From the sequence record NC_024124.2: DNA of 64,000 nt; one strand, given 5' to 3'. The notes beneath the pieces were generated by a model. It saw only the letters and a program-made list of their open reading frames with translations. It had not been told where the DNA came from and made no database searches. Made by a program: the position numbers and the translations under genes. Shown here piece after piece: positions 1-64,000 of the stretch. The number at the start of each line of letters is the position of its first letter. Positions within the stretch are counted from its first letter, which is position 1. This stretch comes from Escherichia phage vB_EcoM_JS09.

Positions 1-1
1 C

Positions 2-78
<77 letters not shown>

Positions 79-96
79 ACTTTAAGTGAGGAAAAT

Positions 97-441
97 ATGA
101 AAGGCAATATTTATCTGGTAGTTCATGACTTAACGTTTTATTTTAACGAACGTGAAACAGTTATTTCCGATAGGTTAATTAATTCGCTGTATCAGCATGC
201 TGATTATGTCTATTTTCAAAATGAATTCGGACATTGGAAGTTTCTTAAAAACCGTTCCGGGTTAACTAGTTTTGAATACTTTGACCGTAAAGACCTTTTA
301 AACGAAATTCCATTACAACATCGGTTCCAGAAACGCGAATCACTATACTATTGTCGTCATATACCAAATGCTGAATGTGTTGATGAAGTAATTAATCTAT
401 GGCGTAGACGTAGAGAACAAATTGATGATATGTCAAAATAA
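97..441 (+). CDS. hypothetical protein (114 aa)
   Basis: ORF-track frame 49..441 trimmed to the internal ATG at 97 because its 5' part overlaps the tRNA; GAGGAAA 6 nt upstream. Confidence 0.5.
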   Translation: MKGNIYLVVHDLTFYFNERETVISDRLINSLYQHADYVYFQNEFGHWKFLKNRSGLTSFEYFDRKDLLNEIPLQHRFQKRESLYYCRHIPNAECVDEVINLWRRRREQIDDMSK

Positions 442-444
442 GAA

Positions 445-744
445 GCCGGGTCGCTACCGGCAAGTCGTCGGACTGATGTTCCCTGAGTAAGGACTGGTCT
501 TAATAAATCTTTATGATTTGTTAATATCCCCTTACATCACAGCAGAAACGGCGCAAAGAATTATCGATTCGAGGAAATATCTTTGCCGTAAGCCGAGTAG
601 CGTTTTTGACGGAACGTTCGGATATGGTCGAGATATGGCCTTTTAAAAATATTGAGTAGCGTCAACTGCTTAATAACCGGGTTCGAATCCCGGCGTTTCG
701 TACAAACACTTGCCTTAGTAGGTGGAAACCCCGACAAGGTATAT
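445..744 (+). ncRNA. candidate small stable RNA region next to the tRNA (T4 species-1/2-like by position)
   Basis: About 300 nt without a credible ORF, ending at an intrinsic terminator; contains a perfect tRNA-type T-arm CCGGG-TTCGAAT-CCCGG (677-693) and local hairpins, but no complete cloverleaf could be folded. Confidence 0.3.
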
Positions 745-774
745 AGCCCCTTCCGAAAGGTTGGGGCTTTTTTG
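745..774 (+). terminator. intrinsic terminator
   Basis: AGCCCC (745-750) / GGGGCT (763-768) stem followed by a T-run; an almost identical element recurs at 16915. Confidence 0.7.
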
Positions 775-782
775 TATAAATA
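775..782 (+). promoter_or_regulatory. T4-type late promoter box TATAAATA
   Basis: Exact TATAAATA about 35 nt upstream of the 818 start codon. Confidence 0.5.
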
Positions 783-817
783 TAGTAAACAATAAACCTA
801 CTTTCTAAGGACCATCA

Positions 818-1444
818 ATGTATACTTTTAATGAATTTTTAGCCGAAACGGAAGTAATCACCGAAGCCGGTGTACGTATGACAAAAGAGAAATGGCAAGC
901 TGCTTACGATGCTATTTCTGGTACAAAAACTAGTACAGAGTTTTTCAAAAACGTTCAAGCCATGTATGGTATCGACACTTCCAGCCAAAAAGAATATTAC
1001 AGAGCTTCTAAAGCATTCAAAGATATTGTTAGTGGCGGTGTTTCTGCTAAATCGGGTTCGCCTAAAGTAAAACCTGCTCCTACCGTTCCTAAACCTGCGA
1101 CCCCTAAAGCAATAGCAAAACCTGAGCCTAAGCCGGAAGTAAAAGCAACTCCTAAAGCTCCCGCTCTTAAGTTTGATACTTCTAGCCTGGAAAAAAAATA
1201 TAAACAACTATCTTCGCTTGTTCGTGATATTGAATCCGATACATCTTCACTCGTTCGTGAATTCAACAGTCTTCGTAATGGCCAACATATCAACAACCTT
1301 GATACCCCAGACCTTTATCGTCTTTATTTGACTATCGAAGGTTTGAAGTATACTCAACCACTTCACGATGCGATTAAAGAAAAACTTCGTCAGGCAGGTC
1401 GTTTGGCTGCTGACGCTGCTCAGTATGCAAAAACTCGTAAGTAA
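818..1444 (+). CDS. internal head protein-like (208 aa, IPIII-sized) with Pro/Lys-rich linker
   Basis: N-terminus MYTFNEFLAE resembles the T4 internal-protein capsid-targeting sequence MKTYQEFIAE; AAGGA upstream; late promoter box upstream. Confidence 0.65.
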   Translation: MYTFNEFLAETEVITEAGVRMTKEKWQAAYDAISGTKTSTEFFKNVQAMYGIDTSSQKEYYRASKAFKDIVSGGVSAKSGSPKVKPAPTVPKPATPKAIAKPEPKPEVKATPKAPALKFDTSSLEKKYKQLSSLVRDIESDTSSLVREFNSLRNGQHINNLDTPDLYRLYLTIEGLKYTQPLHDAIKEKLRQAGRLAADAAQYAKTRK

Positions 1445-1449
1445 AGAAT

Positions 1450-1468
1450 GGGGACTTCGGTCCCCTTT
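1450..1468 (+). terminator. intrinsic terminator with TTCG tetraloop
   Basis: GGGGAC-TTCG-GTCCCC followed by TTT. Confidence 0.7.
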
Positions 1469-1496
1469 AGGGGGTCTATAACTTACTGAAAAAGTT

Positions 1497-1525
1497 GTTT
1501 ACTTCTTCCCTAGATGTGTTACTAT
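1497..1525 (+). promoter_or_regulatory. T4-type early promoter
   Basis: GTTTAC (1497-1502), 17-nt spacer, TGnTACTAT extended -10 (1517-1525). Confidence 0.6.
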
Positions 1526-1553
1526 GGTCCTATTAAAACATGAGGAGAATAGT

Positions 1554-1859
1554 ATGAGTCTTTATACTGAACTGAATAAAAAATCTGAAGAATCTGCTGA
1601 AACTATTTTTAAAAACGTGCAAAAGCGTATTTTAGAAAAGATGTATAACACTGCAGCTAAAGGTGAAAAATCTTGCCGGTTCCCGATGAGGTGTTCTTCT
1701 GATTTATGCGCAAATACTATTGAATGGCTGGAAAGTGAAGGTCTTACGGTAGAGAAAAACCCGGCGATTTCTATTGACAGTGAATCATATATTAGTATTT
1801 CTTGGGATAAACCACGTACGAATGAAGGATACTACAAGTTGTTAAGTTGGAAAAATTAA
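1554..1859 (+). CDS. hypothetical protein (101 aa)
   Basis: ORF track trimmed to ATG at 1554 preceded by GAGGAG. Confidence 0.6.
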   Translation: MSLYTELNKKSEESAETIFKNVQKRILEKMYNTAAKGEKSCRFPMRCSSDLCANTIEWLESEGLTVEKNPAISIDSESYISISWDKPRTNEGYYKLLSWKN

Positions 1860-1927
1860 AAATAATGATGTACAAACACCAAGGATGGTGATACTATAGA
1901 CTTATCAACTACAGAGGAGTAAACAAA

Positions 1928-2092
1928 ATGACTACTTTAATTATTTGGTTCGATGAAAATGAAGAAACATACTGTGTGAATATTGGTGAAAGTCCAATGC
2001 CTGAATTTGAATCCTCAGATAAAAACTCTGTTGTATCTTGGGCTGAAGGTTATAAAGCCGCTAAAGGTGACGTTGAAATAATTTACATCTAA
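1928..2092 (+). CDS. hypothetical small protein (54 aa)
   Basis: Not in ORF track (<60 aa); ATG preceded by GAGGAG; fills an otherwise empty intergenic gap. Confidence 0.45.
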   Translation: MTTLIIWFDENEETYCVNIGESPMPEFESSDKNSVVSWAEGYKAAKGDVEIIYI

Positions 2093-2138
2093 GTACGTTT
2101 ATGTTATAGTAATCACATCAAATCAAGAGGAAAATAAA

Positions 2139-2366
2139 ATGGCTAAAGTTAGTATTGATGTCGTTGATTATGAATACACCGAAGAAGTTATTCGCAACCG
2201 ACACCCTGAAGTTCATATCGATTCAGTCCAAGATTCCAAGTTCTGGACAACTGAGCTTAATCTGAGTGGTCCTTATGAAGCTGTTAAGAAGTTCATGGTT
2301 GAAGAATACTGCGAAGGCATGCACCCCGAAGACGCCAAGTTTTATGTCAATTTGATTAAAAAATAA
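2139..2366 (+). CDS. hypothetical protein (75 aa)
   Basis: ORF track; AGAGGAAAA upstream. Confidence 0.6.
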   Translation: MAKVSIDVVDYEYTEEVIRNRHPEVHIDSVQDSKFWTTELNLSGPYEAVKKFMVEEYCEGMHPEDAKFYVNLIKK

Positions 2367-2436
2367 TTTACAAACTCTTGAGAGCAGAGTATAATGCTCT
2401 CGTTGGATAATAAACCACCAATTGAAAGGTAATAAT

Positions 2437-3030
2437 ATGAACACACTGAAGAAACTTGTCGAATTCATCCGCACTAAACTGGGTACTGCTATGGCTAAAA
2501 ATCTGACTGTCGAAGAACAGTATAACGCAGCTGCAGATAAGTTGATTACCCAAATCAAAGAACTAAAAACGGCTTCTGTTAAATCTATTAATGAAGAAAA
2601 ACGTATTCGCGAACTTGTTAATGAAAAGAACAAGCAAGCCGCTTCTAAGGAACGTGAAATTCGTAAGCTCCTGGCCGAAGGACAAGATGTTACCATGCAT
2701 GCTAAGCTTGGTCTTCTGTATCGTCGAACTGCCGAACAACTTAATACAAAAGCTGACGGGTATGCCGCTATGCGAATTGAAATTGCTCGTAAGGTGGTTG
2801 AACTTGACGATGCTCGTCAGAATCTGGCAATCAAACTCGAATACATTCGTGAAACTCGAGCAGCTAATGCCCTTGGTATCTCTACGGCTGATGATGTAAT
2901 TGAAATCGCTGCACTGACTAAGGTTGATATCGAAGACACTCTGACTCGTGTTGAAACGTTCAATGGCACTCCAGCTGGTGTCGAAACCACTTCTGCTGAT
3001 GTACAAGAATATATTAACTCTTTGAAATAA
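2437..3030 (+). CDS. hypothetical coiled-coil protein (197 aa)
   Basis: ORF track frame (2422 is a TTG); first ATG at 2437 with AAAGG upstream; Lys/Glu/Ala-rich heptad-like sequence. Confidence 0.6.
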
Positions 3031-3038
3031 AATAATAC

Positions 3039-3060
3039 GGAGGACTCCGGTCCTCCTTTT
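3039..3060 (+). terminator. intrinsic terminator
   Basis: GGAGGAC-TCCG-GTCCTCC followed by TTTT. Confidence 0.65.
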
Positions 3061-3079
3061 GGATAATAAAGGAGTTAAC

Positions 3080-3676
3080 ATGCGAAACCAAAATAATGAT
3101 ATTGACTCAATGTTCGAAGAGTTCCGAGATAAGGTAAATCCACCTACGTCTTTAGTTGATTCATTACGATATGTTGCAACTGGACGTAAATGGTACTGGT
3201 CGTCTTCTTATGAGACAACTGAATATGCAAATAACCGAAAATCTTTATTAGCCCCAGGTATTATGATTCATGATATCGGAGCTATTGCTAAACTAGTTGC
3301 AGACCATGATATTAGATTCACTGATTTCGTTGCTCCTACGTGGTCTGTTTGTTGTTTAAACACTGAATGGGACTATATCAGTGAACGTTCAGATGATTAC
3401 GTAGGCTTTAGAGACAAGCTTTTAAGGTCTAACATGTTTTATATTGATACAGAAGTTCTGGTCAATAATAAAAAATACTACTTCACTTTAATCGTCGATT
3501 CTGAAACTATGTATGAAGGCAAGCCTTTGCTTAAAAGAGTTGATGCTTTAAGTGCTATTGATGCGCTTTATGAAACTATGGTTGTTAGTCCTAATTTCAC
3601 TAACAATTTAATCCTTGAGCAATTTATTATGGAATGTAGAGAATATGTCAAAGCCAACCCTGTACATGCCAATTAA
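3080..3676 (+). CDS. hypothetical protein (198 aa)
   Basis: ORF track trimmed to ATG at 3080 after AAAGGAG. Confidence 0.6.
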   Translation: MRNQNNDIDSMFEEFRDKVNPPTSLVDSLRYVATGRKWYWSSSYETTEYANNRKSLLAPGIMIHDIGAIAKLVADHDIRFTDFVAPTWSVCCLNTEWDYISERSDDYVGFRDKLLRSNMFYIDTEVLVNNKKYYFTLIVDSETMYEGKPLLKRVDALSAIDALYETMVVSPNFTNNLILEQFIMECREYVKANPVHAN

Positions 3677-4040
3677 GCCCTGGGCATACGAATACAAACG
3701 TAAATTAATCCCAAATGAAGTACTATTTGGCCCTATTTTAGCTTTAGCATTTTTAATCTTTATGATTATAGGAGCTATTTTAGATTCCAATAAAGTTATA
3801 TCGTCTGATGCAGTGTTTTTACTTATTATACCCGGGTCGTTTATTGTACCATTTTTATTAATGCCTATTAACTGGGTGGGATATTGGTACCAAGGACGTC
3901 ATCATAGAGCCCGATTAAGAGAATGGAAAGTTCAGTGCGCAAAAGCCCAAGCTCAGTATGATGAAGCTGTTAAAAAGTATGAATACGAAGAAGCTATGGA
4001 ATTCGTTAAGGAAATAAGATGCAAAAGCCTCAACTCTTAA
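3645..4040 (+). CDS. small membrane protein, C-terminal tail EFVKEIRCKS
   Basis: ORF track frame (3615 is a TTG); ATG at 3645; two hydrophobic segments. Confidence 0.5.
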   Translation: MSKPTLYMPIKPWAYEYKRKLIPNEVLFGPILALAFLIFMIIGAILDSNKVISSDAVFLLIIPGSFIVPFLLMPINWVGYWYQGRHHRARLREWKVQCAKAQAQYDEAVKKYEYEEAMEFVKEIRCKSLNS

Positions 4041-4378
4041 CCGTATGGCCTTCTCTTGGTGAGAACATTCTAATTTTTATTATGAGTATTGGCATGGGAT
4101 TTGCCTTTGGATTAGTTGGATTTCTTATTGACGGCGTTGTGTTAGGATTTATAGGGAACACTGGTGGATTCACAGACCAATGGCAGGACTTACGGTATAC
4201 CCAAGCCTTTGCATCCATCGCATCATTTTGTACTGTAGTCTATTTTTACTACGATTTTATAAACCATAACAAGAAAAATAAAAAGGTTTACGCTTCTCAA
4301 ATGATTAGTTATAATGAACTCCTAGCTAGACGTGAAAATGAAACAATAGAAAACTTTATTAAGGAATGTAGAAAATGA
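4019..4378 (+). CDS. small membrane protein, C-terminal ENFIKECRK
   Basis: ORF track; AAGGAAA upstream; Gly-rich hydrophobic segment. Confidence 0.6.
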   Translation: MQKPQLLTVWPSLGENILIFIMSIGMGFAFGLVGFLIDGVVLGFIGNTGGFTDQWQDLRYTQAFASIASFCTVVYFYYDFINHNKKNKKVYASQMISYNELLARRENETIENFIKECRK

Positions 4379-4680
4379 GTAAGATTATTGAAATTAAAGT
4401 ACCAGAGTTTAATGATGCCAAATCCGCTTCAGACGCAATTTATAAACTTCTAAATCAAGCTGAACGTATCGAAGAAGAAGCAACAAAGATCGCAGACCAA
4501 TATGCAGTATCGTTTTCTGTAGGTGATTATGGTAGCGGTCGTACTTATTATCCTAAGGGTGAAATCGTATCCCAGTGGATGAAAGATGAAATTGAAAATA
4601 ATGGTGGCGATGTTAAGCGTGAAGGTAATGGTTACGTTATTACTGAAGGTGCTTGGGTTTCGTCTTCTGCGTTGTGCTAA
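4375..4680 (+). CDS. hypothetical protein, tandem family member 1 (ends GAWVSSSALC)
   Basis: ORF track; ATGA overlap with upstream gene. Confidence 0.6.
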   Translation: MSKIIEIKVPEFNDAKSASDAIYKLLNQAERIEEEATKIADQYAVSFSVGDYGSGRTYYPKGEIVSQWMKDEIENNGGDVKREGNGYVITEGAWVSSSALC

Positions 4681-4689
4681 GGAATTATT

Positions 4690-4962
4690 ATGTCTAAAGA
4701 ACAAACCGAACTGGCTGAAGCCGTAGCAAAAATCTATGCAGCTATTGAGGCTGCCAAAGAAATTGCTGATAAACAAAACACAACATTCAACTTGTATCCA
4801 GCTTATGGTATGGGTGGAACCTATCATTCACCCGGACATCTTAAAGCCGATCTTGAACGTTGTACAAAAAACGGCTATGCCGAATGGGCCGACGTTTACC
4901 AATACGACTATAACCTGAGTCTCGAAACTGGTGGTTGGGTTGCATCTTCTCACACTTGCTAA
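4690..4962 (+). CDS. hypothetical protein, tandem family member 2 (ends GGWVASSHTC)
   Basis: ORF track; CTAAGGAA upstream, the same context as member 3. Confidence 0.6.
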   Translation: MSKEQTELAEAVAKIYAAIEAAKEIADKQNTTFNLYPAYGMGGTYHSPGHLKADLERCTKNGYAEWADVYQYDYNLSLETGGWVASSHTC

Positions 4963-4971
4963 GGAAACCGT

Positions 4972-5169
4972 ATGTCTCGTGAATTAGATTGTGCTGTACG
5001 TACCGCAGTAGCTGCTCTAGAAAACCTGTTCCAAATTGCAACAGAAGAACGCGAAGAAGTTACATTATGGATTGAAGATAACGCAGGTCTGAATCTCCAG
5101 GACGCGATCTCATTATCTAATAATAGCATTACTGTTCAAGGCTGGGTATCATCTAGTTATTCTTGCTAA
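4972..5169 (+). CDS. hypothetical protein, tandem family member 3 (ends QGWVSSSYSC)
   Basis: ORF track; CTAAGGAA upstream. Confidence 0.6.
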   Translation: MSRELDCAVRTAVAALENLFQIATEEREEVTLWIEDNAGLNLQDAISLSNNSITVQGWVSSSYSC

Positions 5170-5173
5170 AACA

Positions 5174-5203
5174 GTTTACAACAAGATAGGGCTATGTTAT
5201 AGT
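5174..5203 (+). promoter_or_regulatory. T4-type early promoter inside an inverted repeat
   Basis: GTTTAC (5174-5179), TGnTATAGT around 5195-5203; arms GATAGGGCTAT / ATAGTAGTCCTATC flank the -10. Confidence 0.6.
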
Positions 5204-5231
5204 AGTCCTATCAAATTAAATGGAGTCTGCA

Positions 5232-5471
5232 ATGATTTATTACGAAAGTATTGGAACTAAAGTGGTTGCTAAAACCATTACTCGTGAAAAGTTTGCAAAG
5301 ATATTCGATATGCGTTATAAAAAATCTGAACACAAAGGCATCCGATTCGAAGATGCGCACTGTACAATTTGCCCTTATAATGAAGACATAAACGGTACAA
5401 TCGTTCCATTGGTAGAGGCTTCACATGATGACCTCTGGGATGAATATAATATCGCATGTCGTGAAATTTAA
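5232..5471 (+). CDS. hypothetical protein (79 aa)
   Basis: ORF track trimmed to ATG at 5232 after GGAG. Confidence 0.5.
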   Translation: MIYYESIGTKVVAKTITREKFAKIFDMRYKKSEHKGIRFEDAHCTICPYNEDINGTIVPLVEASHDDLWDEYNIACREI

Positions 5472-5495
5472 GTTAATTAATCCGAGGAAAATATT

Positions 5496-6452
5496 ATGAT
5501 GTTAGTTATTGGTTCTCGTGCACTTCACTATCATGGTCTTATTGATTCTAGCGCTATCAAAAATAGCGATTGGGACTTTATTGCGGACCAAGGTTCTTGG
5601 AATGCATTCAAAAATCAAATGATGGGTGTATATGTTCACCAAGACAACCCTGATGTCCAAGTTTTCAAATGCTTCCATAATGGACGCGAAACTCATTTTG
5701 AAGCATATATTGTTCCGGCAATCACTAATGTTCGTGAATTAGTCGGTGAACTCACTCCTGAAGATTTCACGTCTTCTTATGACCTTTTAAAATACGCCAA
5801 GAAAAATTTGACTAAAGATCGTTTGACCGGGTTTTACTGGGCAACTCCTGAGATATGTCTTGCAATTAAAATGTCTCATCGTTTCAAGAAAAATAATCCA
5901 TTCTTTTTAAAGACTATGAACCATATTCAGTATCTTCGTGGTAAAGGTGTTACACTGAACGATGAACTTACTGAAATTATGCTGAAACGCCAGAAAGAAA
6001 CTTTGAACTATGCTCACCCAGTTCTTGACACTTCTAAAAGTGCGTTCTTTAAAGATGACATCTATACATATGACCATGATACTATTCACGAAGCCATTGC
6101 ACTAACAGACCGTCCGGCTTATACGTTTTACATGAAAGACGGTTCTGAAGTCATGACCTCACGCGAGAAGTTCGAATCGTTACCAGAAATGGTCAAATTG
6201 GCCGGCGTATATGAAGAATCATGTGTACTAGCGTTAGAACGTTCTCAGATTCCTAATAACTTTGAAATTAACCCTGAAGCCAGTTTCATGATGGCATTAG
6301 AAAAAGTCTGCACAATCATCACCTCCGGTTGGTTCCGTGAGTTCGCTTGGGAAAATTATAGCAAAGTAGTAAGTATGTACCAAAGCTTAGGACATGACGA
6401 TTACGTCAAGCGTTTCAAACAAAACTTTCATATGGTAAAACCTTTCAAATAA
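5496..6452 (+). CDS. hypothetical protein with possible Pol-beta-type nucleotidyltransferase motif (318 aa)
   Basis: ORF track; GAGGAAAA upstream; N-terminal GSRALHYHGLIDSSAIKNSDWDF fits hG[GS]-x(9-16)-DhD only loosely. Confidence 0.55.
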   Translation: MMLVIGSRALHYHGLIDSSAIKNSDWDFIADQGSWNAFKNQMMGVYVHQDNPDVQVFKCFHNGRETHFEAYIVPAITNVRELVGELTPEDFTSSYDLLKYAKKNLTKDRLTGFYWATPEICLAIKMSHRFKKNNPFFLKTMNHIQYLRGKGVTLNDELTEIMLKRQKETLNYAHPVLDTSKSAFFKDDIYTYDHDTIHEAIALTDRPAYTFYMKDGSEVMTSREKFESLPEMVKLAGVYEESCVLALERSQIPNNFEINPEASFMMALEKVCTIITSGWFREFAWENYSKVVSMYQSLGHDDYVKRFKQNFHMVKPFK

Positions 6453-6532
6453 TTTCACAAAACAGTTTACAAGGTCTGTAGTTGTTGATACTATAGACCT
6501 ATCAAAACAAATGAGTGAATGGAGATATAAAA

Positions 6533-6733
6533 ATGACTACTTTGAATAAACGTTTCGGTAAAGCTAAACCTGGTTGTGCAGCAAAACGTCGTTATGTTTT
6601 CGCTCAGTTAGAAGATGTAGAGTATCAGATTAATCAAGTTCACATTACTGGTATCGAGCCTATGTGTGGCCTTGAAGCTCTTCGTGAAGTTCGTGATGGG
6701 TATCGTCGTGACATCGAAGAAATGTCAAAATAA
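6533..6733 (+). CDS. hypothetical protein (66 aa)
   Basis: ORF track trimmed to ATG at 6533 after GGAG. Confidence 0.5.
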   Translation: MTTLNKRFGKAKPGCAAKRRYVFAQLEDVEYQINQVHITGIEPMCGLEALREVRDGYRRDIEEMSK

Positions 6734-6789
6734 GTGTACAAACTGATAGGGCTATATTATAGTAGTCCTATCAACTTGAGGAGAATATT

Positions 6790-7095
6790 ATGAAATTAAC
6801 AGAAACCAACCGAATTGGTCTTTTAACAATACTTGCATCACCTTTTTACGCAGCCCTTTCTGTTGCAGTATTACAAAAGGCTTACGATATGGATGGTGTT
6901 CCTGGTTTTATATTCTTATCGCCGTTTTTGCTATTCGTTGGAGCATTGTTATTATATGCCACGACTGGTTTTGACCATAATGTCTGGGTCAATTATAAAC
7001 GTAAATTGTCTGAAGAAGAACACGCAGAAGCTCGTAAAAAAGCTATTGAATCTACCAATCTAGAAAATTTCATTAAAGAATGTCGAGGAAAATAA
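6790..7095 (+). CDS. small membrane protein, C-terminal ENFIKECRGK
   Basis: ORF track; GAGGAGAA upstream; two hydrophobic segments. Confidence 0.6.
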   Translation: MKLTETNRIGLLTILASPFYAALSVAVLQKAYDMDGVPGFIFLSPFLLFVGALLLYATTGFDHNVWVNYKRKLSEEEHAEARKKAIESTNLENFIKECRGK

Positions 7096-7096
7096 T

Positions 7097-7783
7097 ATGA
7101 ATAGTTCTAAAGTGTTTAATAGTCAAGCTCGTGCAGTAGGTGGTTTTGCCGGCGGTATTTCTAATGATAAAATCAAGAACGAGCCTATGTTCTTCAACTG
7201 TAGTTTAGAATTTGCTTATAATAACGGCGGTCCTATTACTCGTAGCTTCATCATGAACTTGCCGGACGATTGGAACACTGACCAGGTTGTATTTGATTCA
7301 CGAGTCCACATGCTGATGCCTGGTTGGTACCCTGCTATTCCTGGATATCACCATGATGACGTACCGCGCCCAGATATTCCAGTTGGTCAACACTTTATTA
7401 CTGCAGGACAACCTGATTATGACAATCCTCGCTATTTGTCTGAACATATTCTTGGTCTTGTTAACGCTGATGTGTGTCCTACTCATTTTGCAACAGGAAC
7501 TGCAGAGTTCAGTCAGATTCCTGATGGCGAACTTATCTATCGTCAGTGGCACAAAGAAGTCCTCGAAAAAATTGAAAAAGGTGAACTAGAGAAATGGGAA
7601 GCTCCAGATCGTACTCTTCTTCAGTTTGATTGGCAGACATGGCATACAGGTTCCCGCGCAGTAAGTAACGGTTGGCGTTGGTTCGGACGTGTATCTCGTA
7701 ATACAGACCGAGTTAAAAAGATTACCAATGAAATTCGTGTCAATGCTCAAGTTTATCTGGAATTCCCTATGGAAGGCTGGTAA
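7097..7783 (+). CDS. hypothetical protein (228 aa), His/Asp-rich
   Basis: ORF track; GAGGAAAA upstream; no confident family assignment. Confidence 0.6.
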   Translation: MNSSKVFNSQARAVGGFAGGISNDKIKNEPMFFNCSLEFAYNNGGPITRSFIMNLPDDWNTDQVVFDSRVHMLMPGWYPAIPGYHHDDVPRPDIPVGQHFITAGQPDYDNPRYLSEHILGLVNADVCPTHFATGTAEFSQIPDGELIYRQWHKEVLEKIEKGELEKWEAPDRTLLQFDWQTWHTGSRAVSNGWRWFGRVSRNTDRVKKITNEIRVNAQVYLEFPMEGW

Positions 7784-8274
7784 TGATTAGCAAAACATAT
7801 TGGTCTAATATAGACGATGTCAACGAAGGTATTTCATACTATTCAGTAGATTGGACAGGATGTCCATCCTACTTAGTGAAACATATTTGCCAAGAATTTA
7901 AAATCGACCAGCCAGCAGGTATTATCGTGAACAGATACATTAATGGATATCAACCTATCGATGAAGTAATACGAACAACTCAAGCTGAGCTTGAAAAGTT
8001 TTTCAATAAGTGCCAATGGACAACAGGATGGATTATATTTGTACCGTCGGTATGGTTTTTTAGTACTAAGGTGAGTTCTTTCGGTTTTGTTGATATTATT
8101 GCTATCTTATTAGCATCTATTATCATAAGTGTTGTTGGTGGCATCATTGGCGGCGGCACTGTCGCTATCATTATTAATCTTATTAAAAGTAGTTTACAAG
8201 AACATAAAGACAAGATAAAAGCCAAGAATAATGAAGTTGAACGTTTTATTACAGAATGCAGGAATTTGAGATGA
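7783..8274 (+). CDS. membrane protein, C-terminal ERFITECRNLR
   Basis: ORF track; TAATG overlap; Gly/Ile-rich transmembrane segment. Confidence 0.6.
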   Translation: MISKTYWSNIDDVNEGISYYSVDWTGCPSYLVKHICQEFKIDQPAGIIVNRYINGYQPIDEVIRTTQAELEKFFNKCQWTTGWIIFVPSVWFFSTKVSSFGFVDIIAILLASIIISVVGGIIGGGTVAIIINLIKSSLQEHKDKIKAKNNEVERFITECRNLR

Positions 8275-8507
8275 GTATAGCAATTTACATTAAATCAGAA
8301 TCATGTGATAGTTATCTGTACACATACGATAAAGATGTGTCAGAAGAAAAAATCAAAGACGACCTTAATACGGACCTTGATTTGTTCCGTCCTATTGCAG
8401 ATTACAAACTTGCGGTCTCTAATAGTGAAAGTCCATCTAAAGAAACGCGCATTGAAGAATTTATGTCCAAATTAATGGCCAAATCATGGGACCGAGATGA
8501 TGAGTAA
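8271..8507 (+). CDS. hypothetical protein (78 aa)
   Basis: ORF track trimmed to ATG at 8271 (ATGA overlap). Confidence 0.45.
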   Translation: MSIAIYIKSESCDSYLYTYDKDVSEEKIKDDLNTDLDLFRPIADYKLAVSNSESPSKETRIEEFMSKLMAKSWDRDDE

Positions 8508-8955
8508 GAAAAATAAAGTGAAAGAGCTATCAGCCGGTATTATCTTCATGACAAAAGATAAAGAGTTATTCATGGGGCGTGTAACTGGTTCTCGTCCTAA
8601 AGGTGCATTAGCTCATCGGTGGGATATTCCTAAAGGCCGTGTCGAACCCGGCGAATCTCCTATTGAAGCCGCTATTCGTGAATGCGAAGAAGAAACTGGG
8701 TTTACACAATATGACCCTGCCTTCCTGAAAGACCTAGGCGAACATCATTACTCAGACAATAAGAATATTCATCTGTTCCAATATACCATCCCTGTAGAGC
8801 ACGAGCAATTCAGAAACAGTGTTTGTAATTCCTATCATACATTCCCGGACGGACGACAGATTCCTGAATTTGATGCATTCGCTTTAATTAAACCTTCTCA
8901 ATGGGAATATGTAATGGGCAAATCATTATATAAGGTGCTCACTACCCTCCTATAA
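8497..8955 (+). CDS. nudE: Nudix hydrolase
   Basis: Nudix box GRVEPGESPIEAAIRECEEETGF; sits immediately upstream of lysozyme as in T4 (e.1). Confidence 0.8.
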   Translation: MMSKKNKVKELSAGIIFMTKDKELFMGRVTGSRPKGALAHRWDIPKGRVEPGESPIEAAIRECEEETGFTQYDPAFLKDLGEHHYSDNKNIHLFQYTIPVEHEQFRNSVCNSYHTFPDGRQIPEFDAFALIKPSQWEYVMGKSLYKVLTTLL

Positions 8956-8989
8956 GTAATAAATACCTCCTATAAACGTGGGAGGTATT

Positions 8990-9478
8990 ATGAATATATT
9001 TGAAATGCTTCGTAATGACGAAGGTCTTAGACTGACTTTATACAAAGACACTGAAGGCTTTTGGACGATTGGCATAGGCCATTTAGTAACAAAGAACCCG
9101 TCTTTAGCCGTAGCTAAAGCTGAACTTGACAGAATGATCGGTCGTAAATGCAACGGTACAATTACCCTTGATGAGGCTGAAAAGCTATTTAATGAAGACG
9201 TTGATAAAGCCGTCCGCGGAATCTTGGGTAATGCTAAACTTAAACCGGTATATGATTCTTTAGATGCAGTTCGTCGATGTGCATTGGTCAATATGGTCTT
9301 CCAAATGGGTGTAGCAGGTGTAGCTGGTTTTACTAATTCTCTTCGTATGCTTCAACAAAAACGTTGGGATGAAGCGGCAGTAAATCTAGCCCAATCTAAA
9401 TGGTATCGTCAGACACCTAATCGCGCGAAACGCGTAATCTCAACATTTAAAACAGGAACTTGGAAAGCGTATATATGA
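8990..9478 (+). CDS. e: T4-type lysozyme (endolysin)
   Basis: [32 protein letters not shown]... near-identical to T4 lysozyme as recalled; GGAGG before ATG at 8990 (8978 in the track is a GTG). Confidence 0.95.
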
Positions 9479-9756
9479 AAACATATAGTGAATTTTTATC
9501 AGAATCTATTCTTAACGAAGCTACTGACACATTTGCGACTAAGCTAGGTGCAGCTTTGGTTGAAGCTGAAAGTCTATTAGCACGTATTTCTGAACTTGCT
9601 AGTAAGATAGATACTCGCAAATTTGAGCGCACCAGTGATATCGTTAAGCTTGAAGCATTGTTGCGTATGTGCGATAAGCCAGAAGAAATCGCTAAGAACG
9701 GCTCGCTGATGAAACAACGTCTTGAAAAATATATTTCAGGCGCTTCAGAAAAATAG
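9475..9756 (+). CDS. internal head protein-like (93 aa)
   Basis: N-terminus [10 protein letters not shown] matches the capsid-targeting sequence; ATGA overlap with e. Confidence 0.7.
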
Positions 9757-9814
9757 TGTTTACTTCCTCCAATGGTTTTGATACTATACATTCATCAACT
9801 ACTTGGAGGAAATT

Positions 9815-10228
9815 ATGACTCGTATCAATTTAACACTTGTTTCTGAACTGGCCGACCAACATCTTATGGCTGAGTATCGTGAATTACCACGCGTATTTGG
9901 TGCAGTCCGTAAACATGTTCAAAACGGTAAACGTGTAAAGGATTTTAAAATCTCTCCAACATTTATCTTAGGCACAGGTCACGTAACATTCTTTTACGAC
10001 AAACTCGAATTTTTACGTTTACGCCAAATCGAGCTAATCGCTGAATGCTTGAAACGTGGTTTCAAAATCAAGGACACGACTGTCCAGGATATTTCCGACA
10101 TCCCTGCCGAATTTTGTAATAATTATGTCCCGTCCGAAGCGTCCATTGCGATAAGTCAAGCACGCTTAGATGAAAAAATTGCTCAACGTCCGACTTGGTA
10201 CAAATACTATGGTAAATCAATTTACTAA
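9815..10228 (+). CDS. denV: endonuclease V, pyrimidine-dimer DNA glycosylase
   Basis: [31 protein letters not shown]... about 90 percent identical to T4 endo V as recalled; GGAGGA upstream. Confidence 0.95.
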
Positions 10229-10234
10229 GGAAAA

Positions 10235-10351
10235 ATGAAAATGTATCAAGAATTTATCATTGAAGCAGAGGCCAAAGGTCCTAAAGTAGATGTTGACGAT
10301 ATTGGATATGATTTTAACAACTTCGGAATTATTTCTGGCGGTAAAGCTTAA
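10235..10351 (+). CDS. mini internal-protein-like ORF (38 aa)
   Basis: Not in ORF track; MKMYQEFIIEAE... is a capsid-targeting-like N-terminus followed by only about 28 residues. Confidence 0.4.
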   Translation: MKMYQEFIIEAEAKGPKVDVDDIGYDFNNFGIISGGKA

Positions 10352-10354
10352 ACG

Positions 10355-10384
10355 GTTTACGCTTAAGTATTAATATGGTATAAT
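10355..10384 (+). promoter_or_regulatory. T4-type early promoter
   Basis: GTTTAC (10355-10360), 18-nt spacer, TGgTATAAT (10376-10384). Confidence 0.6.
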
Positions 10385-10414
10385 TGCTCTATCAAAACAA
10401 ACAAGGAAACAAAA

Positions 10415-10729
10415 ATGAAAACGTATAAAGAATTTATTGCAGAATCCGCCAACCAACGCGTTGAAGGTGGTTATATTTGGATTGAACAAGTTGAGCCACC
10501 GAGCCGCACTTCTACAGGTAAATGGAAAATTACTGTTGATGGTCCTGGTGGTAAACGTAGGACTCTTAAAGAAATTAACGGGTACTATGAAGAAGCTCTT
10601 TCGGATGCAGGAACTTACATGATGCAAATCATGATTAAAAACCCTGAAAACCGTTTTGCAGCTAAAGTCTTCCGCCGTATTGGTAATAAACTTTATGATG
10701 CATATTCTAAAAACTTCCCTAAAGAATAA
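10415..10729 (+). CDS. internal head protein-like (104 aa)
   Basis: N-terminus MKTYKEFIAE; AAGGAAA upstream. Confidence 0.75.
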   Translation: MKTYKEFIAESANQRVEGGYIWIEQVEPPSRTSTGKWKITVDGPGGKRRTLKEINGYYEEALSDAGTYMMQIMIKNPENRFAAKVFRRIGNKLYDAYSKNFPKE

Positions 10730-10755
10730 CATAAATTAAAACAATAGGAAAAAAA

Positions 10756-11058
10756 ATGAAAACATATCAAGAATTTATTACTGAAGCGCGAGTGAGTGCA
10801 GGTAAATTAGAAGCCGCTATAAATAAAAAGGCCCATTCATTTCATGATTTGTCCGATAAAGACCGTAAGAAACTTGTAAGCCTTTATATTGACAAAGAGC
10901 GTATTCTCGCTCTTCCTGGCGCTAATGAAGGTAAACAGGCCAAGCCTTTGAATGCTGTCGAAAAGAAAATTGATAACTTTGCTTCTAAATTCGGTATGTC
11001 TATGGATGACCTTCAGCAAGCGGCTATCGAAGCAGCTAAAGTAATTAAAGGTAAATAA
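10756..11058 (+). CDS. internal head protein-like (100 aa)
   Basis: N-terminus MKTYQEFITEA; T4 IP-sized. Confidence 0.75.
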   Translation: MKTYQEFITEARVSAGKLEAAINKKAHSFHDLSDKDRKKLVSLYIDKERILALPGANEGKQAKPLNAVEKKIDNFASKFGMSMDDLQQAAIEAAKVIKGK

Positions 11059-11115
11059 CAGTTTACTTTCTCCTAGAATTGTGATAGTATATTCATAATT
11101 ACTTGGATGGGTAAA

Positions 11116-11244
11116 ATGACTTATATTAATTTGACTTTAGTATCTAAATTTGCTGATCAACATTTAATCGCCGAATACTGTGAATTGCCACGTGTTTTTG
11201 GTATAATTCGTAAACACGTGGCAAAAATATTTACATTCAAATAA
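11116..11244 (+). pseudogene. truncated second copy of denV 5' end (42 codons)
   Basis: Translates [42 protein letters not shown], matching the denV N-terminus at 9815 and then stopping; has its own GTTTAC promoter at 11061. Confidence 0.6.
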
Positions 11245-11387
11245 AATGGGAACAACCTGGACCTCATGATTCTATGAGGGATTCCCGCCAACCTGTAATA
11301 AGGTCGAGCCCAAGTGCGGTAATGGGTAAATACAGAAATGGACAATTCATGCGCCATGGAATGGCCCCCAACCTTAAGAGAAATAAT

Positions 11388-11927
11388 ATGAGAACATTTT
11401 TAACTGGACCTTATCTATCCCTGATGAATGCTTTTACACACCATTCTGATGCTAGAGTAGAAGAAATTTGTAAGAACGGTTATGCCCCACCATTTGAAGA
11501 CGTACTCAAGCAGTACTGTACACTTCGTTTAGACGGCGGCAGACAATCAGGTAAATCGACCGCAGTAACTAATTTTGCTGTTAATTGGCTGTATGACGGT
11601 GGAACAGTTATTGTTCTTTCTAATACTTCAGCTTATTCTAAAATTTCTGCTGGCAACATTGAAAAAGAATTTTCTCGTTATTCTAGCGACGATATTCGAT
11701 TCCGTTTATTTACTGATTCTGTCCGTAGTTTTATTGGCAATGAAGGTTCTAAATTCCGTGGATTAACGCTTTCTCGTATTCTGTATATAATTGACGAGCC
11801 TATTAAAGCTCCTGATATGGATAAGATTTACAACATACATATTAAAACAGTCCAACACTGTTGCAAAAGCAAATATTGCATCGGCGGTATTGCTCGTCCT
11901 CAATTTTTTGTGATTGGAATGCAATGA
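11388..11927 (+). CDS. P-loop NTPase-like protein (179 aa)
   Basis: Walker A GGRQSGKST and Walker B-like ILYIIDEP; start set at ATG 11388 (AAGAGAAA upstream); in-frame ATGs at 11274 and 11322 are alternatives. Confidence 0.55.
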   Translation: MRTFLTGPYLSLMNAFTHHSDARVEEICKNGYAPPFEDVLKQYCTLRLDGGRQSGKSTAVTNFAVNWLYDGGTVIVLSNTSAYSKISAGNIEKEFSRYSSDDIRFRLFTDSVRSFIGNEGSKFRGLTLSRILYIIDEPIKAPDMDKIYNIHIKTVQHCCKSKYCIGGIARPQFFVIGMQ

Positions 11928-12232
11928 TGACCACTATTGAAGTTTTTGAGTATTGTTATAACAGCCCAGTATGCAATAAAAGGGCTCTTGTAGAAAATTA
12001 CGAGATCTACCATTTTAAACCTAAACGATATTGTTTGACTAAAGGTCCGTTCGCAGGTCAGCAGGTTCTTTGTACTGCTCCTAATGCACGGTTGATGACT
12101 AGTATTCCGCATTTCAAAATGGAATTTATTGATGGGCCGTTTAAGGGATTAATCACTCAAAGTTTAATGGCGTTTAATTCCGTCCCATTTTTGATTAAAG
12201 AAAAAACTTGGATAAATTTATTTTCTAATTGA
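11924..12232 (+). CDS. hypothetical protein (102 aa)
   Basis: ORF track trimmed to ATGATG at 11924 (overlaps upstream stop). Confidence 0.5.
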   Translation: MMTTIEVFEYCYNSPVCNKRALVENYEIYHFKPKRYCLTKGPFAGQQVLCTAPNARLMTSIPHFKMEFIDGPFKGLITQSLMAFNSVPFLIKEKTWINLFSN

Positions 12233-12238
12233 GGTTAT

Positions 12239-12601
12239 ATGAAAGCATATCAAATTCTTGAAGGTGCGCATAAAGGCACTATTTATTTTGAAGACGGTAC
12301 TCAGGCCCGGATTATTGTCTCTAAGACTTTTAAAGAAGACGCTATTGTAGACCCGGAAATTTTCTACGGTTTGAATGCCCGTGAAATTGAAATTGAACAT
12401 CAACCTAAAGTTAAAATTGAAGGTGGTCAACACCTGAACGTTAACGTTCTGCGTCGTGAAACTCTGGAAGATGCAGTTAAGCATCCGGAAAAATATCCTC
12501 AGCTGACCATCCGTGTATCCGGTTATGCAGTTCGCTTTAACTCTCTGACTCCAGAACAGCAGCGCGACGTTATCGCTCGTACCTTTACTGAGAGTCTATA
12601 A
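12239..12601 (+). CDS. grcA: GrcA/YfiD-like autonomous glycyl radical cofactor
   Basis: C-terminus [63 protein letters not shown] carries the RVSGYAV glycyl-radical motif; C-terminal half uses CTG/CGT-rich host-like codons. Confidence 0.85.
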
Positions 12602-12825
12602 TGGCTAAATTGATTATAGAAGGGTCTGAAGATGTTTTAAAATGTTTTGCCGCCTGGTTTAGTTGCTCAGGCGAGCAATCATTCACTGAAGCATTTAGAA
12701 TGGGTGATATTACCGGAAACTATCCGACAACTGATATCACTGTACGTGGATATGGTATTAATGAGCCTATCCAATTGGTCGAATATGACCTTGCCACCGA
12801 TGAGGAAATTCCTTATGTCGATTGA
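12601..12825 (+). CDS. hypothetical protein (74 aa)
   Basis: ORF track; ATAATG overlap. Confidence 0.5.
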   Translation: MAKLIIEGSEDVLKCFAAWFSCSGEQSFTEAFRMGDITGNYPTTDITVRGYGINEPIQLVEYDLATDEEIPYVD

Positions 12826-13081
12826 AGATATTAAAGGTTACAAACCGCACACCGATGACAAAATCGGCAAAGTGAACGCTATTAAAGATGCCGAAGTCCG
12901 TCTTGGATTGATGTTTGATGCTCTGATTGAAGAAGCATATATCTTGAAAGAAAATGAAACAGAGCAACAAACCAAAGAAGATATGGATGCAGTGCAGGCT
13001 CTTAAGTACGCTAAGCAACATCTAAAAGAAGCCAGCATGTGGGCGTGTCGTGCAGTATTTCGACCTGAGGAAAAATACTAA
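12815..13081 (+). CDS. hypothetical protein (88 aa)
   Basis: ORF track frame 12647 trimmed to ATG at 12815; short overlap with upstream gene. Confidence 0.45.
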   Translation: MSIEDIKGYKPHTDDKIGKVNAIKDAEVRLGLMFDALIEEAYILKENETEQQTKEDMDAVQALKYAKQHLKEASMWACRAVFRPEEKY

Positions 13082-13296
13082 TGGCTTCTACTATTACTGG
13101 GTTATTGGACTTTCAAGAAAAGGTCAACAAAATTTGTAGTGAATACTTAAAGTATCTTGAAGAAGACCTTGAAGATTGTAAGGAAGAAGGCGAAGAAGAC
13201 TATGCTGACCAGCGCCGACGCCAAATCGAAGAGATGAGGCATTTCGCCGATATGGTATCTAAAGAATCTTGGGCTTTAACTCCATTTTATCAATAA
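13081..13296 (+). CDS. hypothetical acidic protein (71 aa)
   Basis: ORF track; TAATG overlap. Confidence 0.5.
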   Translation: MASTITGLLDFQEKVNKICSEYLKYLEEDLEDCKEEGEEDYADQRRRQIEEMRHFADMVSKESWALTPFYQ

Positions 13297-13300
13297 AGTA

Positions 13301-13329
13301 GTTTACTTCTCCTCTAGTTGTGTTACTAT
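13301..13329 (+). promoter_or_regulatory. T4-type early promoter with 14-bp inverted repeat
   Basis: GTTTAC (13301-13306), 17-nt spacer, TACTAT (13324-13329); TTCTCCTCTAGTTG (13307-13320) is the perfect reverse complement of CAACTAGAGGAGAA (13339-13352), which holds the SD of the next gene. Confidence 0.65.
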
Positions 13330-13357
13330 AGACCTTGTCAACTAGAGGAGAAACCAA

Positions 13358-13816
13358 ATGACTATCAATTCGGAAGTTTTTATCCGCCGTAATAAACTCC
13401 GTCGAATCTTTGAAACGGAGTTCCGCAAAATAAATGCCGGTATAAAAGATGCTGCAAAGTCTCTTGGACTACCAGGCTTTCATATCAAGTATTCTCAACA
13501 TCTCTTAGATCGTGCCATCCAGAGAGAAATAGATGAGAATTACGTTTTTGAATTATTTCATAAAGTAAAAAATCATGTTAAAGAAGTTGCAGAATTTTTA
13601 TCAATGCCGGCACGTCCAGATGTTGATGAAGATTTTGTCGAAGGTGTCGAATATCGCCCAGGCCGTTTAGAAATAACTGATGGAAATCTTTGGTTAGGAC
13701 TTACAGTTTGTCGCGAAAATCCAGCATTCAAAATGAAGACTCTTCAATGTAGAATGGCTATTATTAACAGTAAACGACTACCAGGAAAAGCTTCTAAAGC
13801 AGTGATTAAAATCTAG
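13358..13816 (+). CDS. regB: RegB-like endoribonuclease (152 aa)
   Basis: Size and position between denV and tk as in T4; sequence matches my recollection of RegB; GAGGAGAA upstream. Confidence 0.55.
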   Translation: MTINSEVFIRRNKLRRIFETEFRKINAGIKDAAKSLGLPGFHIKYSQHLLDRAIQREIDENYVFELFHKVKNHVKEVAEFLSMPARPDVDEDFVEGVEYRPGRLEITDGNLWLGLTVCRENPAFKMKTLQCRMAIINSKRLPGKASKAVIKI

Positions 13817-13824
13817 AGGTAAAC

Positions 13825-14367
13825 ATGAGAAAAGCACTACTCGCTGGTCTATTTGCTCTTTCGTTATCAGCACATAGCTCCGAGCATACTTTTAGTAATG
13901 TCCAACTCGATAACTTGAATTATGCTTATCAGTTTGGGGAACAGTTTTCTAAGGACGGAAAATTTAAAACGCATGAAAATATGCATAAGAAAGGACTTGG
14001 ATACATAATGGCCGCAATACTATGGCAGGAATCATCTGCTGGTATTAATCTTAAAGATAAGAAAGGTCACCATGCGTATGGAATGTTCCAAAACTATCTA
14101 CCAACAATGAGGGCAAGAATTAACCAGCTTGGTTATAATATGACTGATGCCCAAATTAAGAAAATGCTATCTAAGCGGTCTAATTCAACCAGATGGGCTT
14201 ATATCGAATTTTCTTATTGGTTAAATATACATAATGGGGATATAAGAAAAGCTATATCCTCATACAATGCGGGATGGAAGACAAGTGCTGGAAGTAAATA
14301 TGCTTCTGAAGTCCTAGAAAAGGCTAATTACCTTAAATCAAATAAACTACTGGAAATAAAAGAATGA
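13825..14367 (+). CDS. secreted lytic transglycosylase-like protein (SLT motifs)
   Basis: Signal peptide MRKALLAGLFALSLSAHS; ILWQESSAG, YGMFQNY and SSYNAGW resemble SLT domain motifs. Confidence 0.6.
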   Translation: MRKALLAGLFALSLSAHSSEHTFSNVQLDNLNYAYQFGEQFSKDGKFKTHENMHKKGLGYIMAAILWQESSAGINLKDKKGHHAYGMFQNYLPTMRARINQLGYNMTDAQIKKMLSKRSNSTRWAYIEFSYWLNIHNGDIRKAISSYNAGWKTSAGSKYASEVLEKANYLKSNKLLEIKE

Positions 14368-14711
14368 CCAAAGTGTTGGCTTTAATAGTTGGCTTGGTTT
14401 CATTTAACGCTCTTGCTAATACTACATATACTGATGTAACGGAGTATACAAACAGAACGGCGTCTGATTATTGTGGTAAAAGTCAAGAGTGTAAAGTAGA
14501 TTTTTCACAAAAATTGTTATATGCGTATAAAGACGGAGAAAAAGATGGGGCGTCTAGTAGGTTCAAGGCGTCTACCTTAATTAAAAGATACTATAAAAAA
14601 TGGCAAATATTAGAATGCTCGGTGGCGGAACCTAAAGATAAGGCAGCATGCAATTCTATGGTGGACCGTCTAGTTGACTCTTATAATAGAGGACTTGCAG
14701 CAAGTGATTAA
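14364..14711 (+). CDS. secreted Cys-containing protein (115 aa)
   Basis: Signal peptide MTKVLALIVGLVSFNALA; ATGA overlap. Confidence 0.55.
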   Translation: MTKVLALIVGLVSFNALANTTYTDVTEYTNRTASDYCGKSQECKVDFSQKLLYAYKDGEKDGASSRFKASTLIKRYYKKWQILECSVAEPKDKAACNSMVDRLVDSYNRGLAASD

Positions 14712-15171
14712 AAACTATATCAAGGGCGATATTGTCGCCCTGTTTTCTAAAGGTAATAATATTGCTCATGGGTGTAATTGTTTTCATACAATGGGCGCCG
14801 GTGTAGCAGGCCAATTAGCAAAGGCTTATCCAAAAATTTTAGAAGCCGATAAACTTCAAACCGAATTCGGAGACAAGTCTAAACTCGGGACTTATTCGGT
14901 TTATGAAAAATATTTTAAGACCCATAAAGCTTATTGCTTTAATCTTTATACGCAGTTTGAGCCGGGACCTAATTTTGAGTACTATGCTTTAATGAATTGT
15001 ATAATAGAATTAAATGAATTCGGAAAGAATAAGATAACAAAGCCTGTAATTTATATGCCAAGAATTGGTGCAGGTATCGGTGGCGGAAACTGGGATGTCA
15101 TCGAAGAGATTTTAGACACATATTCCACTAAACTAGAAATTGTGATTGTTGATTGGGAACCATTATTATGA
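14674..15171 (+). CDS. macro domain protein (ADP-ribose binding/hydrolase fold)
   Basis: NNIAHGCNCFHTMGAGVAGQLAKAYP fits the macro-domain Gly-rich signature; start overlaps upstream gene by 38 nt (only in-frame ATG). Confidence 0.65.
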   Translation: MTLIIEDLQQVIKNYIKGDIVALFSKGNNIAHGCNCFHTMGAGVAGQLAKAYPKILEADKLQTEFGDKSKLGTYSVYEKYFKTHKAYCFNLYTQFEPGPNFEYYALMNCIIELNEFGKNKITKPVIYMPRIGAGIGGGNWDVIEEILDTYSTKLEIVIVDWEPLL

Positions 15172-15380
15172 ATATACATTATCCACATCCATATGACCCA
15201 AAGAATAAGGCAGTAATTATTCGTCAATGGGAACGCATTTGTCGTACCAAATGTCCAATTAATAGTCCACACGATGTAGATAAAGACTACATCGGAACAT
15301 TCGTTGAATATACCTTTATTGATAAGAAAGGCCGTAAACAACATGTAGAAGAATATTGCTTAAAGGTGACATGGTTATGA
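15168..15380 (+). CDS. hypothetical protein (70 aa)
   Basis: ORF track frame (15153 is a TTG); ATG at 15168 overlaps macro-gene stop. Confidence 0.5.
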   Translation: MNIHYPHPYDPKNKAVIIRQWERICRTKCPINSPHDVDKDYIGTFVEYTFIDKKGRKQHVEEYCLKVTWL

Positions 15381-15583
15381 GTCAAACAAAAATTCTTACA
15401 GGTGCTAAATGCGAAAAATGCGAATGGCCTGTAGTTTTTGCTTTATGCAATGACGAAATGGCTTGTGATTTTGATTATTGGTGTTACTGTTCGAACAAAG
15501 GTTGTAGCAATCATAAAGGTGAAGGGTTTTACTCAGGATTTTACCCTTACCCGGATTTTGTTAAAGAAGGTGAACCTAAATGA
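15377..15583 (+). CDS. Cys-rich small protein (68 aa)
   Basis: ORF track trimmed to ATG at 15377; CEKCEW...CDFDYWCYCSNKGC suggests metal binding. Confidence 0.5.
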   Translation: MSQTKILTGAKCEKCEWPVVFALCNDEMACDFDYWCYCSNKGCSNHKGEGFYSGFYPYPDFVKEGEPK

Positions 15584-15762
15584 AATTAACTAAAGAAGAG
15601 AAAGCTAAACTGTTCGAACTTATCCATGACCTATTGGATGAGCAAGCAGCCACCAATGCGTACGATGAATATGCTCCTTTGACGGATGAAGAATATCAAA
15701 CATTGTTGGAATCATTTGACAGGAAAGAACAAGAACTCATTGACTACGTGAATTCACTATAA
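15580..15762 (+). CDS. hypothetical acidic protein (60 aa)
   Basis: ORF track; ATGA overlap. Confidence 0.5.
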   Translation: MKLTKEEKAKLFELIHDLLDEQAATNAYDEYAPLTDEEYQTLLESFDRKEQELIDYVNSL

Positions 15763-15771
15763 GGGACTCTT

Positions 15772-16353
15772 ATGGCTAGTTTAATTTTTACATATGCCGC
15801 TATGAACGCTGGTAAGTCTGCTTCATTACTTACTGCCGCACATAACTATAAAGAACGTGGCATGGGTGTATTAGTTCTTAAACCGGCTATTGATACTCGC
15901 GATTCAAAAGGTGAAATAGTCTCTCGTATTGGTATTCGTCAGGACGCCAATATAATTACAAAAGACATGGATATCTTTGAATTCTATAAATGGGCTGCAG
16001 CACAAAAGGATATTCATTGTGTATTTGTTGACGAAGCTCAATTCTTAACTACTGAAAAGGTGTATCAACTTAGTCGTATTGTTGACGTATACAATGTGCC
16101 GGTAATGGCATATGGACTACGAACAGATTTTAAAGGTAATCTATTTGAAGGTTCTCAAGCATTAATGGCTATTGCCGATAAGCTTGTTGAACTTAAAGGT
16201 GTCTGTCATTGTGGTAAAAAGGCCACAATGGTAGCTAGAGTCACGGAAGACGGACTTCCAATTACAGATGGCAGTCAAATTGAAATTGGTGATACCGATA
16301 GATATGTGTCATTATGCCGGAAGCATTGGAATGATTTGACAGGGTTGTTATAA
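15772..16353 (+). CDS. tk: thymidine kinase
   Basis: P-loop TYAAMNAGKSASLL, FVDEAQF and C-terminal Cys cluster; T4 tk-like. Confidence 0.9.
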   Translation: MASLIFTYAAMNAGKSASLLTAAHNYKERGMGVLVLKPAIDTRDSKGEIVSRIGIRQDANIITKDMDIFEFYKWAAAQKDIHCVFVDEAQFLTTEKVYQLSRIVDVYNVPVMAYGLRTDFKGNLFEGSQALMAIADKLVELKGVCHCGKKATMVARVTEDGLPITDGSQIEIGDTDRYVSLCRKHWNDLTGLL

Positions 16354-16380
16354 ATACTAATATCTAACCAAGAGGTATAT

Positions 16381-16593
16381 ATGCAGCAATTAAACGAAAG
16401 ACAACTTCGTAATCTTACTGTAACCCAATTGGATGAAATCCGAAGAGAATTAGGACATTCTATTTCTCATTTAAACGAGGATATCCGTCAAACTGGTTCT
16501 AAAGCTGATTATACACGCAAGCGCAAGCTGGAAAAATACCTCACAGATGTTAAGGCCGTCCAAAGGCGAAAAATAAATACTGGCCAAAATTAA
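16381..16593 (+). CDS. hypothetical protein (70 aa)
   Basis: ORF track; AAGAGG upstream. Confidence 0.5.
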
Positions 16594-16605
16594 CAGGAGG
16601 CCTAT

Positions 16606-16908
16606 ATGGCCTTAAGAGCGATAGCTGTCATGGCGATGCTGGGGTTTTTTGCAGCAACAACTCCTATCGTTGGTACTGCATATATCGACCCATATTTTGA
16701 TAACTTTATGGAATCAGGGATTAAAAACGTATATACTTTGTTTGAAATTCAAAATGTCGAGAATTCTGAAAAATTCTATAAGTATATGGCAAAGCATTAC
16801 AAAAATAGCCCCTGTGATGATGCATTTGAATGTCATGAACAAGGCATAAAAACTGCCAGACAATTTGCCGAGTTCATGAAAATAAAATTAGAGCCTACAT
16901 CTATCTAA
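16606..16908 (+). CDS. rI: lysis-inhibition protein RI-like (secreted, 100 aa)
   Basis: N-terminal MALRAIAVMAMLGFF signal-anchor and overall sequence match my recollection of T4 RI; AGGAGG upstream. Confidence 0.6.
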   Translation: MALRAIAVMAMLGFFAATTPIVGTAYIDPYFDNFMESGIKNVYTLFEIQNVENSEKFYKYMAKHYKNSPCDDAFECHEQGIKTARQFAEFMKIKLEPTSI

Positions 16909-16914
16909 TTTACT

Positions 16915-16943
16915 AGCCCCTTCCTTACGGTTGGGGCTTTTTT
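16915..16943 (+). terminator. intrinsic terminator (same family as 745)
   Basis: AGCCCC / GGGGCT stem followed by a T-run. Confidence 0.7.
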
Positions 16944-16953
16944 GCATTTAGCA

Positions 16954-16982
16954 GTTTACTTCTCCTCAGGTTGTGTTATAGT
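16954..16982 (+). promoter_or_regulatory. T4-type early promoter
   Basis: GTTTAC (16954-16959), 17-nt spacer, TATAGT (16977-16982) with upstream TG; TTCTCCTC complements the downstream GAGGAGAA SD. Confidence 0.6.
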
Positions 16983-17009
16983 AGTCCTTACTTACTAGAG
17001 GAGAACGTT

Positions 17010-17189
17010 ATGTCACGTAAAGAAAAAATTTCTAAGTTAATGTTTTTGATTGAAGAGTACGCTAATGCTGTATCTGATTGGGAAAATGCTCATGGTTGCG
17101 AAGATGGAGACATCGACATTAACAGAGCTATGAAAAAGATGACCGATGCCCACACCGAATTGCAAATGTATGTTAACGAGATTATGTGA
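17010..17189 (+). CDS. hypothetical protein (59 aa)
   Basis: ORF track frame (16971 is a TTG) trimmed to ATG at 17010 after GAGGAGAA. Confidence 0.5.
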   Translation: MSRKEKISKLMFLIEEYANAVSDWENAHGCEDGDIDINRAMKKMTDAHTELQMYVNEIM

Positions 17190-17196
17190 GGATATT

Positions 17197-17361
17197 ATGC
17201 TTTACGATTATACTGGAAAATCTGAAGACGGTGTACTTGAACTTTTACCTGAAAGCGCTGAAGATGATATGGTAGTGATGTTTTGTGTTGGTTGTCAATC
17301 AATGCGTGATGAAATTTTTAAACGTGAACCAAGAAACTGTTGGCACAGGAGCATGAGATGA
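17197..17361 (+). CDS. hypothetical protein (54 aa), paralog of 17453
   Basis: ORF track trimmed; begins MLYDYTGKSEDGVLELLPE. Confidence 0.5.
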   Translation: MLYDYTGKSEDGVLELLPESAEDDMVVMFCVGCQSMRDEIFKREPRNCWHRSMR

Positions 17362-17452
17362 TTTATTATCTTGAACCTTGGGCTTGGTTAACAATGGCTG
17401 TAGGACCTGTTTTAATTGGTTTATTCTTTTCATGGTTAGCGAGGAAACTGTA
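17358..17452 (+). CDS. possible hydrophobic micro-protein (31 aa)
   Basis: Not in ORF track; MIYYLEPWAWLTMAVGPVLIGLFFSWLARKL fills the gap and is start/stop coupled on both sides. Confidence 0.3.
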
Positions 17453-17668
17453 ATGTTATATGACCCAAGCGGCAATTTTGAAAATGGTGTGATTGTTCTG
17501 GAGCCTGAGCATCCAGTTGGTGACGTATACCGCCCAGTTGAAGTATGCGAATGTAATTTTGTTAAAGGTAATACTGGCGGAATTTCCATTGAGCAAGACG
17601 ATGATGTTATTTACCTGGATGCAAGCCAAGTAGAAGCTCTTTATAGCATTTTAAAACACAATCGGTAG
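17453..17668 (+). CDS. hypothetical protein (71 aa), paralog of 17197
   Basis: ORF track trimmed to ATG at 17453 after GAGGAAA; begins MLYDPSGNFENGVIVLEPE. Confidence 0.5.
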   Translation: MLYDPSGNFENGVIVLEPEHPVGDVYRPVEVCECNFVKGNTGGISIEQDDDVIYLDASQVEALYSILKHNR

Positions 17669-17725
17669 TTTACAACTTGGTAGGACTATGTTATAGTAGT
17701 CCTACCAAAACAAATGGAGAACAAA

Positions 17726-17836
17726 ATGAAACTTTTGCTTATCGTTTATGTTATAGTACAATACAATTATCCAATGTTTACTTATAACATGGTAAATGGC
17801 ATAGTGAATCTTATTGAAACGAGTATGGTAAAATGA
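17726..17836 (+). CDS. possible hydrophobic micro-protein (36 aa)
   Basis: Not in ORF track; GGAGAA upstream. Confidence 0.3.
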   Translation: MKLLLIVYVIVQYNYPMFTYNMVNGIVNLIETSMVK

Positions 17837-18012
17837 CACGTGAACAAGCTAATAAATTGATGGACCTTATCCATGACTTACGTGAAGCCGATTCAGATTT
17901 GAATAATGTAGCTTATCATGCGGTAAATGATAACGGAGACTTTTATGAAAATCAGGTTGACGCTTGCCAGAATGCTTTGGTGAATTTTGTTGAAACTTTA
18001 ATTGGTGAATAA
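17833..18012 (+). CDS. hypothetical protein (59 aa)
   Basis: Not in ORF track; ATGA overlap; ends at TAA immediately before the next gene. Confidence 0.45.
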   Translation: MTREQANKLMDLIHDLREADSDLNNVAYHAVNDNGDFYENQVDACQNALVNFVETLIGE

Positions 18013-18013
18013 T

Positions 18014-18544
18014 ATGAAAACCGTAATTGAAACAACCGAGTTGTTTGGTGATTTATGTATCGAAAAACGTGGGTATGTGTATGTTCTGACACAAGAAGAT
18101 GATGCTGCTACTATTCTTCCTATGGAACTGGACAAGATTTTGAAACTCAATCCACCAGGCCATGCATCTGTAATTAACATTGATGAAGACCTTCAAGTTC
18201 GTTTTTATCACGGACTTTATAGTGGGGTTAATATCGAAACTGAAGACGAATGTTTTTCTATTAATAATTGGAAAACATTCGTCACTAAAGTGAAAGAATT
18301 CATGGAATCTGAAACAGCCAAAAAGGCCAAACTTCAATGGGCTAAATGTCGTAATGCTTTTATTACAAATCAGGACCGCCCTGACTATACAACAGTCCTA
18401 GGCGTTAATCCTTCTTATGAAGATGGTGATGTCGTAGTTATTCGTCAAATTGACGACCTTCGTCAACATATCGTTACATTAGACAAAGATGAAGCAGTTG
18501 CTCTTAAAGCTTATCTTGATTCTATTATCCCGACTTTGAAATAA
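18014..18544 (+). CDS. hypothetical protein (176 aa)
   Basis: ORF track trimmed to ATG at 18014. Confidence 0.6.
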   Translation: MKTVIETTELFGDLCIEKRGYVYVLTQEDDAATILPMELDKILKLNPPGHASVINIDEDLQVRFYHGLYSGVNIETEDECFSINNWKTFVTKVKEFMESETAKKAKLQWAKCRNAFITNQDRPDYTTVLGVNPSYEDGDVVVIRQIDDLRQHIVTLDKDEAVALKAYLDSIIPTLK

Positions 18545-18553
18545 GGAATTATT

Positions 18554-19027
18554 ATGATTATCAATGAAAACTCTTGGCACTTTAAAATTTATGCCATGTT
18601 CAATAGTACATGGAATCGTCCGAAAACGTTGTGTGCTTATTTTTGGAAAACGTTTATTCCGGTATTAGCTGTTTCAATTGTTGGATTTGCAACTTTAGCA
18701 GGTGCCGCAATCATTGGCCAAGAAATTTTAACTAAGTTCTTTGTCTTTAGTAGTTTATGGACATTAGTTCCTGCTTCAATTGGTATAGGCATTTTAACAA
18801 TATCAGTAATGGTTCTTATTGCTGTCGGGTTGGTAATTGGTCCGTCTTGGTTGTTAGACAAATATAACGACAGAAAATATTATAAAGAAATTGAGCTCAT
18901 TGCGCAAAACCAAGAACGAATTAAAAATGGACTTGAGCCTATTGAACGTAAGAAATCATTAATAGGCGAATACCTTAAAGCTCGTAAAGAAAAAGTCTGT
19001 CCTACTCTTGAATATAAGGCTAAATGA
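18554..19027 (+). CDS. membrane protein (157 aa)
   Basis: ORF track; AAGGAA upstream; several hydrophobic helices. Confidence 0.6.
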   Translation: MIINENSWHFKIYAMFNSTWNRPKTLCAYFWKTFIPVLAVSIVGFATLAGAAIIGQEILTKFFVFSSLWTLVPASIGIGILTISVMVLIAVGLVIGPSWLLDKYNDRKYYKEIELIAQNQERIKNGLEPIERKKSLIGEYLKARKEKVCPTLEYKAK

Positions 19028-20013
19028 TGAAAACGATTGTTAAGGCTTACTTTGGTAGCCACCTTTATGGAACGTCTACTCCTGAATCTGACGTCGATTT
19101 TAAAGAAATTTATGTCCCTCATGCTCGTGATATCTTGACCGGTAACGTTAAAGAACATATGAGCAAGAACACGAATAACACATCTTCTAAGAACACAAAA
19201 GACGACGTGGACCATGAGTTGTATAGTCTCAAATATTTCTTTAAACTAGCTGCGGATGGTGAAACCGTCGCATTAGACATGCTTCACACTCCACAAAGTC
19301 TAGTAGTTAAATCTGATTTGCCTGATGTATGGAAGTATATTCAAGATAACAGGTCTCGTTTCTATACCACTAACATGAAATCTTATTTAGGGTATGTCCG
19401 TAAGCAAGCTTCCAAATACGGTGTCAAGGGTTCTCGACTGGCTGTTCTTCGACAAGCCCTTAAACGTTCTAATGAATGGGGACAATACTTTGATAATGGT
19501 GCAGTAATTCGTTTATCACATATGAAGAATGTTCTGCCTGTAGGTGAATTTGCTTCGTGGGTTGAAACCGAAAACGAGAAAACAGGTAAGCAAACATTCT
19601 ATAATCTGTTAGACCGTAAATTCCAAGATACGTTAACCAATAAAGAGTTCAATGCCATCCTGGTTAAACTGGAAGAGAACTATGGTGAACGTGCTCGTAA
19701 GGCAGAAGCTAACGAAGGTATTGACTGGAAAGCATTGAGTCATGCATGCCGTGGTGGACTTCAATTATTGGAAATTTACAAAACCGGTGACTTGGTTTAC
19801 CCACTTCAGGATGCTCCATTTATTCTCGATGTTAAGCTTGGTAAACATACGTTTAAAACTGTACAAGAATTCCTGGAAGACATTGTTGACCAGGTAGAAC
19901 AAGCATCAGAACAAGCCGCTAAGAACGGTATGCAACAAAAAGTAGATATGAGTTTCTGGGATGATTTCCTTGAGCAAGTCTATCTCGAAAATCATAATTC
20001 TTACTATAAATAA
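19024..20013 (+). CDS. nucleotidyltransferase-fold protein (329 aa)
   Basis: N-terminal AYFGSHLYGTSTPESDVDFKEIY fits the Pol-beta NTase motif; ATGA overlap. Confidence 0.6.
   Translation: MMKTIVKAYFGSHLYGTSTPESDVDFKEIYVPHARDILTGNVKEHMSKNTNNTSSKNTKDDVDHELYSLKYFFKLAADGETVALDMLHTPQSLVVKSDLPDVWKYIQDNRSRFYTTNMKSYLGYVRKQASKYGVKGSRLAVLRQALKRSNEWGQYFDNGAVIRLSHMKNVLPVGEFASWVETENEKTGKQTFYNLLDRKFQDTLTNKEFNAILVKLEENYGERARKAEANEGIDWKALSHACRGGLQLLEIYKTGDLVYPLQDAPFILDVKLGKHTFKTVQEFLEDIVDQVEQASEQAAKNGMQQKVDMSFWDDFLEQVYLENHNSYYK
20005..20012 (+). promoter_or_regulatory. T4-type late promoter box TATAAATA
   Basis: Exact TATAAATA about 33 nt upstream of the 20045 start. Confidence 0.45.
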
Positions 20014-20044
20014 GTAGATAAATAACTCTTAACTTGAGGTAAAT

Positions 20045-20311
20045 ATGAAAAAATTAGTAATTGGTTTATTCGCAGTAATGATGGCATTCTCTGTTGGTGC
20101 TACCACAGGTACAGGAGCCGGTGGTAACCAGTCTTCTGGGCCTTCCAACGGTTCGGTAAATGCATCACATTCTCAGGGTATTGAGAATATCAAATCAAGC
20201 TATATTAATAGCACGGCCGGACAAGCAACTGAAGCATGGTCAAAGGGACGAGTAGTTACTCGCTCCGTATTCTGTGATATGCCTAATTATGTTGCTAAGT
20301 GCGATAAGTAA
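20045..20311 (+). CDS. secreted Gly/Ser-rich protein (88 aa)
   Basis: Signal peptide MKKLVIGLFAVMMAFSVGA; GAGG upstream. Confidence 0.6.
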   Translation: MKKLVIGLFAVMMAFSVGATTGTGAGGNQSSGPSNGSVNASHSQGIENIKSSYINSTAGQATEAWSKGRVVTRSVFCDMPNYVAKCDK

Positions 20312-20315
20312 ATGC

Positions 20316-20335
20316 GGGGACCTTCGGGTCCCTTT
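20316..20335 (+). terminator. intrinsic terminator with TTCG loop
   Basis: GGGGACC-TTCG-GGTCCC followed by TTT. Confidence 0.65.
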
Positions 20336-20430
20336 AGGGGGTTAAAATATTTTTAAAAAAGTAGTGTACATGCTTTTAGGATATGTTATTATAGACCTAT
20401 CGAAACGAAATGAGTAAATTGGAGAATAAA

Positions 20431-21411
20431 ATGTTCAACGTTCAAATCAAAAAAGGTATCTATCGTAATAACGAAATCTCTGGTTCTTATGTTGCCACAA
20501 AGACCTGGTTCCCGGCAAAGCTTAATCCTGAATGTTCCCACTTAGGTGATGGTAAAATTTTCGTTATGATTGATGGTTCTGAACGTGGAGTATGGGTCTT
20601 CAAATCAGACATCGTAATGGAAGGAGTTGAGACGTCACCAGTTGCAGTTGTTGAAAGCACTGAAGATATGAAAACTCGTATCAACAAACGCTTTAAAGTA
20701 ATGAACATGATGACGAATGGCATTATCGATGGCAAAATTCGTTCACTCATTATTTCAGGTGCAGCTGGTATTGGTAAGACGTATTCTCTGGATAAAGCAC
20801 TTAATAATGCTAATGATAATGGTTTCATCAAATACAAAAGCATTAATGGTAAAATCTCCGGTATTGGCCTTTACGAACAACTTTGGCTCAACCGTGATGC
20901 AGACAGCGTTCTCTTAATCGACGACGTTGACGTATTCTCAGATATGGACATCTTGAACCTTCTTAAAGCAGCATTAGATACTGGAGATAAACGCAAAGTT
21001 TGCTGGAGCACTGCGTCATCTTATCTCGATGATAAGGGTATTGATAAAGAATTTGAGTTTGAAGGTACTATCGTTTTCATTACAAACGTTGATATCGATA
21101 AAGAGTTAGAACGCGGTTCGAAACTTGCCCCACACCTTCAAGCTTTAGTATCTCGTTCAGTGTATCTCGACCTCGGAGTACACTCTAATGAAGAGATTAT
21201 GGTTCGAGTTGAAGATGTAATATTATCTACTGACATGATGCAGAAACGTGGTCTGACTGATGCAGAAACGTATAAAGCATTGTCCTGGATGAAGGCTAAC
21301 GTATCTCGTCTTCGCAATGTATCATTACGTACGGCTCTTTATGTAGCAGATTTTATTTCAACTGATAAAGATGGTTGGGAGGAAATCTCTGAAGTAACTT
21401 TACTGAAATAA
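20431..21411 (+). CDS. AAA-type ATPase (326 aa)
   Basis: Walker A LIISGAAGIGKTYS and Walker B VLLIDDVDVF; start trimmed to ATG at 20431 after GGAGAA. Confidence 0.7.
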   Translation: MFNVQIKKGIYRNNEISGSYVATKTWFPAKLNPECSHLGDGKIFVMIDGSERGVWVFKSDIVMEGVETSPVAVVESTEDMKTRINKRFKVMNMMTNGIIDGKIRSLIISGAAGIGKTYSLDKALNNANDNGFIKYKSINGKISGIGLYEQLWLNRDADSVLLIDDVDVFSDMDILNLLKAALDTGDKRKVCWSTASSYLDDKGIDKEFEFEGTIVFITNVDIDKELERGSKLAPHLQALVSRSVYLDLGVHSNEEIMVRVEDVILSTDMMQKRGLTDAETYKALSWMKANVSRLRNVSLRTALYVADFISTDKDGWEEISEVTLLK

Positions 21412-21549
21412 TCTTATAGGAAGTTCTGAGGTAACAAAAGCCATAAAGATGAATAATCATATGGCTTACCTCAAAGAAGGACACCAGGAACCTACTGAGG
21501 GCATAGAAATATTTAAAAATAATGATGTACAAATCAAAGAGGATATGTT

Positions 21550-21837
21550 ATGGATTTTATGCAAAAAATTAAAGCCGCAGTCGAACTCTATGCTCATCGT
21601 ATGGTTAGTTCTACAATGCAATATAGCGAGGAGGTTCGCCAGGACTCTTCCTTGAAAGGAAAAACTAAAGCCTTAATTACCTTAGATTGTTTGCAAAAGA
21701 ATGCCATAGAGATGCTCCAGTACGACAAGGGTGTATATAAGAAAGAACAGGAAGAGAAACTTAAATCTGAAAAATTACAAAAAATCCCGAAGTCTGTTTG
21801 GTTCAGTGGAAAAAATACCGAAAAAAGTTTCTTTTAG
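21550..21837 (+). CDS. hypothetical protein (95 aa)
   Basis: ORF track; AAAGAGGA upstream. Confidence 0.5.
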   Translation: MDFMQKIKAAVELYAHRMVSSTMQYSEEVRQDSSLKGKTKALITLDCLQKNAIEMLQYDKGVYKKEQEEKLKSEKLQKIPKSVWFSGKNTEKSFF

Positions 21838-21839
21838 TT

Positions 21840-21868
21840 GTTTACAAGGTCTATGATTATGTTATTAT
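21840..21868 (+). promoter_or_regulatory. T4-type early promoter with inverted repeat
   Basis: GTTTAC (21840-21845), 17-nt spacer, TATTAT (21863-21868); AGGTCTAT / ATAGACCT arms. Confidence 0.6.
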
Positions 21869-21895
21869 AGACCTATCAACTACTGGAGGTAAAAC

Positions 21896-22423
21896 ATGAA
21901 CGCTAAAGATATTTTCAACCTGGTAAATTATAACGACGGTAAATTTAAATCTGAAGCACAAAGCAAGTTCTTTAATGACGTTGCTTATGGTAACGAGATT
22001 ACCGTAGACGGAGGTCAGATTTTCAAATCTCGCTGGAATTGGATTGCTATCATCGATTCAGTTGGAATTGTGGAAGTCTACAAAAACACTAACAAAAAAC
22101 GTACATTATTCTGGTCTCGTGAAACTAACGAGCAGTACAAAAAGGATAAAGCATCTCGTTTATCCAAAGTAACCCAGGAAGATATCGAGTTTATCAAGAA
22201 AGATATCGAGATGTACGAAAATTTAATCGCTGAAGACCAGGCAGTACTCGATAAGTTTGATGAAATTAAAGCTTCTCGTGAAATCCCTGACTTCATGAAA
22301 GAAACAGTAAACGAACGATACGCTCTCACTTCAGAACGTATTGCAAACTATACAAAACAGAAAGCAGAACGTATTAGTACTCTTCGGAAATTTGAAGAAC
22401 GTTTAAAGACGGTTCACGCATAA
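21896..22423 (+). CDS. hypothetical protein (175 aa)
   Basis: ORF track; GGAGG upstream. Confidence 0.6.
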   Translation: MNAKDIFNLVNYNDGKFKSEAQSKFFNDVAYGNEITVDGGQIFKSRWNWIAIIDSVGIVEVYKNTNKKRTLFWSRETNEQYKKDKASRLSKVTQEDIEFIKKDIEMYENLIAEDQAVLDKFDEIKASREIPDFMKETVNERYALTSERIANYTKQKAERISTLRKFEERLKTVHA

Positions 22424-22485
22424 ACGCTTTACCCAAGGACGGGTTATAATGGTTTTGAGTTCCAATTCAATCTGAGGAAATAGTT

Positions 22486-23481
22486 ATGAGCATTACATCT
22501 GATGCGGTAAAACATGAAATTAACGGTTTATGTGCTTCACAGATTAAAGTGTGGTTTAAAGACCATAATGATCGCAGAGCACTTAATTATGAGCAAATTG
22601 CTATCCAAGTTCATCAATTATTGACTAGTAAATTTGATTTTCATATGCCGTCTGAAATCTATACTAATCTACCGCGAGCGCTTATTAAAGCGTGTAAAGG
22701 TTACGGAAAATCAATGGCCGATGGAATCTTCAGCGCGCTGAATAAACTTAACGTTCTGTCGATGATTAACTCTAATAACATCCTGCGTAATCTAGGACGT
22801 ACTGATTTGTTCGGTCGTGAACAGTGTAAAATGCCTTTGAAATGGATTGTTGCTCATCTTAACGAGAACCAAACACGTTTTATGGCCGTATCAGCACGCT
22901 TACAAATGGGCCTAGATCGTCAGATGAACTTTAAAACTCATCCACGTTATTCAGGTTCAACAGACTTTTATAAATGTGAGCTTCAAAAGGTTGCAGGTAA
23001 AACTGTCTTAGTAGTTCGTGTAACGTTTGAAGGACGACGTCAAGGATATTTTGACCTAATCGGCTCTGGTCTTAAACATTGTGGATTTATTGACGAAGTT
23101 GTTATAAAGCGAGACGGCATTGGATATCGTATTGGATATGTTTGTACTCTTAAAGAAGAGATTTCAGGTCCAGCACCAGGACTAAAAGACGTTAGATATA
23201 AAGACGAGCTCGTTGAAGAAATAAAAGAAGTTGAATATGATATCAACCAAGAAGATGCTCTTAAAGACCTTATTGATGAACTAAACCAAGACGTTATTCC
23301 GGTTCAAAAATTTGAATCAAAACATGCTGAGCAAATCAAATACTTTGAAGCTTTGATTAACGAACTTAATGTAACTATTCAACAGACTGATGATGAAATC
23401 TCACGATTAGCAGGCTTAAACGGTAAAAATAAAACAGAACGAGCTAATCTTATTCAAGTAGTAAAACTTCTTAAGGAATGA
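22486..23481 (+). CDS. hypothetical protein with C-terminal coiled coil (331 aa)
   Basis: ORF track; GAGGAAA upstream. Confidence 0.65.
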   Translation: MSITSDAVKHEINGLCASQIKVWFKDHNDRRALNYEQIAIQVHQLLTSKFDFHMPSEIYTNLPRALIKACKGYGKSMADGIFSALNKLNVLSMINSNNILRNLGRTDLFGREQCKMPLKWIVAHLNENQTRFMAVSARLQMGLDRQMNFKTHPRYSGSTDFYKCELQKVAGKTVLVVRVTFEGRRQGYFDLIGSGLKHCGFIDEVVIKRDGIGYRIGYVCTLKEEISGPAPGLKDVRYKDELVEEIKEVEYDINQEDALKDLIDELNQDVIPVQKFESKHAEQIKYFEALINELNVTIQQTDDEISRLAGLNGKNKTERANLIQVVKLLKE

Positions 23482-23536
23482 TGTACAACCAAGGATGGTT
23501 GGAGTATAATAAATTTTTCAACATGAGGAATATAAA

Positions 23537-24472
23537 ATGGCTTCTATTACACGTAGAGAACTTATCAAAGAATTTACCTCGAACGCATATACCCCAGGTC
23601 CTAATCCTATCCGTATGCCTGTAAAGACTCCTGAAGAGATTGAGGAAATCTGTTCATATTATGGGATTACTTCTCGTAAGTTTACTCAATTTGAATGCGT
23701 TACTAACACACCCGTTAAAGAGTTCATTAAAAATGGTGAGTTCAGCCGTTTATTAGCCAAACAGAAACTTCGTAATTTTTGTATTGGCGGTGAAGGACAA
23801 TATTTCGCTAAGCAGTTCAGGAATAACCTTAACAATCTGATGGCCATTGCTTCTCGTATTCGTCCTCAAGCAATTAACATGAAACATTTGAAATATACTT
23901 ACGATAAGTTAGAAATCATGGTTATCAGTGAGAACGAGTTCACTCTTACGTATAAACCTAAGAATGATAACGTTGCTCGTGTATTCCACCAAGCGTTGGA
24001 AGTGTTAGGTGATAATATCCACCAGATTAAAGCAATTTATTCTCGTGAGCTTAATATTATCAACCCTATCAAGAATAAGGGCCATATCGCTATCCAGGCT
24101 CGTGTATCTATTGGTAAAAAGGTTCCTGCGCCATGGTGGCACAAAGACTCTGAATACTATCAAAATCTTAAAAAGGAAAATGCCACGTTCGAAGCGTCAA
24201 TTACTACAACCCCAATTGGCAATGCTGAAGTTCAAGGTGCATATTTTACTGCTCCATCTATATACACTTCACCGTCGACTAAACTGGAAATCTCTAACGG
24301 TCTTCTTCCTGCCGAAGATTACCATTACAATCAAATCAAGGCCACTATGGACAAACTGTCTGTTGAACTTGACAAAGCACAAGCTAAGCTTCGTGATGCT
24401 CAAAGTGTTGTAACGAATCTCCAGTTGCAGTATTCTAAACTTTTTAACGCAATGAATGCATTAAAATCATAA
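23537..24472 (+). CDS. hypothetical protein with C-terminal coiled coil (311 aa)
   Basis: ORF track; GAGGAA upstream; preceded by promoter cassette TACAACCAAGGATGGTTGGAGTATAAT. Confidence 0.65.
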   Translation: MASITRRELIKEFTSNAYTPGPNPIRMPVKTPEEIEEICSYYGITSRKFTQFECVTNTPVKEFIKNGEFSRLLAKQKLRNFCIGGEGQYFAKQFRNNLNNLMAIASRIRPQAINMKHLKYTYDKLEIMVISENEFTLTYKPKNDNVARVFHQALEVLGDNIHQIKAIYSRELNIINPIKNKGHIAIQARVSIGKKVPAPWWHKDSEYYQNLKKENATFEASITTTPIGNAEVQGAYFTAPSIYTSPSTKLEISNGLLPAEDYHYNQIKATMDKLSVELDKAQAKLRDAQSVVTNLQLQYSKLFNAMNALKS

Positions 24473-24534
24473 AATAGTTTACAACCAAGGATGGTTGGAG
24501 TATAATGAATCTATCTTAACGAGAGGAAAATATT

Positions 24535-25485
24535 ATGACACGTTCACATTACATTGATTATTTTGCAGGTCTTATCGCTAACGTTCATGCTCAGCGCGCT
24601 ACTGGTGCACTAGGATTTGATGTTCCACACCGAGATGTAGTAAGTGGTATTCTTCGAGATTTTGGCACATACACAGGTCAAGAAAATCATATCTGTAAAG
24701 ATACTCAGAATGCGTATTCTCATTCATTAGGGACACTGCTTCATTGGTTCAAACGTTCTCGTTTATTATCTTCTACTGTGGCTCGTGATAACATTAAAAA
24801 CTTTATGAAGCCGAGCTTTATTAAATCTGTGACATCTAAAACTGATTTGGTTGAATTTACTATTATTAACGATGTTAAAAAGACTCATTTGGCTGATTGG
24901 TTATCTACCATTCCTGAAACTAAATTTGCTGATAAATTTGCTTGTGAATTCAATAACCAAGTGAATATGCTTTTTAAACATTCACGTAAATTATTCACAG
25001 GCGGTGATGGTCGTACAAATAAAGTTCATGTTAAAGATTGGGTTACTGCAGTATTCAAACCAACTGGTAATGGTAACGCATCATTGTCAATTGATATCCA
25101 GGTTCCTTATTACTACTCACGTAATCTCGGTACCATGAAAGCCGAAGAAATTAATAAGCGCAACAAAACCGTTCGTTCGCTGTCTTATAAACTTCGTATG
25201 ATGTTACAGACTATGGATGTTGTTGAAATGTTCAGCGAAACTGAAGATAATGGTTCAATGTTATTCAGTTCTCGTATTCAAATTAAGCTGAAGAACCCTA
25301 ATACGTATAAACCTAAGCCTATTAAAGAGCCTAAAGCAGAAAAAGTTGATAACTTAAGAGAAGAACGCGAATATCTCAAATCTCGTCTGAAAGAAGTCGA
25401 AGCCCAGATTGCAGAACAAACTAAATCGTTAAAAGCTCTGAATGCGAAAGCGGATGGCTTACGAAATGCCATTGAGGTGTTATAA
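24535..25485 (+). CDS. hypothetical protein with C-terminal coiled coil (316 aa)
   Basis: ORF track; GAGAGGAAAA upstream; preceded by an identical copy of the same promoter cassette. Confidence 0.65.
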   Translation: MTRSHYIDYFAGLIANVHAQRATGALGFDVPHRDVVSGILRDFGTYTGQENHICKDTQNAYSHSLGTLLHWFKRSRLLSSTVARDNIKNFMKPSFIKSVTSKTDLVEFTIINDVKKTHLADWLSTIPETKFADKFACEFNNQVNMLFKHSRKLFTGGDGRTNKVHVKDWVTAVFKPTGNGNASLSIDIQVPYYYSRNLGTMKAEEINKRNKTVRSLSYKLRMMLQTMDVVEMFSETEDNGSMLFSSRIQIKLKNPNTYKPKPIKEPKAEKVDNLREEREYLKSRLKEVEAQIAEQTKSLKALNAKADGLRNAIEVL

Positions 25486-25790
25486 TGAAACTACGTCTTT
25501 TAGAGGATATTGATATGAGCACTAATCATGGCTTGGTTAAGTTTATTGACGATAGTTCAAAGATTGAATTTGTTCAGCGAGATAAAATCCACGGTGAAGA
25601 AGAGTTCGTTCCTCCGGCATGGAACGAAATAATGAAAATGGTTGAACGACGTGAAAATGCTGCCAAATCGGCAGCAAAACATCCATGTCCGGAATGTGGA
25701 ACTATCCAAGTCCAACTGGTTAACTGGACCACTGATAACTTGAAATTGAAATGCCGTAAATGCTTCCACAAATTTGAGAGAACATTATAA
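25485..25790 (+). CDS. zinc-ribbon-like protein (101 aa)
   Basis: ORF track; CPECG ... CRKC pair. Confidence 0.5.
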   Translation: MKLRLLEDIDMSTNHGLVKFIDDSSKIEFVQRDKIHGEEEFVPPAWNEIMKMVERRENAAKSAAKHPCPECGTIQVQLVNWTTDNLKLKCRKCFHKFERTL

Positions 25791-26203
25791 TGAGATATAG
25801 CCTTCGTTGTTTTATCGCAGCTTTAGTTTTTGCTATTATTCCATTCATTTGGAACAGCCAGAATACTTACATGGAAACTAAAGTAATTCCTGTGGAGGTA
25901 GTGGAATTAATCTCAGGCCAATCTACAGGAAAATATTCTAAATTAGAATTTATTGCAGTCTATAAAGATGAGCAAGGACGAGTTTTTGACAGGCGTGTAT
26001 CGCCATCGTTTTATACGCTTCTGAATAAAGGTGATACGATAGCTATAGAAATTCGTGAGATGGATATCAAACAAACTACTAAAGATAACTTGATTTGGTT
26101 CTTTGGTACAGTGTTGTTGGTTTCTATCTGTATCACAGGTTTTATTACATGTATTGTATTTGGCATTGCATATTTAATCGATGAAAGGAAAAATAATGTT
26201 TAA
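25790..26203 (+). CDS. membrane protein (137 aa)
   Basis: ORF track; hydrophobic N- and C-terminal helices. Confidence 0.55.
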   Translation: MRYSLRCFIAALVFAIIPFIWNSQNTYMETKVIPVEVVELISGQSTGKYSKLEFIAVYKDEQGRVFDRRVSPSFYTLLNKGDTIAIEIREMDIKQTTKDNLIWFFGTVLLVSICITGFITCIVFGIAYLIDERKNNV

Positions 26204-26459
26204 AGTGTACGGGTACGACTCTACTATTCATAAATGCATTTATTGCGATAATGCGAAACGATTGCTGACTGTTAAGAAACAGCCATTCGAATTCATTAAT
26301 GTTATGCCAGAAAAAGGTGTTTTTGATGATGAGAAAATTGCTGAGCTTCTGGTTAAGCTTGGACGTGAATCACAAGTCGGATTGACTATGCCTCAAGTGT
26401 TTGCTCCTGATGGAACTTCGATCGGTGGCTTTGACCAACTACGAGAATATTTTAAATGA
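26196..26459 (+). CDS. nrdC: phage thioredoxin/glutaredoxin
   Basis: MFKVYGYDSTIHKCIYCDNAKRLL... matches T4 NrdC as recalled, including the CIYC active site. Confidence 0.9.
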   Translation: MFKVYGYDSTIHKCIYCDNAKRLLTVKKQPFEFINVMPEKGVFDDEKIAELLVKLGRESQVGLTMPQVFAPDGTSIGGFDQLREYFK

Positions 26460-26812
26460 CATATTCATTAAATCTTAAAGATTTCCAAGATGTATACGAA
26501 GTTTGTGCCAATGAACTTGGTCCTGATGCTCCAACTATTATTGAAGTTTTAAATGTGCTCCCTTCATCATTAGCTTACGAAGCCAAATCATGGGGTTGGA
26601 GCGACACTGTCGTTCGTGATGACCTTTACGTCCTGATGAACGATATGATGGTTAAAAAGGCAGAACCGGTTGCACCAATGGTTACCATTACCGTTGAAGA
26701 ATATAATCGCCTGCAAGCCATTGAAGAGCTTCTGTGGAACATTGAATGTGACCTGCCGTCAGGGCTAGAATCCTGGATTGATTATGAAGAGCTCAATAAA
26801 CTCCGGGGTTAA
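26456..26812 (+). CDS. hypothetical protein (118 aa)
   Basis: ORF track; ATGA overlap with nrdC. Confidence 0.5.
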   Translation: MTYSLNLKDFQDVYEVCANELGPDAPTIIEVLNVLPSSLAYEAKSWGWSDTVVRDDLYVLMNDMMVKKAEPVAPMVTITVEEYNRLQAIEELLWNIECDLPSGLESWIDYEELNKLRG

Positions 26813-26940
26813 ACCGTGGTATTCGGCTCGATGGGAGACAGTCGAGCCAGACGTCGAAACAGTTTACAATGACGAAGAAACGTGTTATGATGAACCTTCA
26901 ATAAATGAATTAATTGATATGGAAATGGGAAGAGATTATT

Positions 26941-27111
26941 ATGCAAGTTAAATTATTATACCGTTTATTAAAAAATGGCAAGCATGATTGGTATTTGCTT
27001 ATTAAAACCGATCCGAATTTTTTCTCTGGACAACCATTTACAGTTCGTCCTACTAAACGTCAGCTTCGCAAAGCTAAACGTTCTCATCGTAACTTTTATA
27101 GAGAATATTGA
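26941..27111 (+). CDS. small basic protein, RPTKRQ-motif family (56 aa)
   Basis: ORF track frame trimmed to ATG at 26941 after GGGAAGAG; C-terminus VRPTKRQLRKAKRSHRNFY. Confidence 0.45.
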   Translation: MQVKLLYRLLKNGKHDWYLLIKTDPNFFSGQPFTVRPTKRQLRKAKRSHRNFYREY

Positions 27112-27113
27112 TA

Positions 27114-27526
27114 TGAATATTTCTGAAACTCGCGGTAAATGGTTCAAGATTGTTAAAGAAGACGAAGAACTCCAAGATAAGTTTCCTGAATTAAAGAAAG
27201 ATACGATCATCAAGGTAATTGGTACTACTACCGAAGATGGTTATGGCGACCATGGCATTATCGAAGTGATGTTGAACACAGGTGAGAAACTTTGCATCTA
27301 TGACCGTGATACTTCTCTTTGGTGCTTCTGGGAATCCCATTCAATAGATGAACTCGAAGAAATTGACCAAGTAGTTTGTGATGGTGGACTTGGCGAATTC
27401 GAAGGTGAACGTATTTCTTATGCTTTAGCTAAATTAGCCGCCCAAGAAAATAATGACGGTTATGAAGGTAATCTGATGCAAGCCGCAGCGGAATACATTG
27501 AATATTTAGAAAGACGTTTAAGTTAA
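27114..27526 (+). CDS. hypothetical acidic protein (137 aa)
   Basis: ORF track frame 26975 trimmed to ATG at 27114 to remove overlap with the upstream gene. Confidence 0.5.
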
Positions 27527-27535
27527 GGGCTTATT

Positions 27536-27715
27536 ATGAAAACTGCATTATTTTTTGGCGAAAGAACAAACGGTCAAAAATCTTGGAAATTTGTTATAAT
27601 TGGTGCTCCAAACAATCCGAACATGAGGACTTCAATCATTTCGGTAACACGTCCTACTAAAAGAATGATTCGCCAATACAAACGTTTCCATCGTGACTTT
27701 TATAACATTTATTAA
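27536..27715 (+). CDS. small basic protein, RPTKRQ-motif family (59 aa)
   Basis: Not in ORF track; C-terminus TRPTKRMIRQYKRFHRDFY is paralogous to 26941 and 55512. Confidence 0.45.
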   Translation: MKTALFFGERTNGQKSWKFVIIGAPNNPNMRTSIISVTRPTKRMIRQYKRFHRDFYNIY

Positions 27716-27717
27716 AT

Positions 27718-27725
27718 TATAAATA
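27718..27725 (+). promoter_or_regulatory. T4-type late promoter box TATAAATA
   Basis: Exact TATAAATA 29 nt upstream of gene 49; T4 gene 49 is known to have late expression. Confidence 0.5.
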
Positions 27726-27753
27726 CCCTTATCTAATATGGTAAGGGTTTATT

Positions 27754-28227
27754 ATGTTATTATCTGGCAAATTATACAAAGAAGAAAAACAAAAATTTTA
27801 TGATGCACAGAATGGTAAGTGTCCTATTTGCCACCGTGAATTAGACCCTGATGTTCAAGGTAACCATCTTGACCACGACCATGAATTAAACGGGCCAAAA
27901 GCCGGTAGAGTTCGTGGATTACTCTGTAATCTGTGCAACGCAGCAGAAGGCCAAATGAAGCATAAGTTCAACCGTTCCGGTCTTAAAGGACGTGATGTCG
28001 ACTACCTCGAATGGCTTGAAGCTCTTCTTGCTTATTTGAAACAAGATTATTCTGATAATAATATCCATCCTAATTTTGTTCCAGACAAAACTAAAGAGTT
28101 CTCAAGACTAGGTAAAGAGGAAATGATGGCTGAGATGCTTCAAAGAGGATTTGAATATAATGAATCTGATACCAAAACACAATTAATAGCTTCATTCAAA
28201 AAGCAGCTTAGAAAGAGTTTAAAATGA
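27754..28227 (+). CDS. 49: endonuclease VII, Holliday junction resolvase
   Basis: MLLSGKLYKEEKQKFYDAQNGKCPIC...HLDHDHELNGPKAGRVRGLLCNLCN near-identical to T4 gp49 as recalled. Confidence 0.95.
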   Translation: MLLSGKLYKEEKQKFYDAQNGKCPICHRELDPDVQGNHLDHDHELNGPKAGRVRGLLCNLCNAAEGQMKHKFNRSGLKGRDVDYLEWLEALLAYLKQDYSDNNIHPNFVPDKTKEFSRLGKEEMMAEMLQRGFEYNESDTKTQLIASFKKQLRKSLK

Positions 28228-30041
28228 AAATTGAAAAAGAAATTGAAGGATTAATTCATAAAACTAATAAAGATCTTTTGAACGAGAATGCTAATAAAGA
28301 TTCTCGTGTTTTTCCAACTCAACGGGACCTTATGGCTGGTATTGTGTCTAAGCACATTGCCAAAAATATGGTCCCGTCTTTTATTATGAAAGCACATGAA
28401 AGCGGAATTATCCATTTCCATGATATTGATTATTCCCCTGCTCTTCCATTTACTAATTGCTGTTTAGTAGATTTAAAAGGAATGCTTGAAAACGGGTTTA
28501 AGCTAGGTAATGCTCAAATTGAAACGCCTAAATCGATTGGTGTTGCTACTGCAATTATGGCACAAATTACCGCACAGGTTGCTTCACATCAGTACGGCGG
28601 AACGACTTTTGCTAATGTAGATAAAGTACTTTCTCCTTATGTTAAACGCACCTATGCAAAACATATTGAGGATGCAGAAAAATGGCAAATCGCTGATGCG
28701 TTGAATTATGCCCAATCTAAAACAGAAAAAGACGTATACGATGCATTTCAAGCTTATGAGTATGAAGTAAATACTCTTTTTAGCTCAAACGGTCAAACGC
28801 CTTTTGTAACAATTACATTTGGTACTGGAACTGACTGGACTGAACGAATTATTCAGAAAGCAATTCTTAAAAACCGCATTAAAGGCCTTGGTCGTGATGG
28901 AATAACTCCTATTTTCCCTAAACTTGTTATGTTCATTGAAGAGGGTGTCAATCTTTATAAAGACGACCCGAACTATGATATTAAGCAGCTTGCTCTAGAG
29001 TGTGCAAGCAAAAGAATGTATCCTGATATTATTTCAGTTAAGAACAATAAAGCTATCACTGGTTCATCTATTCCTGTTTCTCCAATGGGTTGTCGTAGTT
29101 TCTTGAGTGTATGGAAAGATTCGACTGGAAATGAAATTCTTGATGGACGTAATAATCTTGGTGTTGTAACACTGAATCTTCCTCGTATTGCGTTAGATTC
29201 TTATATTGGAACACAATTCAATGAACAGAAATTTGTTGAGCTATTTAATGAACGAATGGATCTGTGTTTTGAAGCCTTGATGTGTAGAATTAGTTCTTTA
29301 AAGGGTGTTAAAGCAACTGTTGCTCCTATTCTTTACCAAGAAGGTGCATTCGGGGTTCGTCTTAAACCTGATGACGATATAATTGAGTTATTTAAAAACG
29401 GTAGAAGTTCAGTGTCCTTAGGATACATTGGTATTCACGAATTGAATATTCTTGTCGGTCGTGATATTGGACAAGAAATTTTAACTAAAATGAATGCTCA
29501 TCTTAAGCAGTGGACTGAAAGAACCGGTTTTGCTTTTAGCTTGTATTCTACTCCTGCTGAAAACCTGTGCTATCGCTTCTGTAAACTTGATACCGAGAAA
29601 TATGGAAGTGTAAAAGATGTTACTGATAAAGGCTGGTACACTAATAGTTTCCATGTTTCAGTAGAAGAAAATATCACTCCGTTTGAAAAGATTTCTCGCG
29701 AAGCCCCATATCATTTCATTGCGACTGGCGGACATATTTCTTATGTTGAACTTCCTGATATGAAAAATAACCTAAAAGGTCTTGAGGCTGTATGGGATTA
29801 TGCTGCACAACATTTAGATTATTTTGGTGTTAATATGCCAGTAGATAAATGTTTTACATGTGGAAGTACTCATGAAATGACTCCTACTGAAACCGGATTT
29901 GTTTGTTCTATTTGTGGAGAAACTGACCCTAAAAAGATGAACACCATAAGAAGAACATGCGGTTATCTTGGAAATCCTAACGAACGCGGATTTAATCTCG
30001 GCAAAAATAAAGAAATCATGCATAGGGTTAAACACCAATGA
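28224..30041 (+). CDS. nrdD: anaerobic (class III) ribonucleotide reductase
   Basis: 605 aa with C-terminal glycyl-radical motif RRTCGYLGNP and Cys-rich zinc site; single uninterrupted ORF. Confidence 0.95.
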   Translation: MKIEKEIEGLIHKTNKDLLNENANKDSRVFPTQRDLMAGIVSKHIAKNMVPSFIMKAHESGIIHFHDIDYSPALPFTNCCLVDLKGMLENGFKLGNAQIETPKSIGVATAIMAQITAQVASHQYGGTTFANVDKVLSPYVKRTYAKHIEDAEKWQIADALNYAQSKTEKDVYDAFQAYEYEVNTLFSSNGQTPFVTITFGTGTDWTERIIQKAILKNRIKGLGRDGITPIFPKLVMFIEEGVNLYKDDPNYDIKQLALECASKRMYPDIISVKNNKAITGSSIPVSPMGCRSFLSVWKDSTGNEILDGRNNLGVVTLNLPRIALDSYIGTQFNEQKFVELFNERMDLCFEALMCRISSLKGVKATVAPILYQEGAFGVRLKPDDDIIELFKNGRSSVSLGYIGIHELNILVGRDIGQEILTKMNAHLKQWTERTGFAFSLYSTPAENLCYRFCKLDTEKYGSVKDVTDKGWYTNSFHVSVEENITPFEKISREAPYHFIATGGHISYVELPDMKNNLKGLEAVWDYAAQHLDYFGVNMPVDKCFTCGSTHEMTPTETGFVCSICGETDPKKMNTIRRTCGYLGNPNERGFNLGKNKEIMHRVKHQ

Positions 30042-30508
30042 ATTATGATAGATTTTATCCTTGCGATTTTGTGAATGGCCCTGGTTGCAGGGTCGTTCTT
30101 TTCGTTACAGGTTGTTTGCATAAATGCGAAGGGTGTTATAATAAATCAACATGGAACGCTAGAAATGGTATTCCATTCACGGGTGAAACACTAGAGCAAT
30201 TAATTGAATGTTTGAATAATGATTATATAGAAGGATTAACTATAACTGGAGGAGACCCTCTCTATCCCGATAACAGAGATGTTGTTCATTGCATTGCTCA
30301 AACAGTAAAAAATCTTTATCCCAATAAAAGCATTTGGTTGTGGACAGGATATAAGTTTGAAGATATTAAACAACTAGAAATGCTTAAATATGTTGATGTT
30401 ATTATTGATGGGAAGTATGAGAAAAATCTTCCGACTAAAAAGATGTGGCGAGGATCAGATAATCAGCGACTTTGGTCAAATACCGATGGGGTGTGGAAAC
30501 ATGATTAA
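30038..30508 (+). CDS. nrdG: anaerobic RNR activating enzyme (radical SAM)
   Basis: GCLHKCEGCYN radical-SAM Cys motif; ATGA overlap with nrdD. Confidence 0.9.
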   Translation: MNYDRFYPCDFVNGPGCRVVLFVTGCLHKCEGCYNKSTWNARNGIPFTGETLEQLIECLNNDYIEGLTITGGDPLYPDNRDVVHCIAQTVKNLYPNKSIWLWTGYKFEDIKQLEMLKYVDVIIDGKYEKNLPTKKMWRGSDNQRLWSNTDGVWKHD

Positions 30509-30618
30509 ATTGAATTACATTATGGATACTATAAATGATATGATTTTTCGTTTTGGTCCAGAATTTTATTCGCAGTATAGTTTGGTGTTTATCAATGCTT
30601 AGTTAATTAAGGGTAAAT

Positions 30619-30834
30619 ATGTATAAATTTCGTAAAGGTTTAGCTGATTTTCTTACAACTGTAACGTTCTTTTTGTTTATGGCAGTTGGAGCTATTTTTC
30701 TTATTCCTTTTACTGTTGTATTTTTCTTGATTAGTTTAATTTCTCCGGAAAAGGGTTTATCCTCCAGCGAATTCAATGAACGTTTGGACAAAATTACTAA
30801 TAAACTGAATTCTGTTCTTGATAAAAAGGCTTAA
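30619..30834 (+). CDS. small membrane protein (71 aa)
   Basis: ORF track; two hydrophobic helices. Confidence 0.55.
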   Translation: MYKFRKGLADFLTTVTFFLFMAVGAIFLIPFTVVFFLISLISPEKGLSSSEFNERLDKITNKLNSVLDKKA

Positions 30835-30836
30835 TT

Positions 30837-31154
30837 ATGATTAGTTTTGAGCGGTATGTGGTAGAGAGTTGGAAAGGTTTTGATATGTTCGGTAATGACT
30901 ATTATTTTTACGAATGTAATCTAAATCCTAGTTTTTGGGCTGGACGTGAACGAGATCTCGAAGAAATTAATGCTCGTGCCGAATTGTTAGGTGAACTGCC
31001 TACGGTTTATTTTACCTTTGATGAATCTGGATTTGTTATCCAGGTTTATTTTCCTGAAGAAAACTCTGGTGAGGATTCTGTTAATCCTCCTTATTGGGCT
31101 TACCAAGGAATTATTTCTCGTGGAACAAAACTCGAACTTAAAGAACAAGATTGA
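30837..31154 (+). CDS. hypothetical protein (105 aa)
   Basis: ORF track; AAGG upstream. Confidence 0.55.
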   Translation: MISFERYVVESWKGFDMFGNDYYFYECNLNPSFWAGRERDLEEINARAELLGELPTVYFTFDESGFVIQVYFPEENSGEDSVNPPYWAYQGIISRGTKLELKEQD

Positions 31155-31443
31155 AATTTATGGCATCCCTGAAGAAGTAGGACGTTGTCCAGGATGTTAT
31201 ACTGTTACAAAACTTTTAAAGGAGCTCAATGCTCCTTATACATTTTATAAAGTCCTCACTAATAATGGTAAGATTGAATACGACCGTCCTTTAATCGTAT
31301 CTCTTGCTAAACGTGCAGGATTCACTTCACTTAATATTCGTTATCCTGTCATATTTTTAAATGATAAGAAACAAAAGAATATTGCAGAGTTTAAAAAGTC
31401 CTTGATTTCATTAGGATACGACTCTGATATCATAGAAGATTGA
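31120..31443 (+). CDS. nrdH: glutaredoxin-like protein (NrdH-like), start uncertain
   Basis: IEIYGIPEEVGRCPGCYTVTKLL has a glutaredoxin-type CxxC; no in-frame ATG without large overlap, so a GTG at 31120 is proposed (ATT at 31150 is an alternative). Confidence 0.5.
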   Translation: MEQNSNLKNKIEIYGIPEEVGRCPGCYTVTKLLKELNAPYTFYKVLTNNGKIEYDRPLIVSLAKRAGFTSLNIRYPVIFLNDKKQKNIAEFKKSLISLGYDSDIIED

Positions 31444-31466
31444 CCAGGTGCCGCCTGGTCTTCTTT
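31442..31466 (+). terminator. intrinsic terminator
   Basis: GACCAGG-TGCCG-CCTGGTC followed by TTCTTT. Confidence 0.6.
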
Positions 31467-31608
31467 ATCTCATTTCTAATATAATCCATTGGAATCTTCA
31501 CTTCACTATCTCCTTGTGCCCCTCTCAAATCGAAAATATTTTCATAAAACAGTTTACATCCTCAATAGATGTGTTAAGATTAAACCATCTACTATAGAGG
31601 AAAATAAA

Positions 31609-31791
31609 ATGACAATTGAAGATAAAGAAATTAAGGTCGACCAGTACTATTCTGTCAACGGTAATGCAGTACAGATAACCAGAGTTTCAAGCCTGGATGT
31701 TTGGTACCGTTCAATCAAATATCCAGAAATTGGTGAAATGCTTTGTGACCGTGGTATCTTCTGTTCAATTGCGAAGGAAATTAAGCCATGA
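31609..31791 (+). CDS. hypothetical protein (60 aa)
   Basis: ORF track frame trimmed to ATG at 31609 after GAGGAAAA. Confidence 0.5.
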   Translation: MTIEDKEIKVDQYYSVNGNAVQITRVSSLDVWYRSIKYPEIGEMLCDRGIFCSIAKEIKP

Positions 31792-32036
31792 TTAGTTTAG
31801 ATTCAAAGAAAGTTGTTCTAACCCTTAAAGTTAATGATGAGCGTCCAGTATTCGTTACCATTTCCGATTTGCATGTTGAAATTGCTAATGGCGTCCATAC
31901 TTATCAAACGTCTAAAACACATTGGGACTATATCCCAATGTTGACGCTTACTCAGCGTTTAGAATCAATCGGTCTTAAAGACCTTTCAGTAAGTGAAGTG
32001 AATTTTATCAAACGCATTGTATCAATCAACCTCTGA
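31788..32036 (+). CDS. hypothetical protein (82 aa)
   Basis: ORF track; ATGA overlap. Confidence 0.5.
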   Translation: MISLDSKKVVLTLKVNDERPVFVTISDLHVEIANGVHTYQTSKTHWDYIPMLTLTQRLESIGLKDLSVSEVNFIKRIVSINL

Positions 32037-32043
32037 GGTACTT

Positions 32044-32337
32044 ATGGGTAAAACGTATCGTCGTAAAGATTTGAAAGTTCGTGATTACGACTATTTTGGT
32101 AAACGTAAAGCTCCTGACGGTGTTAGCCACAAAGACATGGTTGAAAACATTTTCCGCTCAGATAAATGGAAACGTATGAAAGGCGTTGATTCCGAAGTCA
32201 AGAACGAAATGAATCGACAACTTCGCAAAGAAGTTCGTAAGTTGAAAAAAGATGTTTACAGTAAAGAAGATTATGATTATAATACTTCTCATACTGAAGC
32301 CAAACGTAAAGCTAACGAATGTTATCGTTACAGTTGA
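32044..32337 (+). CDS. hypothetical basic protein (97 aa)
   Basis: ORF track trimmed to ATG at 32044 after GAGG. Confidence 0.55.
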   Translation: MGKTYRRKDLKVRDYDYFGKRKAPDGVSHKDMVENIFRSDKWKRMKGVDSEVKNEMNRQLRKEVRKLKKDVYSKEDYDYNTSHTEAKRKANECYRYS

Positions 32338-32344
32338 GGAAATT

Positions 32345-32479
32345 ATGAATATCAAACGAATGCTTTTTAAGCAGGGATTATATACTTTAAATGTTAATCC
32401 AAAGGGTGATACAACTAAATGGTCTGTAAATGACTGGATTAAGTTCATCGATGAAAATGGGACGTGGAACACAAAATGA
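32345..32479 (+). CDS. hypothetical small protein (44 aa)
   Basis: ORF track frame trimmed to ATG at 32345 after GAGGAAA. Confidence 0.4.
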   Translation: MNIKRMLFKQGLYTLNVNPKGDTTKWSVNDWIKFIDENGTWNTK

Positions 32480-32676
32480 ATCCTGAAAATATTGTGTCAT
32501 GGCAACTTCGTGAAGAACGTGCCGAATTCTTTGCCAATATGAAACTCAACGGCGTTGAGGACGAAGACTTTTTACGTTGGTTCTGGATTTACAAATACAA
32601 AGAATGCCAGCACGCTGTACTACTGACTTGTGCAGCTATGTATGAAGGCTGGAAAGGCGCTAAAAAGTTCGGTTAA
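32476..32676 (+). CDS. hypothetical protein (66 aa)
   Basis: ORF track trimmed to ATG at 32476 (ATGA overlap). Confidence 0.5.
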   Translation: MNPENIVSWQLREERAEFFANMKLNGVEDEDFLRWFWIYKYKECQHAVLLTCAAMYEGWKGAKKFG

Positions 32677-32739
32677 TAATGTACAACGATAGGAAGACGT
32701 GTTATTATCTTCCTATCGTCTTAAAATGAGGAAAATATC

Positions 32740-32979
32740 ATGGAACAAGAATTAGACGTTATTACATCGAAAAAACGTCTTGAAGTCGTAGTGAATGGCT
32801 CAACTATTAAGTTTGTATATGACACTTTAACTGATGCTATTACCGTTAGTTGTGGCGGAAAGGCTTTTAGTCTAGATTCTACTGAAAACAAATACCCGTT
32901 CTATAAAGGTATCTTTGATATGGGTGTTGATATCAGTGTTCGTCAAGCAAACTATTTACATTATCTTATCACGAAATAA
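32740..32979 (+). CDS. hypothetical protein (79 aa)
   Basis: ORF track; GAGGAAAA upstream. Confidence 0.55.
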   Translation: MEQELDVITSKKRLEVVVNGSTIKFVYDTLTDAITVSCGGKAFSLDSTENKYPFYKGIFDMGVDISVRQANYLHYLITK

Positions 32980-33045
32980 TGCATAAACTCTTGGGAGCAG
33001 AGTATAATGCTCTCATTGGATAATAAAATAACCGAGGAAAATAAT

Positions 33046-33378
33046 ATGTCTACTAAAATCAAAAACGTAGTTAATTCTTTCGCTTTCGATAAAGTTGTTG
33101 CTCTTCTGGAATCTGGCAATATTGTTACTCCTCAAGTTCTTGACGCGTGGGAATTCCGTCTTTATGAAATCATGCAAAAACACGATCAGAAAATTGGACG
33201 TAATTCTATTCGTGAAATTCTAGTACAATATATTCTTTCTGAATTTGACGTTGCTGCATTTGGTGTTGAATCTAAAGCTTATCAGAAACATGAAATCTCT
33301 GAAAAGACTATCCGTCGTATGAAAAATCAACGTAAGAAAAAATTCGTTGACCTGAAAATTGTTAAGGCGGTAAAATGA
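33046..33378 (+). CDS. hypothetical protein (110 aa)
   Basis: ORF track trimmed to ATG at 33046 after GAGGAAAA. Confidence 0.55.
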   Translation: MSTKIKNVVNSFAFDKVVALLESGNIVTPQVLDAWEFRLYEIMQKHDQKIGRNSIREILVQYILSEFDVAAFGVESKAYQKHEISEKTIRRMKNQRKKKFVDLKIVKAVK

Positions 33379-33602
33379 GCGTATTAACAGAAACTTTGAT
33401 TAATGACCTGCGTTTAGCTGGTTACGAAGTTGGTACAAATAGCCTAGGTCTTTCTCAGATTGAAGGGCTTGGATTTATCCTAGAATATGAATTCAAACAA
33501 TGGTGGCTATATGCTACGGCTGACGATGCGTTGAATATTGATTTCGTTGACCAATTTGATTCGCTGGATGCTGCTCTTGAAGCAGCAAAGGAACTAGAAT
33601 GA
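33375..33602 (+). CDS. hypothetical acidic protein (75 aa)
   Basis: ORF track; ATGA overlap. Confidence 0.5.
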   Translation: MSVLTETLINDLRLAGYEVGTNSLGLSQIEGLGFILEYEFKQWWLYATADDALNIDFVDQFDSLDAALEAAKELE

Positions 33603-33868
33603 AATTAACTCGAATCAGTATAACTGAAGAAAAGCTGGGCGAATTTTATGTTGACGAATACATGAAAGTCACGTATTTTCCATTCGTTAAAGGTGTTGGT
33701 TTTTGGGAAACTCATGTGTCTCAATTAAACGAAGGCGACTATAACGAAACACATGAGAACTTTTTAGATTTTCTTTATAATGCCGGTCTTACTGAGCTTT
33801 ATATCGATATCCATGAGTTCAAACGTTTAATGGAAAAAGTGTTTCAGGCTTATTGTTTGCTCCGATAG
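33599..33868 (+). CDS. hypothetical protein (89 aa)
   Basis: ORF track; ATGA overlap. Confidence 0.5.
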   Translation: MKLTRISITEEKLGEFYVDEYMKVTYFPFVKGVGFWETHVSQLNEGDYNETHENFLDFLYNAGLTELYIDIHEFKRLMEKVFQAYCLLR

Positions 33869-33940
33869 TATCTCGTGCTTTAAGATAGGTCTCTAAATAT
33901 TATGATATAATAGACCTATGAATTGAGCTAAGAGGTACTT

Positions 33941-34498
33941 ATGACTGAACAAAAACCTAAAAATAACTATGTGAATAATAAAGAGCTTCTCGCCGCTATA
34001 ATCGAGTGGAAAAAGGAGCTCTTAAATAATAAAGACCCAAACAAAATTATTCGTCAGAATGATACCATCGGTTTAGCAATTATGCTTATCGCCGAAGGCC
34101 TGTCCAAACGTTTCAACTTTTCAGGATATACCCAGTCTTGGAAGCAGGAGATGATTGCAGATGGGATTGAAGCCTCTATTAAGGGACTTCATAATTTCGA
34201 CGAAACTAAGTACAATAACCCACATGCATACATAACTCGAGCTTGTTTTAATGCTTTTGTCCAACGTATCAAAAAAGAACGTAAGGAAGTTGCAAAGAAA
34301 TATAGTTACTTCGTTCATAATGTCTACGACAGTCATGACGATGATATGGTAGCGTTGGTAGATGAAACGTTTATTCAAGACATCTACGATAAAATGACGC
34401 ATTATGAAGAATCCGCTTATAAAGCTCCTGGGGCTGAAAAGAAGGAAGTTGTTAGCGATTCGCCTAGTTTGGATTTTTTATATGAGGATGACAATTGA
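33941..34498 (+). CDS. 55: late-transcription sigma factor gp55
   Basis: ...[78 protein letters not shown]... near-identical to T4 gp55 as recalled. Confidence 0.95.
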
Positions 34499-34697
34499 CA
34501 TCTCTAACTACTTAGAAGAACCTTTTGACGAAGCAATCCCTTATTTGGTAAAACTGTTGGGTCGTGAATTTAAAATTAATTTTGACATCGACCCTTTGAA
34601 CCCACATGACGTGTCATTTTCGATAAATGGGACTCCGGTTGAGTATGAGTTCTGTATTGAAGAGGATGGACGTTTTTATTTTAATTTAATGAGATAA
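34482..34697 (+). CDS. hypothetical protein (71 aa)
   Basis: ORF track trimmed to ATG at 34482 (ATG at 34488 is an alternative). Confidence 0.45.
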
Positions 34698-34698
34698 T

Positions 34699-35022
34699 AT
34701 GACTACCGAGATTATTGAAAATAAAGAAGCAGAAGATGCAGTAGCTAAAATGCTACAAGAAATCCAAAAGAAAAATGAAGCTGAAGCACGTAAAAAATCC
34801 GAAAAGATTCTTAAAAAGAATCGTTTTGAACTAAACCGTCTTTATGCTCATGCTCAAGAAGCAGCAATTCAAAACAACTTCGAAGCTTACGAATATGCTA
34901 TTAAGAAATCTCGGGATATTCTACGACAACCATACAATGACAAGTTAATTAAAATCCAGTGGGTTACTACTCGTCAGGCTATTGAGGACATCATTAATGG
35001 CGCTAGTTCAAACAAAGTTTAA
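34699..35022 (+). CDS. hypothetical protein (107 aa)
   Basis: ORF track. Confidence 0.55.
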   Translation: MTTEIIENKEAEDAVAKMLQEIQKKNEAEARKKSEKILKKNRFELNRLYAHAQEAAIQNNFEAYEYAIKKSRDILRQPYNDKLIKIQWVTTRQAIEDIINGASSNKV

Positions 35023-35203
35023 ACGTCTGAAGCTGAACGCAGGGTTCACCCTTAAATTGGGAGGTCCTCTTTGTGTTAAAATTTCTGAAAAGGAATATCA
35101 CGACGGTTCTATTACAGAAATTTGTCCGCCTATTGTAAAGGCAGACCCAAAACAACTCGTGTGGGTTGATTCATTTCAAGTTAAGAAATGGTGGAAACGA
35201 TGA
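34997..35203 (+). CDS. hypothetical protein (68 aa)
   Basis: ORF track frame trimmed to ATG at 34997; weak RBS. Confidence 0.4.
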   Translation: MALVQTKFKRLKLNAGFTLKLGGPLCVKISEKEYHDGSITEICPPIVKADPKQLVWVDSFQVKKWWKR

Positions 35204-35242
35204 GAGAAATCGATTTAGGTATTTTCTGAGAGGTGATTATGC

Positions 35243-35416
35243 ATGACGAACGACCCGACCTCTGAAAATTTCGATAAAATCCGTAAAGGCAAAGCAGAAA
35301 GAATGAGACGTTTTAAAGAGTCTTATGATAAAGCTAAAGCCGAAGGAACTATTACATACAAGCCCATTCGATTTAAAAGTTCAAATGAGCCTCTGTACGG
35401 TGTACTATGTGGATAG
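35243..35416 (+). CDS. hypothetical basic protein (57 aa)
   Basis: Not in ORF track; GAGGTGA upstream; ends just before a terminator. Confidence 0.4.
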   Translation: MTNDPTSENFDKIRKGKAERMRRFKESYDKAKAEGTITYKPIRFKSSNEPLYGVLCG

Positions 35417-35440
35417 GAACTCTTCGGAGTTCCTTTTTTG
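35417..35440 (+). terminator. intrinsic terminator with TTCG tetraloop
   Basis: GGAACTC-TTCG-GAGTTCC followed by TTTTTT. Confidence 0.75.
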
Positions 35441-35485
35441 CTTTATAAACGGATGATAGAATGAATTAACTAATGAGGAAATAAT

Positions 35486-36505
35486 ATGAAAATTTTAAAT
35501 TTAGGTGATTGGCATTTAGGTGTTAAAGCCGATGATGAGTGGGTTCAATCCATTCAGTTGGATGGAATTAAACAAGCAATAGAATATTCTAAGAAAAACG
35601 GAATTACTACATGGATTCAATATGGCGATATTTTTGATGTGCGAAAAGCAATCACACATAAAACTATGGAATTCGCCCGTGAAATAGTTCAAATGCTTGA
35701 TGATGCTGGTATTACACTACATACCGTTGTAGGAAACCATGATATGCACTTTAAAAATACTTTAACTCCAAATGCTTCTACTGAGCTTTTGGCTAAATAT
35801 CCTAATGTTAAAGTATATGATAAGCCTACTACAGTAGATTTTGACGGATGTTTGATTGATTTAATTCCTTGGATGTGCGAAGAAAATACAGGTGAAATCT
35901 TAGAGCACATCAAGACTTCTTCTGCCGCTTATTGTGTTGGGCACTGGGAACTGAATGGCTTTTATTTCTATAAAGGAATGAAGTCTCATGGGCTTGAACC
36001 TGATTTCTTAAAGACCTATAAACAAGTCTGGTCCGGCCACTTCCACACAATCTCTGAAGCTGCTAACGTCAAATATATTGGGACACCATGGACCCTTACT
36101 GCAGGCGATGAGAACGACCCGCGCGGATTCTGGGTATTTGACACTGATGTTGAACGTATGGAATTTATTCCTAATGAAACAACATGGCATCGACGAATCA
36201 CTTATCCATTTAAAGGCAAAATCAATTATTCTGATTATACTAATTTAGCCGTACGTGTTATAGTATCAGAAATTGATTCAGAGTTGACTAAGTTTGAATC
36301 TGAACTTGAAAAAGTAGTTCACTCTCTTCGTATGGTTTCTAAAGTTGATAACAGTGTTGAATCTGATGACGACCAGGAAATCGAGATTAAATCACTTCAA
36401 GATATCATTAAAGAATATATTGACGCGATTCCAGATATCTCAGACGAAGACAGAGAAGCGCTGGTTAAATATTCCAACGAACTTTATATTGAGGCAACAC
36501 AATGA
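35486..36505 (+). CDS. 47: recombination endonuclease subunit gp47 (Mre11-like)
   Basis: N-terminal LGDWHLG and GNHD calcineurin-like phosphoesterase motifs; 339 aa; precedes the Rad50-like gene. Confidence 0.9.
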   Translation: MKILNLGDWHLGVKADDEWVQSIQLDGIKQAIEYSKKNGITTWIQYGDIFDVRKAITHKTMEFAREIVQMLDDAGITLHTVVGNHDMHFKNTLTPNASTELLAKYPNVKVYDKPTTVDFDGCLIDLIPWMCEENTGEILEHIKTSSAAYCVGHWELNGFYFYKGMKSHGLEPDFLKTYKQVWSGHFHTISEAANVKYIGTPWTLTAGDENDPRGFWVFDTDVERMEFIPNETTWHRRITYPFKGKINYSDYTNLAVRVIVSEIDSELTKFESELEKVVHSLRMVSKVDNSVESDDDQEIEIKSLQDIIKEYIDAIPDISDEDREALVKYSNELYIEATQ

Positions 36506-36759
36506 CTTTAGATGAATTTAACAATGCTGGGCTCGGGCTTGAAGTTGAAATGGACGTTAAAGATGATGATGGATTCGAGAACACTATCAAGTATTGGATT
36601 GAACCATTACGTGTTGAAGGCAATGAAGTTAAAGCTGTTCATGTTTGTACCGACTGGGCTATTGAATTTAGCTTTAATATAATGGACAACGATACTCCTG
36701 GCTCTATTCTTAAAATGGCTGAAGCGTGTATTGAGGATGCGTATAATGACGAAGACTGA
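36502..36759 (+). CDS. hypothetical acidic protein (85 aa)
   Basis: ORF track; ATGA overlap. Confidence 0.5.
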   Translation: MTLDEFNNAGLGLEVEMDVKDDDGFENTIKYWIEPLRVEGNEVKAVHVCTDWAIEFSFNIMDNDTPGSILKMAEACIEDAYNDED

Positions 36760-36985
36760 TTATGAAATCCATCGTCATGAATTTAGTATTGGTGACGGTT
36801 ATATTGGTATCGTTGAATGGACTGAGAATTGCGAGGAATCAACTCCTCGTTTCTTTGGAACAATGTATGTTACCTGTGAGTACGCACCAGGTGTTGTTAT
36901 GTATGCAGAACTAGATGAATATTTTGCTGATAGAGATGACATGTTAAAATATGTAGAGGACTTCATTCGAAGAGAATACATATGA
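36746..36985 (+). CDS. hypothetical protein (79 aa)
   Basis: ORF track frame trimmed to ATG at 36746 after GAGGA. Confidence 0.5.
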   Translation: MTKTDYEIHRHEFSIGDGYIGIVEWTENCEESTPRFFGTMYVTCEYAPGVVMYAELDEYFADRDDMLKYVEDFIRREYI

Positions 36986-38670
36986 AATCATTTAAATTAA
37001 ATCGTGTTCGTTATCAAAACATCATGTCGGTAGGTGGGAATCCTATTGATATCCAATTAGATAAAGTCCAAAAGACATTAATCACTGGTAAAAATGGCGG
37101 CGGTAAATCTACGATGTTAGAAGCCATTACTTTCGGACTTTTCGGTAAACCATTTCGTGATGTTAAGAAAGGGCAAATCATTAATAGCACGAACAAGAAA
37201 GAGCTCTTAGTTGAGCTTTGGATGGAATTCGATGGTAAAAAATACTTCATTAAACGTGGCCAAAAGCCCAATATTTTCGAAATCTCCGTTGACGGTGTTC
37301 GTCTTGATGAATCTGCCAGCAGTCGTGACTTCCAAGAAGAATTTGAACGTAGCATCGGAATGTCATACGCGTCTTTTAAACAAATCGTTGTGCTTGGGAC
37401 GGCAGGGTATACCCCTTTCATGGCTCTTAGCACCCCTGCTCGTAGAAAACTTGTCGAAGACCTTTTAGAAGTCGGCACGCTCGCTGAAATGGATAAAATC
37501 AATAAGTCTCAAGTTCGAGAACTTAATTCCCAGGGACAAGTTCTCGATGCCAAGAAAGATGGTGTTATCCAACAAATTAAGATTTATAACGAGAATATCG
37601 AACGTCAAAAGAAATTATCCGGTGATAATGTAGCGCGTCTACAGAATATGTATGACGACCTAGCCAAAGAAGCTCGTTCATTAAAAGCAGAAATCGAAGA
37701 AGCTAATGAGCGGCTACTTAATATCGTTCTTGATGAAGACCCTACTGAGGCATTCAACAAGATAGGACAAGAAGCATTCTTGATTAAATCTAAAATTGAC
37801 TCATATAACAAAGTTATTAAGATGTATCATGATGGTGGTACATGTCCTACTTGTGCATCACAGTTGCACCAGGGTGATCCTATTGTCTCTAAGATTACCG
37901 ATAAGCTTCATGAATGTAATCACTCATTCGAGCAACTTACATGTCACAGAGATAATCTGAGTGTCCTAGTGGACGAATATAGAGCTAATGTTAAGACTAA
38001 ACAGGACCTTGCATCTGATATTCGTACCAAGAAACAAGCAATGATTGCCACTATTGATAAAGCTAAGAAAGTTAAAGCTGCAATAGAACAAGCCTCGGCG
38101 GAATTTATCGACCACGCTGATGAGATAGCTTTGCTTCAAAAAGAACTTGATAAAATCATTAAAACAAAATCAGATATCGTTCTTGAAAAATACCATCGTG
38201 GTATTATCACAGATATGTTAAAAGATTCCGGTATTAAAGGTGCTATCATTAAAAAATATGTGCCTCTGTTCAACAAGCAGATTAACTATTATCTTAAAAT
38301 CATGGAAGCTGATTACGTGTTTTCTATTGATGAAGAATTCAATGAATCTATAAAATCACGTGGCCGTGAAGATTTTAGTTATGCTTCATTTAGTCAAGGT
38401 GAAAAAGCACGTATCGATATCGCATTGTTGTTTACATGGCGAGATATTGCTGAAAAGGTCTCTGGTGTTAAAATCAACACTCTGATTCTTGATGAGGTTT
38501 TTGATGGTGCTGTTGATTCTGAGGCTGTTAAGGCTATAGATACCATTCTTGGAAGTTTACAAAATACTAATGTGTTCATTATCTCTCATCGAGACCATGA
38601 CCCTCAACGGTATGGACAACATCTTCAGATGAGCAAAGTTGGACGATTTACGGTAATGACTGTTTCATAA
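36982..38670 (+). CDS. 46: recombination endonuclease subunit gp46 (Rad50/SbcC-like)
   Basis: Walker A GKNGGGKSTMLEAI, central coiled coil with CPTC zinc hook, C-terminal LILDEVFDG; 562 aa. Confidence 0.9.
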   Translation: MKSFKLNRVRYQNIMSVGGNPIDIQLDKVQKTLITGKNGGGKSTMLEAITFGLFGKPFRDVKKGQIINSTNKKELLVELWMEFDGKKYFIKRGQKPNIFEISVDGVRLDESASSRDFQEEFERSIGMSYASFKQIVVLGTAGYTPFMALSTPARRKLVEDLLEVGTLAEMDKINKSQVRELNSQGQVLDAKKDGVIQQIKIYNENIERQKKLSGDNVARLQNMYDDLAKEARSLKAEIEEANERLLNIVLDEDPTEAFNKIGQEAFLIKSKIDSYNKVIKMYHDGGTCPTCASQLHQGDPIVSKITDKLHECNHSFEQLTCHRDNLSVLVDEYRANVKTKQDLASDIRTKKQAMIATIDKAKKVKAAIEQASAEFIDHADEIALLQKELDKIIKTKSDIVLEKYHRGIITDMLKDSGIKGAIIKKYVPLFNKQINYYLKIMEADYVFSIDEEFNESIKSRGREDFSYASFSQGEKARIDIALLFTWRDIAEKVSGVKINTLILDEVFDGAVDSEAVKAIDTILGSLQNTNVFIISHRDHDPQRYGQHLQMSKVGRFTVMTVS

Positions 38671-38724
38671 ACGCTTTAACATGATGTGGTTATAATGACC
38701 ACATCAAATTAAATGGAGAACAAC

Positions 38725-38913
38725 ATGGAGTATTCAACTGGACAACATCTTCTCGTTGTCCCTGAAATTAAAAAATATGTTTTGACCAATACGTTTTCAG
38801 GTGAAGAACATATTGTTACTGAACAAATGCTCAAATCTGCTTTTAAAGATGAGTATAATAAAATAATGTCTAATCGCAATTCCGCATGGACAGTTACCGA
38901 CTTCTACGAATAA
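38725..38913 (+). CDS. hypothetical protein (62 aa), at the position of T4 45.2
   Basis: ORF track trimmed to ATG at 38725 after GGAGAA. Confidence 0.5.
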   Translation: MEYSTGQHLLVVPEIKKYVLTNTFSGEEHIVTEQMLKSAFKDEYNKIMSNRNSAWTVTDFYE

Positions 38914-38925
38914 GAGAGAAATAAT

Positions 38926-39342
38926 ATGTTTACTACTGCTAAAGGTTTCACTGCTGCTGATCTGAAAGTTACTTCTATCCGTACTGACGCTAACCCACAT
39001 AACCATAATCGTGTTCGTAAAGCATGGGTCCTGCATTGTGATGACGCAAGTGCTAAAAAACTCCAATCTTTGCCACAAGAAACTCGTTTTATGATTTACG
39101 GTTTTATTGATAACGATGTATCTGATATGTGGATTCATCTGATGCGTAAGCACTATAAAGATTCTATTGAAGCCGGCGGAAAAATCGTTCTTGATAAAGA
39201 TGGTTCTGAGCGTCTGGAAGATCTCTACTGTGTTGATGCCGACGAACAACTAATTGCAGCTGGCGAAATTGTTGCTTCTAAAATTCCAGAATATATTGAA
39301 TCACTGCCTGAAGCTATTAAAAAGCAGATGGTTGCTGCATAA
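38926..39342 (+). CDS. rpbA: RNA polymerase binding protein RpbA-like (138 aa), assigned by position
   Basis: Lies between 46 and 45 as rpbA does in T4; sequence itself not recognised. Confidence 0.45.
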   Translation: MFTTAKGFTAADLKVTSIRTDANPHNHNRVRKAWVLHCDDASAKKLQSLPQETRFMIYGFIDNDVSDMWIHLMRKHYKDSIEAGGKIVLDKDGSERLEDLYCVDADEQLIAAGEIVASKIPEYIESLPEAIKKQMVAA

Positions 39343-39384
39343 TAAATTTGTTATAAACTTTGAATTGTCTTGAAAGGAAATAAA

Positions 39385-40071
39385 ATGAAACTGTCTAAAG
39401 ATACTATCGCTATTCTGAAAAACTTTGCCTCTATTAACTCCGGCATTCTGCTGAGTCAAGGTAAATTTATTATGACTCGTGCAGTTAATGGCACCACTTA
39501 TGCGGAAGCAAATATCTCTGATGAAATTGATTTTGACGTAGCACTTTATGATTTGAATAGCTTCTTAAGCATTTTGAGTCTAGTGTCTGATGATGCTGAA
39601 ATTTCAATGCACACTGATGGTAATATTAAAATTGCAGATACACGTTCCACAGTTTATTGGCCTGCCGCTGACAAGAGCACCATTGTTTTTCCTAATAAAC
39701 CAATTCAATTTCCAGTGGCTTCTGTGATTACTGAAATTAAAGCTGAAGACCTTCAACAATTGCTTCGAGTTTCACGTGGTCTTCAGATTGATACAATTGC
39801 TATTACAAATAAAGATGGTAAAATTGTTATCAACGGCTATAATAAAGTTGAAGATTCTGGACTAACTCGTCCTAAGTATTCTTTGACTCTTACCGATTAT
39901 GATGGTTCTAACAACTTTAACTTCGTAATCAATATGGCTAATATGAAAATCCAGCCAGGTAACTATAAAGTAATGTTGTGGGGAGCTGGTGATAAAGTTG
40001 CAGCTAAGTTTGAAAGCTCTCAAGTAAGTTATGTTATTGCGATGGAAGCCGATTCTACTCACGACTTCTAA
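39385..40071 (+). CDS. 45: sliding clamp gp45
   Basis: MKLSKDTIAILKNFASINSGILLSQGKFIMTRAVNGTTYAEANISDEIDFDVALYDLN... near-identical to T4 gp45 as recalled; start trimmed to 39385. Confidence 0.95.
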   Translation: MKLSKDTIAILKNFASINSGILLSQGKFIMTRAVNGTTYAEANISDEIDFDVALYDLNSFLSILSLVSDDAEISMHTDGNIKIADTRSTVYWPAADKSTIVFPNKPIQFPVASVITEIKAEDLQQLLRVSRGLQIDTIAITNKDGKIVINGYNKVEDSGLTRPKYSLTLTDYDGSNNFNFVINMANMKIQPGNYKVMLWGAGDKVAAKFESSQVSYVIAMEADSTHDF

Positions 40072-40146
40072 GTCAAAGCTTTACGTTTATTGTGATACGA
40101 TTATGGAGGAGAAATCCTCCAGTTTAATGATAATGAGGAAAATTAC

Positions 40147-41109
40147 ATGATTACTATCAATTCCAAAGAACACATTCTAGAACAGAAATATCGTCCTTCT
40201 TCCATTGACGAATGTATTCTGCCTGCGTATGACCATGAAACATTCAAGTCTTTAGTATCTAAAGGAAAACTTCCTCATATTATTTTACACTCTCCATCTC
40301 CTGGTACCGGTAAAACAACCGTAGCAAAAGCATTATGTAATGATATCAATGCCGAAATGATGTTCGTCAACGGTTCTGATTGTAAGATTGATTTTGTGCG
40401 TGGTCCGTTAACTGCATTCGCTCGTTCAGTCTCAATGGAAGGCAAGCCTAAAGTTATTGTTATTGATGAATTTGACCGTAGTGGCCTCGCCGAATCACAA
40501 CGTCACCTTCGTACATTCATGGAAGAATTCTCTAGTAACTGTTCTATTATTATTACGGCTAACAACATCGATGGAATTATTGAACCATTACGTAGTCGTT
40601 GTCGAGTTATCGAATTCGGACGTCCAACCGAAGAAGATAAAATCTCGATGATGAAGAAAATGATTCATCGTATGGTTGAAATCTGTAAGAATGAAAATAT
40701 CGAAATCGCTGATATGAAAGTTGTTGCAGCTCTGGTTAAAAAGAACTTCCCGGACTTTCGTCGTACAATTGGACAATTAGACCAGTACTCGTCTAAAGGT
40801 GTTCTTGATGCAGGTATTTTGTCTATCGTAACTAATGACCGTGGCACAGTCTCTGATGTTATCGAAGCAATGAAGAACAAAGATATCAAACAGCTTCGTG
40901 CATTAGCTCCAAAATATGCCGCAGATTATTCATGGTTCATCGATAAATTAGTTTCAGAATGTTATGACCAAGTTGCACCTGGTAAAAGTATTATTTCGCT
41001 TTATGAAATTGCAGGCGAAAACAATAAGTTTCATGGATTAGCAAGTAATATTGAATTACATGTTATGTATATGCTTCTTCAACTGACCTGCGAACTGACT
41101 TGGAAATAA
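40147..41109 (+). CDS. 44: clamp loader large subunit gp44 (AAA+)
   Basis: Walker [11 protein letters not shown], Walker B VIVIDEFD; 320 aa; follows gene 45. Confidence 0.9.
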
Positions 41110-41110
41110 T

Positions 41111-41674
41111 ATGAACTTATTCGATGATGACGTCCGGCTTAACGAGCACCAAATTGCATGGAAGTCTAATGACGCTGATGCGATTCAAAAATGTGCTGAT
41201 ATGTTTAAAGAAAAACCTGAGAATGAATTCTTTAAAATCATTAATGCTATTAATGAAAAGAAATCTATGTCAATTGCTCAGGTCGACTACTCAAAATTTA
41301 TGGTTGAGAACTCATTATCCCAGTTCCCAGAATGTATGCCAGCTGTTTACATGATGAACTTAGTCGGTTCTGAATTAAGTGATGAAGCGCACTTCAACTA
41401 TATGATGGCGGCAATTCCGCGTGGTCGTCGATTCTCTAAATGGGCTAAACTGGTTGAAGACACTTCAGAGTTACTAGTTATCAAACTGTTGATGAAACAT
41501 TACACAATCAACATGAATGATGCTACTGAGTATAAGCGGCTCCTTGAAAAAAATAACAAGTTGCCAATAGTCCTTAAAGAACTGAAGGCCATGGTCACTG
41601 ATGAGTTTCTCAAAGAAGTTACAAAAAATGTGAAAGAACAAAAACAATTTAAAAAATTAGCATTGGAATGGTAA
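41111..41674 (+). CDS. 62: clamp loader small subunit gp62
   Basis: 187 aa between 44 and regA as in T4. Confidence 0.8.
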
Positions 41675-41676
41675 AA

Positions 41677-42045
41677 ATGATTGAAATTAAATTGAAGAAC
41701 CCTGAAGATTTTCTGAAAGTCAAAGAGACTTTGACCCGTATGGGCATCGCTAATAACAAGGATAAAGTCCTTTACCAGTCTTGTCATATCCTCCAAAAGC
41801 AAGGTAAATATTACATCGTCCACTTTAAAGAAATGCTGCGTATGGACGGACGTCAGGTTGATATTGATGGTGAAGACTATCAGCGACGTGATTCGATTGC
41901 TCAGTTGCTTGAAGACTGGGGATTGATTGTTATTGAAGACTCTGCTCGTGAAGATCTATTTAGCCTGACTAATAACTTCCGTGTTATCTCTTTTAAACAG
42001 AAAGATGACTGGACTTTGAAAGCAAAATATACAATTGGTAATTAA
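41677..42045 (+). CDS. regA: translational repressor RegA
   Basis: MIEIKLKNPEDFLKVKETLTRMGIANNKDKVLYQSCHILQK... near-identical to T4 RegA as recalled; start trimmed to 41677. Confidence 0.95.
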   Translation: MIEIKLKNPEDFLKVKETLTRMGIANNKDKVLYQSCHILQKQGKYYIVHFKEMLRMDGRQVDIDGEDYQRRDSIAQLLEDWGLIVIEDSAREDLFSLTNNFRVISFKQKDDWTLKAKYTIGN

Positions 42046-42050
42046 AGCAA

Positions 42051-42069
42051 TGGGACTTCGGTCCCATTT
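42051..42069 (+). terminator. intrinsic terminator with TTCG tetraloop
   Basis: TGGGAC-TTCG-GTCCCA followed by TTT. Confidence 0.7.
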
Positions 42070-42126
42070 GGAGTATAATAAGTTCATCAACAAACAAAAG
42101 ACAATAACTCGTCTAAAGGAAATTAA

Positions 42127-44838
42127 ATGAAAGAATTTTACTTAACGGTTGAACAGATTGGTGATTCAATTTTTGAACGTTACATCGATTCTAACGGCCG
42201 TGAACGTACTCGTGAAGTAGAATATAAACCATCACTGTTTGCTCATTGTCCGGAAAGTCAGGCTACGAAATATTTCGATATCTACGGTAAGCCGTGTACT
42301 CGTAAGTTGTTCGCTAATATGCGTGATGCCTCACAATGGATTAAACGCATGGAAGATATCGGACTTGAAGCACTTGGCATGGACGATTTCAAATTGGCGT
42401 ATTTGTCTGACACTTATAACTATGAAATCAAATACGACCATACAAAAATTCGTGTGGCTAACTTCGACATCGAAGTAACATCTCCGGATGGGTTCCCTGA
42501 GCCGTCACAAGCAAAACATCCTATTGATGCTATCACTCATTATGACTCAATTGACGACAGGTTCTACGTATTTGATCTATTGAATTCTCCATATGGTAAT
42601 GTGGAAGAATGGTCTATCGAAATTGCAGCTAAGCTTCAAGAACAAGGTGGTGATGAAGTTCCATCCGAAATTATCGATAAAATCATTTATATGCCGTTCG
42701 ATAACGAAAAAGAATTGTTGATGGAATATCTCAACTTCTGGCAACAGAAAACTCCTGTCATTTTGACTGGATGGAACGTTGAGTCATTTGATATTCCATA
42801 TGTGTATAACCGAATCAAGAATATTTTTGGCGAATCTACTGCGAAACGTTTATCACCACATCGTAAAACTCGTGTTAAAGTTATCGAAAACATGTATGGT
42901 TCTCGTGAAATCATTACACTGTTCGGTATCTCTGTTCTTGATTACATTGACCTTTACAAAAAATTCTCTTTTACCAATCAACCGTCGTATTCTCTGGATT
43001 ACATTTCAGAATTTGAATTGAACGTTGGTAAACTGAAATATGACGGCCCTATTTCTAAGCTTCGTGAAAGCAATCACCAACGATATATTTCTTATAACAT
43101 TATCGACGTGTATCGTGTATTGCAAATTGATGCTAAGCGTCAGTTCATCAACTTGAGTTTGGACATGGGTTATTATGCTAAGATACAGATTCAATCCGTG
43201 TTTAGCCCAATTAAAACATGGGATGCTATTATTTTTAATAGCCTTAAAGAACAAAACAAGGTGATTCCACAAGGTCGTTCTCACCCGGTTCAACCTTATC
43301 CTGGCGCTTTTGTTAAGGAACCTATTCCAAATCGATACAAATATGTAATGAGTTTCGACCTTACATCTCTGTATCCAAGTATTATTCGCCAAGTGAATAT
43401 TAGCCCAGAAACAATAGCAGGAACGTTTAAAGTAGCTCCACTGCATGATTATATTAACGCAATCGCTGAACGTCCTTCAGATGTGTACAGTTGCTCTCCT
43501 AACGGCATGATGTATTATAAAGACCGTGATGGTGTAGTTCCAACTGAAATCACTAAGGTCTTTAATCAACGTAAAGAACATAAAGGTTACATGCTTGCAG
43601 CTCAACGTAATGGTGAAATAATTAAAGAGGCATTGCATAATCCTAATCTTTCTGTTGACGAACCATTAGATGTTGATTATCGTTTCGACTTCAGTGATGA
43701 GATTAAAGAAAAGATTAAAAAGTTGTCTGCTAAATCTCTTAATGAAATGTTGTTTAGAGCTCAACGTACTGAAGTTGCAGGTATGACTGCACAGATTAAC
43801 CGTAAATTGCTCATCAACTCACTTTATGGTGCACTTGGAAACGTTTGGTTCCGTTATTATGATTTGCGTAATGCTACTGCAATCACAACATTTGGTCAAA
43901 TGGCTTTACAGTGGATTGAACGTAAAGTTAATGAATATCTGAATGAAGTTTGTGGTACAGAAGGCGAAGCTTTCGTTCTTTATGGTGATACAGACTCTAT
44001 TTACGTATCTGCTGATAAAATTATCGATAAGGTTGGTGAATCTAAATTCCGTGATACCAACCATTGGGTAGACTTCTTAGATAAGTTCGCTCGTGAACGT
44101 ATGGAACCTGCTATTGATAGAGGTTTCCGTGAAATGTGCGAATACATGAACAATAAGCAACATTTGATGTTCATGGACCGAGAAGCTATCGCTGGGCCTC
44201 CGCTTGGTTCTAAAGGTATTGGCGGATTTTGGACTGGTAAGAAACGTTATGCATTAAACGTGTGGGATATGGAAGGTACTCGTTACGCTGAGCCTAAACT
44301 CAAAATCATGGGTCTAGAGACTCAGAAATCTTCGACTCCTAAAGCAGTACAGAAAGCTCTTAAAGAATGTATTCGTCGTATGCTTCAGGAAGGTGAAGAA
44401 TCATTACAAGAATATTTTAAAGAGTTTGAAAAAGAATTCCGTCAATTGAATTATATTAGCATCGCGTCGGTATCTTCTGCGAATAACATTGCTAAATACG
44501 ACGTCGGTGGATTCCCTGGTCCCAAATGCCCGTTCCATATTCGTGGAATTCTGACGTATAACCGGGCTATCAAAGGTAATATCGATGCACCGCAAGTTGT
44601 AGAAGGTGAAAAAGTATATGTTCTGCCTTTACGTGAAGGAAACCCATTCGGTGATAAATGTATCGCATGGCCTTCTGGCACTGAAATCACAGATTTAATT
44701 AAAGACGACGTACTTCATTGGATGGACTACACTGTTCTCCTTGAGAAGACATTTATTAAACCACTTGAAGGATTCACATCAGCAGCGAAACTCGATTACG
44801 AGAAGAAAGCATCTCTATTCGATATGTTCGATTTTTGA
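42127..44838 (+). CDS. 43: DNA polymerase gp43 (family B)
   Basis: 903 aa; exonuclease FDIE motif, polymerase motifs SLYPS and YGDTDS. Confidence 0.95.
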   Translation: MKEFYLTVEQIGDSIFERYIDSNGRERTREVEYKPSLFAHCPESQATKYFDIYGKPCTRKLFANMRDASQWIKRMEDIGLEALGMDDFKLAYLSDTYNYEIKYDHTKIRVANFDIEVTSPDGFPEPSQAKHPIDAITHYDSIDDRFYVFDLLNSPYGNVEEWSIEIAAKLQEQGGDEVPSEIIDKIIYMPFDNEKELLMEYLNFWQQKTPVILTGWNVESFDIPYVYNRIKNIFGESTAKRLSPHRKTRVKVIENMYGSREIITLFGISVLDYIDLYKKFSFTNQPSYSLDYISEFELNVGKLKYDGPISKLRESNHQRYISYNIIDVYRVLQIDAKRQFINLSLDMGYYAKIQIQSVFSPIKTWDAIIFNSLKEQNKVIPQGRSHPVQPYPGAFVKEPIPNRYKYVMSFDLTSLYPSIIRQVNISPETIAGTFKVAPLHDYINAIAERPSDVYSCSPNGMMYYKDRDGVVPTEITKVFNQRKEHKGYMLAAQRNGEIIKEALHNPNLSVDEPLDVDYRFDFSDEIKEKIKKLSAKSLNEMLFRAQRTEVAGMTAQINRKLLINSLYGALGNVWFRYYDLRNATAITTFGQMALQWIERKVNEYLNEVCGTEGEAFVLYGDTDSIYVSADKIIDKVGESKFRDTNHWVDFLDKFARERMEPAIDRGFREMCEYMNNKQHLMFMDREAIAGPPLGSKGIGGFWTGKKRYALNVWDMEGTRYAEPKLKIMGLETQKSSTPKAVQKALKECIRRMLQEGEESLQEYFKEFEKEFRQLNYISIASVSSANNIAKYDVGGFPGPKCPFHIRGILTYNRAIKGNIDAPQVVEGEKVYVLPLREGNPFGDKCIAWPSGTEITDLIKDDVLHWMDYTVLLEKTFIKPLEGFTSAAKLDYEKKASLFDMFDF

Positions 44839-44878
44839 TATAATGACATGGACGGTAAACTAATTAAATGAGAGAAAT

Positions 44879-45514
44879 ATGAAAACTACTCCTATTACTA
44901 TCGCTATTGACGCAATCATAAAACAAGCTTCTTCTTTGGCCGCTATGGCCAAAGTAATTAGTCAAAACCCTGCTCGTTATAATGCTATTCTAGAAACTCT
45001 TCGACGCCCTGGACTTAGTAATTATGAAAGTCGTGTAATTATTACAGGTGTTGGTAAGAACGCTAATATCGCAACTAAAGCTTCTGAGACATTTGCTTCA
45101 CTCGGTATCCCGAGTATGTACTTGAACACCGGGCATTATTCTCACGGTGATGCAGGATTCATTGCGCCTAATGATGTGTTGATTCATATTAGTCGTTCTG
45201 GTAAAACTGAAGAAATGATAGGCGTGGCTAAGCATCTTAAAACGATTCGTCCGAACGTCAAACAGATTCTGTTGCATTGTAACCCAGACATTCCACAAGA
45301 AAATGAAGCCCTTTTTGATTACTCTTTCTGTACAGGCATCGCAGTAGAGGTTGATGAGAATTCTCTGGCTCCGACCATGTCCACTACATTGTTGTTAGCG
45401 CTTATCGATACTTTTGCTATCAACCTTTCGTCTGAGCGTGGATTTACCTCTAATGACTTCCTTAAGTTCCACCCTGGCGGTGCACTAGGTGCCATGTTAC
45501 GAGGCGAACAATGA
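44879..45514 (+). CDS. SIS-domain sugar-phosphate isomerase, arabinose-5-phosphate isomerase-like
   Basis: RVIITGVGKNANIATKASETFASLGIP ... HGDAG resembles the KdsD/GutQ SIS core; no CBS domains. Confidence 0.75.
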   Translation: MKTTPITIAIDAIIKQASSLAAMAKVISQNPARYNAILETLRRPGLSNYESRVIITGVGKNANIATKASETFASLGIPSMYLNTGHYSHGDAGFIAPNDVLIHISRSGKTEEMIGVAKHLKTIRPNVKQILLHCNPDIPQENEALFDYSFCTGIAVEVDENSLAPTMSTTLLLALIDTFAINLSSERGFTSNDFLKFHPGGALGAMLRGEQ

Positions 45515-45654
45515 AAGCAATAACAATAGGACTTTTACTATTGATGCTTGTCATGACTATCTACTGGAGCTTAACGGCTCCAGTAATGATTCCAACACTT
45601 GTAATCGGATGGATTATGATTGGACTACAAGCAAAGTATGAATGCTTTAACTAG
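45511..45654 (+). CDS. possible small membrane protein (47 aa)
   Basis: Not in ORF track; MKAITIGLLLLMLVMTIYWSL... hydrophobic; ATGA overlap with the SIS gene. Confidence 0.4.
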   Translation: MKAITIGLLLLMLVMTIYWSLTAPVMIPTLVIGWIMIGLQAKYECFN

Positions 45655-45695
45655 AATAGTGTACAATACTCCTACTTACTAATGAGGACCACAAC

Positions 45696-47381
45696 ATGAA
45701 AAAAGCTGTTATTCTTGGTGCTGGACTGGCAACTCGTTTGTATCCAATAACGCATCATATTCCTAAGGTGCTTGTTAACTATAAACAAGACACTATTCTG
45801 AGCAATTTGTATACAATTTATTCTGACCTTGGTGCAGATGAAATTATTGTAGTAGTTCATTCAAAATTTGCTGAAACTGTTCGAGCTTATTGTGAGCAAG
45901 AAGGGTTCAATGTGACTATTCGTACAGTTGATGAAGCATATGGTTCTGCTTATGCTCTTGCTAAATTACACAAAGATTTAGACGGCCATAATGTAATTGT
46001 TAACTGGTGTGATATTATTCCTGATTTTGGTTCATGGTCTTGGAATGTTAACGCAATCTATGTTAAGGGTGACGAATGTCGATATAATTTCGACGGTGAA
46101 AATATCACTAACGTAGGTTCAACAGGTGGTAATGTTGTAGGAATTTATCAGTTCAAAGACTGGGAATTCTATATGGGTTCTACTGATGAGGAAATTCATG
46201 AATACTGCAAAGGACGTGATTTCGTAGAATTCCTTTACGGCAGCGCATTCAATAAATCAGAGCTTATGAATCTAATTGATTTAGGTGATATGCCTAAACT
46301 TGAAAAAGCTCATGAAGTTCGTGAACTTAATCGTAGTTTTAATGCAGTTGAAATTGGTGAAGAAACTGTAACTAAATTCGCATTAACCGAACAGGGCCGA
46401 GCTCTTCAGAAAGATGAGATTTCATGGTATCTTAAAGTGAAATCAGATTCAGTTCCTCAGTTAGTTTCTGTTAATGAAAATAACTTTGAAATGGAACGCA
46501 TTAAAGGTAAGCCGGCATTTGAATATATTAAATCCAAATCGAGTCTTGCTCGTCCACAAATTGTTGATGCAATTTTAGACGCACTGAAATTCAGCACAGA
46601 CACTTATTTTGTAAGTCCTGAAACTGTTCGTCGTGATTTCACTAAAGAATTCTATACGAAAGTTATTGATCGTTGTGAAAGCATTCAACCATTGATTGAT
46701 TCATTTGGTAAAATCACACATGTGAACTACACTAAGATTGGACGTCTGAAGCCAATGTTGAAACAAGCTTTAGAACACCTTATTCGTTATCATAACCGTT
46801 CTCAGGGACAGTACTCTGTTATTCATGGCGACCCGAACTTCAGTAATACTATGATTACTGATAATGGTGAAGTCAAGTTTATCGACCCTCGCGGATATTT
46901 TGGCGAAACCAAGATTTATGGGCCAAAATTGTATGATGAAGCTAAAGTGCTTTATGCTGTTTCAGGTTATGATGAATTCAACGCTAATCCGACCTGGGGA
47001 CAGTTTACTATTGATGAAACAACTTGTAATGTGACTATTAACATCAATCCATTAGTTTACAAATATGGAAAGATGAGTTCGTTTAACGAGTATCATCATT
47101 TGGCTGTAGCAATTATCTGGATTGCATTAGGTGGTTATTTCAAGAATAATCCACTTAAAGCGGTAGCCGCATATTATAAAGGTATGGAACTTCTGACTAA
47201 GCAATTACGTAACATGGGCCGTGTACTTCAGGACGGCTCTATTAGTTATGACGTAGCAGAACCTGTAACGGCTACTCTGATTACAAAAAATCCTGGTAAA
47301 TGGGTACTAACTGATAAAGAAACTGGTGTTTCCTATCGTCCAATCGGTGGCGATATCACTCATCAATGGGAACGAATCTAA
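45696..47381 (+). CDS. bifunctional sugar-1-phosphate nucleotidyltransferase / kinase (561 aa)
   Basis: N-terminal MKKAVILGAGLATRLYPIT (GlmU/RmlA/LicC-type NTase); C-terminal SVIHGDPNFSNTMITDNGEVKFIDPRGYFG (APH/choline-kinase-like kinase). Confidence 0.75.
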   Translation: MKKAVILGAGLATRLYPITHHIPKVLVNYKQDTILSNLYTIYSDLGADEIIVVVHSKFAETVRAYCEQEGFNVTIRTVDEAYGSAYALAKLHKDLDGHNVIVNWCDIIPDFGSWSWNVNAIYVKGDECRYNFDGENITNVGSTGGNVVGIYQFKDWEFYMGSTDEEIHEYCKGRDFVEFLYGSAFNKSELMNLIDLGDMPKLEKAHEVRELNRSFNAVEIGEETVTKFALTEQGRALQKDEISWYLKVKSDSVPQLVSVNENNFEMERIKGKPAFEYIKSKSSLARPQIVDAILDALKFSTDTYFVSPETVRRDFTKEFYTKVIDRCESIQPLIDSFGKITHVNYTKIGRLKPMLKQALEHLIRYHNRSQGQYSVIHGDPNFSNTMITDNGEVKFIDPRGYFGETKIYGPKLYDEAKVLYAVSGYDEFNANPTWGQFTIDETTCNVTININPLVYKYGKMSSFNEYHHLAVAIIWIALGGYFKNNPLKAVAAYYKGMELLTKQLRNMGRVLQDGSISYDVAEPVTATLITKNPGKWVLTDKETGVSYRPIGGDITHQWERI

Positions 47382-47767
47382 TGCACCGTGTAGAAAACAT
47401 GCTTAATCTTTGTTTTGATGTCGATGATTGTATAACAGAGTGGAATAACAATCGTGATTACGTGAACTTCAAACCAGACGTCGAAATGGTGACTGCCATT
47501 AATGCCCTGTATGATGCAGGGCATACAATAACGCTTTACACTGCTCGCGGTATGAAGTCAGTCGGTCCTGGTCGTATAGCAATTGACATTCTCCCAAGTC
47601 TGATTCAGAACTTGGCAAACATTGGATTGAAGTACCATAATTTGCTAACACATAAACCAGTATATGATTGGATTATCGACGACAAAGCTATGCGTCCTGA
47701 CGAATTCAAAGCTCTTATGAATAAAGGCGAATTCGAAACATTTAAATCATATAAACCGAATCTATAA
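47381..47767 (+). CDS. HAD-like phosphatase (128 aa)
   Basis: N-terminal CFDVDDCIT resembles HAD motif I; start trimmed to ATG at 47381 (TAATG overlap). Confidence 0.5.
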   Translation: MHRVENMLNLCFDVDDCITEWNNNRDYVNFKPDVEMVTAINALYDAGHTITLYTARGMKSVGPGRIAIDILPSLIQNLANIGLKYHNLLTHKPVYDWIIDDKAMRPDEFKALMNKGEFETFKSYKPNL

Positions 47768-47821
47768 TAATTTAAGTAAGACCTGCAAAAACCATCGCAA
47801 CAATTAACGCGAGATGCAAAA

Positions 47822-48982
47822 ATGAATACCTTTAAAATCGGAACGAATTTTGATTTAGCTCTTCTTGATAAAATCGTAGAGCTCAATAAAACTTATCCTA
47901 ATAGCTTGATAAACGAAGTATACGGCTCTACAAGAGAAATGGCTTTTGTAGCAGCCAGACCTGATTTTAGGCTTCCTGACGTTGACAAAAAGATGTTAGA
48001 AGATTACGTTAAACGTTGTAACGAATTAGGTATTTGCTTTAACTATACACTCAACACGATAAATCCTGGTTCAAAAAGAGAACTAGTTGAGTGGAAGAAG
48101 AAAGCTATTCAGGATTATGTTCAGTATCTTTGGTCAATAGGCGTATGGCGTATTACTATCGCTAACCCTGTTGTTATGGAAATTGTTCGTGAAGTCAATA
48201 AAGACATTGAGATTGAAGTTTCAACAATTCTACATGTCGATGCTGTAACTCAAATCAAATACTTGCATGACCAGTATAATATCAAAAAGGTCTGCTGTGG
48301 AATTCATAAGAACCGTTCAGTTTCTTTCCTGAAGCGTGCAGCAGAGTTTTGCAATAAGAACAATATAATATTTGAAGTTCTTGTAAATGAGTTCTGTTCT
48401 AATGCTGGTAAAGGGTATACAACACATTGTAGCTATCGTGACTCTTGCTATATTTTCCATAGTACTGATGTTACAGCTGATGATGCTAAATCCTTAAACG
48501 GATATCCTATGCAGCACTGTATTAAAGCTCGTGATACAGACCCATTTAACTGGTTGAGAACTCGTTTTGTTCGCCCCCAAGATTTGAAACTTTATAATGA
48601 TATTGGTATCACTCAATTTAAAGTTTCGGGACGTACAGGTAGCACCGACTACATTTTGAAAGTTCTTGAAGCTTATGCTTCTGAAAAGTTTGAAGGTAAT
48701 TTGTTGGAATTGTGGAAGCCTTTAGAGACCATTTTCACTCTTGAAAATGAGACAGAGTTTTCACATACAGTAAATATTGAAACCTCTTTGTTAGATGGCT
48801 TTTTAGAAAAAAGGTGGTTCAGACATCCAGATTTCGATTGTGCTAATGAAATCTGCGGGACGACGTGTACATATTGTGAAAGATATTATAAACGTCAATT
48901 ATCTAAAAACGGGTTAGCAGAAAACTCTATATCTATTATTGATATAACTAACTCTGATGACGCTTTGAGGTACCCGGAATGA
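47822..48982 (+). CDS. Cys-rich U32-family-like protein, possible Fe-S enzyme (386 aa)
   Basis: Cys clusters NEFCSNAGKGYTTHCSYRDSCY and CANEICGTTCTYCERYY; overall resemblance to peptidase-U32 (RlhA/UbiU-type) proteins is from recollection only. Confidence 0.55.
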   Translation: MNTFKIGTNFDLALLDKIVELNKTYPNSLINEVYGSTREMAFVAARPDFRLPDVDKKMLEDYVKRCNELGICFNYTLNTINPGSKRELVEWKKKAIQDYVQYLWSIGVWRITIANPVVMEIVREVNKDIEIEVSTILHVDAVTQIKYLHDQYNIKKVCCGIHKNRSVSFLKRAAEFCNKNNIIFEVLVNEFCSNAGKGYTTHCSYRDSCYIFHSTDVTADDAKSLNGYPMQHCIKARDTDPFNWLRTRFVRPQDLKLYNDIGITQFKVSGRTGSTDYILKVLEAYASEKFEGNLLELWKPLETIFTLENETEFSHTVNIETSLLDGFLEKRWFRHPDFDCANEICGTTCTYCERYYKRQLSKNGLAENSISIIDITNSDDALRYPE

Positions 48983-49140
48983 TTTCTAGAAAAACTTTTA
49001 ACCACCAACTTAACGAAGAGATTTTGACTATGAAACTGAACACTAATGAACAAATTCTTAAAAAGGCCCTGATGGGCCTGTTTGAAACTAAAGCGGCTAA
49101 AGTGATTAAAGAAACCTGTTCAATTGGAATACTACGCTGA
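48979..49140 (+). CDS. hypothetical small protein (53 aa)
   Basis: Not in ORF track; ATGA overlap. Confidence 0.35.
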   Translation: MISRKTFNHQLNEEILTMKLNTNEQILKKALMGLFETKAAKVIKETCSIGILR

Positions 49141-49261
49141 TGCATTTCTTCATAGTGTTCTTGGAAGTATCGATGCTGAAGCTTTACGTTATATCAACAT
49201 TGTCAAGAAATTCAAATAAGCTTTACGAATTGAGTATATAATAAATTGTATTGAGGTAAAC

Positions 49262-49978
49262 ATGGGAAAACATAACACAATGAAATATATCAAAGCCGCA
49301 GATTTTCAAACCGCATTTAAAGCAGTCAATCGTGAAATTTTAGAAAACCCGGAATTCGTAACTGATTCTCGTATTGGACGTTGTAATGAAATTGGGTCTA
49401 TGACAGTAGTTGTTGACACTCCATCATCATTCAAAATGACCGACCCACGTATTAACCGCATCTCTTATGAATATGCCGAAGACTTCTGGAAGTTTATGAT
49501 TTCTGGTGGTACCAACGCAGAAGAAGCGTTTAAGGCATATCCTAATGTCGCTAAATTTATTTCTAAACCAAAATCAGATGTTTTGCCGGCGAACTTCAAC
49601 ACTTTCTATGGTCCTCGCATTGCGGCCCAATTACCAGCTCTTCTAAAAGAACTTAAAGAGAAGCCTAACTCCCGAAGAGTTGTGTTCCAAATTCTAGAAA
49701 GTTCTGATCAGGCTTTGCTTGATTCAGACGAAACGCTTGAATATCCATGTACTGACTCAGTGACTTATTATATTCGTGATGGTAAGCTTTATACCCACTG
49801 TCATATGCGTTCTCAGAACTGTGCTGTTGTTATGCAGTTGGATTTTTATCTCCAAGGAAAATTACTTCATTATATCGCTAACGAATGTGGTGTAGAAGTT
49901 GGTGATTATACTCATACCATGGTAAGTGCCCATGTGTTTGAACGTGATTTTGATTATGTTAAAGGATTCCTTGACTAA
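49262..49978 (+). CDS. 42: dCMP hydroxymethylase-like (thymidylate synthase fold)
   Basis: EYPCTDSVTYYIRDGKLYTHCHMRSQN...D aligns with the T4 gp42 core around the catalytic Cys and Asp; 238 aa. Confidence 0.65.
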   Translation: MGKHNTMKYIKAADFQTAFKAVNREILENPEFVTDSRIGRCNEIGSMTVVVDTPSSFKMTDPRINRISYEYAEDFWKFMISGGTNAEEAFKAYPNVAKFISKPKSDVLPANFNTFYGPRIAAQLPALLKELKEKPNSRRVVFQILESSDQALLDSDETLEYPCTDSVTYYIRDGKLYTHCHMRSQNCAVVMQLDFYLQGKLLHYIANECGVEVGDYTHTMVSAHVFERDFDYVKGFLD

Positions 49979-50877
49979 TGGCTATTTTCCGCGTACCTAT
50001 TTTGAGTATGCGGTCTTATGAAACTGGACAGTATGCTATCCTTAAGGATGGCAACTTCCAACTTCATTTGCACCGTGCTAATCCAGGTGATGTGATTACA
50101 TATCCACGTAATGCATCTGATATTAAAGAATGCGAACGTCTTTTTCCGGAATTTAAGTTTGTTCCATTATGGTATAAAGATAACGCGTATAACACTCGTA
50201 AATATTTCTGGTCTGAAAATGAATTTGTGGTTGATTCATTAATTGCTTATTATGATTGTGATTTTCTAATCACAGATATCACTGGATATGATGGCGCTTT
50301 TGACGTAGAATTCAATTTCAATATCACTGCAGACCCTAATAAACCACGTTTTTATATTGATGAATTCTTAAAAACCGACATGTTGTCTGTTAATCGTTCA
50401 CTTCAAACTACTGTGTTGAATGAACGTCAAAAAGAAGTGCTGGTTAACGCAGGTGCAGATGGTAATAAGATTATCGTAACACAGAAAGTTATACGTCCTT
50501 CCGTCATGCAGCGTCTTGTAGGTGATTTGGCTCCTATTCATCTAGATGGTATTTTTCATCCATTTCGAATTAGTGACCCATGCTATCGTTTTGAACAAGT
50601 GGTTGAATGCGCAATTCAATTAGGTCAACCGCTTTATATAACTGATCCAAATAATAGTTTCGACAGAAATAAGTATCCTGAAGAAGCGCTGATTCGAATT
50701 TTTAATCCAACTAAAACTGAGTACTATCAAATTCTTAAAGGACGTCCGAAGATTCAATATTTCGAAAATCCTGAAGAAGTATTCCATCCAGGTCTTGGTG
50801 AGTTCATCTACTTTAATGCTTTAATTTCTTCGCCGTATAATATACCTAAATACGAAGATGTCGTAATCGAGGAATAA
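49978..50877 (+). CDS. hypothetical protein (299 aa), candidate DNA sugar transferase by position
   Basis: Occupies the slot between gene 42 and uvsX where T4 has beta-glucosyltransferase; no motif recognised. Confidence 0.55.
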   Translation: MAIFRVPILSMRSYETGQYAILKDGNFQLHLHRANPGDVITYPRNASDIKECERLFPEFKFVPLWYKDNAYNTRKYFWSENEFVVDSLIAYYDCDFLITDITGYDGAFDVEFNFNITADPNKPRFYIDEFLKTDMLSVNRSLQTTVLNERQKEVLVNAGADGNKIIVTQKVIRPSVMQRLVGDLAPIHLDGIFHPFRISDPCYRFEQVVECAIQLGQPLYITDPNNSFDRNKYPEEALIRIFNPTKTEYYQILKGRPKIQYFENPEEVFHPGLGEFIYFNALISSPYNIPKYEDVVIEE

Positions 50878-50878
50878 A

Positions 50879-51427
50879 ATGGCTAAAATTATTTTAGTAG
50901 ATGGCCCGGATAATGCCGGTAAAACAACTTTCATTAATGACATAATGGAAATTAGTGAAAGATATGTAAAGATTGATTTCCCTAAACGAACAGTTGATGG
51001 ACGTTTCGATGTTAAGTCTCGAAATGAAGTTGGCTGTTTCGAAACGATGTTGAATTATTTAGACCCTACTAAGATTTATCTGTTAGACCGTGGATATATT
51101 AGTAACTGGGTTTATGGACGTATTCGACAAGATGTGGACTCGGTTCTTGACGTTTATGAACAGGATTATGTTCGTCTTTGCCAAAACCATGATGTGTTCA
51201 CAATTATTTTAACACGTAACGAAATGACTGAAAGTTTTGAAGACGACCTTATTACTTTGTCTTCATTCGGTTTTAATACAGTCATTTCATATTTTGAAGA
51301 GTTTGCAATTCATAACAAAATCCAAACGTATCAATTACTTAATCATGACGGTGCTAACAAAGTTATAGGATTTAATGCAAGCGAACGTAATTATTTGATT
51401 ACAGAAATTATCAAATGGGCTCGTTAA
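50879..51427 (+). CDS. P-loop nucleotide/nucleoside kinase-like (182 aa)
   Basis: Walker A VDGPDNAGKTTF typical of thymidylate/dNMP-kinase-like enzymes. Confidence 0.6.
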   Translation: MAKIILVDGPDNAGKTTFINDIMEISERYVKIDFPKRTVDGRFDVKSRNEVGCFETMLNYLDPTKIYLLDRGYISNWVYGRIRQDVDSVLDVYEQDYVRLCQNHDVFTIILTRNEMTESFEDDLITLSSFGFNTVISYFEEFAIHNKIQTYQLLNHDGANKVIGFNASERNYLITEIIKWAR

Positions 51428-51527
51428 GAGCCTGTTTAAAGTTTTTAAATGCTGTATAACCCTTAGTATATAATCGTCTTATCTTTTAAACATGAGTAAA
51501 ATATAATGATGCCTATGGAAAAATACA

Positions 51528-52700
51528 ATGTCTGATTTAAAATCTCGTCTGATTAAAGCTTCTACTTCTAAAATGACTGCAGACTTGACTAAGTCTAAGC
51601 TGTTTAATAATCGTGATGAAGTCCCTACTCGTATTCCGATGTTGAATATTGCATTAGGTGGTGCACTGAATGCAGGGTTGCAATCAGGCTTAACTATTTT
51701 TGCTGCTCCTTCTAAACACTTTAAAACGTTGTTTGGACTAACTATGGTTGCAGCATATATGAAGAAATATAAAGATGCAATCTGTTTGTTTTATGACTCA
51801 GAATTCGGTGCTTCAGAATCTTATTTTCGTTCAATGGGTGTTGATTTAGACCGTGTAGTTCATACGCCAATTCAGTCCGTCGAACAACTTAAAGTTGATA
51901 TGACTAATCAGCTTGACGCGATTGAACGCGGTGATAAAGTTATTATCTTTATCGATTCAATCGGTAATACTGCATCTAAGAAAGAAACCGAAGATGCGTT
52001 GAACGAGAAAGTTGTAGGTGATATGTCTCGTGCTAAGGCACTTAAATCTCTTTTCCGTATTGTGACTCCTTATCTGACTATTAAAGATATTCCGTGTGTT
52101 GCAATTAACCATACCGCAATGGAAATTGGTGGATTGTATCCTAAAGAGATTATGGGCGGTGGTACAGGTATTCTTTATTCTGCCAACACGGTATTTTTTA
52201 TCTCTAAACGTCAGGTTAAAGAAGGTACAGAATTGACCGGTTATGACTTCACGTTGAAAGCAGAAAAATCTCGCACCGTTAAAGAAAAATCTACTTTCCC
52301 AATCACGGTTAATTTTGATGGTGGTATCGACCCATTCAGCGGCTTGCTAGAAATGGCAACCGAAATTGGTTTTGTAGTTAAGCCTAAAGCCGGTTGGTAT
52401 GCTCGTGAATTCCTTGACGAAGAAACAGGTGAAATGATTCGTGAAGAGAAATCGTGGCGTGCTAAAGCTACTGATTGTGTAGAATTCTGGGGACCTTTGT
52501 TTAAACACAAACCTTTCCGAGATGCAATTGAAACTAAATATAAACTAGGTGCTATCTCTTCTATTAAAGAAGTTGATGATGCTGTTAACGACCTTATTAA
52601 TTGCAAAGCAACAACTAAAGTTCCGGTTAAAACTTCTGATGCTCCGTCTGCAGCAGATATAGAAAACGACCTTGACGAAATGGAAGATTTCGATGAATAA
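51528..52700 (+). CDS. uvsX: recombinase UvsX (RecA-like)
   Basis: MSDLKSRLIKASTSKMTADLTKSKLFNNRDEVPTRIPMLNIALGG... near-identical to T4 UvsX as recalled; 390 aa. Confidence 0.95.
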   Translation: MSDLKSRLIKASTSKMTADLTKSKLFNNRDEVPTRIPMLNIALGGALNAGLQSGLTIFAAPSKHFKTLFGLTMVAAYMKKYKDAICLFYDSEFGASESYFRSMGVDLDRVVHTPIQSVEQLKVDMTNQLDAIERGDKVIIFIDSIGNTASKKETEDALNEKVVGDMSRAKALKSLFRIVTPYLTIKDIPCVAINHTAMEIGGLYPKEIMGGGTGILYSANTVFFISKRQVKEGTELTGYDFTLKAEKSRTVKEKSTFPITVNFDGGIDPFSGLLEMATEIGFVVKPKAGWYAREFLDEETGEMIREEKSWRAKATDCVEFWGPLFKHKPFRDAIETKYKLGAISSIKEVDDAVNDLINCKATTKVPVKTSDAPSAADIENDLDEMEDFDE

Positions 52701-53034
52701 TCTCGATGATTTAAATCTAGAAATCGTTGATGAATCCCCTTCTTCGGAAGGGGAAGACATTCGCAAAGAACGAGTGTTTAATGAATCTCTTAAAATTATC
52801 CGTTCAGCAATGGAAAATGTCATTCAAGAGATTCTGATTACACTTGAAGATGGTTCTCATCATATAGTCTATATTACAAAACTAGACTGGGTTGATGGTA
52901 AAATCGTAATGGACTTTGCAGTTCTTGACCAGGACAGAAAAGCAGAACTTGCACCGCATGTTGAAAAATGTGTTACAATGCAAGTACAACAAGCTTTTAA
53001 TGAACGGACCAAGAAAAAATTTAAATTCTTTTAA
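52693..53034 (+). CDS. hypothetical acidic protein (113 aa), at the position of T4 gene 40
   Basis: ORF track frame trimmed to ATG at 52693, overlapping the uvsX stop. Confidence 0.5.
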   Translation: MNNLDDLNLEIVDESPSSEGEDIRKERVFNESLKIIRSAMENVIQEILITLEDGSHHIVYITKLDWVDGKIVMDFAVLDQDRKAELAPHVEKCVTMQVQQAFNERTKKKFKFF

Positions 53035-53043
53035 GGAGTTATC

Positions 53044-54486
53044 GTGGTAGAAATTATTTTGTCTCATCTAGTATATGACCAGGCTTATTTTTCTAAGGTC
53101 TGGCCTTATATGGATTCTGAGTATTTTGAGCGTGGACCGGCAAAAAATGTCTTTAAAATTATAAAGAGCCACGTTAACGAATATAATGCAATGCCGTCTA
53201 TCAATGCGTTAAAGGTGGCTTTAGATAACAGTTCTTTAACTGAAGCCGAATATAAAGGAACTTCAGACCTAATTGAAAAATTGGCTGATACTCCTGAAGA
53301 CCACGAATGGTTGGTTAAAGAAACTGAGAAATATGTCCAGCAAAAAGCGATGTATAATGCTACATCCAAAATCATTGAGATTCAGTCTAATGCTGAACTA
53401 CCTCCAGAACAACGTAACAAGAAAATGCCTGATGTAGGAGCTATTCCTGATATTATGCGTCAAGCACTTTCAATTTCGTTTGATAGTTATGTTGGACATG
53501 ACTGGATGGAAGACTATGAAGCCCGCTGGCTTTCTTATCTGAACAAAGCACGTAAGGTCCCGTTCAAATTAAACATTCTGAATAAAATCACTAAAGGTGG
53601 TGCTGAAACTGGTACACTGAATGTTTTAATGGCTGGTGTTAACGTTGGTAAATCTTTAGGCCTTTGTTCACTTGCTGCAGATTATCTTCAAACAGGTCAT
53701 AATGTTCTTTATATTTCCATGGAAATGGCTGAAGAAGTTTGTGCTAAGCGTATAGATGCAAACATGCTTGACGTATCACTTGATGATATTGATGATGGTA
53801 ACGTATCTTATGCCGAATATAAAGCCAAGATGGAAAAATGGCGTTCAAAAACAACATTAGGACGTTTAGTAGTTAAACAGTATCCTACTGGCGGAGCTAA
53901 TGCTAATACATTCCGTGCGTTGCTTAATGAATTGAAACTCAAGAAGAACTTTGTGCCATCTGTAATCATGGTTGATTACTTAGGTATTTGCGGGTCTTGT
54001 CGTATAAGAGTTTACACTGAAAATAGTTACACGTTAGTTAAAGCTATCGCAGAAGAACTTCGTGCATTAGCAGTAGAATCTGAAACAGTTCTATGGACTG
54101 CAGCTCAAGTAGGACGTGCAGCATGGGATGCTTCGGATATGAACATGAGCGATATTGCAGAATCAGCAGGTTTACCAGCAACAGCAGATTTCATGTTGGC
54201 CGTAATTGAAACCGAAGAACTTGCACAAGCTGAACAACAACTTATCAAACAAATCAAATCACGATACGGCGATAAGAATAAGTGGAATAAATTCCTGATG
54301 GGCGTACGTAAAGGCAACCAGAAATGGATTGAGATTGAGCAAGAAGGCATGAACACATCTAACACAGTAAATGAAAACGCAGGTGCTCAGATGCGCCAGG
54401 CAGAGGTGAATCGTACGGAACGCGTAGGTAAAGCCAAAGCAACACGTGCTGACCTAGATAGCTTAGCCAATGAGTTAAAATTTTAA
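53044..54486 (+). CDS. 41: replicative DNA helicase gp41 (DnaB-like)
   Basis: MVEIILSHLVYDQAYFSKVWPYMDSEYFE... and Walker A GVNVGKS near-identical to T4 gp41 as recalled; GTG start preceded by AAGGAG. Confidence 0.95.
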   Translation: MVEIILSHLVYDQAYFSKVWPYMDSEYFERGPAKNVFKIIKSHVNEYNAMPSINALKVALDNSSLTEAEYKGTSDLIEKLADTPEDHEWLVKETEKYVQQKAMYNATSKIIEIQSNAELPPEQRNKKMPDVGAIPDIMRQALSISFDSYVGHDWMEDYEARWLSYLNKARKVPFKLNILNKITKGGAETGTLNVLMAGVNVGKSLGLCSLAADYLQTGHNVLYISMEMAEEVCAKRIDANMLDVSLDDIDDGNVSYAEYKAKMEKWRSKTTLGRLVVKQYPTGGANANTFRALLNELKLKKNFVPSVIMVDYLGICGSCRIRVYTENSYTLVKAIAEELRALAVESETVLWTAAQVGRAAWDASDMNMSDIAESAGLPATADFMLAVIETEELAQAEQQLIKQIKSRYGDKNKWNKFLMGVRKGNQKWIEIEQEGMNTSNTVNENAGAQMRQAEVNRTERVGKAKATRADLDSLANELKF

Positions 54487-54492
54487 TAAAAA

Positions 54493-54511
54493 GGAGACTT
54501 CGGTCTCCTTT
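54493..54511 (+). terminator. intrinsic terminator with TTCG tetraloop
   Basis: GGAGAC-TTCG-GTCTCC followed by TTT. Confidence 0.7.
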
Positions 54512-54574
54512 CGGGGTTTACATCTTCCTCTAGGCATGATATGATGTACTTACACCAACCAAGAGGAAAACATT

Positions 54575-54949
54575 ATGAATATGTCTCAGGCAATTTTTAC
54601 TGCAATCACCGAAAACACAACTGTTGAAGTAGTTTCTCCGCTGGCAACCTACGTTATTCTTGCTCCTAAAACTATTGTATCTCGTATGGAAAACATGGGC
54701 AAACGTATCGTACAAATTGTTGGAGCCGGAAATCAAAAACTTGATTATCTGCGAACCATCAAAGCTTATGAACATTTCCAACTCGAAAAAGGTTCTCCTA
54801 TCCAGGTAGAACTCGTAAATGGTGATATCGTTCGAGCAATGTTCCATCATTTCTATGCATTGAATGACCCATCTAAAGCGGTTCGTTTAATTGCATACGA
54901 CGCAAACCAAAACGAAATCAACGCAGATATATCTAAATTACGTTTTTAA
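54575..54949 (+). CDS. hypothetical protein (124 aa)
   Basis: ORF track; AAGAGGAAAA upstream. Confidence 0.55.
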   Translation: MNMSQAIFTAITENTTVEVVSPLATYVILAPKTIVSRMENMGKRIVQIVGAGNQKLDYLRTIKAYEHFQLEKGSPIQVELVNGDIVRAMFHHFYALNDPSKAVRLIAYDANQNEINADISKLRF

Positions 54950-54978
54950 GTTTACTTCTCCAGTAGTTGTGTTATTAT
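54950..54978 (+). promoter_or_regulatory. T4-type early promoter with 14-bp inverted repeat
   Basis: GTTTAC (54950-54955), 17-nt spacer, TATTAT (54973-54978); TTCTCCAGTAGTTG (54955-54968) is the perfect reverse complement of CAACTACTGGAGAA (54987-55000). Confidence 0.65.
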
Positions 54979-55004
54979 AGACCTATCAACTACTGGAGAA
55001 CAAA

Positions 55005-55322
55005 ATGAAAACCATCGATTGTAAAGCAGAATTTAAGATTTTTTATCACGGTTCAAGTAGTTCAGCTAACATCGAAAACATGCTTTGTCCTCCTGAAGAA
55101 ACAGGAGTTCTGTCTGAAACAGGACGTAAGAAAAACTTGGATCGTGTATTCTTTACCGAAGATATCGGTTTAGCAAAGATTTATGCAGGACGAGCAGCAC
55201 GCTCTTATGGAGGTGAACCACGTCTCTATCGAGTAATTTCTCCGGTAGATGTAGTTCAAATGAATAATACTAAAGGTGCTACAGTTTATCACGCTGAATG
55301 GGCATTTTGCGAGGAAATATGA
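55005..55322 (+). CDS. hypothetical protein (105 aa)
   Basis: ORF track; GGAGAA upstream. Confidence 0.55.
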   Translation: MKTIDCKAEFKIFYHGSSSSANIENMLCPPEETGVLSETGRKKNLDRVFFTEDIGLAKIYAGRAARSYGGEPRLYRVISPVDVVQMNNTKGATVYHAEWAFCEEI

Positions 55323-55510
55323 GCAAATTAACTAAAGTTACTTTTATTGGCTGGTTTAAAAATGATAATACGTTCACTAAAGATATCATGTTATCAGGTG
55401 ACCGTGAAGAAATCGAGTGGGTTGCGGTACAACTTGCTGAAGTGAACAAAGCATTAGTTAAAGCATTTGTTAATGACGAGAAAGTTTTTGAAGCTGATTT
55501 CAGAGGATAA
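55319..55510 (+). CDS. hypothetical protein (63 aa)
   Basis: ORF track trimmed to ATG at 55319 (ATGA overlap). Confidence 0.45.
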   Translation: MSKLTKVTFIGWFKNDNTFTKDIMLSGDREEIEWVAVQLAEVNKALVKAFVNDEKVFEADFRG

Positions 55511-55511
55511 T

Positions 55512-55724
55512 ATGTATTCAACTGTGTTTAAACCATCAACATACGAATTTGCATCAACTACACAATGGAAAGCTCTTATTCTGGAAGGATGGGAACTAAT
55601 GATGGACTGTGAAGCATCTGAAAAGTTTCCACACGGCAAAGTGGACTTCGTTAAATTTGCTGTACGTCCGACTAAACGACAGATTCGTCAAGAAAAACGC
55701 AAATTTCGCAAAAGTTTAAAATAG
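55512..55724 (+). CDS. small basic protein, RPTKRQ-motif family (70 aa)
   Basis: ORF track trimmed to ATG at 55512 after GAGGATAA; C-terminus VRPTKRQIRQEKRKFRKSLK. Confidence 0.5.
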   Translation: MYSTVFKPSTYEFASTTQWKALILEGWELMMDCEASEKFPHGKVDFVKFAVRPTKRQIRQEKRKFRKSLK

Positions 55725-55784
55725 CTGTTTACAAGCACCACATACTGTGTTACTATCTTTCTATCAACTACAGAGGAAATTGAA

Positions 55785-56153
55785 ATGAAAAAATTAATCG
55801 CTTTAGCAATGGTATTTGGATTAACCGGATGTGGTGCCCATGGCTTTATCCCTAATAACGTCGGCCAATTGATTTACAATCCGAATGTTAAACAGTACGA
55901 CCAACCTAAAGTTGAAGTGGAAGACCCGGTTACTGTAGGTAATCGAATGATTCAAGCTGATGCCCATGCTCAACGTTATCGTGACTCTGATACTGTAGCA
56001 TTGTCAAAAGAACAACGCGTTAAAGAACATTGTCTACAGGCTACTGAAATCGCATTCATTCGCTATGTTGAAACAACTGGTAAAGAGCCTACCCAGAAAC
56101 AAATCGCGAATAACTACGTCCAGTGTATTGAACGTTTAAACAAATTTAATTAA
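55785..56153 (+). CDS. lipoprotein (122 aa)
   Basis: Signal peptide with lipobox MKKLIALAMVFGLTGC; AGAGGAAA upstream. Confidence 0.6.
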   Translation: MKKLIALAMVFGLTGCGAHGFIPNNVGQLIYNPNVKQYDQPKVEVEDPVTVGNRMIQADAHAQRYRDSDTVALSKEQRVKEHCLQATEIAFIRYVETTGKEPTQKQIANNYVQCIERLNKFN

Positions 56154-56214
56154 TTGGTTTACACCAAAGTTAAAACAAGATACTATAAACATAACAAATC
56201 AAGAGGAAATTAAC

Positions 56215-56463
56215 ATGGAATTATTCGTAGCTAGTTCAGTAGCAGTTTTAATCGCAGGTATTGGTTCAATCATCATTTACATGCTGCCTTGGGTAATCGC
56301 ACTTATTCGTGGCACAAAAAGCACAACAGCAATCTTCTTTGTATCTTTACTCTTTAACTGGACGATGGTTGGTTGGATTGGAACTTTAATTTGGTCTATC
56401 GTTGCCGAAAAGAAATCGGCTCAGCAGCCTCAACAAGTAATTATTATTCGCGAAAAAGAATAA
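56215..56463 (+). CDS. Imm-like superinfection immunity membrane protein (82 aa)
   Basis: YMLPWVIALIRGTKSTTAIFFVSLLFNWTMVGWIGTLIWSIV fits the Imm-type pattern (P..IA..R ... N....GWI..LIW) as I recall it. Confidence 0.5.
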   Translation: MELFVASSVAVLIAGIGSIIIYMLPWVIALIRGTKSTTAIFFVSLLFNWTMVGWIGTLIWSIVAEKKSAQQPQQVIIIREKE

Positions 56464-56526
56464 ACTTGTTTACATTATAGATGGACTATAGTATAGTAGT
56501 CCTATCAAATCAACTAAGGAGTTAAA

Positions 56527-56820
56527 ATGAAAAAGTTATCATTGGCAGCAATCTTACTTGCAGTATCATGTGCACCGGCTCCAGTTACGGCAGGTTATGA
56601 TAAAGACCTCTGTGAGTGGTCAATGACTGCAAATCAAGAAGATGTTGAACAACAAATCTTCTCTGATATCATGAACATCACTAAACGAGACCGTCCTAAT
56701 ATGGTTAATAAAGTTGTTGAACAACTTAAGTCTGGCGGTATCATGCAGTACAACTATGTTTTGTATTGTGACCCTAATTTCGATAACAAAGATATCGTAA
56801 CCGAAATCACAGGTGAATAA
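56527..56820 (+). CDS. sp: Spackle-like periplasmic protein (97 aa)
   Basis: 97 aa with signal peptide MKKLSLAAILLAVSCAPAPVTA, close to the primase gene; matches my recollection of T4 Sp in size and features. Confidence 0.5.
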   Translation: MKKLSLAAILLAVSCAPAPVTAGYDKDLCEWSMTANQEDVEQQIFSDIMNITKRDRPNMVNKVVEQLKSGGIMQYNYVLYCDPNFDNKDIVTEITGE

Positions 56821-56821
56821 C

Positions 56822-57472
56822 ATGATTTATTACATGCACAAAAATGCGCCATTTAAATATGGTAAATTTCCTAATGCGCAATGTTATAATATAACGCCGA
56901 ATGAAAATAATAACGGATATCATATTGGTGTAATTTTTGTAATTGTTAAAGATAACGAAATCGTTGCCTGGGCAGATTTTAAAGGTACAACATATGATGT
57001 TAATCCTGTGCCTTTCACATATTACAATATAATGGATTTGGCATATGATTATAATTGGTTTAATCATGACGCGTTGGTTCATATTGAAGGTGTAGGATTT
57101 GACATCTCCTATTCTAGCTATTCATTATGTCCTATGAGCCGAGCTCACGGTAAAGATGTATCATATCTTTCAATTCGGAAACGTGTAAACTTCAAACGTA
57201 GTACAGAGTATGTTGGTGGACTCTTTGTTAAAGATAATAAAATAACCCGTATTAGTTATCCTCTAAGTGTAGGTCAAAAAGATGTTGATGTTGATTTAGA
57301 CTTAACTGAAAATAACATTAATCATATTGCTTCTGTATATTTTGATATCGATGAAAAAATTGTAGTGTGTGGATACGAATTACCACCCGAAGAAAAGGCT
57401 GAAGCAATTGAAGTCGAATTAGAAATTTCTGTCGATGACCAAATATTTAATGCATTTATGAATCGAGGTTAA
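56822..57472 (+). CDS. hypothetical protein (216 aa)
   Basis: ORF track frame (56813 is a GTG) trimmed to ATG at 56822. Confidence 0.6.
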   Translation: MIYYMHKNAPFKYGKFPNAQCYNITPNENNNGYHIGVIFVIVKDNEIVAWADFKGTTYDVNPVPFTYYNIMDLAYDYNWFNHDALVHIEGVGFDISYSSYSLCPMSRAHGKDVSYLSIRKRVNFKRSTEYVGGLFVKDNKITRISYPLSVGQKDVDVDLDLTENNINHIASVYFDIDEKIVVCGYELPPEEKAEAIEVELEISVDDQIFNAFMNRG

Positions 57473-57473
57473 A

Positions 57474-57671
57474 ATGACTACTGCAATTTGCACTGGTTCT
57501 AAAATTAGTGTTTTTACAAGTTTTGAAGATTATGAAGTTATTTCAAAACACCAATGCCATATTAGCGTAAAAGCTAATGACGGTGTAATTTGGAATATTC
57601 CACAGTATGAAGGCACTACATATGAAGTCACAGATATAAATGGTGACAAAGCAATCTTTGTAATTGATTAA
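57474..57671 (+). CDS. hypothetical protein (65 aa)
   Basis: ORF track; GAGG upstream. Confidence 0.5.
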   Translation: MTTAICTGSKISVFTSFEDYEVISKHQCHISVKANDGVIWNIPQYEGTTYEVTDINGDKAIFVID

Positions 57672-57690
57672 ATATACTCAGGAGGTACCT

Positions 57691-58158
57691 ATGGGTATTA
57701 TTAACACTGCAATAGATTCTGTTTACGCATATAAGTTTATTCGACTAATGCAAAAACCTTTTACTGAATGGAAAGCATACGAAGCCAAAATCATCGATGA
57801 ACGTGGAAGTGTTCTTAAACGTCCTTCCACTCCTGAAGAGAAAGCGGCTTATACACCTTTTCATGCTTCAGTTCGTTCAATGAAGCGAATGATGAGCACT
57901 GTTCCAGGTCTTAATGGAATGGCCTCAATGATGTCTGCCTGGAGTGCTGTAGCTTCACGCTATAACATTACGGAAGAACAGCAGAAAGAAATATTTAAAG
58001 AACTCCCTTTATTTGAGGATATGGTTGCTGGTGATTCAGGTGGCAGCCCTCAAGCTATTGCATCAGGAACAACTACAGGTGCAGTAGTAAATAAAGGTCC
58101 AGAACAAATTCCTTCCAAGAAAAGAAAGCGAATTAAAGTAAATATTAATAAGTTGTGA
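57691..58158 (+). CDS. hypothetical protein (155 aa)
   Basis: ORF track trimmed to ATG at 57691 after GGAGG. Confidence 0.55.
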   Translation: MGIINTAIDSVYAYKFIRLMQKPFTEWKAYEAKIIDERGSVLKRPSTPEEKAAYTPFHASVRSMKRMMSTVPGLNGMASMMSAWSAVASRYNITEEQQKEIFKELPLFEDMVAGDSGGSPQAIASGTTTGAVVNKGPEQIPSKKRKRIKVNINKL

Positions 58159-58197
58159 TAAGATGGCCTTATTAATTTAAGGCCTCTGGAGAATACT

Positions 58198-59220
58198 ATG
58201 GCTGAATGGATAGATAATGAATTTGCTTATCGTGTGTTTTCTCACCTCCCTCGTTTTAGACAAATCAATAATTCAAGCACATTTAAATTAACGTTTCGTT
58301 GTCCAGTTTGTGGCGACTCCCAGACAGATGCAATGAAAGCTCGCGGTTGGTATTATGGCGGTACTCCTGGTAATGTACATTGCTATAACTGTCAATACCA
58401 CAATACAATTTCCGGATACTTAAAAGAGTATGATGAAGAGCTTTATCGCGAATATCTAATGGAAGTTCGTAAAGAAAAAGCTAGAATGGAACCAAAGATT
58501 GAAAAGGTTCCTGAACATAAACCAGAACCGGAGAAAAAGACTATAAATTCTTTGCCGTCTTGTTCTCGTCTGGACAAGTTGCCTGAAGAGCATCCTATTG
58601 TGAAATATGTTAAGTCTCGGTGTATTCCTAAAGAATCGTGGAACAGATTATGGTTCACATTAGAATGGCCCAAATTGGTCAACAAGATTCAACCTGGTAC
58701 GTATAAGAAAGAGATTCCTGAACCACGTTTAGTTATTCCTATTTTTAATAAAGATGGGAAGGCCGAGTCATTCCAAGGACGTGCACTTCGTAAAGATGCT
58801 CCTCAGAAATATATCACTATTAAAGCGTTTGAGTCTGCAACAAAAATTTATGGTGTTGAACGTGTTAAGGAAGGGGACGTCTGGGTAATGGAAGGCCCTA
58901 TTGATAGTTTATTCATACCCAATGCAATCGCTATTACAGGAGGCTCGATAGATTTAGATGTGGTACCATTTAAAGAACGTCGGGTATGGGTAATGGATAA
59001 TGAACCTAGGCATCCGGATACTATAGCTCGCATGAAGCGATTAGTTGATGCAGGCGAACGTGTCATGTTCTGGGACCGAGCTCCATGGAGATCAAAGGAT
59101 GTGAATGATATGGTAATGAAAGAAAATGCAACACCACAAGAAATTTTAGAATATATGAAACAGAATATTTCAAGTGGGTTGCATGCTAAAATGAGATTAT
59201 CTCGTTATTCGAAGATTTAA
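58198..59220 (+). CDS. 61: DNA primase gp61
   Basis: Zinc ribbon FRCPVCGDSQTDAMKARGWYYGG ... HCYNCQYH and TOPRIM-like core; near-identical to T4 gp61 as recalled. Confidence 0.95.
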   Translation: MAEWIDNEFAYRVFSHLPRFRQINNSSTFKLTFRCPVCGDSQTDAMKARGWYYGGTPGNVHCYNCQYHNTISGYLKEYDEELYREYLMEVRKEKARMEPKIEKVPEHKPEPEKKTINSLPSCSRLDKLPEEHPIVKYVKSRCIPKESWNRLWFTLEWPKLVNKIQPGTYKKEIPEPRLVIPIFNKDGKAESFQGRALRKDAPQKYITIKAFESATKIYGVERVKEGDVWVMEGPIDSLFIPNAIAITGGSIDLDVVPFKERRVWVMDNEPRHPDTIARMKRLVDAGERVMFWDRAPWRSKDVNDMVMKENATPQEILEYMKQNISSGLHAKMRLSRYSKI

Positions 59221-59414
59221 ACAAGCCCTATAATAGCAAAGGCCAAATCAACTACAGTATCCAATGGAACAGAAGGAACTATAATACCATTAGCAACTAA
59301 TAATGGTGCGATACCGAAGTTCCATGAAATAATGCCACCTACAACTATTGCGGCGATAGCAGTTTTCTTTTTATTGCCTTTAATAGCATTGATTAACGAT
59401 GGAAGTTTAAACAT
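59217..59414 (-). CDS. small hydrophobic membrane protein (65 aa), opposite strand
   Basis: Minus-strand ORF in the primase-to-56 gap; AAGGAG 5 nt upstream of its ATG; two hydrophobic segments. Confidence 0.5.
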   Translation of the reverse strand: MFKLPSLINAIKGNKKKTAIAAIVVGGIISWNFGIAPLLVANGIIVPSVPLDTVVDLAFAIIGLV

Positions 59415-59502
59415 AATATCTCCTTAGTTACCTATTATTTATTACGCTTTATAAAATTAATGTTAGAATTAACTCTCTTATACTGAATTGAAAGGAAAAA
59501 TA

Positions 59503-60024
59503 ATGGCACACTTTAACGAATGTTCACAACTTATTTCTGGTGTTGATAAAGCAGAAGAAGCTTATTTTAATGCTCTGATTCACGAAGATAAAGACCCACT
59601 TCAGGTAATGCTTGATATGCAGAAATCTTTACAGGTTCGTTTGGCAAATGACAAGCCTGAACATAACAAACATCCTGATGAATTGGCCACTGCAGGCGAC
59701 GTTGTTGATTGGCTGCGTAATCAGAAAGATTATATTGATGATGAATTCCGTGAACTGCTGACTTCACTTGGTGGTATGAGCAATGGTGAAAAAGCCGCCA
59801 GCAGTGTATGGAAGCCGTGGAAAGCACAACATGCTGAATATCGTAATCGTCGTATCGATGAACTGTCTCCTGAAGACCAGCTTGAAATTAAATTTGAGAT
59901 GATTGATATTCTGCACTTCGTTCTGAACATGTTCCAAGGTCTGGGTCTTTCTGCTGAAGAAATCTTTAAACTTTACTACTTGAAAAACCAACACAACTTT
60001 GAACGCCAGGATAATGGTTACTGA
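59503..60024 (+). CDS. 56: dCTP pyrophosphatase gp56 (MazG-like)
   Basis: MAHFNECSQLISGVDKAEEAYFNALIHEDKDPLQVMLDMQ... near-identical to T4 gp56 as recalled; start trimmed to 59503. Confidence 0.95.
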   Translation: MAHFNECSQLISGVDKAEEAYFNALIHEDKDPLQVMLDMQKSLQVRLANDKPEHNKHPDELATAGDVVDWLRNQKDYIDDEFRELLTSLGGMSNGEKAASSVWKPWKAQHAEYRNRRIDELSPEDQLEIKFEMIDILHFVLNMFQGLGLSAEEIFKLYYLKNQHNFERQDNGY

Positions 60025-60030
60025 TTAAGT

Positions 60031-60038
60031 TATAAATA
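60031..60038 (+). promoter_or_regulatory. T4-type late promoter box TATAAATA
   Basis: Exact TATAAATA 32 nt upstream of soc, a late capsid gene. Confidence 0.55.
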
Positions 60039-60069
60039 CACCTGTAATTAAACAACAAAGGAGTTAATT

Positions 60070-60306
60070 ATGGGTGGTTACGTTAATATCAAAACCTTTA
60101 CGCATCCTGCAGGTGAAGGCAAAGAAGTTAAAGGTATGGAAGTTTCTGTACCGTTTGAGATTTATTCAAACGAACATCGGATTGCAGATTCTCATTACCA
60201 AATCTTTCCATCAGAAAAGGCAGCTTATTCTGATGTCGTTTCTGATGCAGCAACTTGGAAAACTAAGAACGCAGCAATGTTTACCCCTACACCAGTAAGT
60301 GGTTAA
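60070..60306 (+). CDS. soc: small outer capsid protein Soc
   Basis: GYVNIKTF...HYQIFPSEKAAYS resembles T4 Soc as recalled; AAAGGAG upstream. Confidence 0.85.
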   Translation: MGGYVNIKTFTHPAGEGKEVKGMEVSVPFEIYSNEHRIADSHYQIFPSEKAAYSDVVSDAATWKTKNAAMFTPTPVSG

Positions 60307-60315
60307 ATAATTTAA

Positions 60316-60343
60316 GGAATCCTTCGGGATTCCTTTTTTTTTT
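60316..60343 (+). terminator. intrinsic terminator with TTCG tetraloop
   Basis: GGAATCC-TTCG-GGATTCC followed by a 10-T run. Confidence 0.8.
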
Positions 60344-60410
60344 GTTTCTACAGTTTACAACCACTAAAAACTGTGTTAAGATATTATTACTTACTCAAGA
60401 GGAGAACAAT

Positions 60411-60638
60411 ATGTTAAATCGTTGGATTAAACCTAATAACACATTAGGTGCTTTGATTGCTCAAGAAGTTTCGTTGAAATATGGTCTTGGATATTATGAC
60501 GACGTAGTCGTACACTCATTCATGATGGATGGTGAAGACGTCAAATTTAATGCCGAAATCCGTTGGGATGATGGTGGTGTTCGTTTTGTTCGAGGAACAA
60601 TTAATGCTTACGATGCTGAAGAAGTTGTTTGCTGTTAA
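60411..60638 (+). CDS. hypothetical protein (75 aa)
   Basis: ORF track trimmed to ATG at 60411 after GAGGAGAA. Confidence 0.5.
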   Translation: MLNRWIKPNNTLGALIAQEVSLKYGLGYYDDVVVHSFMMDGEDVKFNAEIRWDDGGVRFVRGTINAYDAEEVVCC

Positions 60639-60651
60639 ACCAGGCGAAGGT

Positions 60652-60840
60652 ATGATGCCTATTCCTGATACACGTGAAAAGGCTTGGGAATACATTGGTG
60701 ACGGAATGATGGAAGAAGTTGTTCGTCCTAAGTCTGCTTCAAACTCTTCAAGTTATAATCATTCATACGTATCGTCTTGGCCCGGTGATTCTGGGTCAAG
60801 TTATTCTGATTGTGGTTCAAGCTCAGGGAGCTGCGAATGA
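60652..60840 (+). CDS. hypothetical Ser-rich protein (62 aa)
   Basis: ORF track frame trimmed to ATG at 60652 after GAAGG. Confidence 0.45.
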   Translation: MMPIPDTREKAWEYIGDGMMEEVVRPKSASNSSSYNHSYVSSWPGDSGSSYSDCGSSSGSCE

Positions 60841-61016
60841 ACAAGATAGTTAAATGGTTTAAAAGCTGGGACGATGGTGTCGGTCCAGAAGATTGGCTGG
60901 ATGTTCTTGAAGAGAATATGGCTAAAGAATTCCAGAAACATGAAGAAAAGCTCGTCGAAGATGAAGGCGAACGTATTGTAAAACTTTATATGGGTGAACC
61001 ATCGAGGAAATTATAA
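60837..61016 (+). CDS. hypothetical acidic protein (59 aa)
   Basis: ORF track trimmed to ATG at 60837 (ATGA overlap). Confidence 0.45.
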   Translation: MNKIVKWFKSWDDGVGPEDWLDVLEENMAKEFQKHEEKLVEDEGERIVKLYMGEPSRKL

Positions 61017-61480
61017 TGGATGCTATGCTATTTAAAATGTATTTGCTTGAAGCCAAGTCGTTTAAACATATACCAGTAGAAGATAAGACTCCACTAGAAA
61101 TAGCTATTCTAATTAACAAAAGTCTAAATAATCCGCAATATATCGTAGAAGAATTCTGCAAATTGCAGATTCCTAAAGGTTACAAAATTCGTGTAGAGCG
61201 AGTTGGAGCTATTACTCGTTCTAAAAATTCTCCGTTTAGTCTTGAAGAAGGCATAAAGGACTTAGGTTATGAATCTACGGAAAATGCAGTTTATGTGAAT
61301 CCTGAAAAGCGTTTAGACTTGTTTGAAAAGCGAGACCATAAGTATTTTGCCAAAAAATACTTTATTACATCATTAGCAGATTTAGTCCATTTGCAACGAG
61401 CTATTTGGAAATTTTTTAAGACAAAAGGTGTAGCGCTAGAAACATTCTCTGAACCTGCTAGTTTTTATCTAGGTGAATAA
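61016..61480 (+). CDS. hypothetical protein (154 aa)
   Basis: ORF track; GAGGAAA upstream. Confidence 0.55.
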   Translation: MDAMLFKMYLLEAKSFKHIPVEDKTPLEIAILINKSLNNPQYIVEEFCKLQIPKGYKIRVERVGAITRSKNSPFSLEEGIKDLGYESTENAVYVNPEKRLDLFEKRDHKYFAKKYFITSLADLVHLQRAIWKFFKTKGVALETFSEPASFYLGE

Positions 61481-61481
61481 T

Positions 61482-61661
61482 ATGGACCTTATGAGTATGT
61501 TTGACGAGCCTGAAGTTGAGGCTCCTAAAGTGCATCGTAGTGAACTTATTGATGAACTAGATAGTATTATACAACGACACGGCTTTAGTTTACCTGTTGA
61601 AGCCCTGAAAGACCTTGCATCTTATTATGACGACCCTCCACCATGGAGTCCTTGGAAATGA
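61482..61661 (+). CDS. hypothetical acidic protein (59 aa)
   Basis: ORF track frame (61473 is a GTG) trimmed to ATG at 61482. Confidence 0.45.
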   Translation: MDLMSMFDEPEVEAPKVHRSELIDELDSIIQRHGFSLPVEALKDLASYYDDPPPWSPWK

Positions 61662-61822
61662 AAGAGAAATTGAAAGAGAAATTCTTACTAGAAATCAAGG
61701 AAAAAGACTTTGAGACATGGTATCGAATGGTGAAAGGGCTGACATTGCTTTTTAAAGCATCGTTATTCATGTTAGAACAACCTGGTCCTGATGGGCCTTT
61801 AGTAGGAAAGCTTAAAAAGTAG
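61658..61822 (+). CDS. hypothetical protein (54 aa)
   Basis: Not in ORF track; ATGA overlap; ends at the next promoter. Confidence 0.4.
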   Translation: MKEKLKEKFLLEIKEKDFETWYRMVKGLTLLFKASLFMLEQPGPDGPLVGKLKK

Positions 61823-61877
61823 TTTACATTCCCTCCTCTCGTGTTATGATAGGCTTATCTTTAAATGGAGGTCTATC

Positions 61878-62459
61878 ATGACATGTCAATCTGAACTTCA
61901 AGAACGCGAATACCTAACAAATCTGATTGATAGCAAATTCACCCGCCAAGAACAAAACATTCTCTGGGCCTGCACCGATTCTAAGGAAGACCCGGATTTC
62001 CACTATGAATTAGACCATCTTGTTCGTAAGCATATGACTTCTACAGTGCCAGTAGAACTCTACCGTGGTGTAACTCCAGAAGAAGTAGAACGTCTTTCCC
62101 TTCTTTCTGTGGGATGCCATTGGTCTCCTGGACGAGTAACATCGTTCACAACTGATTTCAGTACAGCTCGTCAATTCTCCGGGAGATGGGAATATCAGAC
62201 GTACACTATTCTTAGTCTCAGGAATGCTCCATTCATTTTTGATTACTACCAAAACATGGTTAACATTGTACTTGCCGGAAAGAACCCTAAGCATGTTATG
62301 GAAGAAACGCGTGTTGACGTCCTAGATATGATTGAATCTGAACAAGAATACATGGTCTCAGGTATCTCTAGATTTGAGATTGCGGAAATTGAAGAGTTAG
62401 AGTATGACCCTTTGTCTCGAGTATACAAAATCATTCACTTAAAGATGTTGAATTTTTAG
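61878..62459 (+). CDS. ModA/ModB-family ADP-ribosyltransferase-like protein (193 aa)
   Basis: R-S-E-type triad candidates: VELYRGV, SFTTDFSTARQF, ESEQEYMVSG; paralog of the next gene. Confidence 0.6.
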   Translation: MTCQSELQEREYLTNLIDSKFTRQEQNILWACTDSKEDPDFHYELDHLVRKHMTSTVPVELYRGVTPEEVERLSLLSVGCHWSPGRVTSFTTDFSTARQFSGRWEYQTYTILSLRNAPFIFDYYQNMVNIVLAGKNPKHVMEETRVDVLDMIESEQEYMVSGISRFEIAEIEELEYDPLSRVYKIIHLKMLNF

Positions 62460-62516
62460 TGTACAAACTCTACCTACGATGATACTATACTTTTATCAAC
62501 CACAGGAGAAACCTAA

Positions 62517-63125
62517 ATGTTTATGCCGTATAACGAGTGTGAAATTGAAGAAATGGTTCGTCGTGCTCAAAACCCCGAATATCAAGATGTATTGCAGTAC
62601 GAAATTGATAGTCAATTCAGCGACATTGAACAAAGTGTACTGTGGCAGTGTATGGAAAACAAGCCAGACTGTATTCAACAGGAGTTAAGTTCAATCGTTC
62701 GTAGAAATTGGACGTCTTCTGTTCCTGAGACAATGTATCGTGGAATCTCTAAGAAAACTATGGCCACACTCGATGATAAAGGTATTGGTAGTATTATTAA
62801 ATTTGACAGAGTAATGAGCTTCAGCCCAGTGTTCGGTGTAGCACGTAACTTTGCTTCGTATAATTTTTACGGAACATTTAATATGTTCTGCATCAAAGAT
62901 GCACCATTTGCTTTCAACTTCCGTGAACATATGCTTAATATGATTCTGGCTGCACCATCTTGTGAGTTCAATGGAGCTTTCCCTGAAGCGACAAGACGGT
63001 CTAATGCTAGACTTATATCTGACGAATGTGAATTTATGCTCCCTATAGGGACTACACTGCATGTAGATTCTATTATTCAAGATGGACGTTATACAATCTG
63101 GAATCTGTCTATTGTCAGTTACTGA
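62517..63125 (+). CDS. ModA/ModB-family ADP-ribosyltransferase-like protein (202 aa)
   Basis: R-S-E-type triad candidates: TMYRGISK, SFSPVFGVARNF, DECEFMLPIG; GGAGAA upstream. Confidence 0.6.
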   Translation: MFMPYNECEIEEMVRRAQNPEYQDVLQYEIDSQFSDIEQSVLWQCMENKPDCIQQELSSIVRRNWTSSVPETMYRGISKKTMATLDDKGIGSIIKFDRVMSFSPVFGVARNFASYNFYGTFNMFCIKDAPFAFNFREHMLNMILAAPSCEFNGAFPEATRRSNARLISDECEFMLPIGTTLHVDSIIQDGRYTIWNLSIVSY

Positions 63126-63278
63126 CTGAATTGGAATAACCGGATGGAACTCAGAACCATTATAACACATAAAAAATTAAAGCATTTTATGAAAAAAGAG
63201 TGTACACTACCTGAGGGCATGATATTATAAGCTTATCAGCTAAATGACCTAACGTCCGTAAGACAGAGGAAAATATTA

Positions 63279-64000
63279 TGTTGTCAAATAATAAAATTAA
63301 CAAAATCAATCGTCGTCTTGACCACACCAGAGCTTCTGCGAAGAGACGCTCTAAGGATTTTAACTTAGACTTTAATTACCTTAAAAACATTCTTGATCAA
63401 AAGGTCTGCGCTTACTCAGGTGAATCTTTCAATAACTCTGTTGAAGGTGAGAAATTATCCTTAGAACGTTTTAATAACGATATCGGCTACATTAAAGGTA
63501 ATGTTATCCCGGTTAAGAAAAAATATAACACGGCTCGTTCTGATTTAACATTAGAAGAACTTATTGAGAAACGTGATGCCATTGCAAGACGTATCGCTAA
63601 TCCTTCTGCCCGTAAAGTAGAGAAACTTAATCTCGACGAGAAGAAATGGGCCCAAATTAAAAAGGTTTATGGTACTATTTTAAAAATCCGAGCAAAACGT
63701 GAAAATCGTGTTAAGCATATGGCAAACATGATGAAAAATCAACCTTTATCTAACGAATCTAAACTTAGAATTGTTGCTTTGAAAGCACGCATTAATGGCT
63801 CACATCAAGCAGAAGGCCATGAACTTACTAAACTCAACGTTCTTCTTAAAGGCTCTGACTGGAAAACTAAAACTAAATTAACTGACGCTGAATCGCTTTT
63901 CGATACATATGATAAAGTTATCCAAGGTCTGCAACGTTTTGAAAAGATTGGTTTCATTGGTAAATTAAAATTGAAACGTGGCTTACCACTTAGCGCATCA
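63279..64000 (+). CDS. hypothetical basic protein, 3' end beyond the window; weak HNH-like motif
   Basis: ORF open to the window end; AGAGGAAAA upstream; CAYSG ... LSLERFNNDIGYIKGNVIPV faintly resembles phage HNH endonuclease cores. Confidence 0.5.

Follow-up and report, generated by a model that had tools for sequence, protein, structure and literature searches.

The DNA modification cluster and the U32 gene

The window, that is the whole 64,000-nucleotide stretch of Escherichia phage vB_EcoM_JS09 that we analysed (NC_024124.2), comes from an RB69-like Mosigvirus. The features relevant to this study are the following:

28224..30508, + strand: NrdD (28224-30041) and NrdG (30038-30508), oxygen-sensitive class III ribonucleotide reductase and its activase (Pfam NRDD 570 bits, Gly_radical; Fer4_12, Radical_SAM)
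44879..45514, + strand: SIS-domain arabinose-5-phosphate isomerase, homolog of RB69 gp55 (Pfam SIS; PMC13326640)
45696..47381, + strand: bifunctional NTP-transferase/kinase, AfhE-like, corresponding to RB69 gp52:53 and intact here (Pfam NTP_transferase, weak kinase-family matches; PMC13326640)
47366..47767, + strand: HAD-like sugar phosphatase, AfhF-like, homolog of RB69 gp51 (PMC13326640; no Pfam match)
47822..48982, + strand: U32-family protein, 386 aa (ORF; PF01136 above cut-off; AlphaFold2 model and 5d88 fold match)
48979..49219, + strand: slot gene, phrog_8601, between the U32 gene and the ThyA homolog (PHROG match, profile positions 1-52 of 79)
49262..49978, + strand: ThyA-superfamily 5-hydroxy-dCMP synthase, FMN/O2-dependent, homolog of RB69 gp48 (Pfam Thymidylat_synt; D169N/N177D; PMC13326640)
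49978..50877, + strand: DNA arabinosyltransferase 1, homolog of RB69 gp46:47, intact here (PMC13326640, Table 1)
50879..51427, + strand: thymidylate-kinase-like nucleotide kinase, homolog of RB69p045 (PMC13326640, Table 1)
51413..51437, + strand: terminator-like hairpin ending the co-directional cluster, just before uvsX (10-bp stem, then T-rich tail; match to the consensus only)
59488..60024, + strand: probable gp56-type dCTPase, dUTPase_2 family (Pfam dUTPase_2 29.4 bits; analogy with T4 gp56 and RB69p028, PMC13326640, Table 1)

The DNA of RB69-type phages carries arabosylated 5-hydroxycytosine in place of all cytosine, and RB69 gp48 was identified experimentally as an FMN/O2-dependent 5-hydroxy-dCMP synthase, its use of O2 being established by 18O2 labelling (PMC13326640). 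On the sugar side, HY126 obtains UDP-arabinose from arabinose-5-phosphate by means of AfhE and AfhF (PMC13326640). The first-pass annotation of this DNA had placed the U32 gene between sugar-activation genes and a pyrimidine hydroxymethylase. The gene indeed lies between the sugar-activation genes (44879-47767) and the ThyA homolog (49262-49978), but the latter is not a hydroxymethylase: because an alignment with E. coli ThyA reveals the D169N and N177D signature, and because the DNA of these phages contains arabosylated 5-hydroxycytosine, we assign it as a 5-hydroxy-dCMP synthase. By analogy with T4, the gp56-type dCTPase would probably supply dCMP and keep dCTP out of the phage DNA. Judging from NrdD and NrdG in the window, the phage is equipped for anaerobic replication. 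A promoter scan of the window returned 21 sites, with 26 expected by chance, and thus no excess.

The U32 gene starts with ATG and reaches its stop codon after 386 aa, the opposite strand across 47822..48982 being interrupted by many stop codons, and the protein is 99.5% identical to its RB69p050 homolog; XAN60477 of HY126 and UYM28692 of LC53 are further homologs. Its assignment to the U32 family, already made in the first-pass annotation, is borne out by a Pfam search (PF01136 Peptidase_U32, residues 94-286, 42.2 bits, E = 7e-11, for a gathering score of 22.4 bits), by a match of 886 bits to PHROG 5757 'peptidase', and by the predicted fold. PF01136 is present in all but three of the homologs listed for the phage protein. 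The AlphaFold2 model (pLDDT 92.6, pTM 0.91) alternates strands and helices in a TIM barrel, and its top PDB structure match is 5d88, the U32 protein MK0906 (E = 5e-7, target TM-score 0.69); generic sugar-enzyme TIM barrels are found among the weaker fold matches. A single-sequence search of the PDB sequences with the protein gave no match, and NCBIfam holds no equivalog for it.

The gene is under strong purifying selection, with a dN/dS of about 0.05. Because of this value, and because the copy in the Mosigvirus phiE142 differs by 16 synonymous and 0 nonsynonymous substitutions, the U32 gene can be regarded as functional. As previously annotated, it has no counterpart in T4.

Using hhalign, we compared a profile of the phage clade with the E. 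coli U32 proteins. RlhA was the best match (E = 1.1e-5, probability 82%), over 205 columns that include the cysteine region but cover its N-terminal U32 domain only, followed by TrhP (E = 0.003, probability 11%, N-terminal 128 columns only) and UbiU (E = 0.007). The phage protein is nevertheless not an equivalog of any of them. Identity with RlhA was rejected on the basis of length (386 aa vs about 650 aa), of the alignment being restricted to the N-terminal U32 domain and of the absence of an NCBIfam match; with UbiU, on the basis of the score against NCBIfam NF047963 (18.5 bits for a cut-off of 440); and with TrhP, on the basis of the absence of a family-level match over the U32 and C-terminal domains.

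Two conserved cysteine clusters

The protein contains two sets of cysteines:

48395..48520, + strand: cysteine cluster 1, inside the U32 domain, C192-X10-C203-X5-C209-X23-C233 (putative [4Fe-4S] ligands)
48839..48877, + strand: cysteine cluster 2, near the C-terminus, C340-X4-C345-X3-C349-X2-C352 (putative second metal or Fe-S site)

Both cysteine strings singled out earlier, NEFCSNAGKGYTTHCSYRDSCY (C192, C203 and C209) and CANEICGTTCTYCERYY (C340, C345, C349 and C352), occur exactly in the 386-aa protein and are conserved family-wide. Their conservation greatly exceeds chance expectation. C158, C192, C203, C209, C233, C340, C345, C349 and C352 are invariant in the 82 clade members. In 105 more distant members, with identities down to 23%, C203 and C233 remain invariant, and C192, C340, C345, C349 and C352 are each at least 90% conserved. 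When the protein is aligned with E. coli UbiU, UbiV, RlhA and TrhP, C203 and C209 are again invariant, while C192 and C233 fall at or near C169 and C232 of UbiU, which are among its experimentally determined [4Fe-4S] ligands (PMC6747719). The spacing of cluster 1 (CX10CX5CX23C) differs from the canonical U32 motif (CX6CX15-16CX3/4C, with CX38C in UbiU). The protein is cysteine-rich and probably an Fe-S enzyme.

The arrangement C345-X3-C349-X2-C352 recalls the CX3CX2C motif of radical SAM enzymes. We rejected this reading, as there is no Radical_SAM Pfam match at E values up to 0.1, as the motif comes after the barrel, on its C-terminal side, and not in its first loop, and as a fourth conserved cysteine, C340, precedes it, which would leave no open iron site.

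Association with chorismate mutase

Of the 22 Straboviridae loci that we examined, 21 bear the U32 gene, and in 18 of these an AroQ chorismate mutase gene adjoins it; the remaining locus, that of the Dhakavirus Bp7, has neither a U32 gene nor a chorismate mutase gene. The phage chorismate mutases score 40.9 and 44.6 bits with Pfam CM_2, for a cut-off of 27. In these sister genera the two genes often share overlapping stop and start codons, and in Thanatos-1 the pair has been relocated within the cluster with its adjacency kept. The association extends to distant phages: 16 of 45 distant loci have a chorismate mutase domain, or a DAHP-synthase-chorismate-mutase fusion (88.7 and 71.8 bits), at most 8 kb from the U32 gene, and directly adjoining it in those checked. 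Conversely, a tblastn search of the phage database with the phage chorismate mutase matched 56 records; every genus matched also carries the U32 gene, and each chorismate mutase locus inspected in this set holds both genes. The product of chorismate mutase is prephenate. This compound is the oxygen donor for UbiU/UbiV and is required for TrhP and RlhA (PMC10990095). In the literature searched, we found no paper linking phage U32 proteins with chorismate mutase; the Thanatos paper modelled TH1_065 and drew no conclusion. The co-option by phages of prephenate-dependent RNA-modification chemistry for DNA modification has a precedent (PMC12783734).

In the window's own lineage, the Mosigviruses (about 150 records), no chorismate mutase could be recognised by tblastn, HMM or hhalign. 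The site it occupies in the sister genera is taken here by the slot gene. In the window a single additional A at about 49108-49114 shifts the reading frame of this gene, so that an ORF of 53 aa (48979-49140) remains; in phiE142 the gene is intact, with 79 aa. We considered that this ORF could be a frameshifted chorismate mutase remnant and rejected the idea: its score with the phage chorismate mutase HMM is about 0 bits even when the frameshift is corrected, the hhalign probability is 0.2% and there is no Pfam match.

These features bear on the name under which most database records present the protein, namely 'peptidase', 'collagenase-like protease' or 'putative protease'. These names are inherited from the family label, and those members that have been characterised and whose substrates are defined act as hydroxylation factors (PMC6747719, PMC10990095). 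Since a protease also gives no rationale for the Fe-S-type cysteines, the chorismate mutase linkage or the deoxynucleotide context, we regard a genuine peptidase or collagenase as hardly credible.

Distribution across phages and hosts

At 80% identity or more, the U32 gene was found in 220 phage records; all ten genera listed are enterobacterial, seven minor genera lie outside this list, and Shewanella phage Thanatos-2 is among the matches listed. The ThyA-type enzyme was found in 372 phage records, including 57 of Acinetobacter and 20 of Rhizobium phages, and despite these numbers neither of the two is among the genera listed for the U32 gene. Judging from these listings, the phages of these strict aerobes have the ThyA-type enzyme alone, and most enterobacterial and Shewanella phages have the two genes together. 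Such counts are phylogenetically non-independent and reflect few events of gain or loss. The Dhakaviruses, which infect E. coli, have the O2-dependent enzyme only, and the U32 gene is therefore not obligatory for enteric phages.

All 21 Straboviridae loci with the U32 gene also have the ThyA-type gene, and no homolog of the 5-hydroxy-dCMP-synthase type was found in the 45 distant loci, where the sole ThyA-family match keeps D169 and N177 and is thus an ordinary thymidylate synthase. The same is true of whole contigs (15/15 Straboviridae vs 0/32 distant U32 contigs). Other partners are shared. A DNA glycosyltransferase family accompanies the U32 gene in 21/21 Straboviridae and 27/45 distant loci, the RB69p045-type nucleotide kinase is present in 22/22 Straboviridae and 25/32 distant viral loci, and a homolog of the NTP-transferase/kinase fusion lies near the U32 gene in 19/45 distant loci; SIS, HAD, P-loop kinase, MazG and dCMP deaminase genes also surround it there. 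In about a third of the distant loci, no glycosylation gene lies closer than 8 kb to the U32 gene. Altogether the U32 clade forms 489 clusters at 50% identity, many of them beside DNA glycosyltransferase, sugar-nucleotide, chorismate mutase or DAHP-synthase-chorismate-mutase genes, and the 13 species genomes that carry it, those of MAG hosts, belong nearly all to obligately anaerobic, mostly gut, lineages. The scaffold 17 element of Phocaeicola faecalis FXJYN30E22 (locus L070) is a candidate cultured representative.

These neighbourhoods allow two further explanations to be weighed. A role in the sugar pathway, as a reductase, epimerase or similar enzyme that makes or tailors the NDP-arabinose donor, would fit the position of the gene directly after those for the isomerase, the kinase/NTP-transferase and the phosphatase, as well as the TIM-barrel fold with its weaker sugar-enzyme matches. 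It is also what the RB69 labels convey: 'Sugar or heterocycle reductase' for RB69p050 (PMC13326640, Table 1) and 'epimerase' among sugar-modifying genes (PMC13390438). However, AfhE and AfhF of HY126 suffice to reach UDP-arabinose (PMC13326640), and the Acinetobacter phages (tri-arabinosylated 5-hydroxycytosine) and the Dhakaviruses have the sugar genes and no U32 gene. At loci L030, L034, L039, L043 and L056, moreover, the U32 gene stands beside MazG, kinase and glycosyltransferase genes with no sugar-activation genes. As we know of no U32 protein that acts on sugars, and as the conserved cysteine clusters and the chorismate mutase linkage would be left unexplained, a sugar enzyme appears quite improbable.

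Alternatively, the protein could be a prephenate-dependent hydroxylase, or an Fe-S redox enzyme of some other kind, with another small substrate, such as a quinone, dUMP or a different nucleotide, or some cofactor that anaerobic infection requires; it would then lie in the cluster only by shared regulation. Ubiquinone precursors are also hydroxylated by U32 enzymes (PMC6747719), and some distant loci consist of nucleotide-salvage genes (NT5C, dNK, nucleoside deoxyribosyltransferase, dCMP deaminase) with no glycosyltransferase. This explanation has little to recommend it in view of the tight and recurrent association with glycosyltransferases, of a distribution complementary to that of the ThyA-type cytosine hydroxylase, and of the fact that 5-hydroxycytosine is the only hydroxylated product known in RB69-type phages (PMC13326640).

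It is known that the class of ribonucleotide reductase in phages follows the oxygen lifestyle of the host (PMC3653736). Mosigvirus has both the U32 gene and nrdD/nrdG, and the Dhakavirus and Acinetobacter phages have neither. LC53 and Entb_45 possess the U32 and chorismate mutase genes and lack nrdD/nrdG at the syntenic site, where LC53 retains a 42-aa remnant; a phage Tn-seq preprint holds no essentiality data for LC53. This co-distribution is weak and mixed evidence for an anaerobic role.

A proposed oxygen-independent route to 5-hydroxy-dCMP

The first-pass annotation had described an oxygen-independent hydroxylase acting on a pyrimidine, and this is the reading that the evidence favours, because of the chorismate mutase linkage, of RlhA being the best profile match, and of a distribution that tracks the oxygen lifestyle of the hosts. 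It had also suggested that the enzyme could contribute one more step in modifying the base or the sugar. This part is unlikely, since arabinosyl-5-hydroxycytosine is fully explained without a U32 enzyme, and since no U32 gene is needed in the Acinetobacter phages and Dhakaviruses, in which this pathway operates or is encoded. We propose instead, with a probability of roughly 0.6, that the U32 protein is a prephenate-dependent, O2-independent dCMP C5-hydroxylase that works alongside the ThyA-type enzyme. Membership of the family, the conserved cysteine sets, the gene linkage, the distribution and the purifying selection are observed here; that the protein binds Fe-S clusters, uses prephenate, is active as a hydroxylase, has dCMP rather than DNA-cytosine as its substrate and serves as an anaerobic backup is inferred.

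The pathway would run as follows. The phage dCTPase would provide dCMP, which in air would be turned into 5-hydroxy-dCMP by the FMN/O2-dependent ThyA homolog (49262-49978). In anoxic cells the latter would be inactive and the U32 enzyme would make the same product. In both cases 5-hydroxy-dCMP would then be phosphorylated, polymerised into DNA and arabinosylated through the action of the flanking genes. A route free of O2 seems to be needed because the ThyA-type enzyme uses O2, because all cytosine is replaced, and because the same window encodes NrdD and NrdG.

As for the chemistry, the oxygen atom placed on cytosine C5 would come from prephenate, which would be decarboxylated to phenylpyruvate. 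The two electrons withdrawn from the pyrimidine would pass to an acceptor through cluster 1 (C192/C203/C209/C233), probably by way of cluster 2 (C340/C345/C349/C352) as well. Prephenate has been proposed as the oxygen source for RlhA and TrhP, and genetics and 18O labelling have shown it to be the source for UbiU/UbiV; as of PMC10990095, none of the U32 hydroxylases had been reconstituted in vitro. The sister genera would secure their prephenate through a chorismate mutase whose gene is coupled to that of the U32 protein. The Mosigviruses, including the phage of the window, have no recognisable gene of this kind, either because it was lost or because they never had it, and would rely on PheA and TyrA of the host.

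More tentatively, and in our estimate somewhat short of an even chance, the clade may represent the first U32 hydroxylase whose substrate is a free deoxynucleotide, dCMP being converted to 5-hydroxy-dCMP with oxygen from prephenate, and may be the sole route to O-glycosylated 5-hydroxypyrimidine DNA in a large, hitherto unexplored group of phages of strict anaerobes.

Comparison with known systems

Among the closest known systems is RlhA (YdcP), the synthase of 5-hydroxycytidine 2501 in E. coli 23S rRNA. It shares the U32 domain with the phage protein, C203 and C209 of the latter aligning with RlhA cysteines, and its chemistry, the C5 hydroxylation of cytosine, is the one that we propose here; it depends on prephenate and iron (PMC10990095). 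RlhA differs by its size (653 aa), its two U32-related parts and long C-terminal domains, and its single rRNA residue as substrate. The phage protein is only about 19% identical to it and has a different cysteine spacing and its own C-terminal CX4CX3CX2C module.

TrhP (YegQ) and TrhO, which produce ho5U34 in tRNA, follow the same logic, an O2-dependent and a prephenate-dependent U32 route coexisting in one organism. There, however, the substrate is a tRNA uridine, whereas the O2-dependent partner in the phage is a ThyA-superfamily flavoenzyme and not a rhodanese-like TrhO.

Several observations run against the proposed reading: the Mosigviruses have no recognisable chorismate mutase, the cysteine spacing is non-canonical, and the characterised relatives that hydroxylate pyrimidines act on RNA polymers, not on free nucleotides.

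The phage enzyme could be an O2-independent, prephenate-dependent hydroxylase of a polymer. It would act either on cytosines already in phage DNA or, so as to tune translation during anaerobic infection, on host or phage RNA (ho5U34 of tRNA, ho5C2501 of 23S rRNA). RlhA, itself an enzyme of this type, is the best profile match, and the chorismate mutase linkage would suit any prephenate-dependent reaction. On the other hand, the protein, at 386 aa, is shorter than RlhA (653 aa) and TrhP (453 aa), whose long C-terminal extensions it lacks, and the hosts already carry TrhP, TrhO and RlhA. Furthermore, the genes among which the U32 gene is embedded, and to which it is translationally coupled, belong in close and distant phages alike to deoxynucleotide metabolism and DNA glycosylation (ThyA homolog, dCMP deaminase, MazG, P-loop kinase, glycosyltransferase, Pol III alpha), and the full replacement of cytosine in virion DNA normally takes place at the mononucleotide level (PMC13326640). 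A polymer substrate is therefore unlikely in our opinion.

Hydroxylation of free dCMP can also be compared with UbiU/UbiV. Each of these proteins holds a [4Fe-4S] cluster through four cysteines in or near the U32 domain, with a putative counterpart in the phage protein: the UbiU ligands C169, C176, C193 and C232 fall at or near the positions of C192, C203, C209 and C233. They take their oxygen from prephenate and are the anaerobic counterpart of the flavin monooxygenases UbiI/H/F, a role similar to that proposed for the phage enzyme. They differ in being a heterodimer with one cluster per subunit that needs UbiT and acts on a lipid, whereas the phage protein is a single polypeptide with two cysteine sets. 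MK0906 of Methanopyrus kandleri, a U32 'peptidase' whose catalytic domain (5d88) is to our knowledge the only solved U32 structure, is 11% identical to the phage protein and covers the barrel only, without the C-terminal cysteine module.

Within the cluster, the 5-hydroxy-dCMP synthases RB69 gp48 and DLP3 gp80 and the hydroxylase of HY126 would share substrate and product with the U32 enzyme. They have an unrelated fold and unrelated cofactors and need O2, and of the two types only the ThyA type has experimental support (PMC13326640). Finally, the class I NrdAB and class III NrdDG reductases set a precedent for an aerobic and an anaerobic enzyme serving one nucleotide step in one phage: both are present in RB69, and gene content follows the oxygen lifestyle of the host (PMC3653736). 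Nevertheless, they catalyse another reaction, belong to other families and do not fully match the U32 gene in distribution.

Implications

The hosts of RB69-type phages are facultative anaerobes that live mainly in the largely anoxic gut. These phages replace all their cytosine, and a single route to 5-hydroxycytosine DNA has been demonstrated in them, which needs O2. If our proposal is true, an O2-independent hydroxylase would explain how the phages replicate in the anoxic gut, and DNA precursors would join RNA and quinones as substrates of the prephenate-dependent chemistry of the U32 family. Being small and soluble and acting on a nucleotide, the enzyme could then become the first tractable in vitro system for a U32 hydroxylase. 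The phage-borne supply of prephenate, by chorismate mutase and even DAHP synthase, suggests itself as an auxiliary function. Candidates for phage therapy from the RB69-like group may behave differently with and without oxygen. More broadly, anaerobic viromes contain a large and so far uncharacterised family of such phage genes, which probably marks hypermodified DNA, and hypermodification of the glycosyl-5-hydroxycytosine type would, if the proposal holds, be widespread in anoxic and gut viromes.

The U32 gene and its product

Megablast places the window in an RB69-like Mosigvirus: Escherichia phage ST0, among many others, is about 98% identical to it across 6.7 kb. A T4-type replication module surrounds the cluster, which is preceded by gp45, gp44/62, regA and gp43 and followed by uvsX and gp41.

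Window genes considered here
47822-48982, + strand: U32-family protein gene, ATG start, 386 aa
48979-49219: slot gene, the small ORF between the U32 gene and the ThyA homolog
49262-49978: ThyA homolog, 5-hydroxy-dCMP synthase type
Flanking the U32 region: arabinose-5-phosphate isomerase
Flanking the U32 region: AfhE-like kinase/uridylyltransferase
Flanking the U32 region: AfhF-like phosphatase
Flanking the U32 region: arabinosyltransferase 1
Flanking the U32 region: nucleotide kinase
28224-30508: NrdD (605 aa) and NrdG (156 aa), overlapping stop/start codons; O2-sensitive class III RNR and its radical-SAM activase

The strand opposite the U32 ORF is closed by stops. Because the comparison with phage phiE142 gives 16 synonymous and no nonsynonymous differences, and the dN/dS ratio, wherever an estimate is possible, is about 0.05 (dN 0.09-0.18 between genera, with dS saturated), the gene is judged functional in the window.

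The first-pass annotation had placed this protein in the U32 family, and the placement is borne out both by Pfam Peptidase_U32 (42.2 bits, gathering score 22.4, residues 94-286) and by its fold. Indeed, the AlphaFold2 model built from 82 homologs (pLDDT 92.6, pTM 0.91), a strand/helix barrel with a small C-terminal module after it, has the U32 protein 5d88 (MK0906) as its top Foldseek match in the PDB (E = 5e-7, target TM-score 0.69), and the matches below it are generic TIM barrels. To our knowledge, 5d88 is the sole solved U32 structure. A single-sequence search found no match among PDB sequences, and NCBIfam gave no equivalog, the UbiU model reaching 18.5 bits where its cut-off is 440. The RB69 locus (99.5% identity; 99.7% for the counterpart in the related phage HY126) is labelled 'peptidase', as is PHROG 5757, which aligns over the full length; that the protein is a true peptidase, as these labels say, seems to us extremely improbable.

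When the clade profile was compared with the single sequences of the four characterised E. coli U32 proteins, the rRNA cytidine C5-hydroxylase RlhA ranked first (E = 1.1e-5 over 205 columns, Cys region included), followed by TrhP (0.003) and UbiU (0.007), a ranking that is indicative only because a profile is set against single sequences. Like RlhA, the window enzyme might act on a polymer, DNA or RNA, which we consider unlikely.

Both Cys-rich strings quoted in the first-pass annotation occur in the 386-aa product. C158, C192, C203, C209, C233, C340, C345, C349 and C352 are invariant in the clade alignment; among 105 farther members (at least 23% identity), C203 and C233 never vary, and conservation of C192, C340, C345, C349 and C352 is 90% or higher. 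In an alignment with UbiU, UbiV, RlhA and TrhP, C203 and C209 are invariant, and C192 and C233 fall at the positions of UbiU C169 and C232, which, with C176 and C193, are the experimentally defined [4Fe-4S] ligands of UbiU (PMC6747719). The spacing, CX10CX5CX23C, differs from the usual U32 CX6CX15CX3/4C, and the C-terminal CX4CX3CX2C is clade-specific. Whereas UbiU-UbiV carries two clusters on a heterodimer, the window protein has two Cys sets on one polypeptide, which, by analogy, could stand in for both.

An arabinosyl-5-hydroxycytosine cluster

The modified base of RB69 DNA is 5-hydroxycytosine bearing one or two arabinoses, not arabinosyl-hydroxymethylcytosine, and RB69 gp48, counterpart of the window ThyA homolog, is an FMN-binding 5-hydroxy-dCMP synthase taking its oxygen from O2, as shown with 18O2 labelling (PMC13326640). 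The window ThyA homolog carries the diagnostic D169N and N177D, and the neighbour first read as a pyrimidine hydroxymethylase is actually a hydroxylase of this gp48 type (PMC13326640). In the same study RB69p050, counterpart of the window U32 protein, is a table entry only ('Sugar or heterocycle reductase', fold matches to 5d88) on which the text is silent, and the Discussion names pyrimidine hydroxylation through RlhA or TrhP as proceeding by unrelated routes. A June 2026 paper citing all the arabinosylation studies describes the cluster as 'putative sugar-modifying genes' and the pathway as incompletely characterised (PMC13390438). Service of the U32 protein in the sugar pathway, in keeping with such labels, appears quite improbable to us.

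Elsewhere in the window, the 178-aa product of 59488-60024, with a dUTPase_2 match at its C-terminus, is probably a gp56-type dCTPase keeping cytosine out of phage DNA, and 56813-57472 encodes a 219-aa anti-defence protein (Pfam AdfA, anti-DarT factor A, 398.7 bits) unrelated to the U32 finding.

Linkage to chorismate mutase

Prephenate is the oxygen donor in UbiU/V-dependent hydroxylation and is also needed by TrhP and RlhA; none of the U32 hydroxylases has yet been reconstituted in vitro (PMC10990095). In Enterobacter phage Entb_45 (Kanagawavirus) and Serratia phage LC53 (Winklervirus), the U32 gene, a chorismate mutase (CM) gene and the ThyA homolog follow one another with overlapping stop and start codons, the two CMs scoring 40.9 and 44.6 bits with Pfam CM_2 (cut-off 27). 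This arrangement is also found in Morganella and Yersinia phages, and in Shewanella phage Thanatos-1, where the cluster is rearranged, U32 and CM are still an overlapping pair. The CM sequences retain the AroQ hallmark residues, with R8, D15, R25, K36, S71 and Q75 invariant (n=15 sequences). With the LC53 CM as tblastn query we obtained 56 phage records, from genera which all carry the U32 gene too, and each CM-record locus inspected held both genes. In Thanatos-1 (L010, 5874-7264) the pair lies downstream of the kinase rather than preceding the ThyA homolog; TH1_065 was modelled in the published study of Thanatos, which gave it no role.

The most economical reading, at a probability of about 0.6, is that the U32 protein is an O2-independent, prephenate-dependent Fe-S cytosine C5-hydroxylase, an isozyme of the 5-hydroxy-dCMP synthase. 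This functional reading is inferred from sequence, gene context and distribution, and we favour it over the extra modification step first proposed. The substrate would most likely be dCMP; work on another small molecule has a low probability. Against the isozyme reading stands the window's own lineage, Mosigvirus, which is without CM and accounts for none of the 56 tblastn records.

The slot gene of the window is a 53-aa ORF, a version of a 79-aa Mosigvirus gene (phrog_8601) frameshifted by one extra A in an A-run at about 49108-49114; it is intact at 79 aa in phiE142 and has 40 aa in HY126. It may be decaying in Mosigviruses, or the window frameshift may be a sequencing error. Profile comparisons with phage CM ruled it out as a chorismate mutase, and since it is not one, Mosigviruses would rely on host PheA and TyrA for prephenate.

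Distribution and anaerobic context

The ThyA-type hydroxylase occurs in 372 phage records, of which Acinetobacter phages contribute 57 and Rhizobium phages 20, and the U32 gene in 220, every one at 80% identity or more, counts which are the product of few independent evolutionary events. The ten host genera listed for the 220 records, with seven minor ones outside this list, are all Enterobacterales (Escherichia, Klebsiella, Shigella, Serratia, Proteus, Yersinia, Enterobacter, Providencia, Edwardsiella and 'Enterobacteria'); Pectobacterium and Shewanella phages also appear among the records listed. An Acinetobacter phage locus holds isomerase, kinase/NTP-transferase, HAD, ThyA homolog and glycosyltransferases, with neither U32 nor CM; therefore, phages of strict aerobes have the O2-dependent hydroxylase only. 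Dhakaviruses such as Bp7, which infect E. coli, also lack both genes. The polymer, sugar-pathway, other-substrate and peptidase alternatives each account for the CM linkage and this complementary distribution, taken together, less well than an O2-independent isozyme does.

Since the window encodes NrdD and NrdG, its phage invests in anaerobic dNTP synthesis. In a published survey, phages of aerobes have class I or II RNR and most phages of facultative anaerobes class I plus III, the latter including RB69, SP18 and T4, with class I only in Dhakaviruses JS98, JS10 and IME08 and Acinetobacter phages 133, Acj9, Acj61 and Ac42 (PMC3653736). The nrdC-nrdH interval of Bp7 is empty. The RNR pattern parallels that of U32 in these phages, not generally: LC53 and Entb_45 are U32- and CM-bearing phages without nrdD/nrdG at the syntenic site, and seem to have lost the anaerobic RNR. 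The difference might arise because hosts provide class III RNR, while 5-hydroxy-dCMP is made by no host. Co-distribution with class III RNR thus gives weak support to an anaerobic role. At the nrdD-nrdG site of T4, RB69 and the window, all that LC53 retains (L077, 6203-6331) is an ORF of 42 aa, its annotation being fragment of the anaerobic NTP reductase large subunit, and Entb_45 (L078, 6751-6870) has a 39-aa ORF alone.

Distant relatives

Metagenomic relatives number in the hundreds at 40-58% identity, and at E <= 1e-30 the clade has 489 representatives of 50%-identity clusters. We viewed 32 viral-contig and 13 species-genome loci over ±8 kb and by a motif-based whole-contig scan, and clustered, then annotated, the neighbours. 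The genome matches come nearly all from obligately anaerobic lineages (Erysipelotrichales, Oscillospiraceae, Gastranaerophilaceae, Romboutsia, Tannerella, Phocaeicola, deer-colon Clostridia, Angelakisella), and because they are only 13 among about 185,000 species, they fit a mostly phage-borne gene.

Near the U32 gene lie homologs of the window DNA glycosyltransferase (27 of the 45 loci), an NTP-transferase/kinase fusion (19/45), SIS isomerases (11/45) and, within 8 kb, a CM domain (16/45), in several loci fused to DAHP synthase (Pfam 88.7 and 71.8 bits). Further neighbours are HAD phosphatases, thymidylate-kinase-like kinases, MazG pyrophosphatases, DNA polymerase III alpha, primase and dCMP deaminase, which overlaps the U32 start in L002. 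A ThyA homolog of the 5-hydroxy-dCMP synthase type was found within ±8 kb in none of the 45; the sole ThyA-family match (L029) is an ordinary thymidylate synthase, because D169 and N177 are kept and it is 34% identical to E. coli ThyA. Scanning the whole viral collection for the synthase subfamily gave 66 loci in all, with matches down to 23% identity; all 15 U32-bearing Straboviridae contigs were recovered, and not one of the 32 distant U32 contigs. In the distant phages the U32-CM pair stands where the base-modifying enzyme would be in a T-even-style cassette, together with pyrophosphatase, kinase, polymerase and glycosyltransferase.

Several loci have features of their own. The DAHP-synthase-CM fusion, with CM C-terminal, stands directly upstream of HAD and U32 genes in viral contigs L038 (6411-7433), L040, L041, L042 and L063, and looks like a phage-borne shikimate-pathway entry. 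A second, highly divergent U32-like paralog beside a radical-SAM/SPASM protein (L003, 12160-14360; L061) may form a two-subunit arrangement as in UbiU/UbiV; L003 also has NT5C, dNK, nucleoside deoxyribosyltransferase and NMN transporter salvage genes close by. In a group of 190-290-kb viral contigs (L044, L047, L049, L050, L052, L053, L055), RimK-like ATP-grasp gene pairs just upstream of the U32-CM-glycosyltransferase block (about 3900-6700, minus strand) hint at an additional amino-acid-type decoration.

The proposed ThyA-type/U32 pair would mirror the dual-enzyme logic of TrhO/TrhP, UbiIHF/UbiUV and NrdAB/NrdDG. The only cultured isolate among the clade-bearing genome matches is Phocaeicola faecalis FXJYN30E22 (L070, scaffold 17, 102 kb), whose element may be either a prophage or a phage assembled along with the host and, if so, would give experimental access to such a system in a strict anaerobe.

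What the first reader, a model, noticed from the sequence alone, without database searches (positions are those of the whole stretch)
56215..56820. Adjacent Imm-like and Spackle-like genes: a possible relocated superinfection-exclusion pair
An 82-aa membrane protein with an Imm-type pattern (P..IA..R…GWI..LIW) is immediately followed by a 97-aa signal-peptide protein that resembles Spackle. In T4 the two superinfection-exclusion genes are far apart, with imm lying between 42 and 43. Here that slot is taken by the sugar cluster and an Imm-like gene appears next to sp, each behind its own early promoter.
Basis: partly seen in the sequence, partly recalled or inferred. Interest (0 to 1): 0.45.

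Follow-up and report, generated by a model that had tools for sequence, protein, structure and literature searches.

The report
Known imm–spackle gene pair of RB69-like phages
The two adjacent small genes are true counterparts of phage T4's two "keep other phages out" genes, imm and spackle. Their side-by-side position is the normal, already annotated layout of RB69-like phages, so the finding is correct but ordinary.

Summary
**Verdict: observation confirmed, interpretation supported, not new.**

- **Source.** The window is an RB69-type (Mosigvirus) T4-like phage.
- **The two genes.**
  - ORF 56215-56463 (82 aa) matches Pfam Imm_superinfect and is 64% identical to T4 Imm.
  - ORF 56527-56820 (97 aa) matches Pfam T4_Spackle end to end and is 66% identical to T4 Sp. 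It keeps the signal peptide, both disulfide cysteines and every gp5-contact residue named in the structure paper.
- **Layout.**
  - T4 has 43–imm.1–imm–42 … 41–dmd–61.4–sp.
  - The window has 43–SIS gene–…–42-like–…–41–dmd–61.4–imm.1–imm–sp. So a two-gene block (imm.1 and imm) sits next to sp.
  - A 47-aa membrane ORF that follows imm in T4 and three other lineages is still beside gene 43, marking the old site.
- **Promoters.** Each of the three genes has a T4-early-type promoter motif upstream.
- **Why it is not new.** The RB69 GenBank record already names imm.1, imm and sp at these positions, and about 153 phage records share the block.
- **Which layout is derived.** Seven other T4-like lineages keep imm after gene 43, so the RB69 layout is the derived one.
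- **One addition.** Providencia-type T4-like phages independently carry an overlapping imm–sp pair at a third site, so the linkage has arisen at least twice.
- **Limit.** Function is inferred by homology only.

The parts
55727..55756 (+). T4-early-type promoter motif (GTTTACA-N17-TACTAT) upstream of imm.1
   Evidence: Motif only; no transcript data.
55785..56153 (+). imm.1: predicted lipoprotein (lipobox L-T-G-C at residues 13-16), function unknown. It travels with imm.
   Evidence: Pfam DUF5481 E 3.7e-9. 32% identical to T4 Imm.1, E 1e-18. The L-x-G-C lipobox is invariant in four lineages. Annotated imm.1 in RB69.
56157..56186 (+). T4-early-type promoter motif (GTTTACA-N17-TACTAT) upstream of imm. 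T4 has no such promoter here; its imm.1-imm gap is only 11 nt.
56215..56463 (+). imm: two-span inner-membrane superinfection-immunity protein, ortholog of T4 Imm
   Evidence: PF14373 56.9 bits. phrog_1039. 64% identity over the full length to T4 Imm. Hydropathy and charge pattern match T4 Imm. 100% identical to RB69 Imm.
56468..56497 (+). T4-early-type promoter motif (GTTTACA-N17-TATAGT) upstream of sp. Its -10 region lies inside a stem-loop at 56480-56506.
   Evidence: Fold -13.2 kcal/mol. Near-identical promoter/stem-loop cassettes occur at 5174 and 17668.
56527..56820 (+). sp (spackle, T4 gene 61.3 / rIV): secreted periplasmic inhibitor of the tail lysozyme gp5. Signal peptide 1-22, mature protein 23-97.
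   Evidence: PF25676 145 bits. 66% identity to T4 Sp without gaps. PDB 6x6o/7cn6; the 75-aa mature chain aligns to residues 23-97. C29, S32-A35, Q37, N76 and C81 are conserved.
44879..45514 (+). SIS-domain gene (RB69 ORF055c homolog) in the position directly after gene 43 where T4 has imm.1-imm
   Evidence: Pfam SIS. RB69 annotation. Proposed arabinose-5-phosphate-isomerase-like role in PMC6024577.
45511..45654 (+). 47-aa hydrophobic ORF (RB69ORF054c homolog) that follows imm in T4, VR25-type, JS98-type and fDHCT2 phages. Here it stays beside 43/SIS and marks the former imm site.
   Evidence: tblastn 53-63% identity in those four lineages. RB69 note 'similar to T4 42-imm intercistronic region'.

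Best explanation
The pair are the orthologs of T4 imm and sp in an RB69-type (Mosigvirus) phage.

**Proposed mechanism (inferred from T4).** Both genes are transcribed early. Imm inserts into the inner membrane as a two-span protein and stops the DNA of later-arriving T-even-type phages from crossing into the cytoplasm. Sp is exported by its signal peptide, forms its Cys29-Cys81 disulfide in the periplasm, and binds the lysozyme domain of the incoming phage's tail spike gp5. The cell wall is then not pierced. Together they give a two-layer block on superinfection and on lysis from without.

**The unusual gene order.** It is lineage-specific. The imm.1-imm block, which sits directly after the DNA polymerase gene 43 in other T4-like lineages, lies here between 61.4 and sp. 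The block either moved or was re-acquired. The SIS gene of the arabinosyl-hmC sugar cluster now occupies the old site.

**Likely route of the rearrangement.** Recombination between the repeated early-promoter cassettes that flank these small genes is the most likely cause.

**Shown here:** gene identity, conserved key residues, gene order, and distribution of the arrangement.

**Inferred:** the exclusion functions in this phage, the direction and mechanism of the move, and any benefit of adjacency.
For: **Identity**
- Pfam and PHROG matches well above the cut-offs.
- 64% identity to T4 Imm and 66% to T4 Sp over the full length.
- Solved T4 Spackle structures match.

**Mechanism-relevant residues**
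- Sp keeps C29/C81 and the contact residues S32, M33, T34, A35, Q37 and N76 named in PMC7677548.
- RB69 gp5 keeps R181, R182, R187, K189, R312, K321 and R326 on the other side of the interface.
- Imm keeps both hydrophobic spans, the R/K loop and the C-terminal QVIIIREKE tail.

**Gene order**
- T4 versus RB69/window.
- imm lies directly after 43, or after 43 and imm.1, in T4-type, VR25, JD18, NP4 (Gelderlandvirus), fDHCT2 and Serratia 4S phages. JS98-type loci keep imm and the small ORF about 3 kb upstream of 42, but gene 43 lay outside what I fetched.
- The small ORF that follows imm in four of those lineages remains next to 43 in the window.
- About 153 phage records carry the whole 1.8-kb block at 95% identity or more, matching the 152 records that carry this Imm variant.

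**Promoters**
- Three consecutive early-type motifs. The motif is 15-fold enriched and strand-biased in the window.
- No terminator-like site lies between the genes.
- The promoter consensus TTTACW-N17-TAYWAT is the one described for shuffling-associated PeSL cassettes in T4-type phages (PMC4122927).
Against: - No experiment on RB69-type Imm or Sp was found. Function rests on homology to T4.
- RB69 does not show lysis inhibition (PMC6832632). The part of Sp's T4 phenotype tied to lysis inhibition (rIV) may therefore not apply.
- Junction comparison could not pin the breakpoints. Promoter similarity between the window and T4 is no better than similarity among unrelated early promoters.
- The window's Imm is closer to T4's (64%) than to the Imm of the phages with the closest gp43: fDHCT2 (gp43 85%, Imm 50%) and VR25 (gp43 75%, Imm 50%). 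The 'move' could therefore be loss plus horizontal re-acquisition.
Confidence: 0.85

Rival explanations
1. The block was not moved within the genome. The ancestor lost its resident imm when the 43-to-uvsX segment carrying the sugar cluster was replaced. It then regained imm.1-imm by horizontal transfer from a T4-like donor, inserted at the promoter-rich 61.4/sp junction.
For: The genome is mosaic.
- gp43 and UvsX are closest to fDHCT2 or JS98-type phages (85% and about 90%).
- gp41, gp61 and Imm are closest to T4 (85%, 74% and 64%).
- Imm is only about 50% identical to the Imm of VR25 and fDHCT2, and those phages have no imm.1 between 43 and imm.
Against: - Imm.1 is only 32% identical to T4 Imm.1, so any donor was not a close T4 relative.
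- Short proteins give weak phylogenetic signal.
- Sp itself is closer to VR25 (75%) than to T4 (66%), so similarity patterns in this region are noisy.
Confidence: 0.3
2. Adjacency of imm and sp is the ancestral state, and the split T4 arrangement is derived.
For: A distant clade of T4-like phages of Providencia type carries imm and sp as an overlapping pair. The pairing is kept while the proteins diverged to about 45-48% identity.
Against: - That pair lies in a different neighbourhood (tk-rI region), has no imm.1 and uses stop/start overlap. The window has a 63-nt promoter-bearing gap instead.
- Seven lineages, including the window's closest gp43 relatives, keep imm upstream near 43/42.
- The small ORF normally downstream of imm is still beside 43 in the window.
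Confidence: 0.08
3. The adjacency is a neutral by-product of promoter-cassette shuffling and changes nothing about regulation or function.
For: - Each gene keeps its own promoter.
- T4 manages with the genes 6.3 kb apart.
- This region of T4-like genomes is plastic: extra ORFs sit between 41 and dmd, dmd is duplicated in L036, and homing-endonuclease-like inserts occur.
Against: - The linkage arose at least twice.
- In the Providencia-type clade the two genes overlap and the pairing is conserved across deep divergence. That hints at selection for co-expression or co-inheritance.
Confidence: 0.5

Closest known systems
T4 Imm (immunity to superinfection; Pfam PF14373)
   Same: Same length class (82 against 83 aa), 64% identity, the same two hydrophobic spans, the same positions of charged residues and an identical C-terminal QVIIIREKE. 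Preceded by imm.1, as in T4.
   Different: Located between 61.4 and sp instead of between 43 and 42. It has its own promoter motif between imm.1 and imm, where T4 has an 11-nt gap. No functional data exist for this variant.
T4 Spackle (gp61.3, rIV; Pfam PF25676; PDB 6X6O, 6XC0/6XC1, 7CN6/7CN7)
   Same: 97 aa, gap-free 66% identity, signal peptide ending A-x-A before GYDKD, Cys29/Cys81, and all named gp5-contact residues. Same position upstream of 61.2 (AdfA) and gene 61.
   Different: Its upstream neighbour is imm rather than 61.4. Its promoter carries a stem-loop over the -10 region. The host phage group (RB69) lacks lysis inhibition.
RB69 imm.1-imm-sp locus (GenBank AY303349, 17.9-19.8 kb)
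   Same: 98.6% DNA identity over 1.8 kb, with the same genes in the same order. Imm is 100% and Sp 99% identical.
   Different: Nothing material. The window is a close relative: 99.1% identity to vB_Eco_mar005P1.
imm-sp pair of Providencia-type T4-like phages (PSTRCR_121 / Gualtarvirus, PSTCR6)
   Same: An Imm_superinfect gene is followed directly by a T4_Spackle gene on the same strand.
   Different: Stop/start overlap instead of a promoter-bearing spacer. No imm.1. Located in the tk-rI region. The proteins are only about 30-40% identical to the window's.
PeSL promoter-stem-loop cassettes of T4-type phages (PMC2839356, PMC4122927)
   Same: TTTACW-N17-TAYWAT-type promoters flank small non-core early genes. 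The sp promoter has an embedded stem-loop and two near-identical copies elsewhere in the window.
   Different: The imm.1 and imm promoters show no significant stem-loop. A role in this particular rearrangement is inferred, not shown.

Membership tests
T4 Imm / Pfam PF14373 Imm_superinfect | Profile match above the curated cut-off | tested here: met
   56.9 bits against a cut-off of 27.9, covering the whole 42-position profile. phrog_1039 E 1.2e-30.
T4 Imm / Pfam PF14373 Imm_superinfect | Full-length orthology to T4 Imm (small two-span membrane protein with a basic loop and a charged C-terminal tail) | tested here: met
   64% identity over 82/83 aa. Hydrophobic stretches about 1-34 and 38-64; R32/K35; tail charges at positions equivalent to T4's.
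T4 Imm / Pfam PF14373 Imm_superinfect | Blocks DNA entry of superinfecting T-even phages when expressed | not testable with these tools
   Needs plating and DNA-injection assays. No published test for RB69-type Imm was found.
T4 Spackle / Pfam PF25676 | Profile match above the curated cut-off, end to end | tested here: met
   145 bits against a cut-off of 27, positions 1-96 of 96. phmmer to 6x6o E 1.4e-39.
T4 Spackle / Pfam PF25676 | Cleavable signal peptide giving a 75-aa periplasmic protein | tested here: met
   Hydrophobic residues 1-23. V-T-A/GYD aligns with T4 A-M-A/GYD. The 75-aa mature chain 7cn6 aligns to residues 23-97. The cleavage itself was not assayed.
T4 Spackle / Pfam PF25676 | Cys29-Cys81 disulfide pair | tested here: met
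   Both cysteines are present at the same positions. They are invariant even in the Providencia-type homologs.
T4 Spackle / Pfam PF25676 | gp5-lysozyme contact residues (S32, M33, T34, A35, Q37, N76) and the basic partner residues on gp5 | tested here: met
   All six are conserved in Sp. RB69 gp5 keeps R181, R182, R187, K189, R312, K321 and R326. gp5 lies outside the window, so the RB69 gene was used.
T4 Spackle / Pfam PF25676 | Binds and inhibits the gp5 lysozyme domain | not testable with these tools
   Needs biochemistry. Shown only for the T4 proteins (PMC7677548).
PeSL mobile promoter cassettes | Early promoter TTTACW-N17-TAYWAT combined with a stem-loop, repeated in the genome next to variable small genes | tested here: inconclusive
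   The promoter consensus is met at all three sites. A stem-loop appears only at the sp promoter (z -1.8); its copies at 17668 and 5174 are stronger (z -4.2 and -2.8). Breakpoint analysis was not decisive.

The most novel reading that the evidence does not exclude
Linkage of the inner-membrane blocker Imm with the periplasmic lysozyme inhibitor Sp has evolved independently at least twice in T4-like phages. In Mosigvirus it includes the lipoprotein Imm.1; in Providencia-type phages the two genes overlap as a translationally coupled pair. This would mean the two 'separate' T4 exclusion functions are selected to be co-expressed or co-inherited as one envelope-defence module, possibly with physical cooperation at the injection site.
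Probability: 0.2. Interest if true: 0.4.

Novelty: already known. Interest (0 to 1): 0.15.

Why it matters
- It confirms that the first-stage reader can recognise Imm and Spackle from raw sequence.
- The locus itself adds nothing beyond the RB69 annotation of 2003.
- The small added value is comparative. The move involved imm.1 and imm together, a small conserved membrane ORF marks the old site, and a second clade independently pairs imm with sp.
- If the pairing is adaptive, it would suggest that the two classical T4 exclusion proteins work as a unit. That would be worth a simple genetic test.

Tried and rejected
1. **Breakpoint mapping by promoter similarity.** I scored the window's 14 +-strand early-promoter regions against the three in the T4 locus. 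The imm.1 and imm promoters are no more similar to their presumed T4 counterparts than unrelated promoters are, so no junction could be assigned.
2. **IMG/VR searches for more Providencia-type Sp loci.** These gave one locus and none. The protein database search and contig look-ups were more useful.
3. **Literature searches for an explicit description of the imm relocation, or for RB69 Imm/Sp experiments.** They found only reviews of T4 work, the arabinosyl-hmC paper (which does not mention imm), and a genome-comparison paper that counted Imm.1 as absent from the RB69 group.
4. **'The sugar cluster displaced imm' as a sufficient cause: rejected.** Serratia phage 4S keeps imm.1-imm after 43 ahead of its homologous sugar genes, and fDHCT2 also keeps imm after 43.
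5. **Structure prediction was not run.** Solved T4 Spackle structures at 66% identity already cover Sp. An 82-aa two-span protein would add little.

Full report
**What is there**

The window is a T4-like phage of the RB69 type (genus Mosigvirus). The 1.8 kb around the finding is 99.1% identical to Escherichia virus vB_Eco_mar005P1 and 98.6% identical to RB69.

**Identity of the 82-aa protein**

- It matches Pfam PF14373 (Imm_superinfect) at 56.9 bits against a cut-off of 27.9.
- It matches PHROG 1039 'immunity to superinfection' at E 1.2e-30.
- It is 64% identical to T4 Imm over its whole length, including the C-terminal QVIIIREKE.
- Two hydrophobic stretches (about 1-34 and 38-64) are separated by R32/K35 and followed by a charged tail. 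The charged residues sit at positions equivalent to those of T4 Imm.

**Identity of the 97-aa protein**

- It matches Pfam PF25676 (T4_Spackle) end to end at 145 bits and PHROG 1586.
- It is 66% identical to T4 Sp without a gap.
- It matches the solved Spackle chains 6x6o and 7cn6. The 75-residue mature chain aligns to residues 23-97.
- The structure paper on the Spackle-gp5 complex names Cys29-Cys81 as the disulfide and Ser32, Met33, Thr34, Ala35, Gln37 and Asn76 as contact residues (PMC7677548). All are present at the same positions here.
- The partner residues on gp5 (Arg181, Arg182, Arg187, Lys189, Arg312, Lys321, Arg326) are all kept in RB69 gp5. gp5 lies outside the window, so I used the RB69 gene, which is 78% identical to T4 gp5.

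**Gene order**

In the direction of early transcription:

| Phage | Order |
|---|---|
| T4 | 43, imm.1, imm, 42, b-gt, segA, uvsX, 40, 41, dmd, 61.4, sp, 61.2, 61.1, 61 |
| Window | 43 (42127-44838), SIS-domain gene (44879-45514), 47-aa membrane ORF (45511-45654), nucleotidyltransferase fusion (45696-47381), further cluster genes, 42-like gene (49262-49978), uvsX, 40, 41, two extra ORFs, dmd, 61.4, imm.1 (55785-56153), imm, sp, 61.2 (AdfA), …, 61 |

- The unit found next to sp is the two-gene block imm.1-imm, not imm alone.
- Imm.1 here is 32% identical to T4 Imm.1. It carries a lipoprotein box, L-x-G-C, that is invariant in four lineages.
- The 47-aa ORF is informative. In T4 a homologous ORF overlaps the imm stop codon and fills the imm-42 gap (L002 9377-9228; unannotated in the RefSeq record).
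- Homologs follow imm in VR25-type, JS98-type and fDHCT2 phages too.
- In the window this ORF stayed beside gene 43. It now overlaps the stop codon of the SIS gene.
- The SIS gene therefore sits exactly where imm.1-imm sits in T4.

**Promoters**

- The motif GTTTACA-N16-18-TANNNT occurs 15 times in the window against 0.95 expected. Fourteen copies are on the + strand.
- Three consecutive copies lie directly upstream of imm.1 (55727), imm (56157) and sp (56468).
- No terminator-like site lies among these genes, so read-through is likely.
- T4 has no promoter between imm.1 and imm; the gap there is 11 nt.
- The sp promoter has its -10 element inside a stem-loop at 56480-56506 (-13.2 kcal/mol). 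It closely resembles the promoter/stem-loop units at 5174 and 17668.
- The promoter consensus equals the one reported for the shuffling-associated PeSL cassettes of the T4/PST group, TTTACW-N17-TAYWAT (PMC4122927).
- I could not map the breakpoints from promoter similarity. Cassette-mediated recombination remains an inference.

**Which arrangement is derived**

- imm lies directly after gene 43, with or without imm.1, in:
  - T4-type loci;
  - VR25 (Gaprivervirus);
  - JD18 (Jiaodavirus);
  - NP4 (Gelderlandvirus);
  - fDHCT2;
  - Serratia phage 4S.
- JS98-type loci keep imm and the small ORF about 3 kb upstream of the 42-like gene. Those loci are cut before gene 43.
- Only RB69-type loci (L001, L007, L008 and the window) have imm.1-imm next to sp.
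- In the phage collection, 153 records carry at least 80% of the 1.8-kb block at 95% identity or more. That matches the 152 records holding this Imm variant. The layout is therefore a genus-wide trait.
- A sugar cluster alone does not explain the move. Phage 4S keeps imm.1-imm ahead of a homologous SIS gene and cluster, and fDHCT2 also keeps imm after 43.
- The genome is mosaic: gp43 and UvsX are nearest to fDHCT2 or JS98-type phages, while gp41, gp61 and Imm are nearest to T4. I cannot separate an intragenomic move from loss followed by re-acquisition.

**A second case of pairing**

- Providencia phage PSTRCR_121 (Gualtarvirus) and the more distant Providencia phage PSTCR6 each carry an Imm_superinfect gene whose stop overlaps the start of a T4_Spackle gene. 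So do two metagenomic or IMG/VR relatives.
- This pair lies in the tk-rI region.
- Within that clade the pair is kept while Imm and Sp diverge to about 45-48% identity.
- Each of these phages has only one copy of each gene.
- Other divergent Sp homologs stay in the 41-61 region without imm.
- Linkage of imm and sp has therefore arisen in at least two different contexts.

**How it most likely works**

- From T4 (established knowledge: Lu and Henning 1989-1994 for Imm, cited from memory; PMC7677548 for Sp): Imm in the inner membrane prevents entry of superinfecting DNA. Periplasmic Sp inhibits the tail lysozyme gp5.
- The conservation of the relevant residues on both Sp and gp5 makes the same mechanism very likely here.
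- None of this has been tested for RB69-type proteins in the literature I could search.
- RB69 lacks lysis inhibition (PMC6832632). The lysis-inhibition side of the T4 sp (rIV) phenotype may therefore not apply.

**Novelty and verdict**

- The RB69 GenBank record already annotates imm.1, imm and sp at these positions, with the T4 functions in the notes.
- I found no paper that discusses the relocation itself, but it is plain from the annotation.
- The finding is already known and of low interest.
- The only mildly new points are the marker ORF at the old site, the co-travelling lipoprotein gene, and the independent imm-sp pairing in Providencia-type phages.

Noticed in passing
window 45511-45654 (+); T4 locus L002 9377-9228 (-), i.e. 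T4 record about 26227-26376: A conserved 47-49-aa hydrophobic ORF (MKAITIGLLLLMLVMTIYWSLTAPVMIPTLVIGWIMIGLQAKYECFN). It overlaps the stop codon of whatever gene lies upstream: imm in T4, the SIS gene here. It is annotated in RB69 as ORF054c but is absent from the T4 RefSeq annotation. It is 53-63% identical across T4, VR25-type, JS98-type and fDHCT2 phages, which suggests a real, translationally coupled small membrane protein of unknown function.
   Followed up: partly
window 55785-56153 (+): Imm.1 has a lipoprotein signal with an invariant L-x-G-C box in the window, T4, JD18 and Serratia 4S. It precedes imm in several lineages and moved together with it. The T4 RefSeq product name 'iduronate sulfatase' looks spurious. 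One genome-comparison paper (PMC5885020) counted Imm.1 as absent from the RB69 group, probably because identity is only 32%.
   Followed up: partly
L030 2519-2952; L032 2783-3249; L033 3810-4240; L038 2786-3258: Providencia-type T4-like phages carry imm and sp as an overlapping gene pair in the tk-rI region. Both genes are annotated 'hypothetical' in the two Providencia records. This is a second, independent linkage of the two exclusion genes.
   Followed up: yes
window 45696-47381 (+): A single 561-aa ORF with an N-terminal nucleotidyltransferase domain corresponds to RB69 ORF053c plus ORF052c. This agrees with the suggestion in PMC6024577 that the split in the RB69 record is a sequencing artefact.
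   Followed up: partly
window 56822-57472 (+) and 55319-55510 (+): sp is followed 2 nt later by 61.2, which matches Pfam AdfA (anti-DarT factor A) at E 6e-120. dmd (the antitoxin-like inhibitor of RnlA/LsoA) lies 0.7 kb upstream. The exclusion genes therefore sit inside a run of counter-defence genes. The AdfA profile match begins at the ATG at 56822, 12 nt upstream of the start annotated in RB69.
   Followed up: no
window 5174-5231, 17668-17725, 56468-56526 (+): Three near-identical promoter units in which the -10 hexamer (TATAGT) sits in the 3' arm of a G+C-rich stem (GG(A/G)CTA…TAGTCC). The T4 promoter ahead of dmd has the same design. They look like the PeSL promoter/stem-loop cassettes described for T4-type phages.
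   Followed up: partly
L036 2162-2560: A metagenomic T4-like contig carries two tandem Dmd-family genes (64 and 67 aa) upstream of sp.
   Followed up: no
L039 3001-3303 (Klebsiella phage vB_Kpn_AM_K4, record of 288,685 bp): A 100-aa protein in this long phage record matches the T4_Spackle family. It is similar to the window's Sp only over the N-terminal half (54% over 48 aa), in a neighbourhood with sparse, mixed-strand gene calls. It may be a fragment or an assembly chimera.
   Followed up: no

Follow-up and report, generated by a model that had tools for sequence, protein, structure and literature searches.

The two adjacent plus-strand genes at positions 61878..62459 and 62517..63125 of the window (the whole 64,000-nucleotide stretch of DNA analyzed here) are modB and modA of a T4-type coliphage, a Mosigvirus (Tevenvirinae) similar to RB69; both have been annotated before, and in this respect the finding is an ordinary one. 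We put the probability that the two genes encode active arginine ADP-ribosyltransferases of the ModA/ModB family at about 90%. This family of enzymes has been studied in phage T4 for decades. The upstream gene (hereafter g1, the putative modB ortholog) starts with ATG and encodes 193 aa, and the downstream gene (g2, in the modA slot), likewise starting with ATG, encodes 202 aa; each product is a predicted arginine-specific mono-ADP-ribosyltransferase. A preliminary description had reported two adjacent genes of these lengths, and their coordinates and strand agree exactly with the list of open reading frames, which leaves a spacer of 57 nt between them. Since the two proteins share 33% identity over 147 aa (BLASTP, E = 3e-27), they are paralogs; a family HMM search of the whole 64-kb window found no third member. 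Direct reading of the plus strand shows a Shine-Dalgarno-like GGAGG (61867..61871) 6 nt 5' of the g1 ATG and a Shine-Dalgarno-like AGGAG (62504..62508) 8 nt 5' of the g2 ATG at 62517. In the RB69 annotation, modA starts at the second ATG, i.e. at window position 62523, which yields a protein of 200 aa; the spacing from the ribosome-binding site (8 nt vs. 14 nt) slightly favours 62517 as the start.

Over 3 kb around the pair, the window shares 99.7% identity with Escherichia phage vB_EcoM-pEK20, and this stretch has counterparts in 151 phage records, essentially all of them Mosigvirus, at at least 90% identity over at least 80% of its length. At the amino acid level, g1 is 98% identical to RB69 ModB (NP_861709), and g2 is 95% identical to RB69 ModA (NP_861708). 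The RB69 pair has the same lengths, order and neighbours (modA.2-like ORFs upstream, srd downstream) and differs by a few substitutions and perhaps by the start of g2, which may lie two codons upstream of that of RB69; for practical purposes, the two phages carry the same genes. Both genes are labelled RNA polymerase ADP-ribosylases in RefSeq, in the HX01 record as well as in the RB69 record, and the latter names them modB and modA; the pair is present in more than 130 near-identical phage records, many of which carry the label ModA/ModB ADP-ribosylase. The number of phage records with relatives detected by tblastn exceeds 1,050, and almost all of them come from T4-like phages of enterobacteria. 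There are two peculiarities of database labelling. The representative of the 90%-identity cluster that includes g2 is named 'hypothetical protein [Escherichia coli]' in NCBI and is located on a 168.6-kb contig, which is probably a phage genome deposited as part of a bacterial assembly. The 62-aa ModA.2-like ORF at 61473-61661 is called 'molybdenum ABC transporter, periplasmic molybdenum-binding protein' in many GenBank records (e.g. HX01 and pEK20), which looks like a spread annotation error in which the name of the bacterial ModA was confused with that of the phage gene.

Alignment with T4 ModA and ModB, which the preliminary description had proposed as a check, showed that both proteins are homologous to the T4 enzymes. 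In BLASTP comparisons, g1 is 38% identical to T4 ModB (92 bits, E = 5e-28) and 27% identical to T4 ModA (44 bits, E = 2e-10), and g2 is 31% identical to T4 ModB (104 bits, E = 8e-33) and 30% identical to T4 ModA (68 bits, E = 4e-19). Both proteins match PHROG 832, 'RNA polymerase ADP-ribosylase' (E = 2e-38 and 2e-37), and all 49 homologs in a large protein collection carry a precomputed PF26816 tag. The Pfam-A search gave no real match (only DUF6597, E = 0.15, well below the cut-off; PF26816 is missing from the copy searched), and the NCBIfam search gave none for either protein; because these copies apparently do not include this family, the blanks are not evidence against membership. Family assignment rests on PHROGs, the PF26816 tag, the comparison with T4 and RB69, and the predicted fold. 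Among PDB chains, the only matches in a single-sequence search were to nucleophosmin (E = 0.018) and to trigger factor (E = 2.6); we attribute both to chance and see no connection with the fold comparisons below. A profile search against PDB returned only the ADP-ribosyltransferase XopAI, weakly (E = 0.24), with the ExE loop of the family placed on the 'EQE' ARTT loop of XopAI; this correspondence of loops is consistent with the other evidence and, taken alone, not significant.

The catalytic residues are present in both proteins. In g1, the motifs are Y62-R63-G64, S89-F-T-T-D-F94 and E155-Q-E157 (plus-strand codons at 62064-62066 for R63, 62142-62144 for S89, 62340-62342 for E155 and 62346-62348 for E157), and in g2, they are Y74-R75-G76, S101-F-S-P-V-F106 and E170-C-E172 (plus-strand codons at 62739-62741 for R75, 62817-62819 for S101, 63024-63026 for E170 and 63030-63032 for E172). 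The residues R63, G64, S89, E155 and E157 of g1 and R75, G76, S101, E170 and E172 of g2 do not vary when the two proteins are aligned with T4 ModA and ModB (four sequences), nor across a 40-sequence family alignment; the resemblance is not due to chance. Thus, the arginine in the YRG context, the serine of the SF(T/S)xxF segment and the ExE segment, all of which had been pointed out previously, are indeed there, and because the R-S-ExE columns align invariantly with those of the T4 enzymes, an alignable catalytic triad exists. T4 ModA and ModB are both described as having the arginine-specific R-S-EXE motif, and a T4 ModB R73A/G74A double mutant loses both ADP-ribosylation and RNAylation (PMC10468400); R73-G74 of T4 ModB is aligned with R63-G64 of g1.

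The AlphaFold2 models built from the 40-sequence alignment are confident for both proteins (pLDDT 90.7 and pTM 0.85 for g1; pLDDT 95.2 and pTM 0.88 for g2). In Foldseek searches, the g2 model matched 93 PDB chains at E <= 1e-3, and among predicted viral structures, it matched ModA/ModB-type proteins of T4-like phages with TM scores of 0.73-0.86, including a full-length match to a Tequatrovirus ModA model (TM 0.86/0.87). The features of the R-S-E (cholera-toxin-like, ARTC) fold class were found, namely, Arg on strand 1, Ser-x-Ser/Thr on strand 2 and (Q/E)xE in the ARTT loop. Tre1, C3, VIP2/iota, Vis, Certhrax, HopU1, ExoS and vertebrate ART2.2 show only 10-19% sequence identity to the phage proteins. 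Unlike the bacterial R-S-E toxins, the phage proteins have an N-terminal helical region of their own and are not secreted; by analogy, they would target transcription and translation from within the infected cell. The identification of the pair as R-S-E-type ADP-ribosyltransferases, originally suggested by the motifs, is thus backed by homology to T4, PHROG 832, the motif, the fold models, synteny and identity with RB69.

Comparisons among Mosigvirus genomes gave dN/dS values of 0.06-0.08 (g1) and 0.04-0.20 (g2), which indicate purifying selection on both genes. A natural loss of g1 was nevertheless found: Mosigvirus PNJ-6 has an in-frame internal deletion of most of the gene (positions 2313-2501 of the PNJ-6 sequence correspond to window positions ~61920-62430), with the junction located in a short ACAAA(A)TC repeat, and the remnant consists of the promoter, the start and stop codons, the first ~14 codons and the last ~10 codons. 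This deletion indicates that g1 is dispensable in some settings. By megablast, g2 DNA is present at at least 90% identity in 152 phage records, and the interior of g1 is present in 138 records, in 133 of them at at least 90% identity; judging by such counts, ~14-19 of the 152 Mosigvirus genomes may lack g1 or have it replaced, with PNJ-6 as the verified case. Megablast counts were used for this estimate, given that the number of places per record in tblastn is an unreliable proxy for copy number (one place and two genes in each of SF and LF82-9). SF and LF82-9 were considered as additional cases of g1 loss and rejected, as both carry both genes. The deletion in PNJ-6 (g1 is deleted in at least one Mosigvirus) and the ~14-19 of 152 records with no megablast match to the g1 interior would fit a scenario in which one of the two genes is a decaying gene or encodes a catalytically dead paralog (a pseudoenzyme). 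We consider this extremely unlikely: the R-S-ExE residues are all intact in g1 and in g2, dN/dS is low for both, both models are confident and complete, and neither gene lacks a ribosome-binding site or a promoter motif. The pseudogene and pseudoenzyme readings were rejected given the intact motifs and the low dN/dS.

The gene order in T4 is 56, segF, soc, mrh.2, mrh.1, mrh, srh, modA.4, modA.3, modA.2, modB, modA, srd, dda.1, dda. In the window, all on the plus strand, the pair is preceded by homologs of gp56 (59488-60024, 72% identity to T4), Soc (60070-60306, 57%), Mrh.2 (60411-60638, 54%), Mrh (61016-61480, 32%) and ModA.2 (61473-61661, 62 aa, 36%) and by a weak match to ModA.4 (61643-61822), and is followed by an srd homolog (63278..64000, 69% identity to T4 Srd) that runs past the window end. 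Because the flanking gene order is as in T4, g1 occupies the position of modB and g2 that of modA; the placement of the pair in the T4-like modB/modA position downstream of soc, as initially proposed, therefore holds, with the gp56-to-ModA.2/ModA.4 homologs upstream and Srd downstream. The order modB, then modA is also annotated in RB69 and in Gaprivervirus VR26, and the arrangement in HX01 is the same. Directly 3' of soc, there is a hairpin (60314-60335) that consists of a perfect 9-bp stem, AAGGAATCC-TTCG-GGATTCCTT, followed by a T run; it has a terminator-like score on both strands, and an early-type promoter motif comes after it, at 60353. The identity of the two ADP-ribosyltransferases to the T4 proteins is 27-38%, compared to 72% for gp56, 57% for Soc and 69% for Srd, and the host of both phages is E. 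coli. Because the ADP-ribosyltransferases have diverged from T4 far more than the flanking genes, drift in target specificity is possible.

The early promoters of T4-like phages are of a distinctive type, with GTTTAC at -36 to -31 (PMC1524935), and for this reason, the early-specific motif was counted instead of the sigma-70 consensus. The motif, defined as GT[GT]TAC-N16-18-TAnnnT, occurs at 27 sites on the plus strand and 3 sites on the minus strand of the whole window, against 1.9 +/- 1.4 in Markov shuffles, which served as the background; the plus-strand positions include 1497, 4286, 5174, 60353, 61822, 62459 and 63200. The site before g1 (61822..61850, plus strand) reads GTTTAC-N17-TATGAT, with TG before the -10 element and an A-rich stretch upstream, and is also kept in PNJ-6. 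The site before g2 (62459..62488, plus strand) reads GTGTAC-N18-TACTAT, with TGn before the -10 element; its GTGTAC -35-like element begins on the final base of the g1 stop codon, TAG (62457-62464 for the codon and the element together), and the PNJ-6 variant of this site has a better -10 element, TAATAT. A third site (63200..63228, plus strand), before srd, was detected both in the generic scan and in the early-motif count and marks the downstream boundary of the pair. The generic sigma-70 scan showed no enrichment (12 sites found vs. 11.8 expected); it flagged the g1 site as strong (TTTACA-16-TATGAT at 61823-61850; 10 of 12 consensus positions, with TG) and the srd site, and found none before g2, where the site falls below the 9-of-12 cut-off. 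The claim in the preliminary description that each gene has a promoter-like cassette of its own thus stands when the T4-early-type motif is used, although the generic scan misses the cassette of g2. Each gene probably has its own early promoter and is probably transcribed within the first minutes after infection, by host RNA polymerase in its unmodified form. The 27 plus-strand motifs, compared to 3 on the minus strand and 1.9 in shuffles, make the window look like a long early-transcribed block in which many small genes are individually promoted. The arrangement differs from that in T4, where modB and modA overlap by 4 nt (ATGA) and there is no intergenic promoter, whereas g1 and g2 are 57 nt apart with a promoter motif; because of this overlap, T4 modA has no room for a separate promoter.

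The correspondence of each paralog to one of the two T4 enzymes is less clear-cut than family membership. T4 ModB (NP_049636, 207 aa), the product of an early gene, belongs to the same family as g1, shares the upstream slot and the R-S-ExE motif, and differs in that g1 is 14 aa shorter and is devoid of part of the insert before the ExE loop. T4 ModA (NP_049635, 200 aa) shares with g2 the family, the downstream slot next to srd, the similar length and the R-S-ExE motif, whereas ExE has Cys as its central residue in g2 and Gln in T4 ModA. Isoelectric point and charge proved uninformative for telling ModB from ModA, as all four proteins (g1, g2 and the T4 pair) are acidic. In a bootstrapped neighbor-joining tree of 53 family members, g2 belongs to a clade with the downstream genes of Mosigvirus, Dhakavirus and Gaprivervirus (85% bootstrap); this clade groups with T4 ModA in 41% of the bootstraps and with the T4 ModB clade in 2%, and g1 falls into a large group with single-copy genes of Klebsiella, Serratia, Salmonella and Enterobacter phages. 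Synteny, the tree and the preference of T4 ModA for g2 favour, although not strongly, the assignment of g1 as ModB and g2 as ModA. One-to-one orthology is not secure because g2 scores higher against ModB than against ModA (104 vs. 68 bits) and the bootstrap value is only 41%.

Conceivably, therefore, the two proteins belong to the ModA/ModB family and yet are not one-to-one orthologs of the T4 enzymes, owing to independent duplications or to functional divergence after the split of the lineages; the division of labour could then be unlike that in T4, with both proteins ModB-like or with the roles swapped. Both g1 and g2 score better against T4 ModB than against T4 ModA, the bootstrap support for g2 with T4 ModA is low, T4 ModA is on a long branch, the single-copy homologs from Klebsiella, Serratia, Salmonella and Enterobacter phages cluster on the g1/ModB side, and the 4-nt overlap of the T4 genes is replaced here by the gap with its own promoter motif, all of which is compatible with such a history. 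However, the flanking order is identical in T4, RB69 and VR26, and annotators with T4 expertise chose modB, then modA; the highest identity of g1 is to T4 ModB (38%); T4 ModA scores higher against g2 than against g1 (68 vs. 44 bits); g2 joins the T4 ModB clade in only 2% of the bootstraps; and the g2 model matches the Tequatrovirus ModA model over its full length. The better score of g2 against T4 ModB is explained by the long branch of T4 ModA. On this evidence, we consider the absence of one-to-one orthology unlikely and tentatively retain g1 as ModB and g2 as ModA.

The site of modification by T4 ModA is Arg265 in both alpha subunits of RNA polymerase, and T4 ModB acts on rS1, EF-Tu and trigger factor (PMC2988021, PMC3014915); T4 ModB can also join NAD-capped RNAs to rS1 and rL2, a reaction known as RNAylation, and the ExE catalytic loop is a signature of arginine-specific protein ADP-ribosyltransferases (PMC10468400). 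The targets put forward in the preliminary description, RNA polymerase or translation factors, thus correspond to those of the T4 enzymes. In the literature searched, no experimental or biochemical work on RB69-type or other Mosigvirus ModA/ModB proteins was found. In the preferred reading, both products are small enzymes with one domain (~23 kDa) that belong to the R-S-ExE class of mono-ADP-ribosyltransferases. NAD+ would be held by the Arg of the YRG strand together with the Ser of the S-F-T/S strand; of the two Glu residues in the ExE loop, the second would catalyse the cleavage of the bond between nicotinamide and ribose, and the first would steer ADP-ribose onto the target arginine, so that ADP-ribose from NAD would be put on host proteins early in infection. 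By analogy with T4, the g2 product, encoded in the ModA slot, would place ADP-ribose on Arg265 of the two RNA polymerase alpha subunits, and the g1 product, in the ModB slot, would modify the translation apparatus (ribosomal proteins S1 and L2, EF-Tu and trigger factor) and might also take NAD-capped RNA as a substrate for RNAylation. We infer catalytic activity and the timing of expression, and the assignment of each paralog to its targets is the least secure inference. That the split of targets in T4 carries over one-to-one to g1 and g2 appears to be somewhat better than an even bet.

A different role altogether can be envisaged, in which one or both of these ADP-ribosyltransferase-fold enzymes counter host defence or modify a non-protein substrate (a nucleic acid or a small molecule) instead of reprogramming RNA polymerase or ribosomes. 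Phage ADP-ribosyltransferases with other roles are known, such as the anti-CRISPR AcrIF11 (PMC12421852); g1 and g2 evolve much faster than the neighbouring genes; g1 is dispensable in PNJ-6; and T4 ModB itself takes an unconventional substrate, NAD-capped RNA (PMC10468400). However, the direct T4 homologs have experimentally mapped protein targets (PMC2988021, PMC3014915), the ExE loop is the signature of arginine-specific protein modification (PMC10468400), and the host is E. coli, as for T4, which makes such a role very unlikely. Another departure from T4, which we regard as unlikely, is that the two Mosigvirus enzymes divide their work in another way: g2, whose sequence is closer to ModB than to ModA, would perhaps not be limited to Arg265 of the alpha subunit, and the often lost g1 would be accessory, possibly RNAylating, with targets other than those of T4 ModB. 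If so, the independent promoters, where T4 has overlapping genes, would permit separate regulation of g1 and g2.

The discovery value of the pair as active ModA/ModB-family enzymes is small, since modB and modA are already annotated in RB69 and in well over 100 near-identical phage genomes. The g1 deletion in PNJ-6 provides a ready-made natural modB-minus comparison. Because the two proteins are only 27-38% identical to their T4 counterparts and both phages infect E. coli, the pair could help to map the residues that determine the choice of target, RNA polymerase alpha vs. ribosomal proteins, and the use of NAD-capped RNA.
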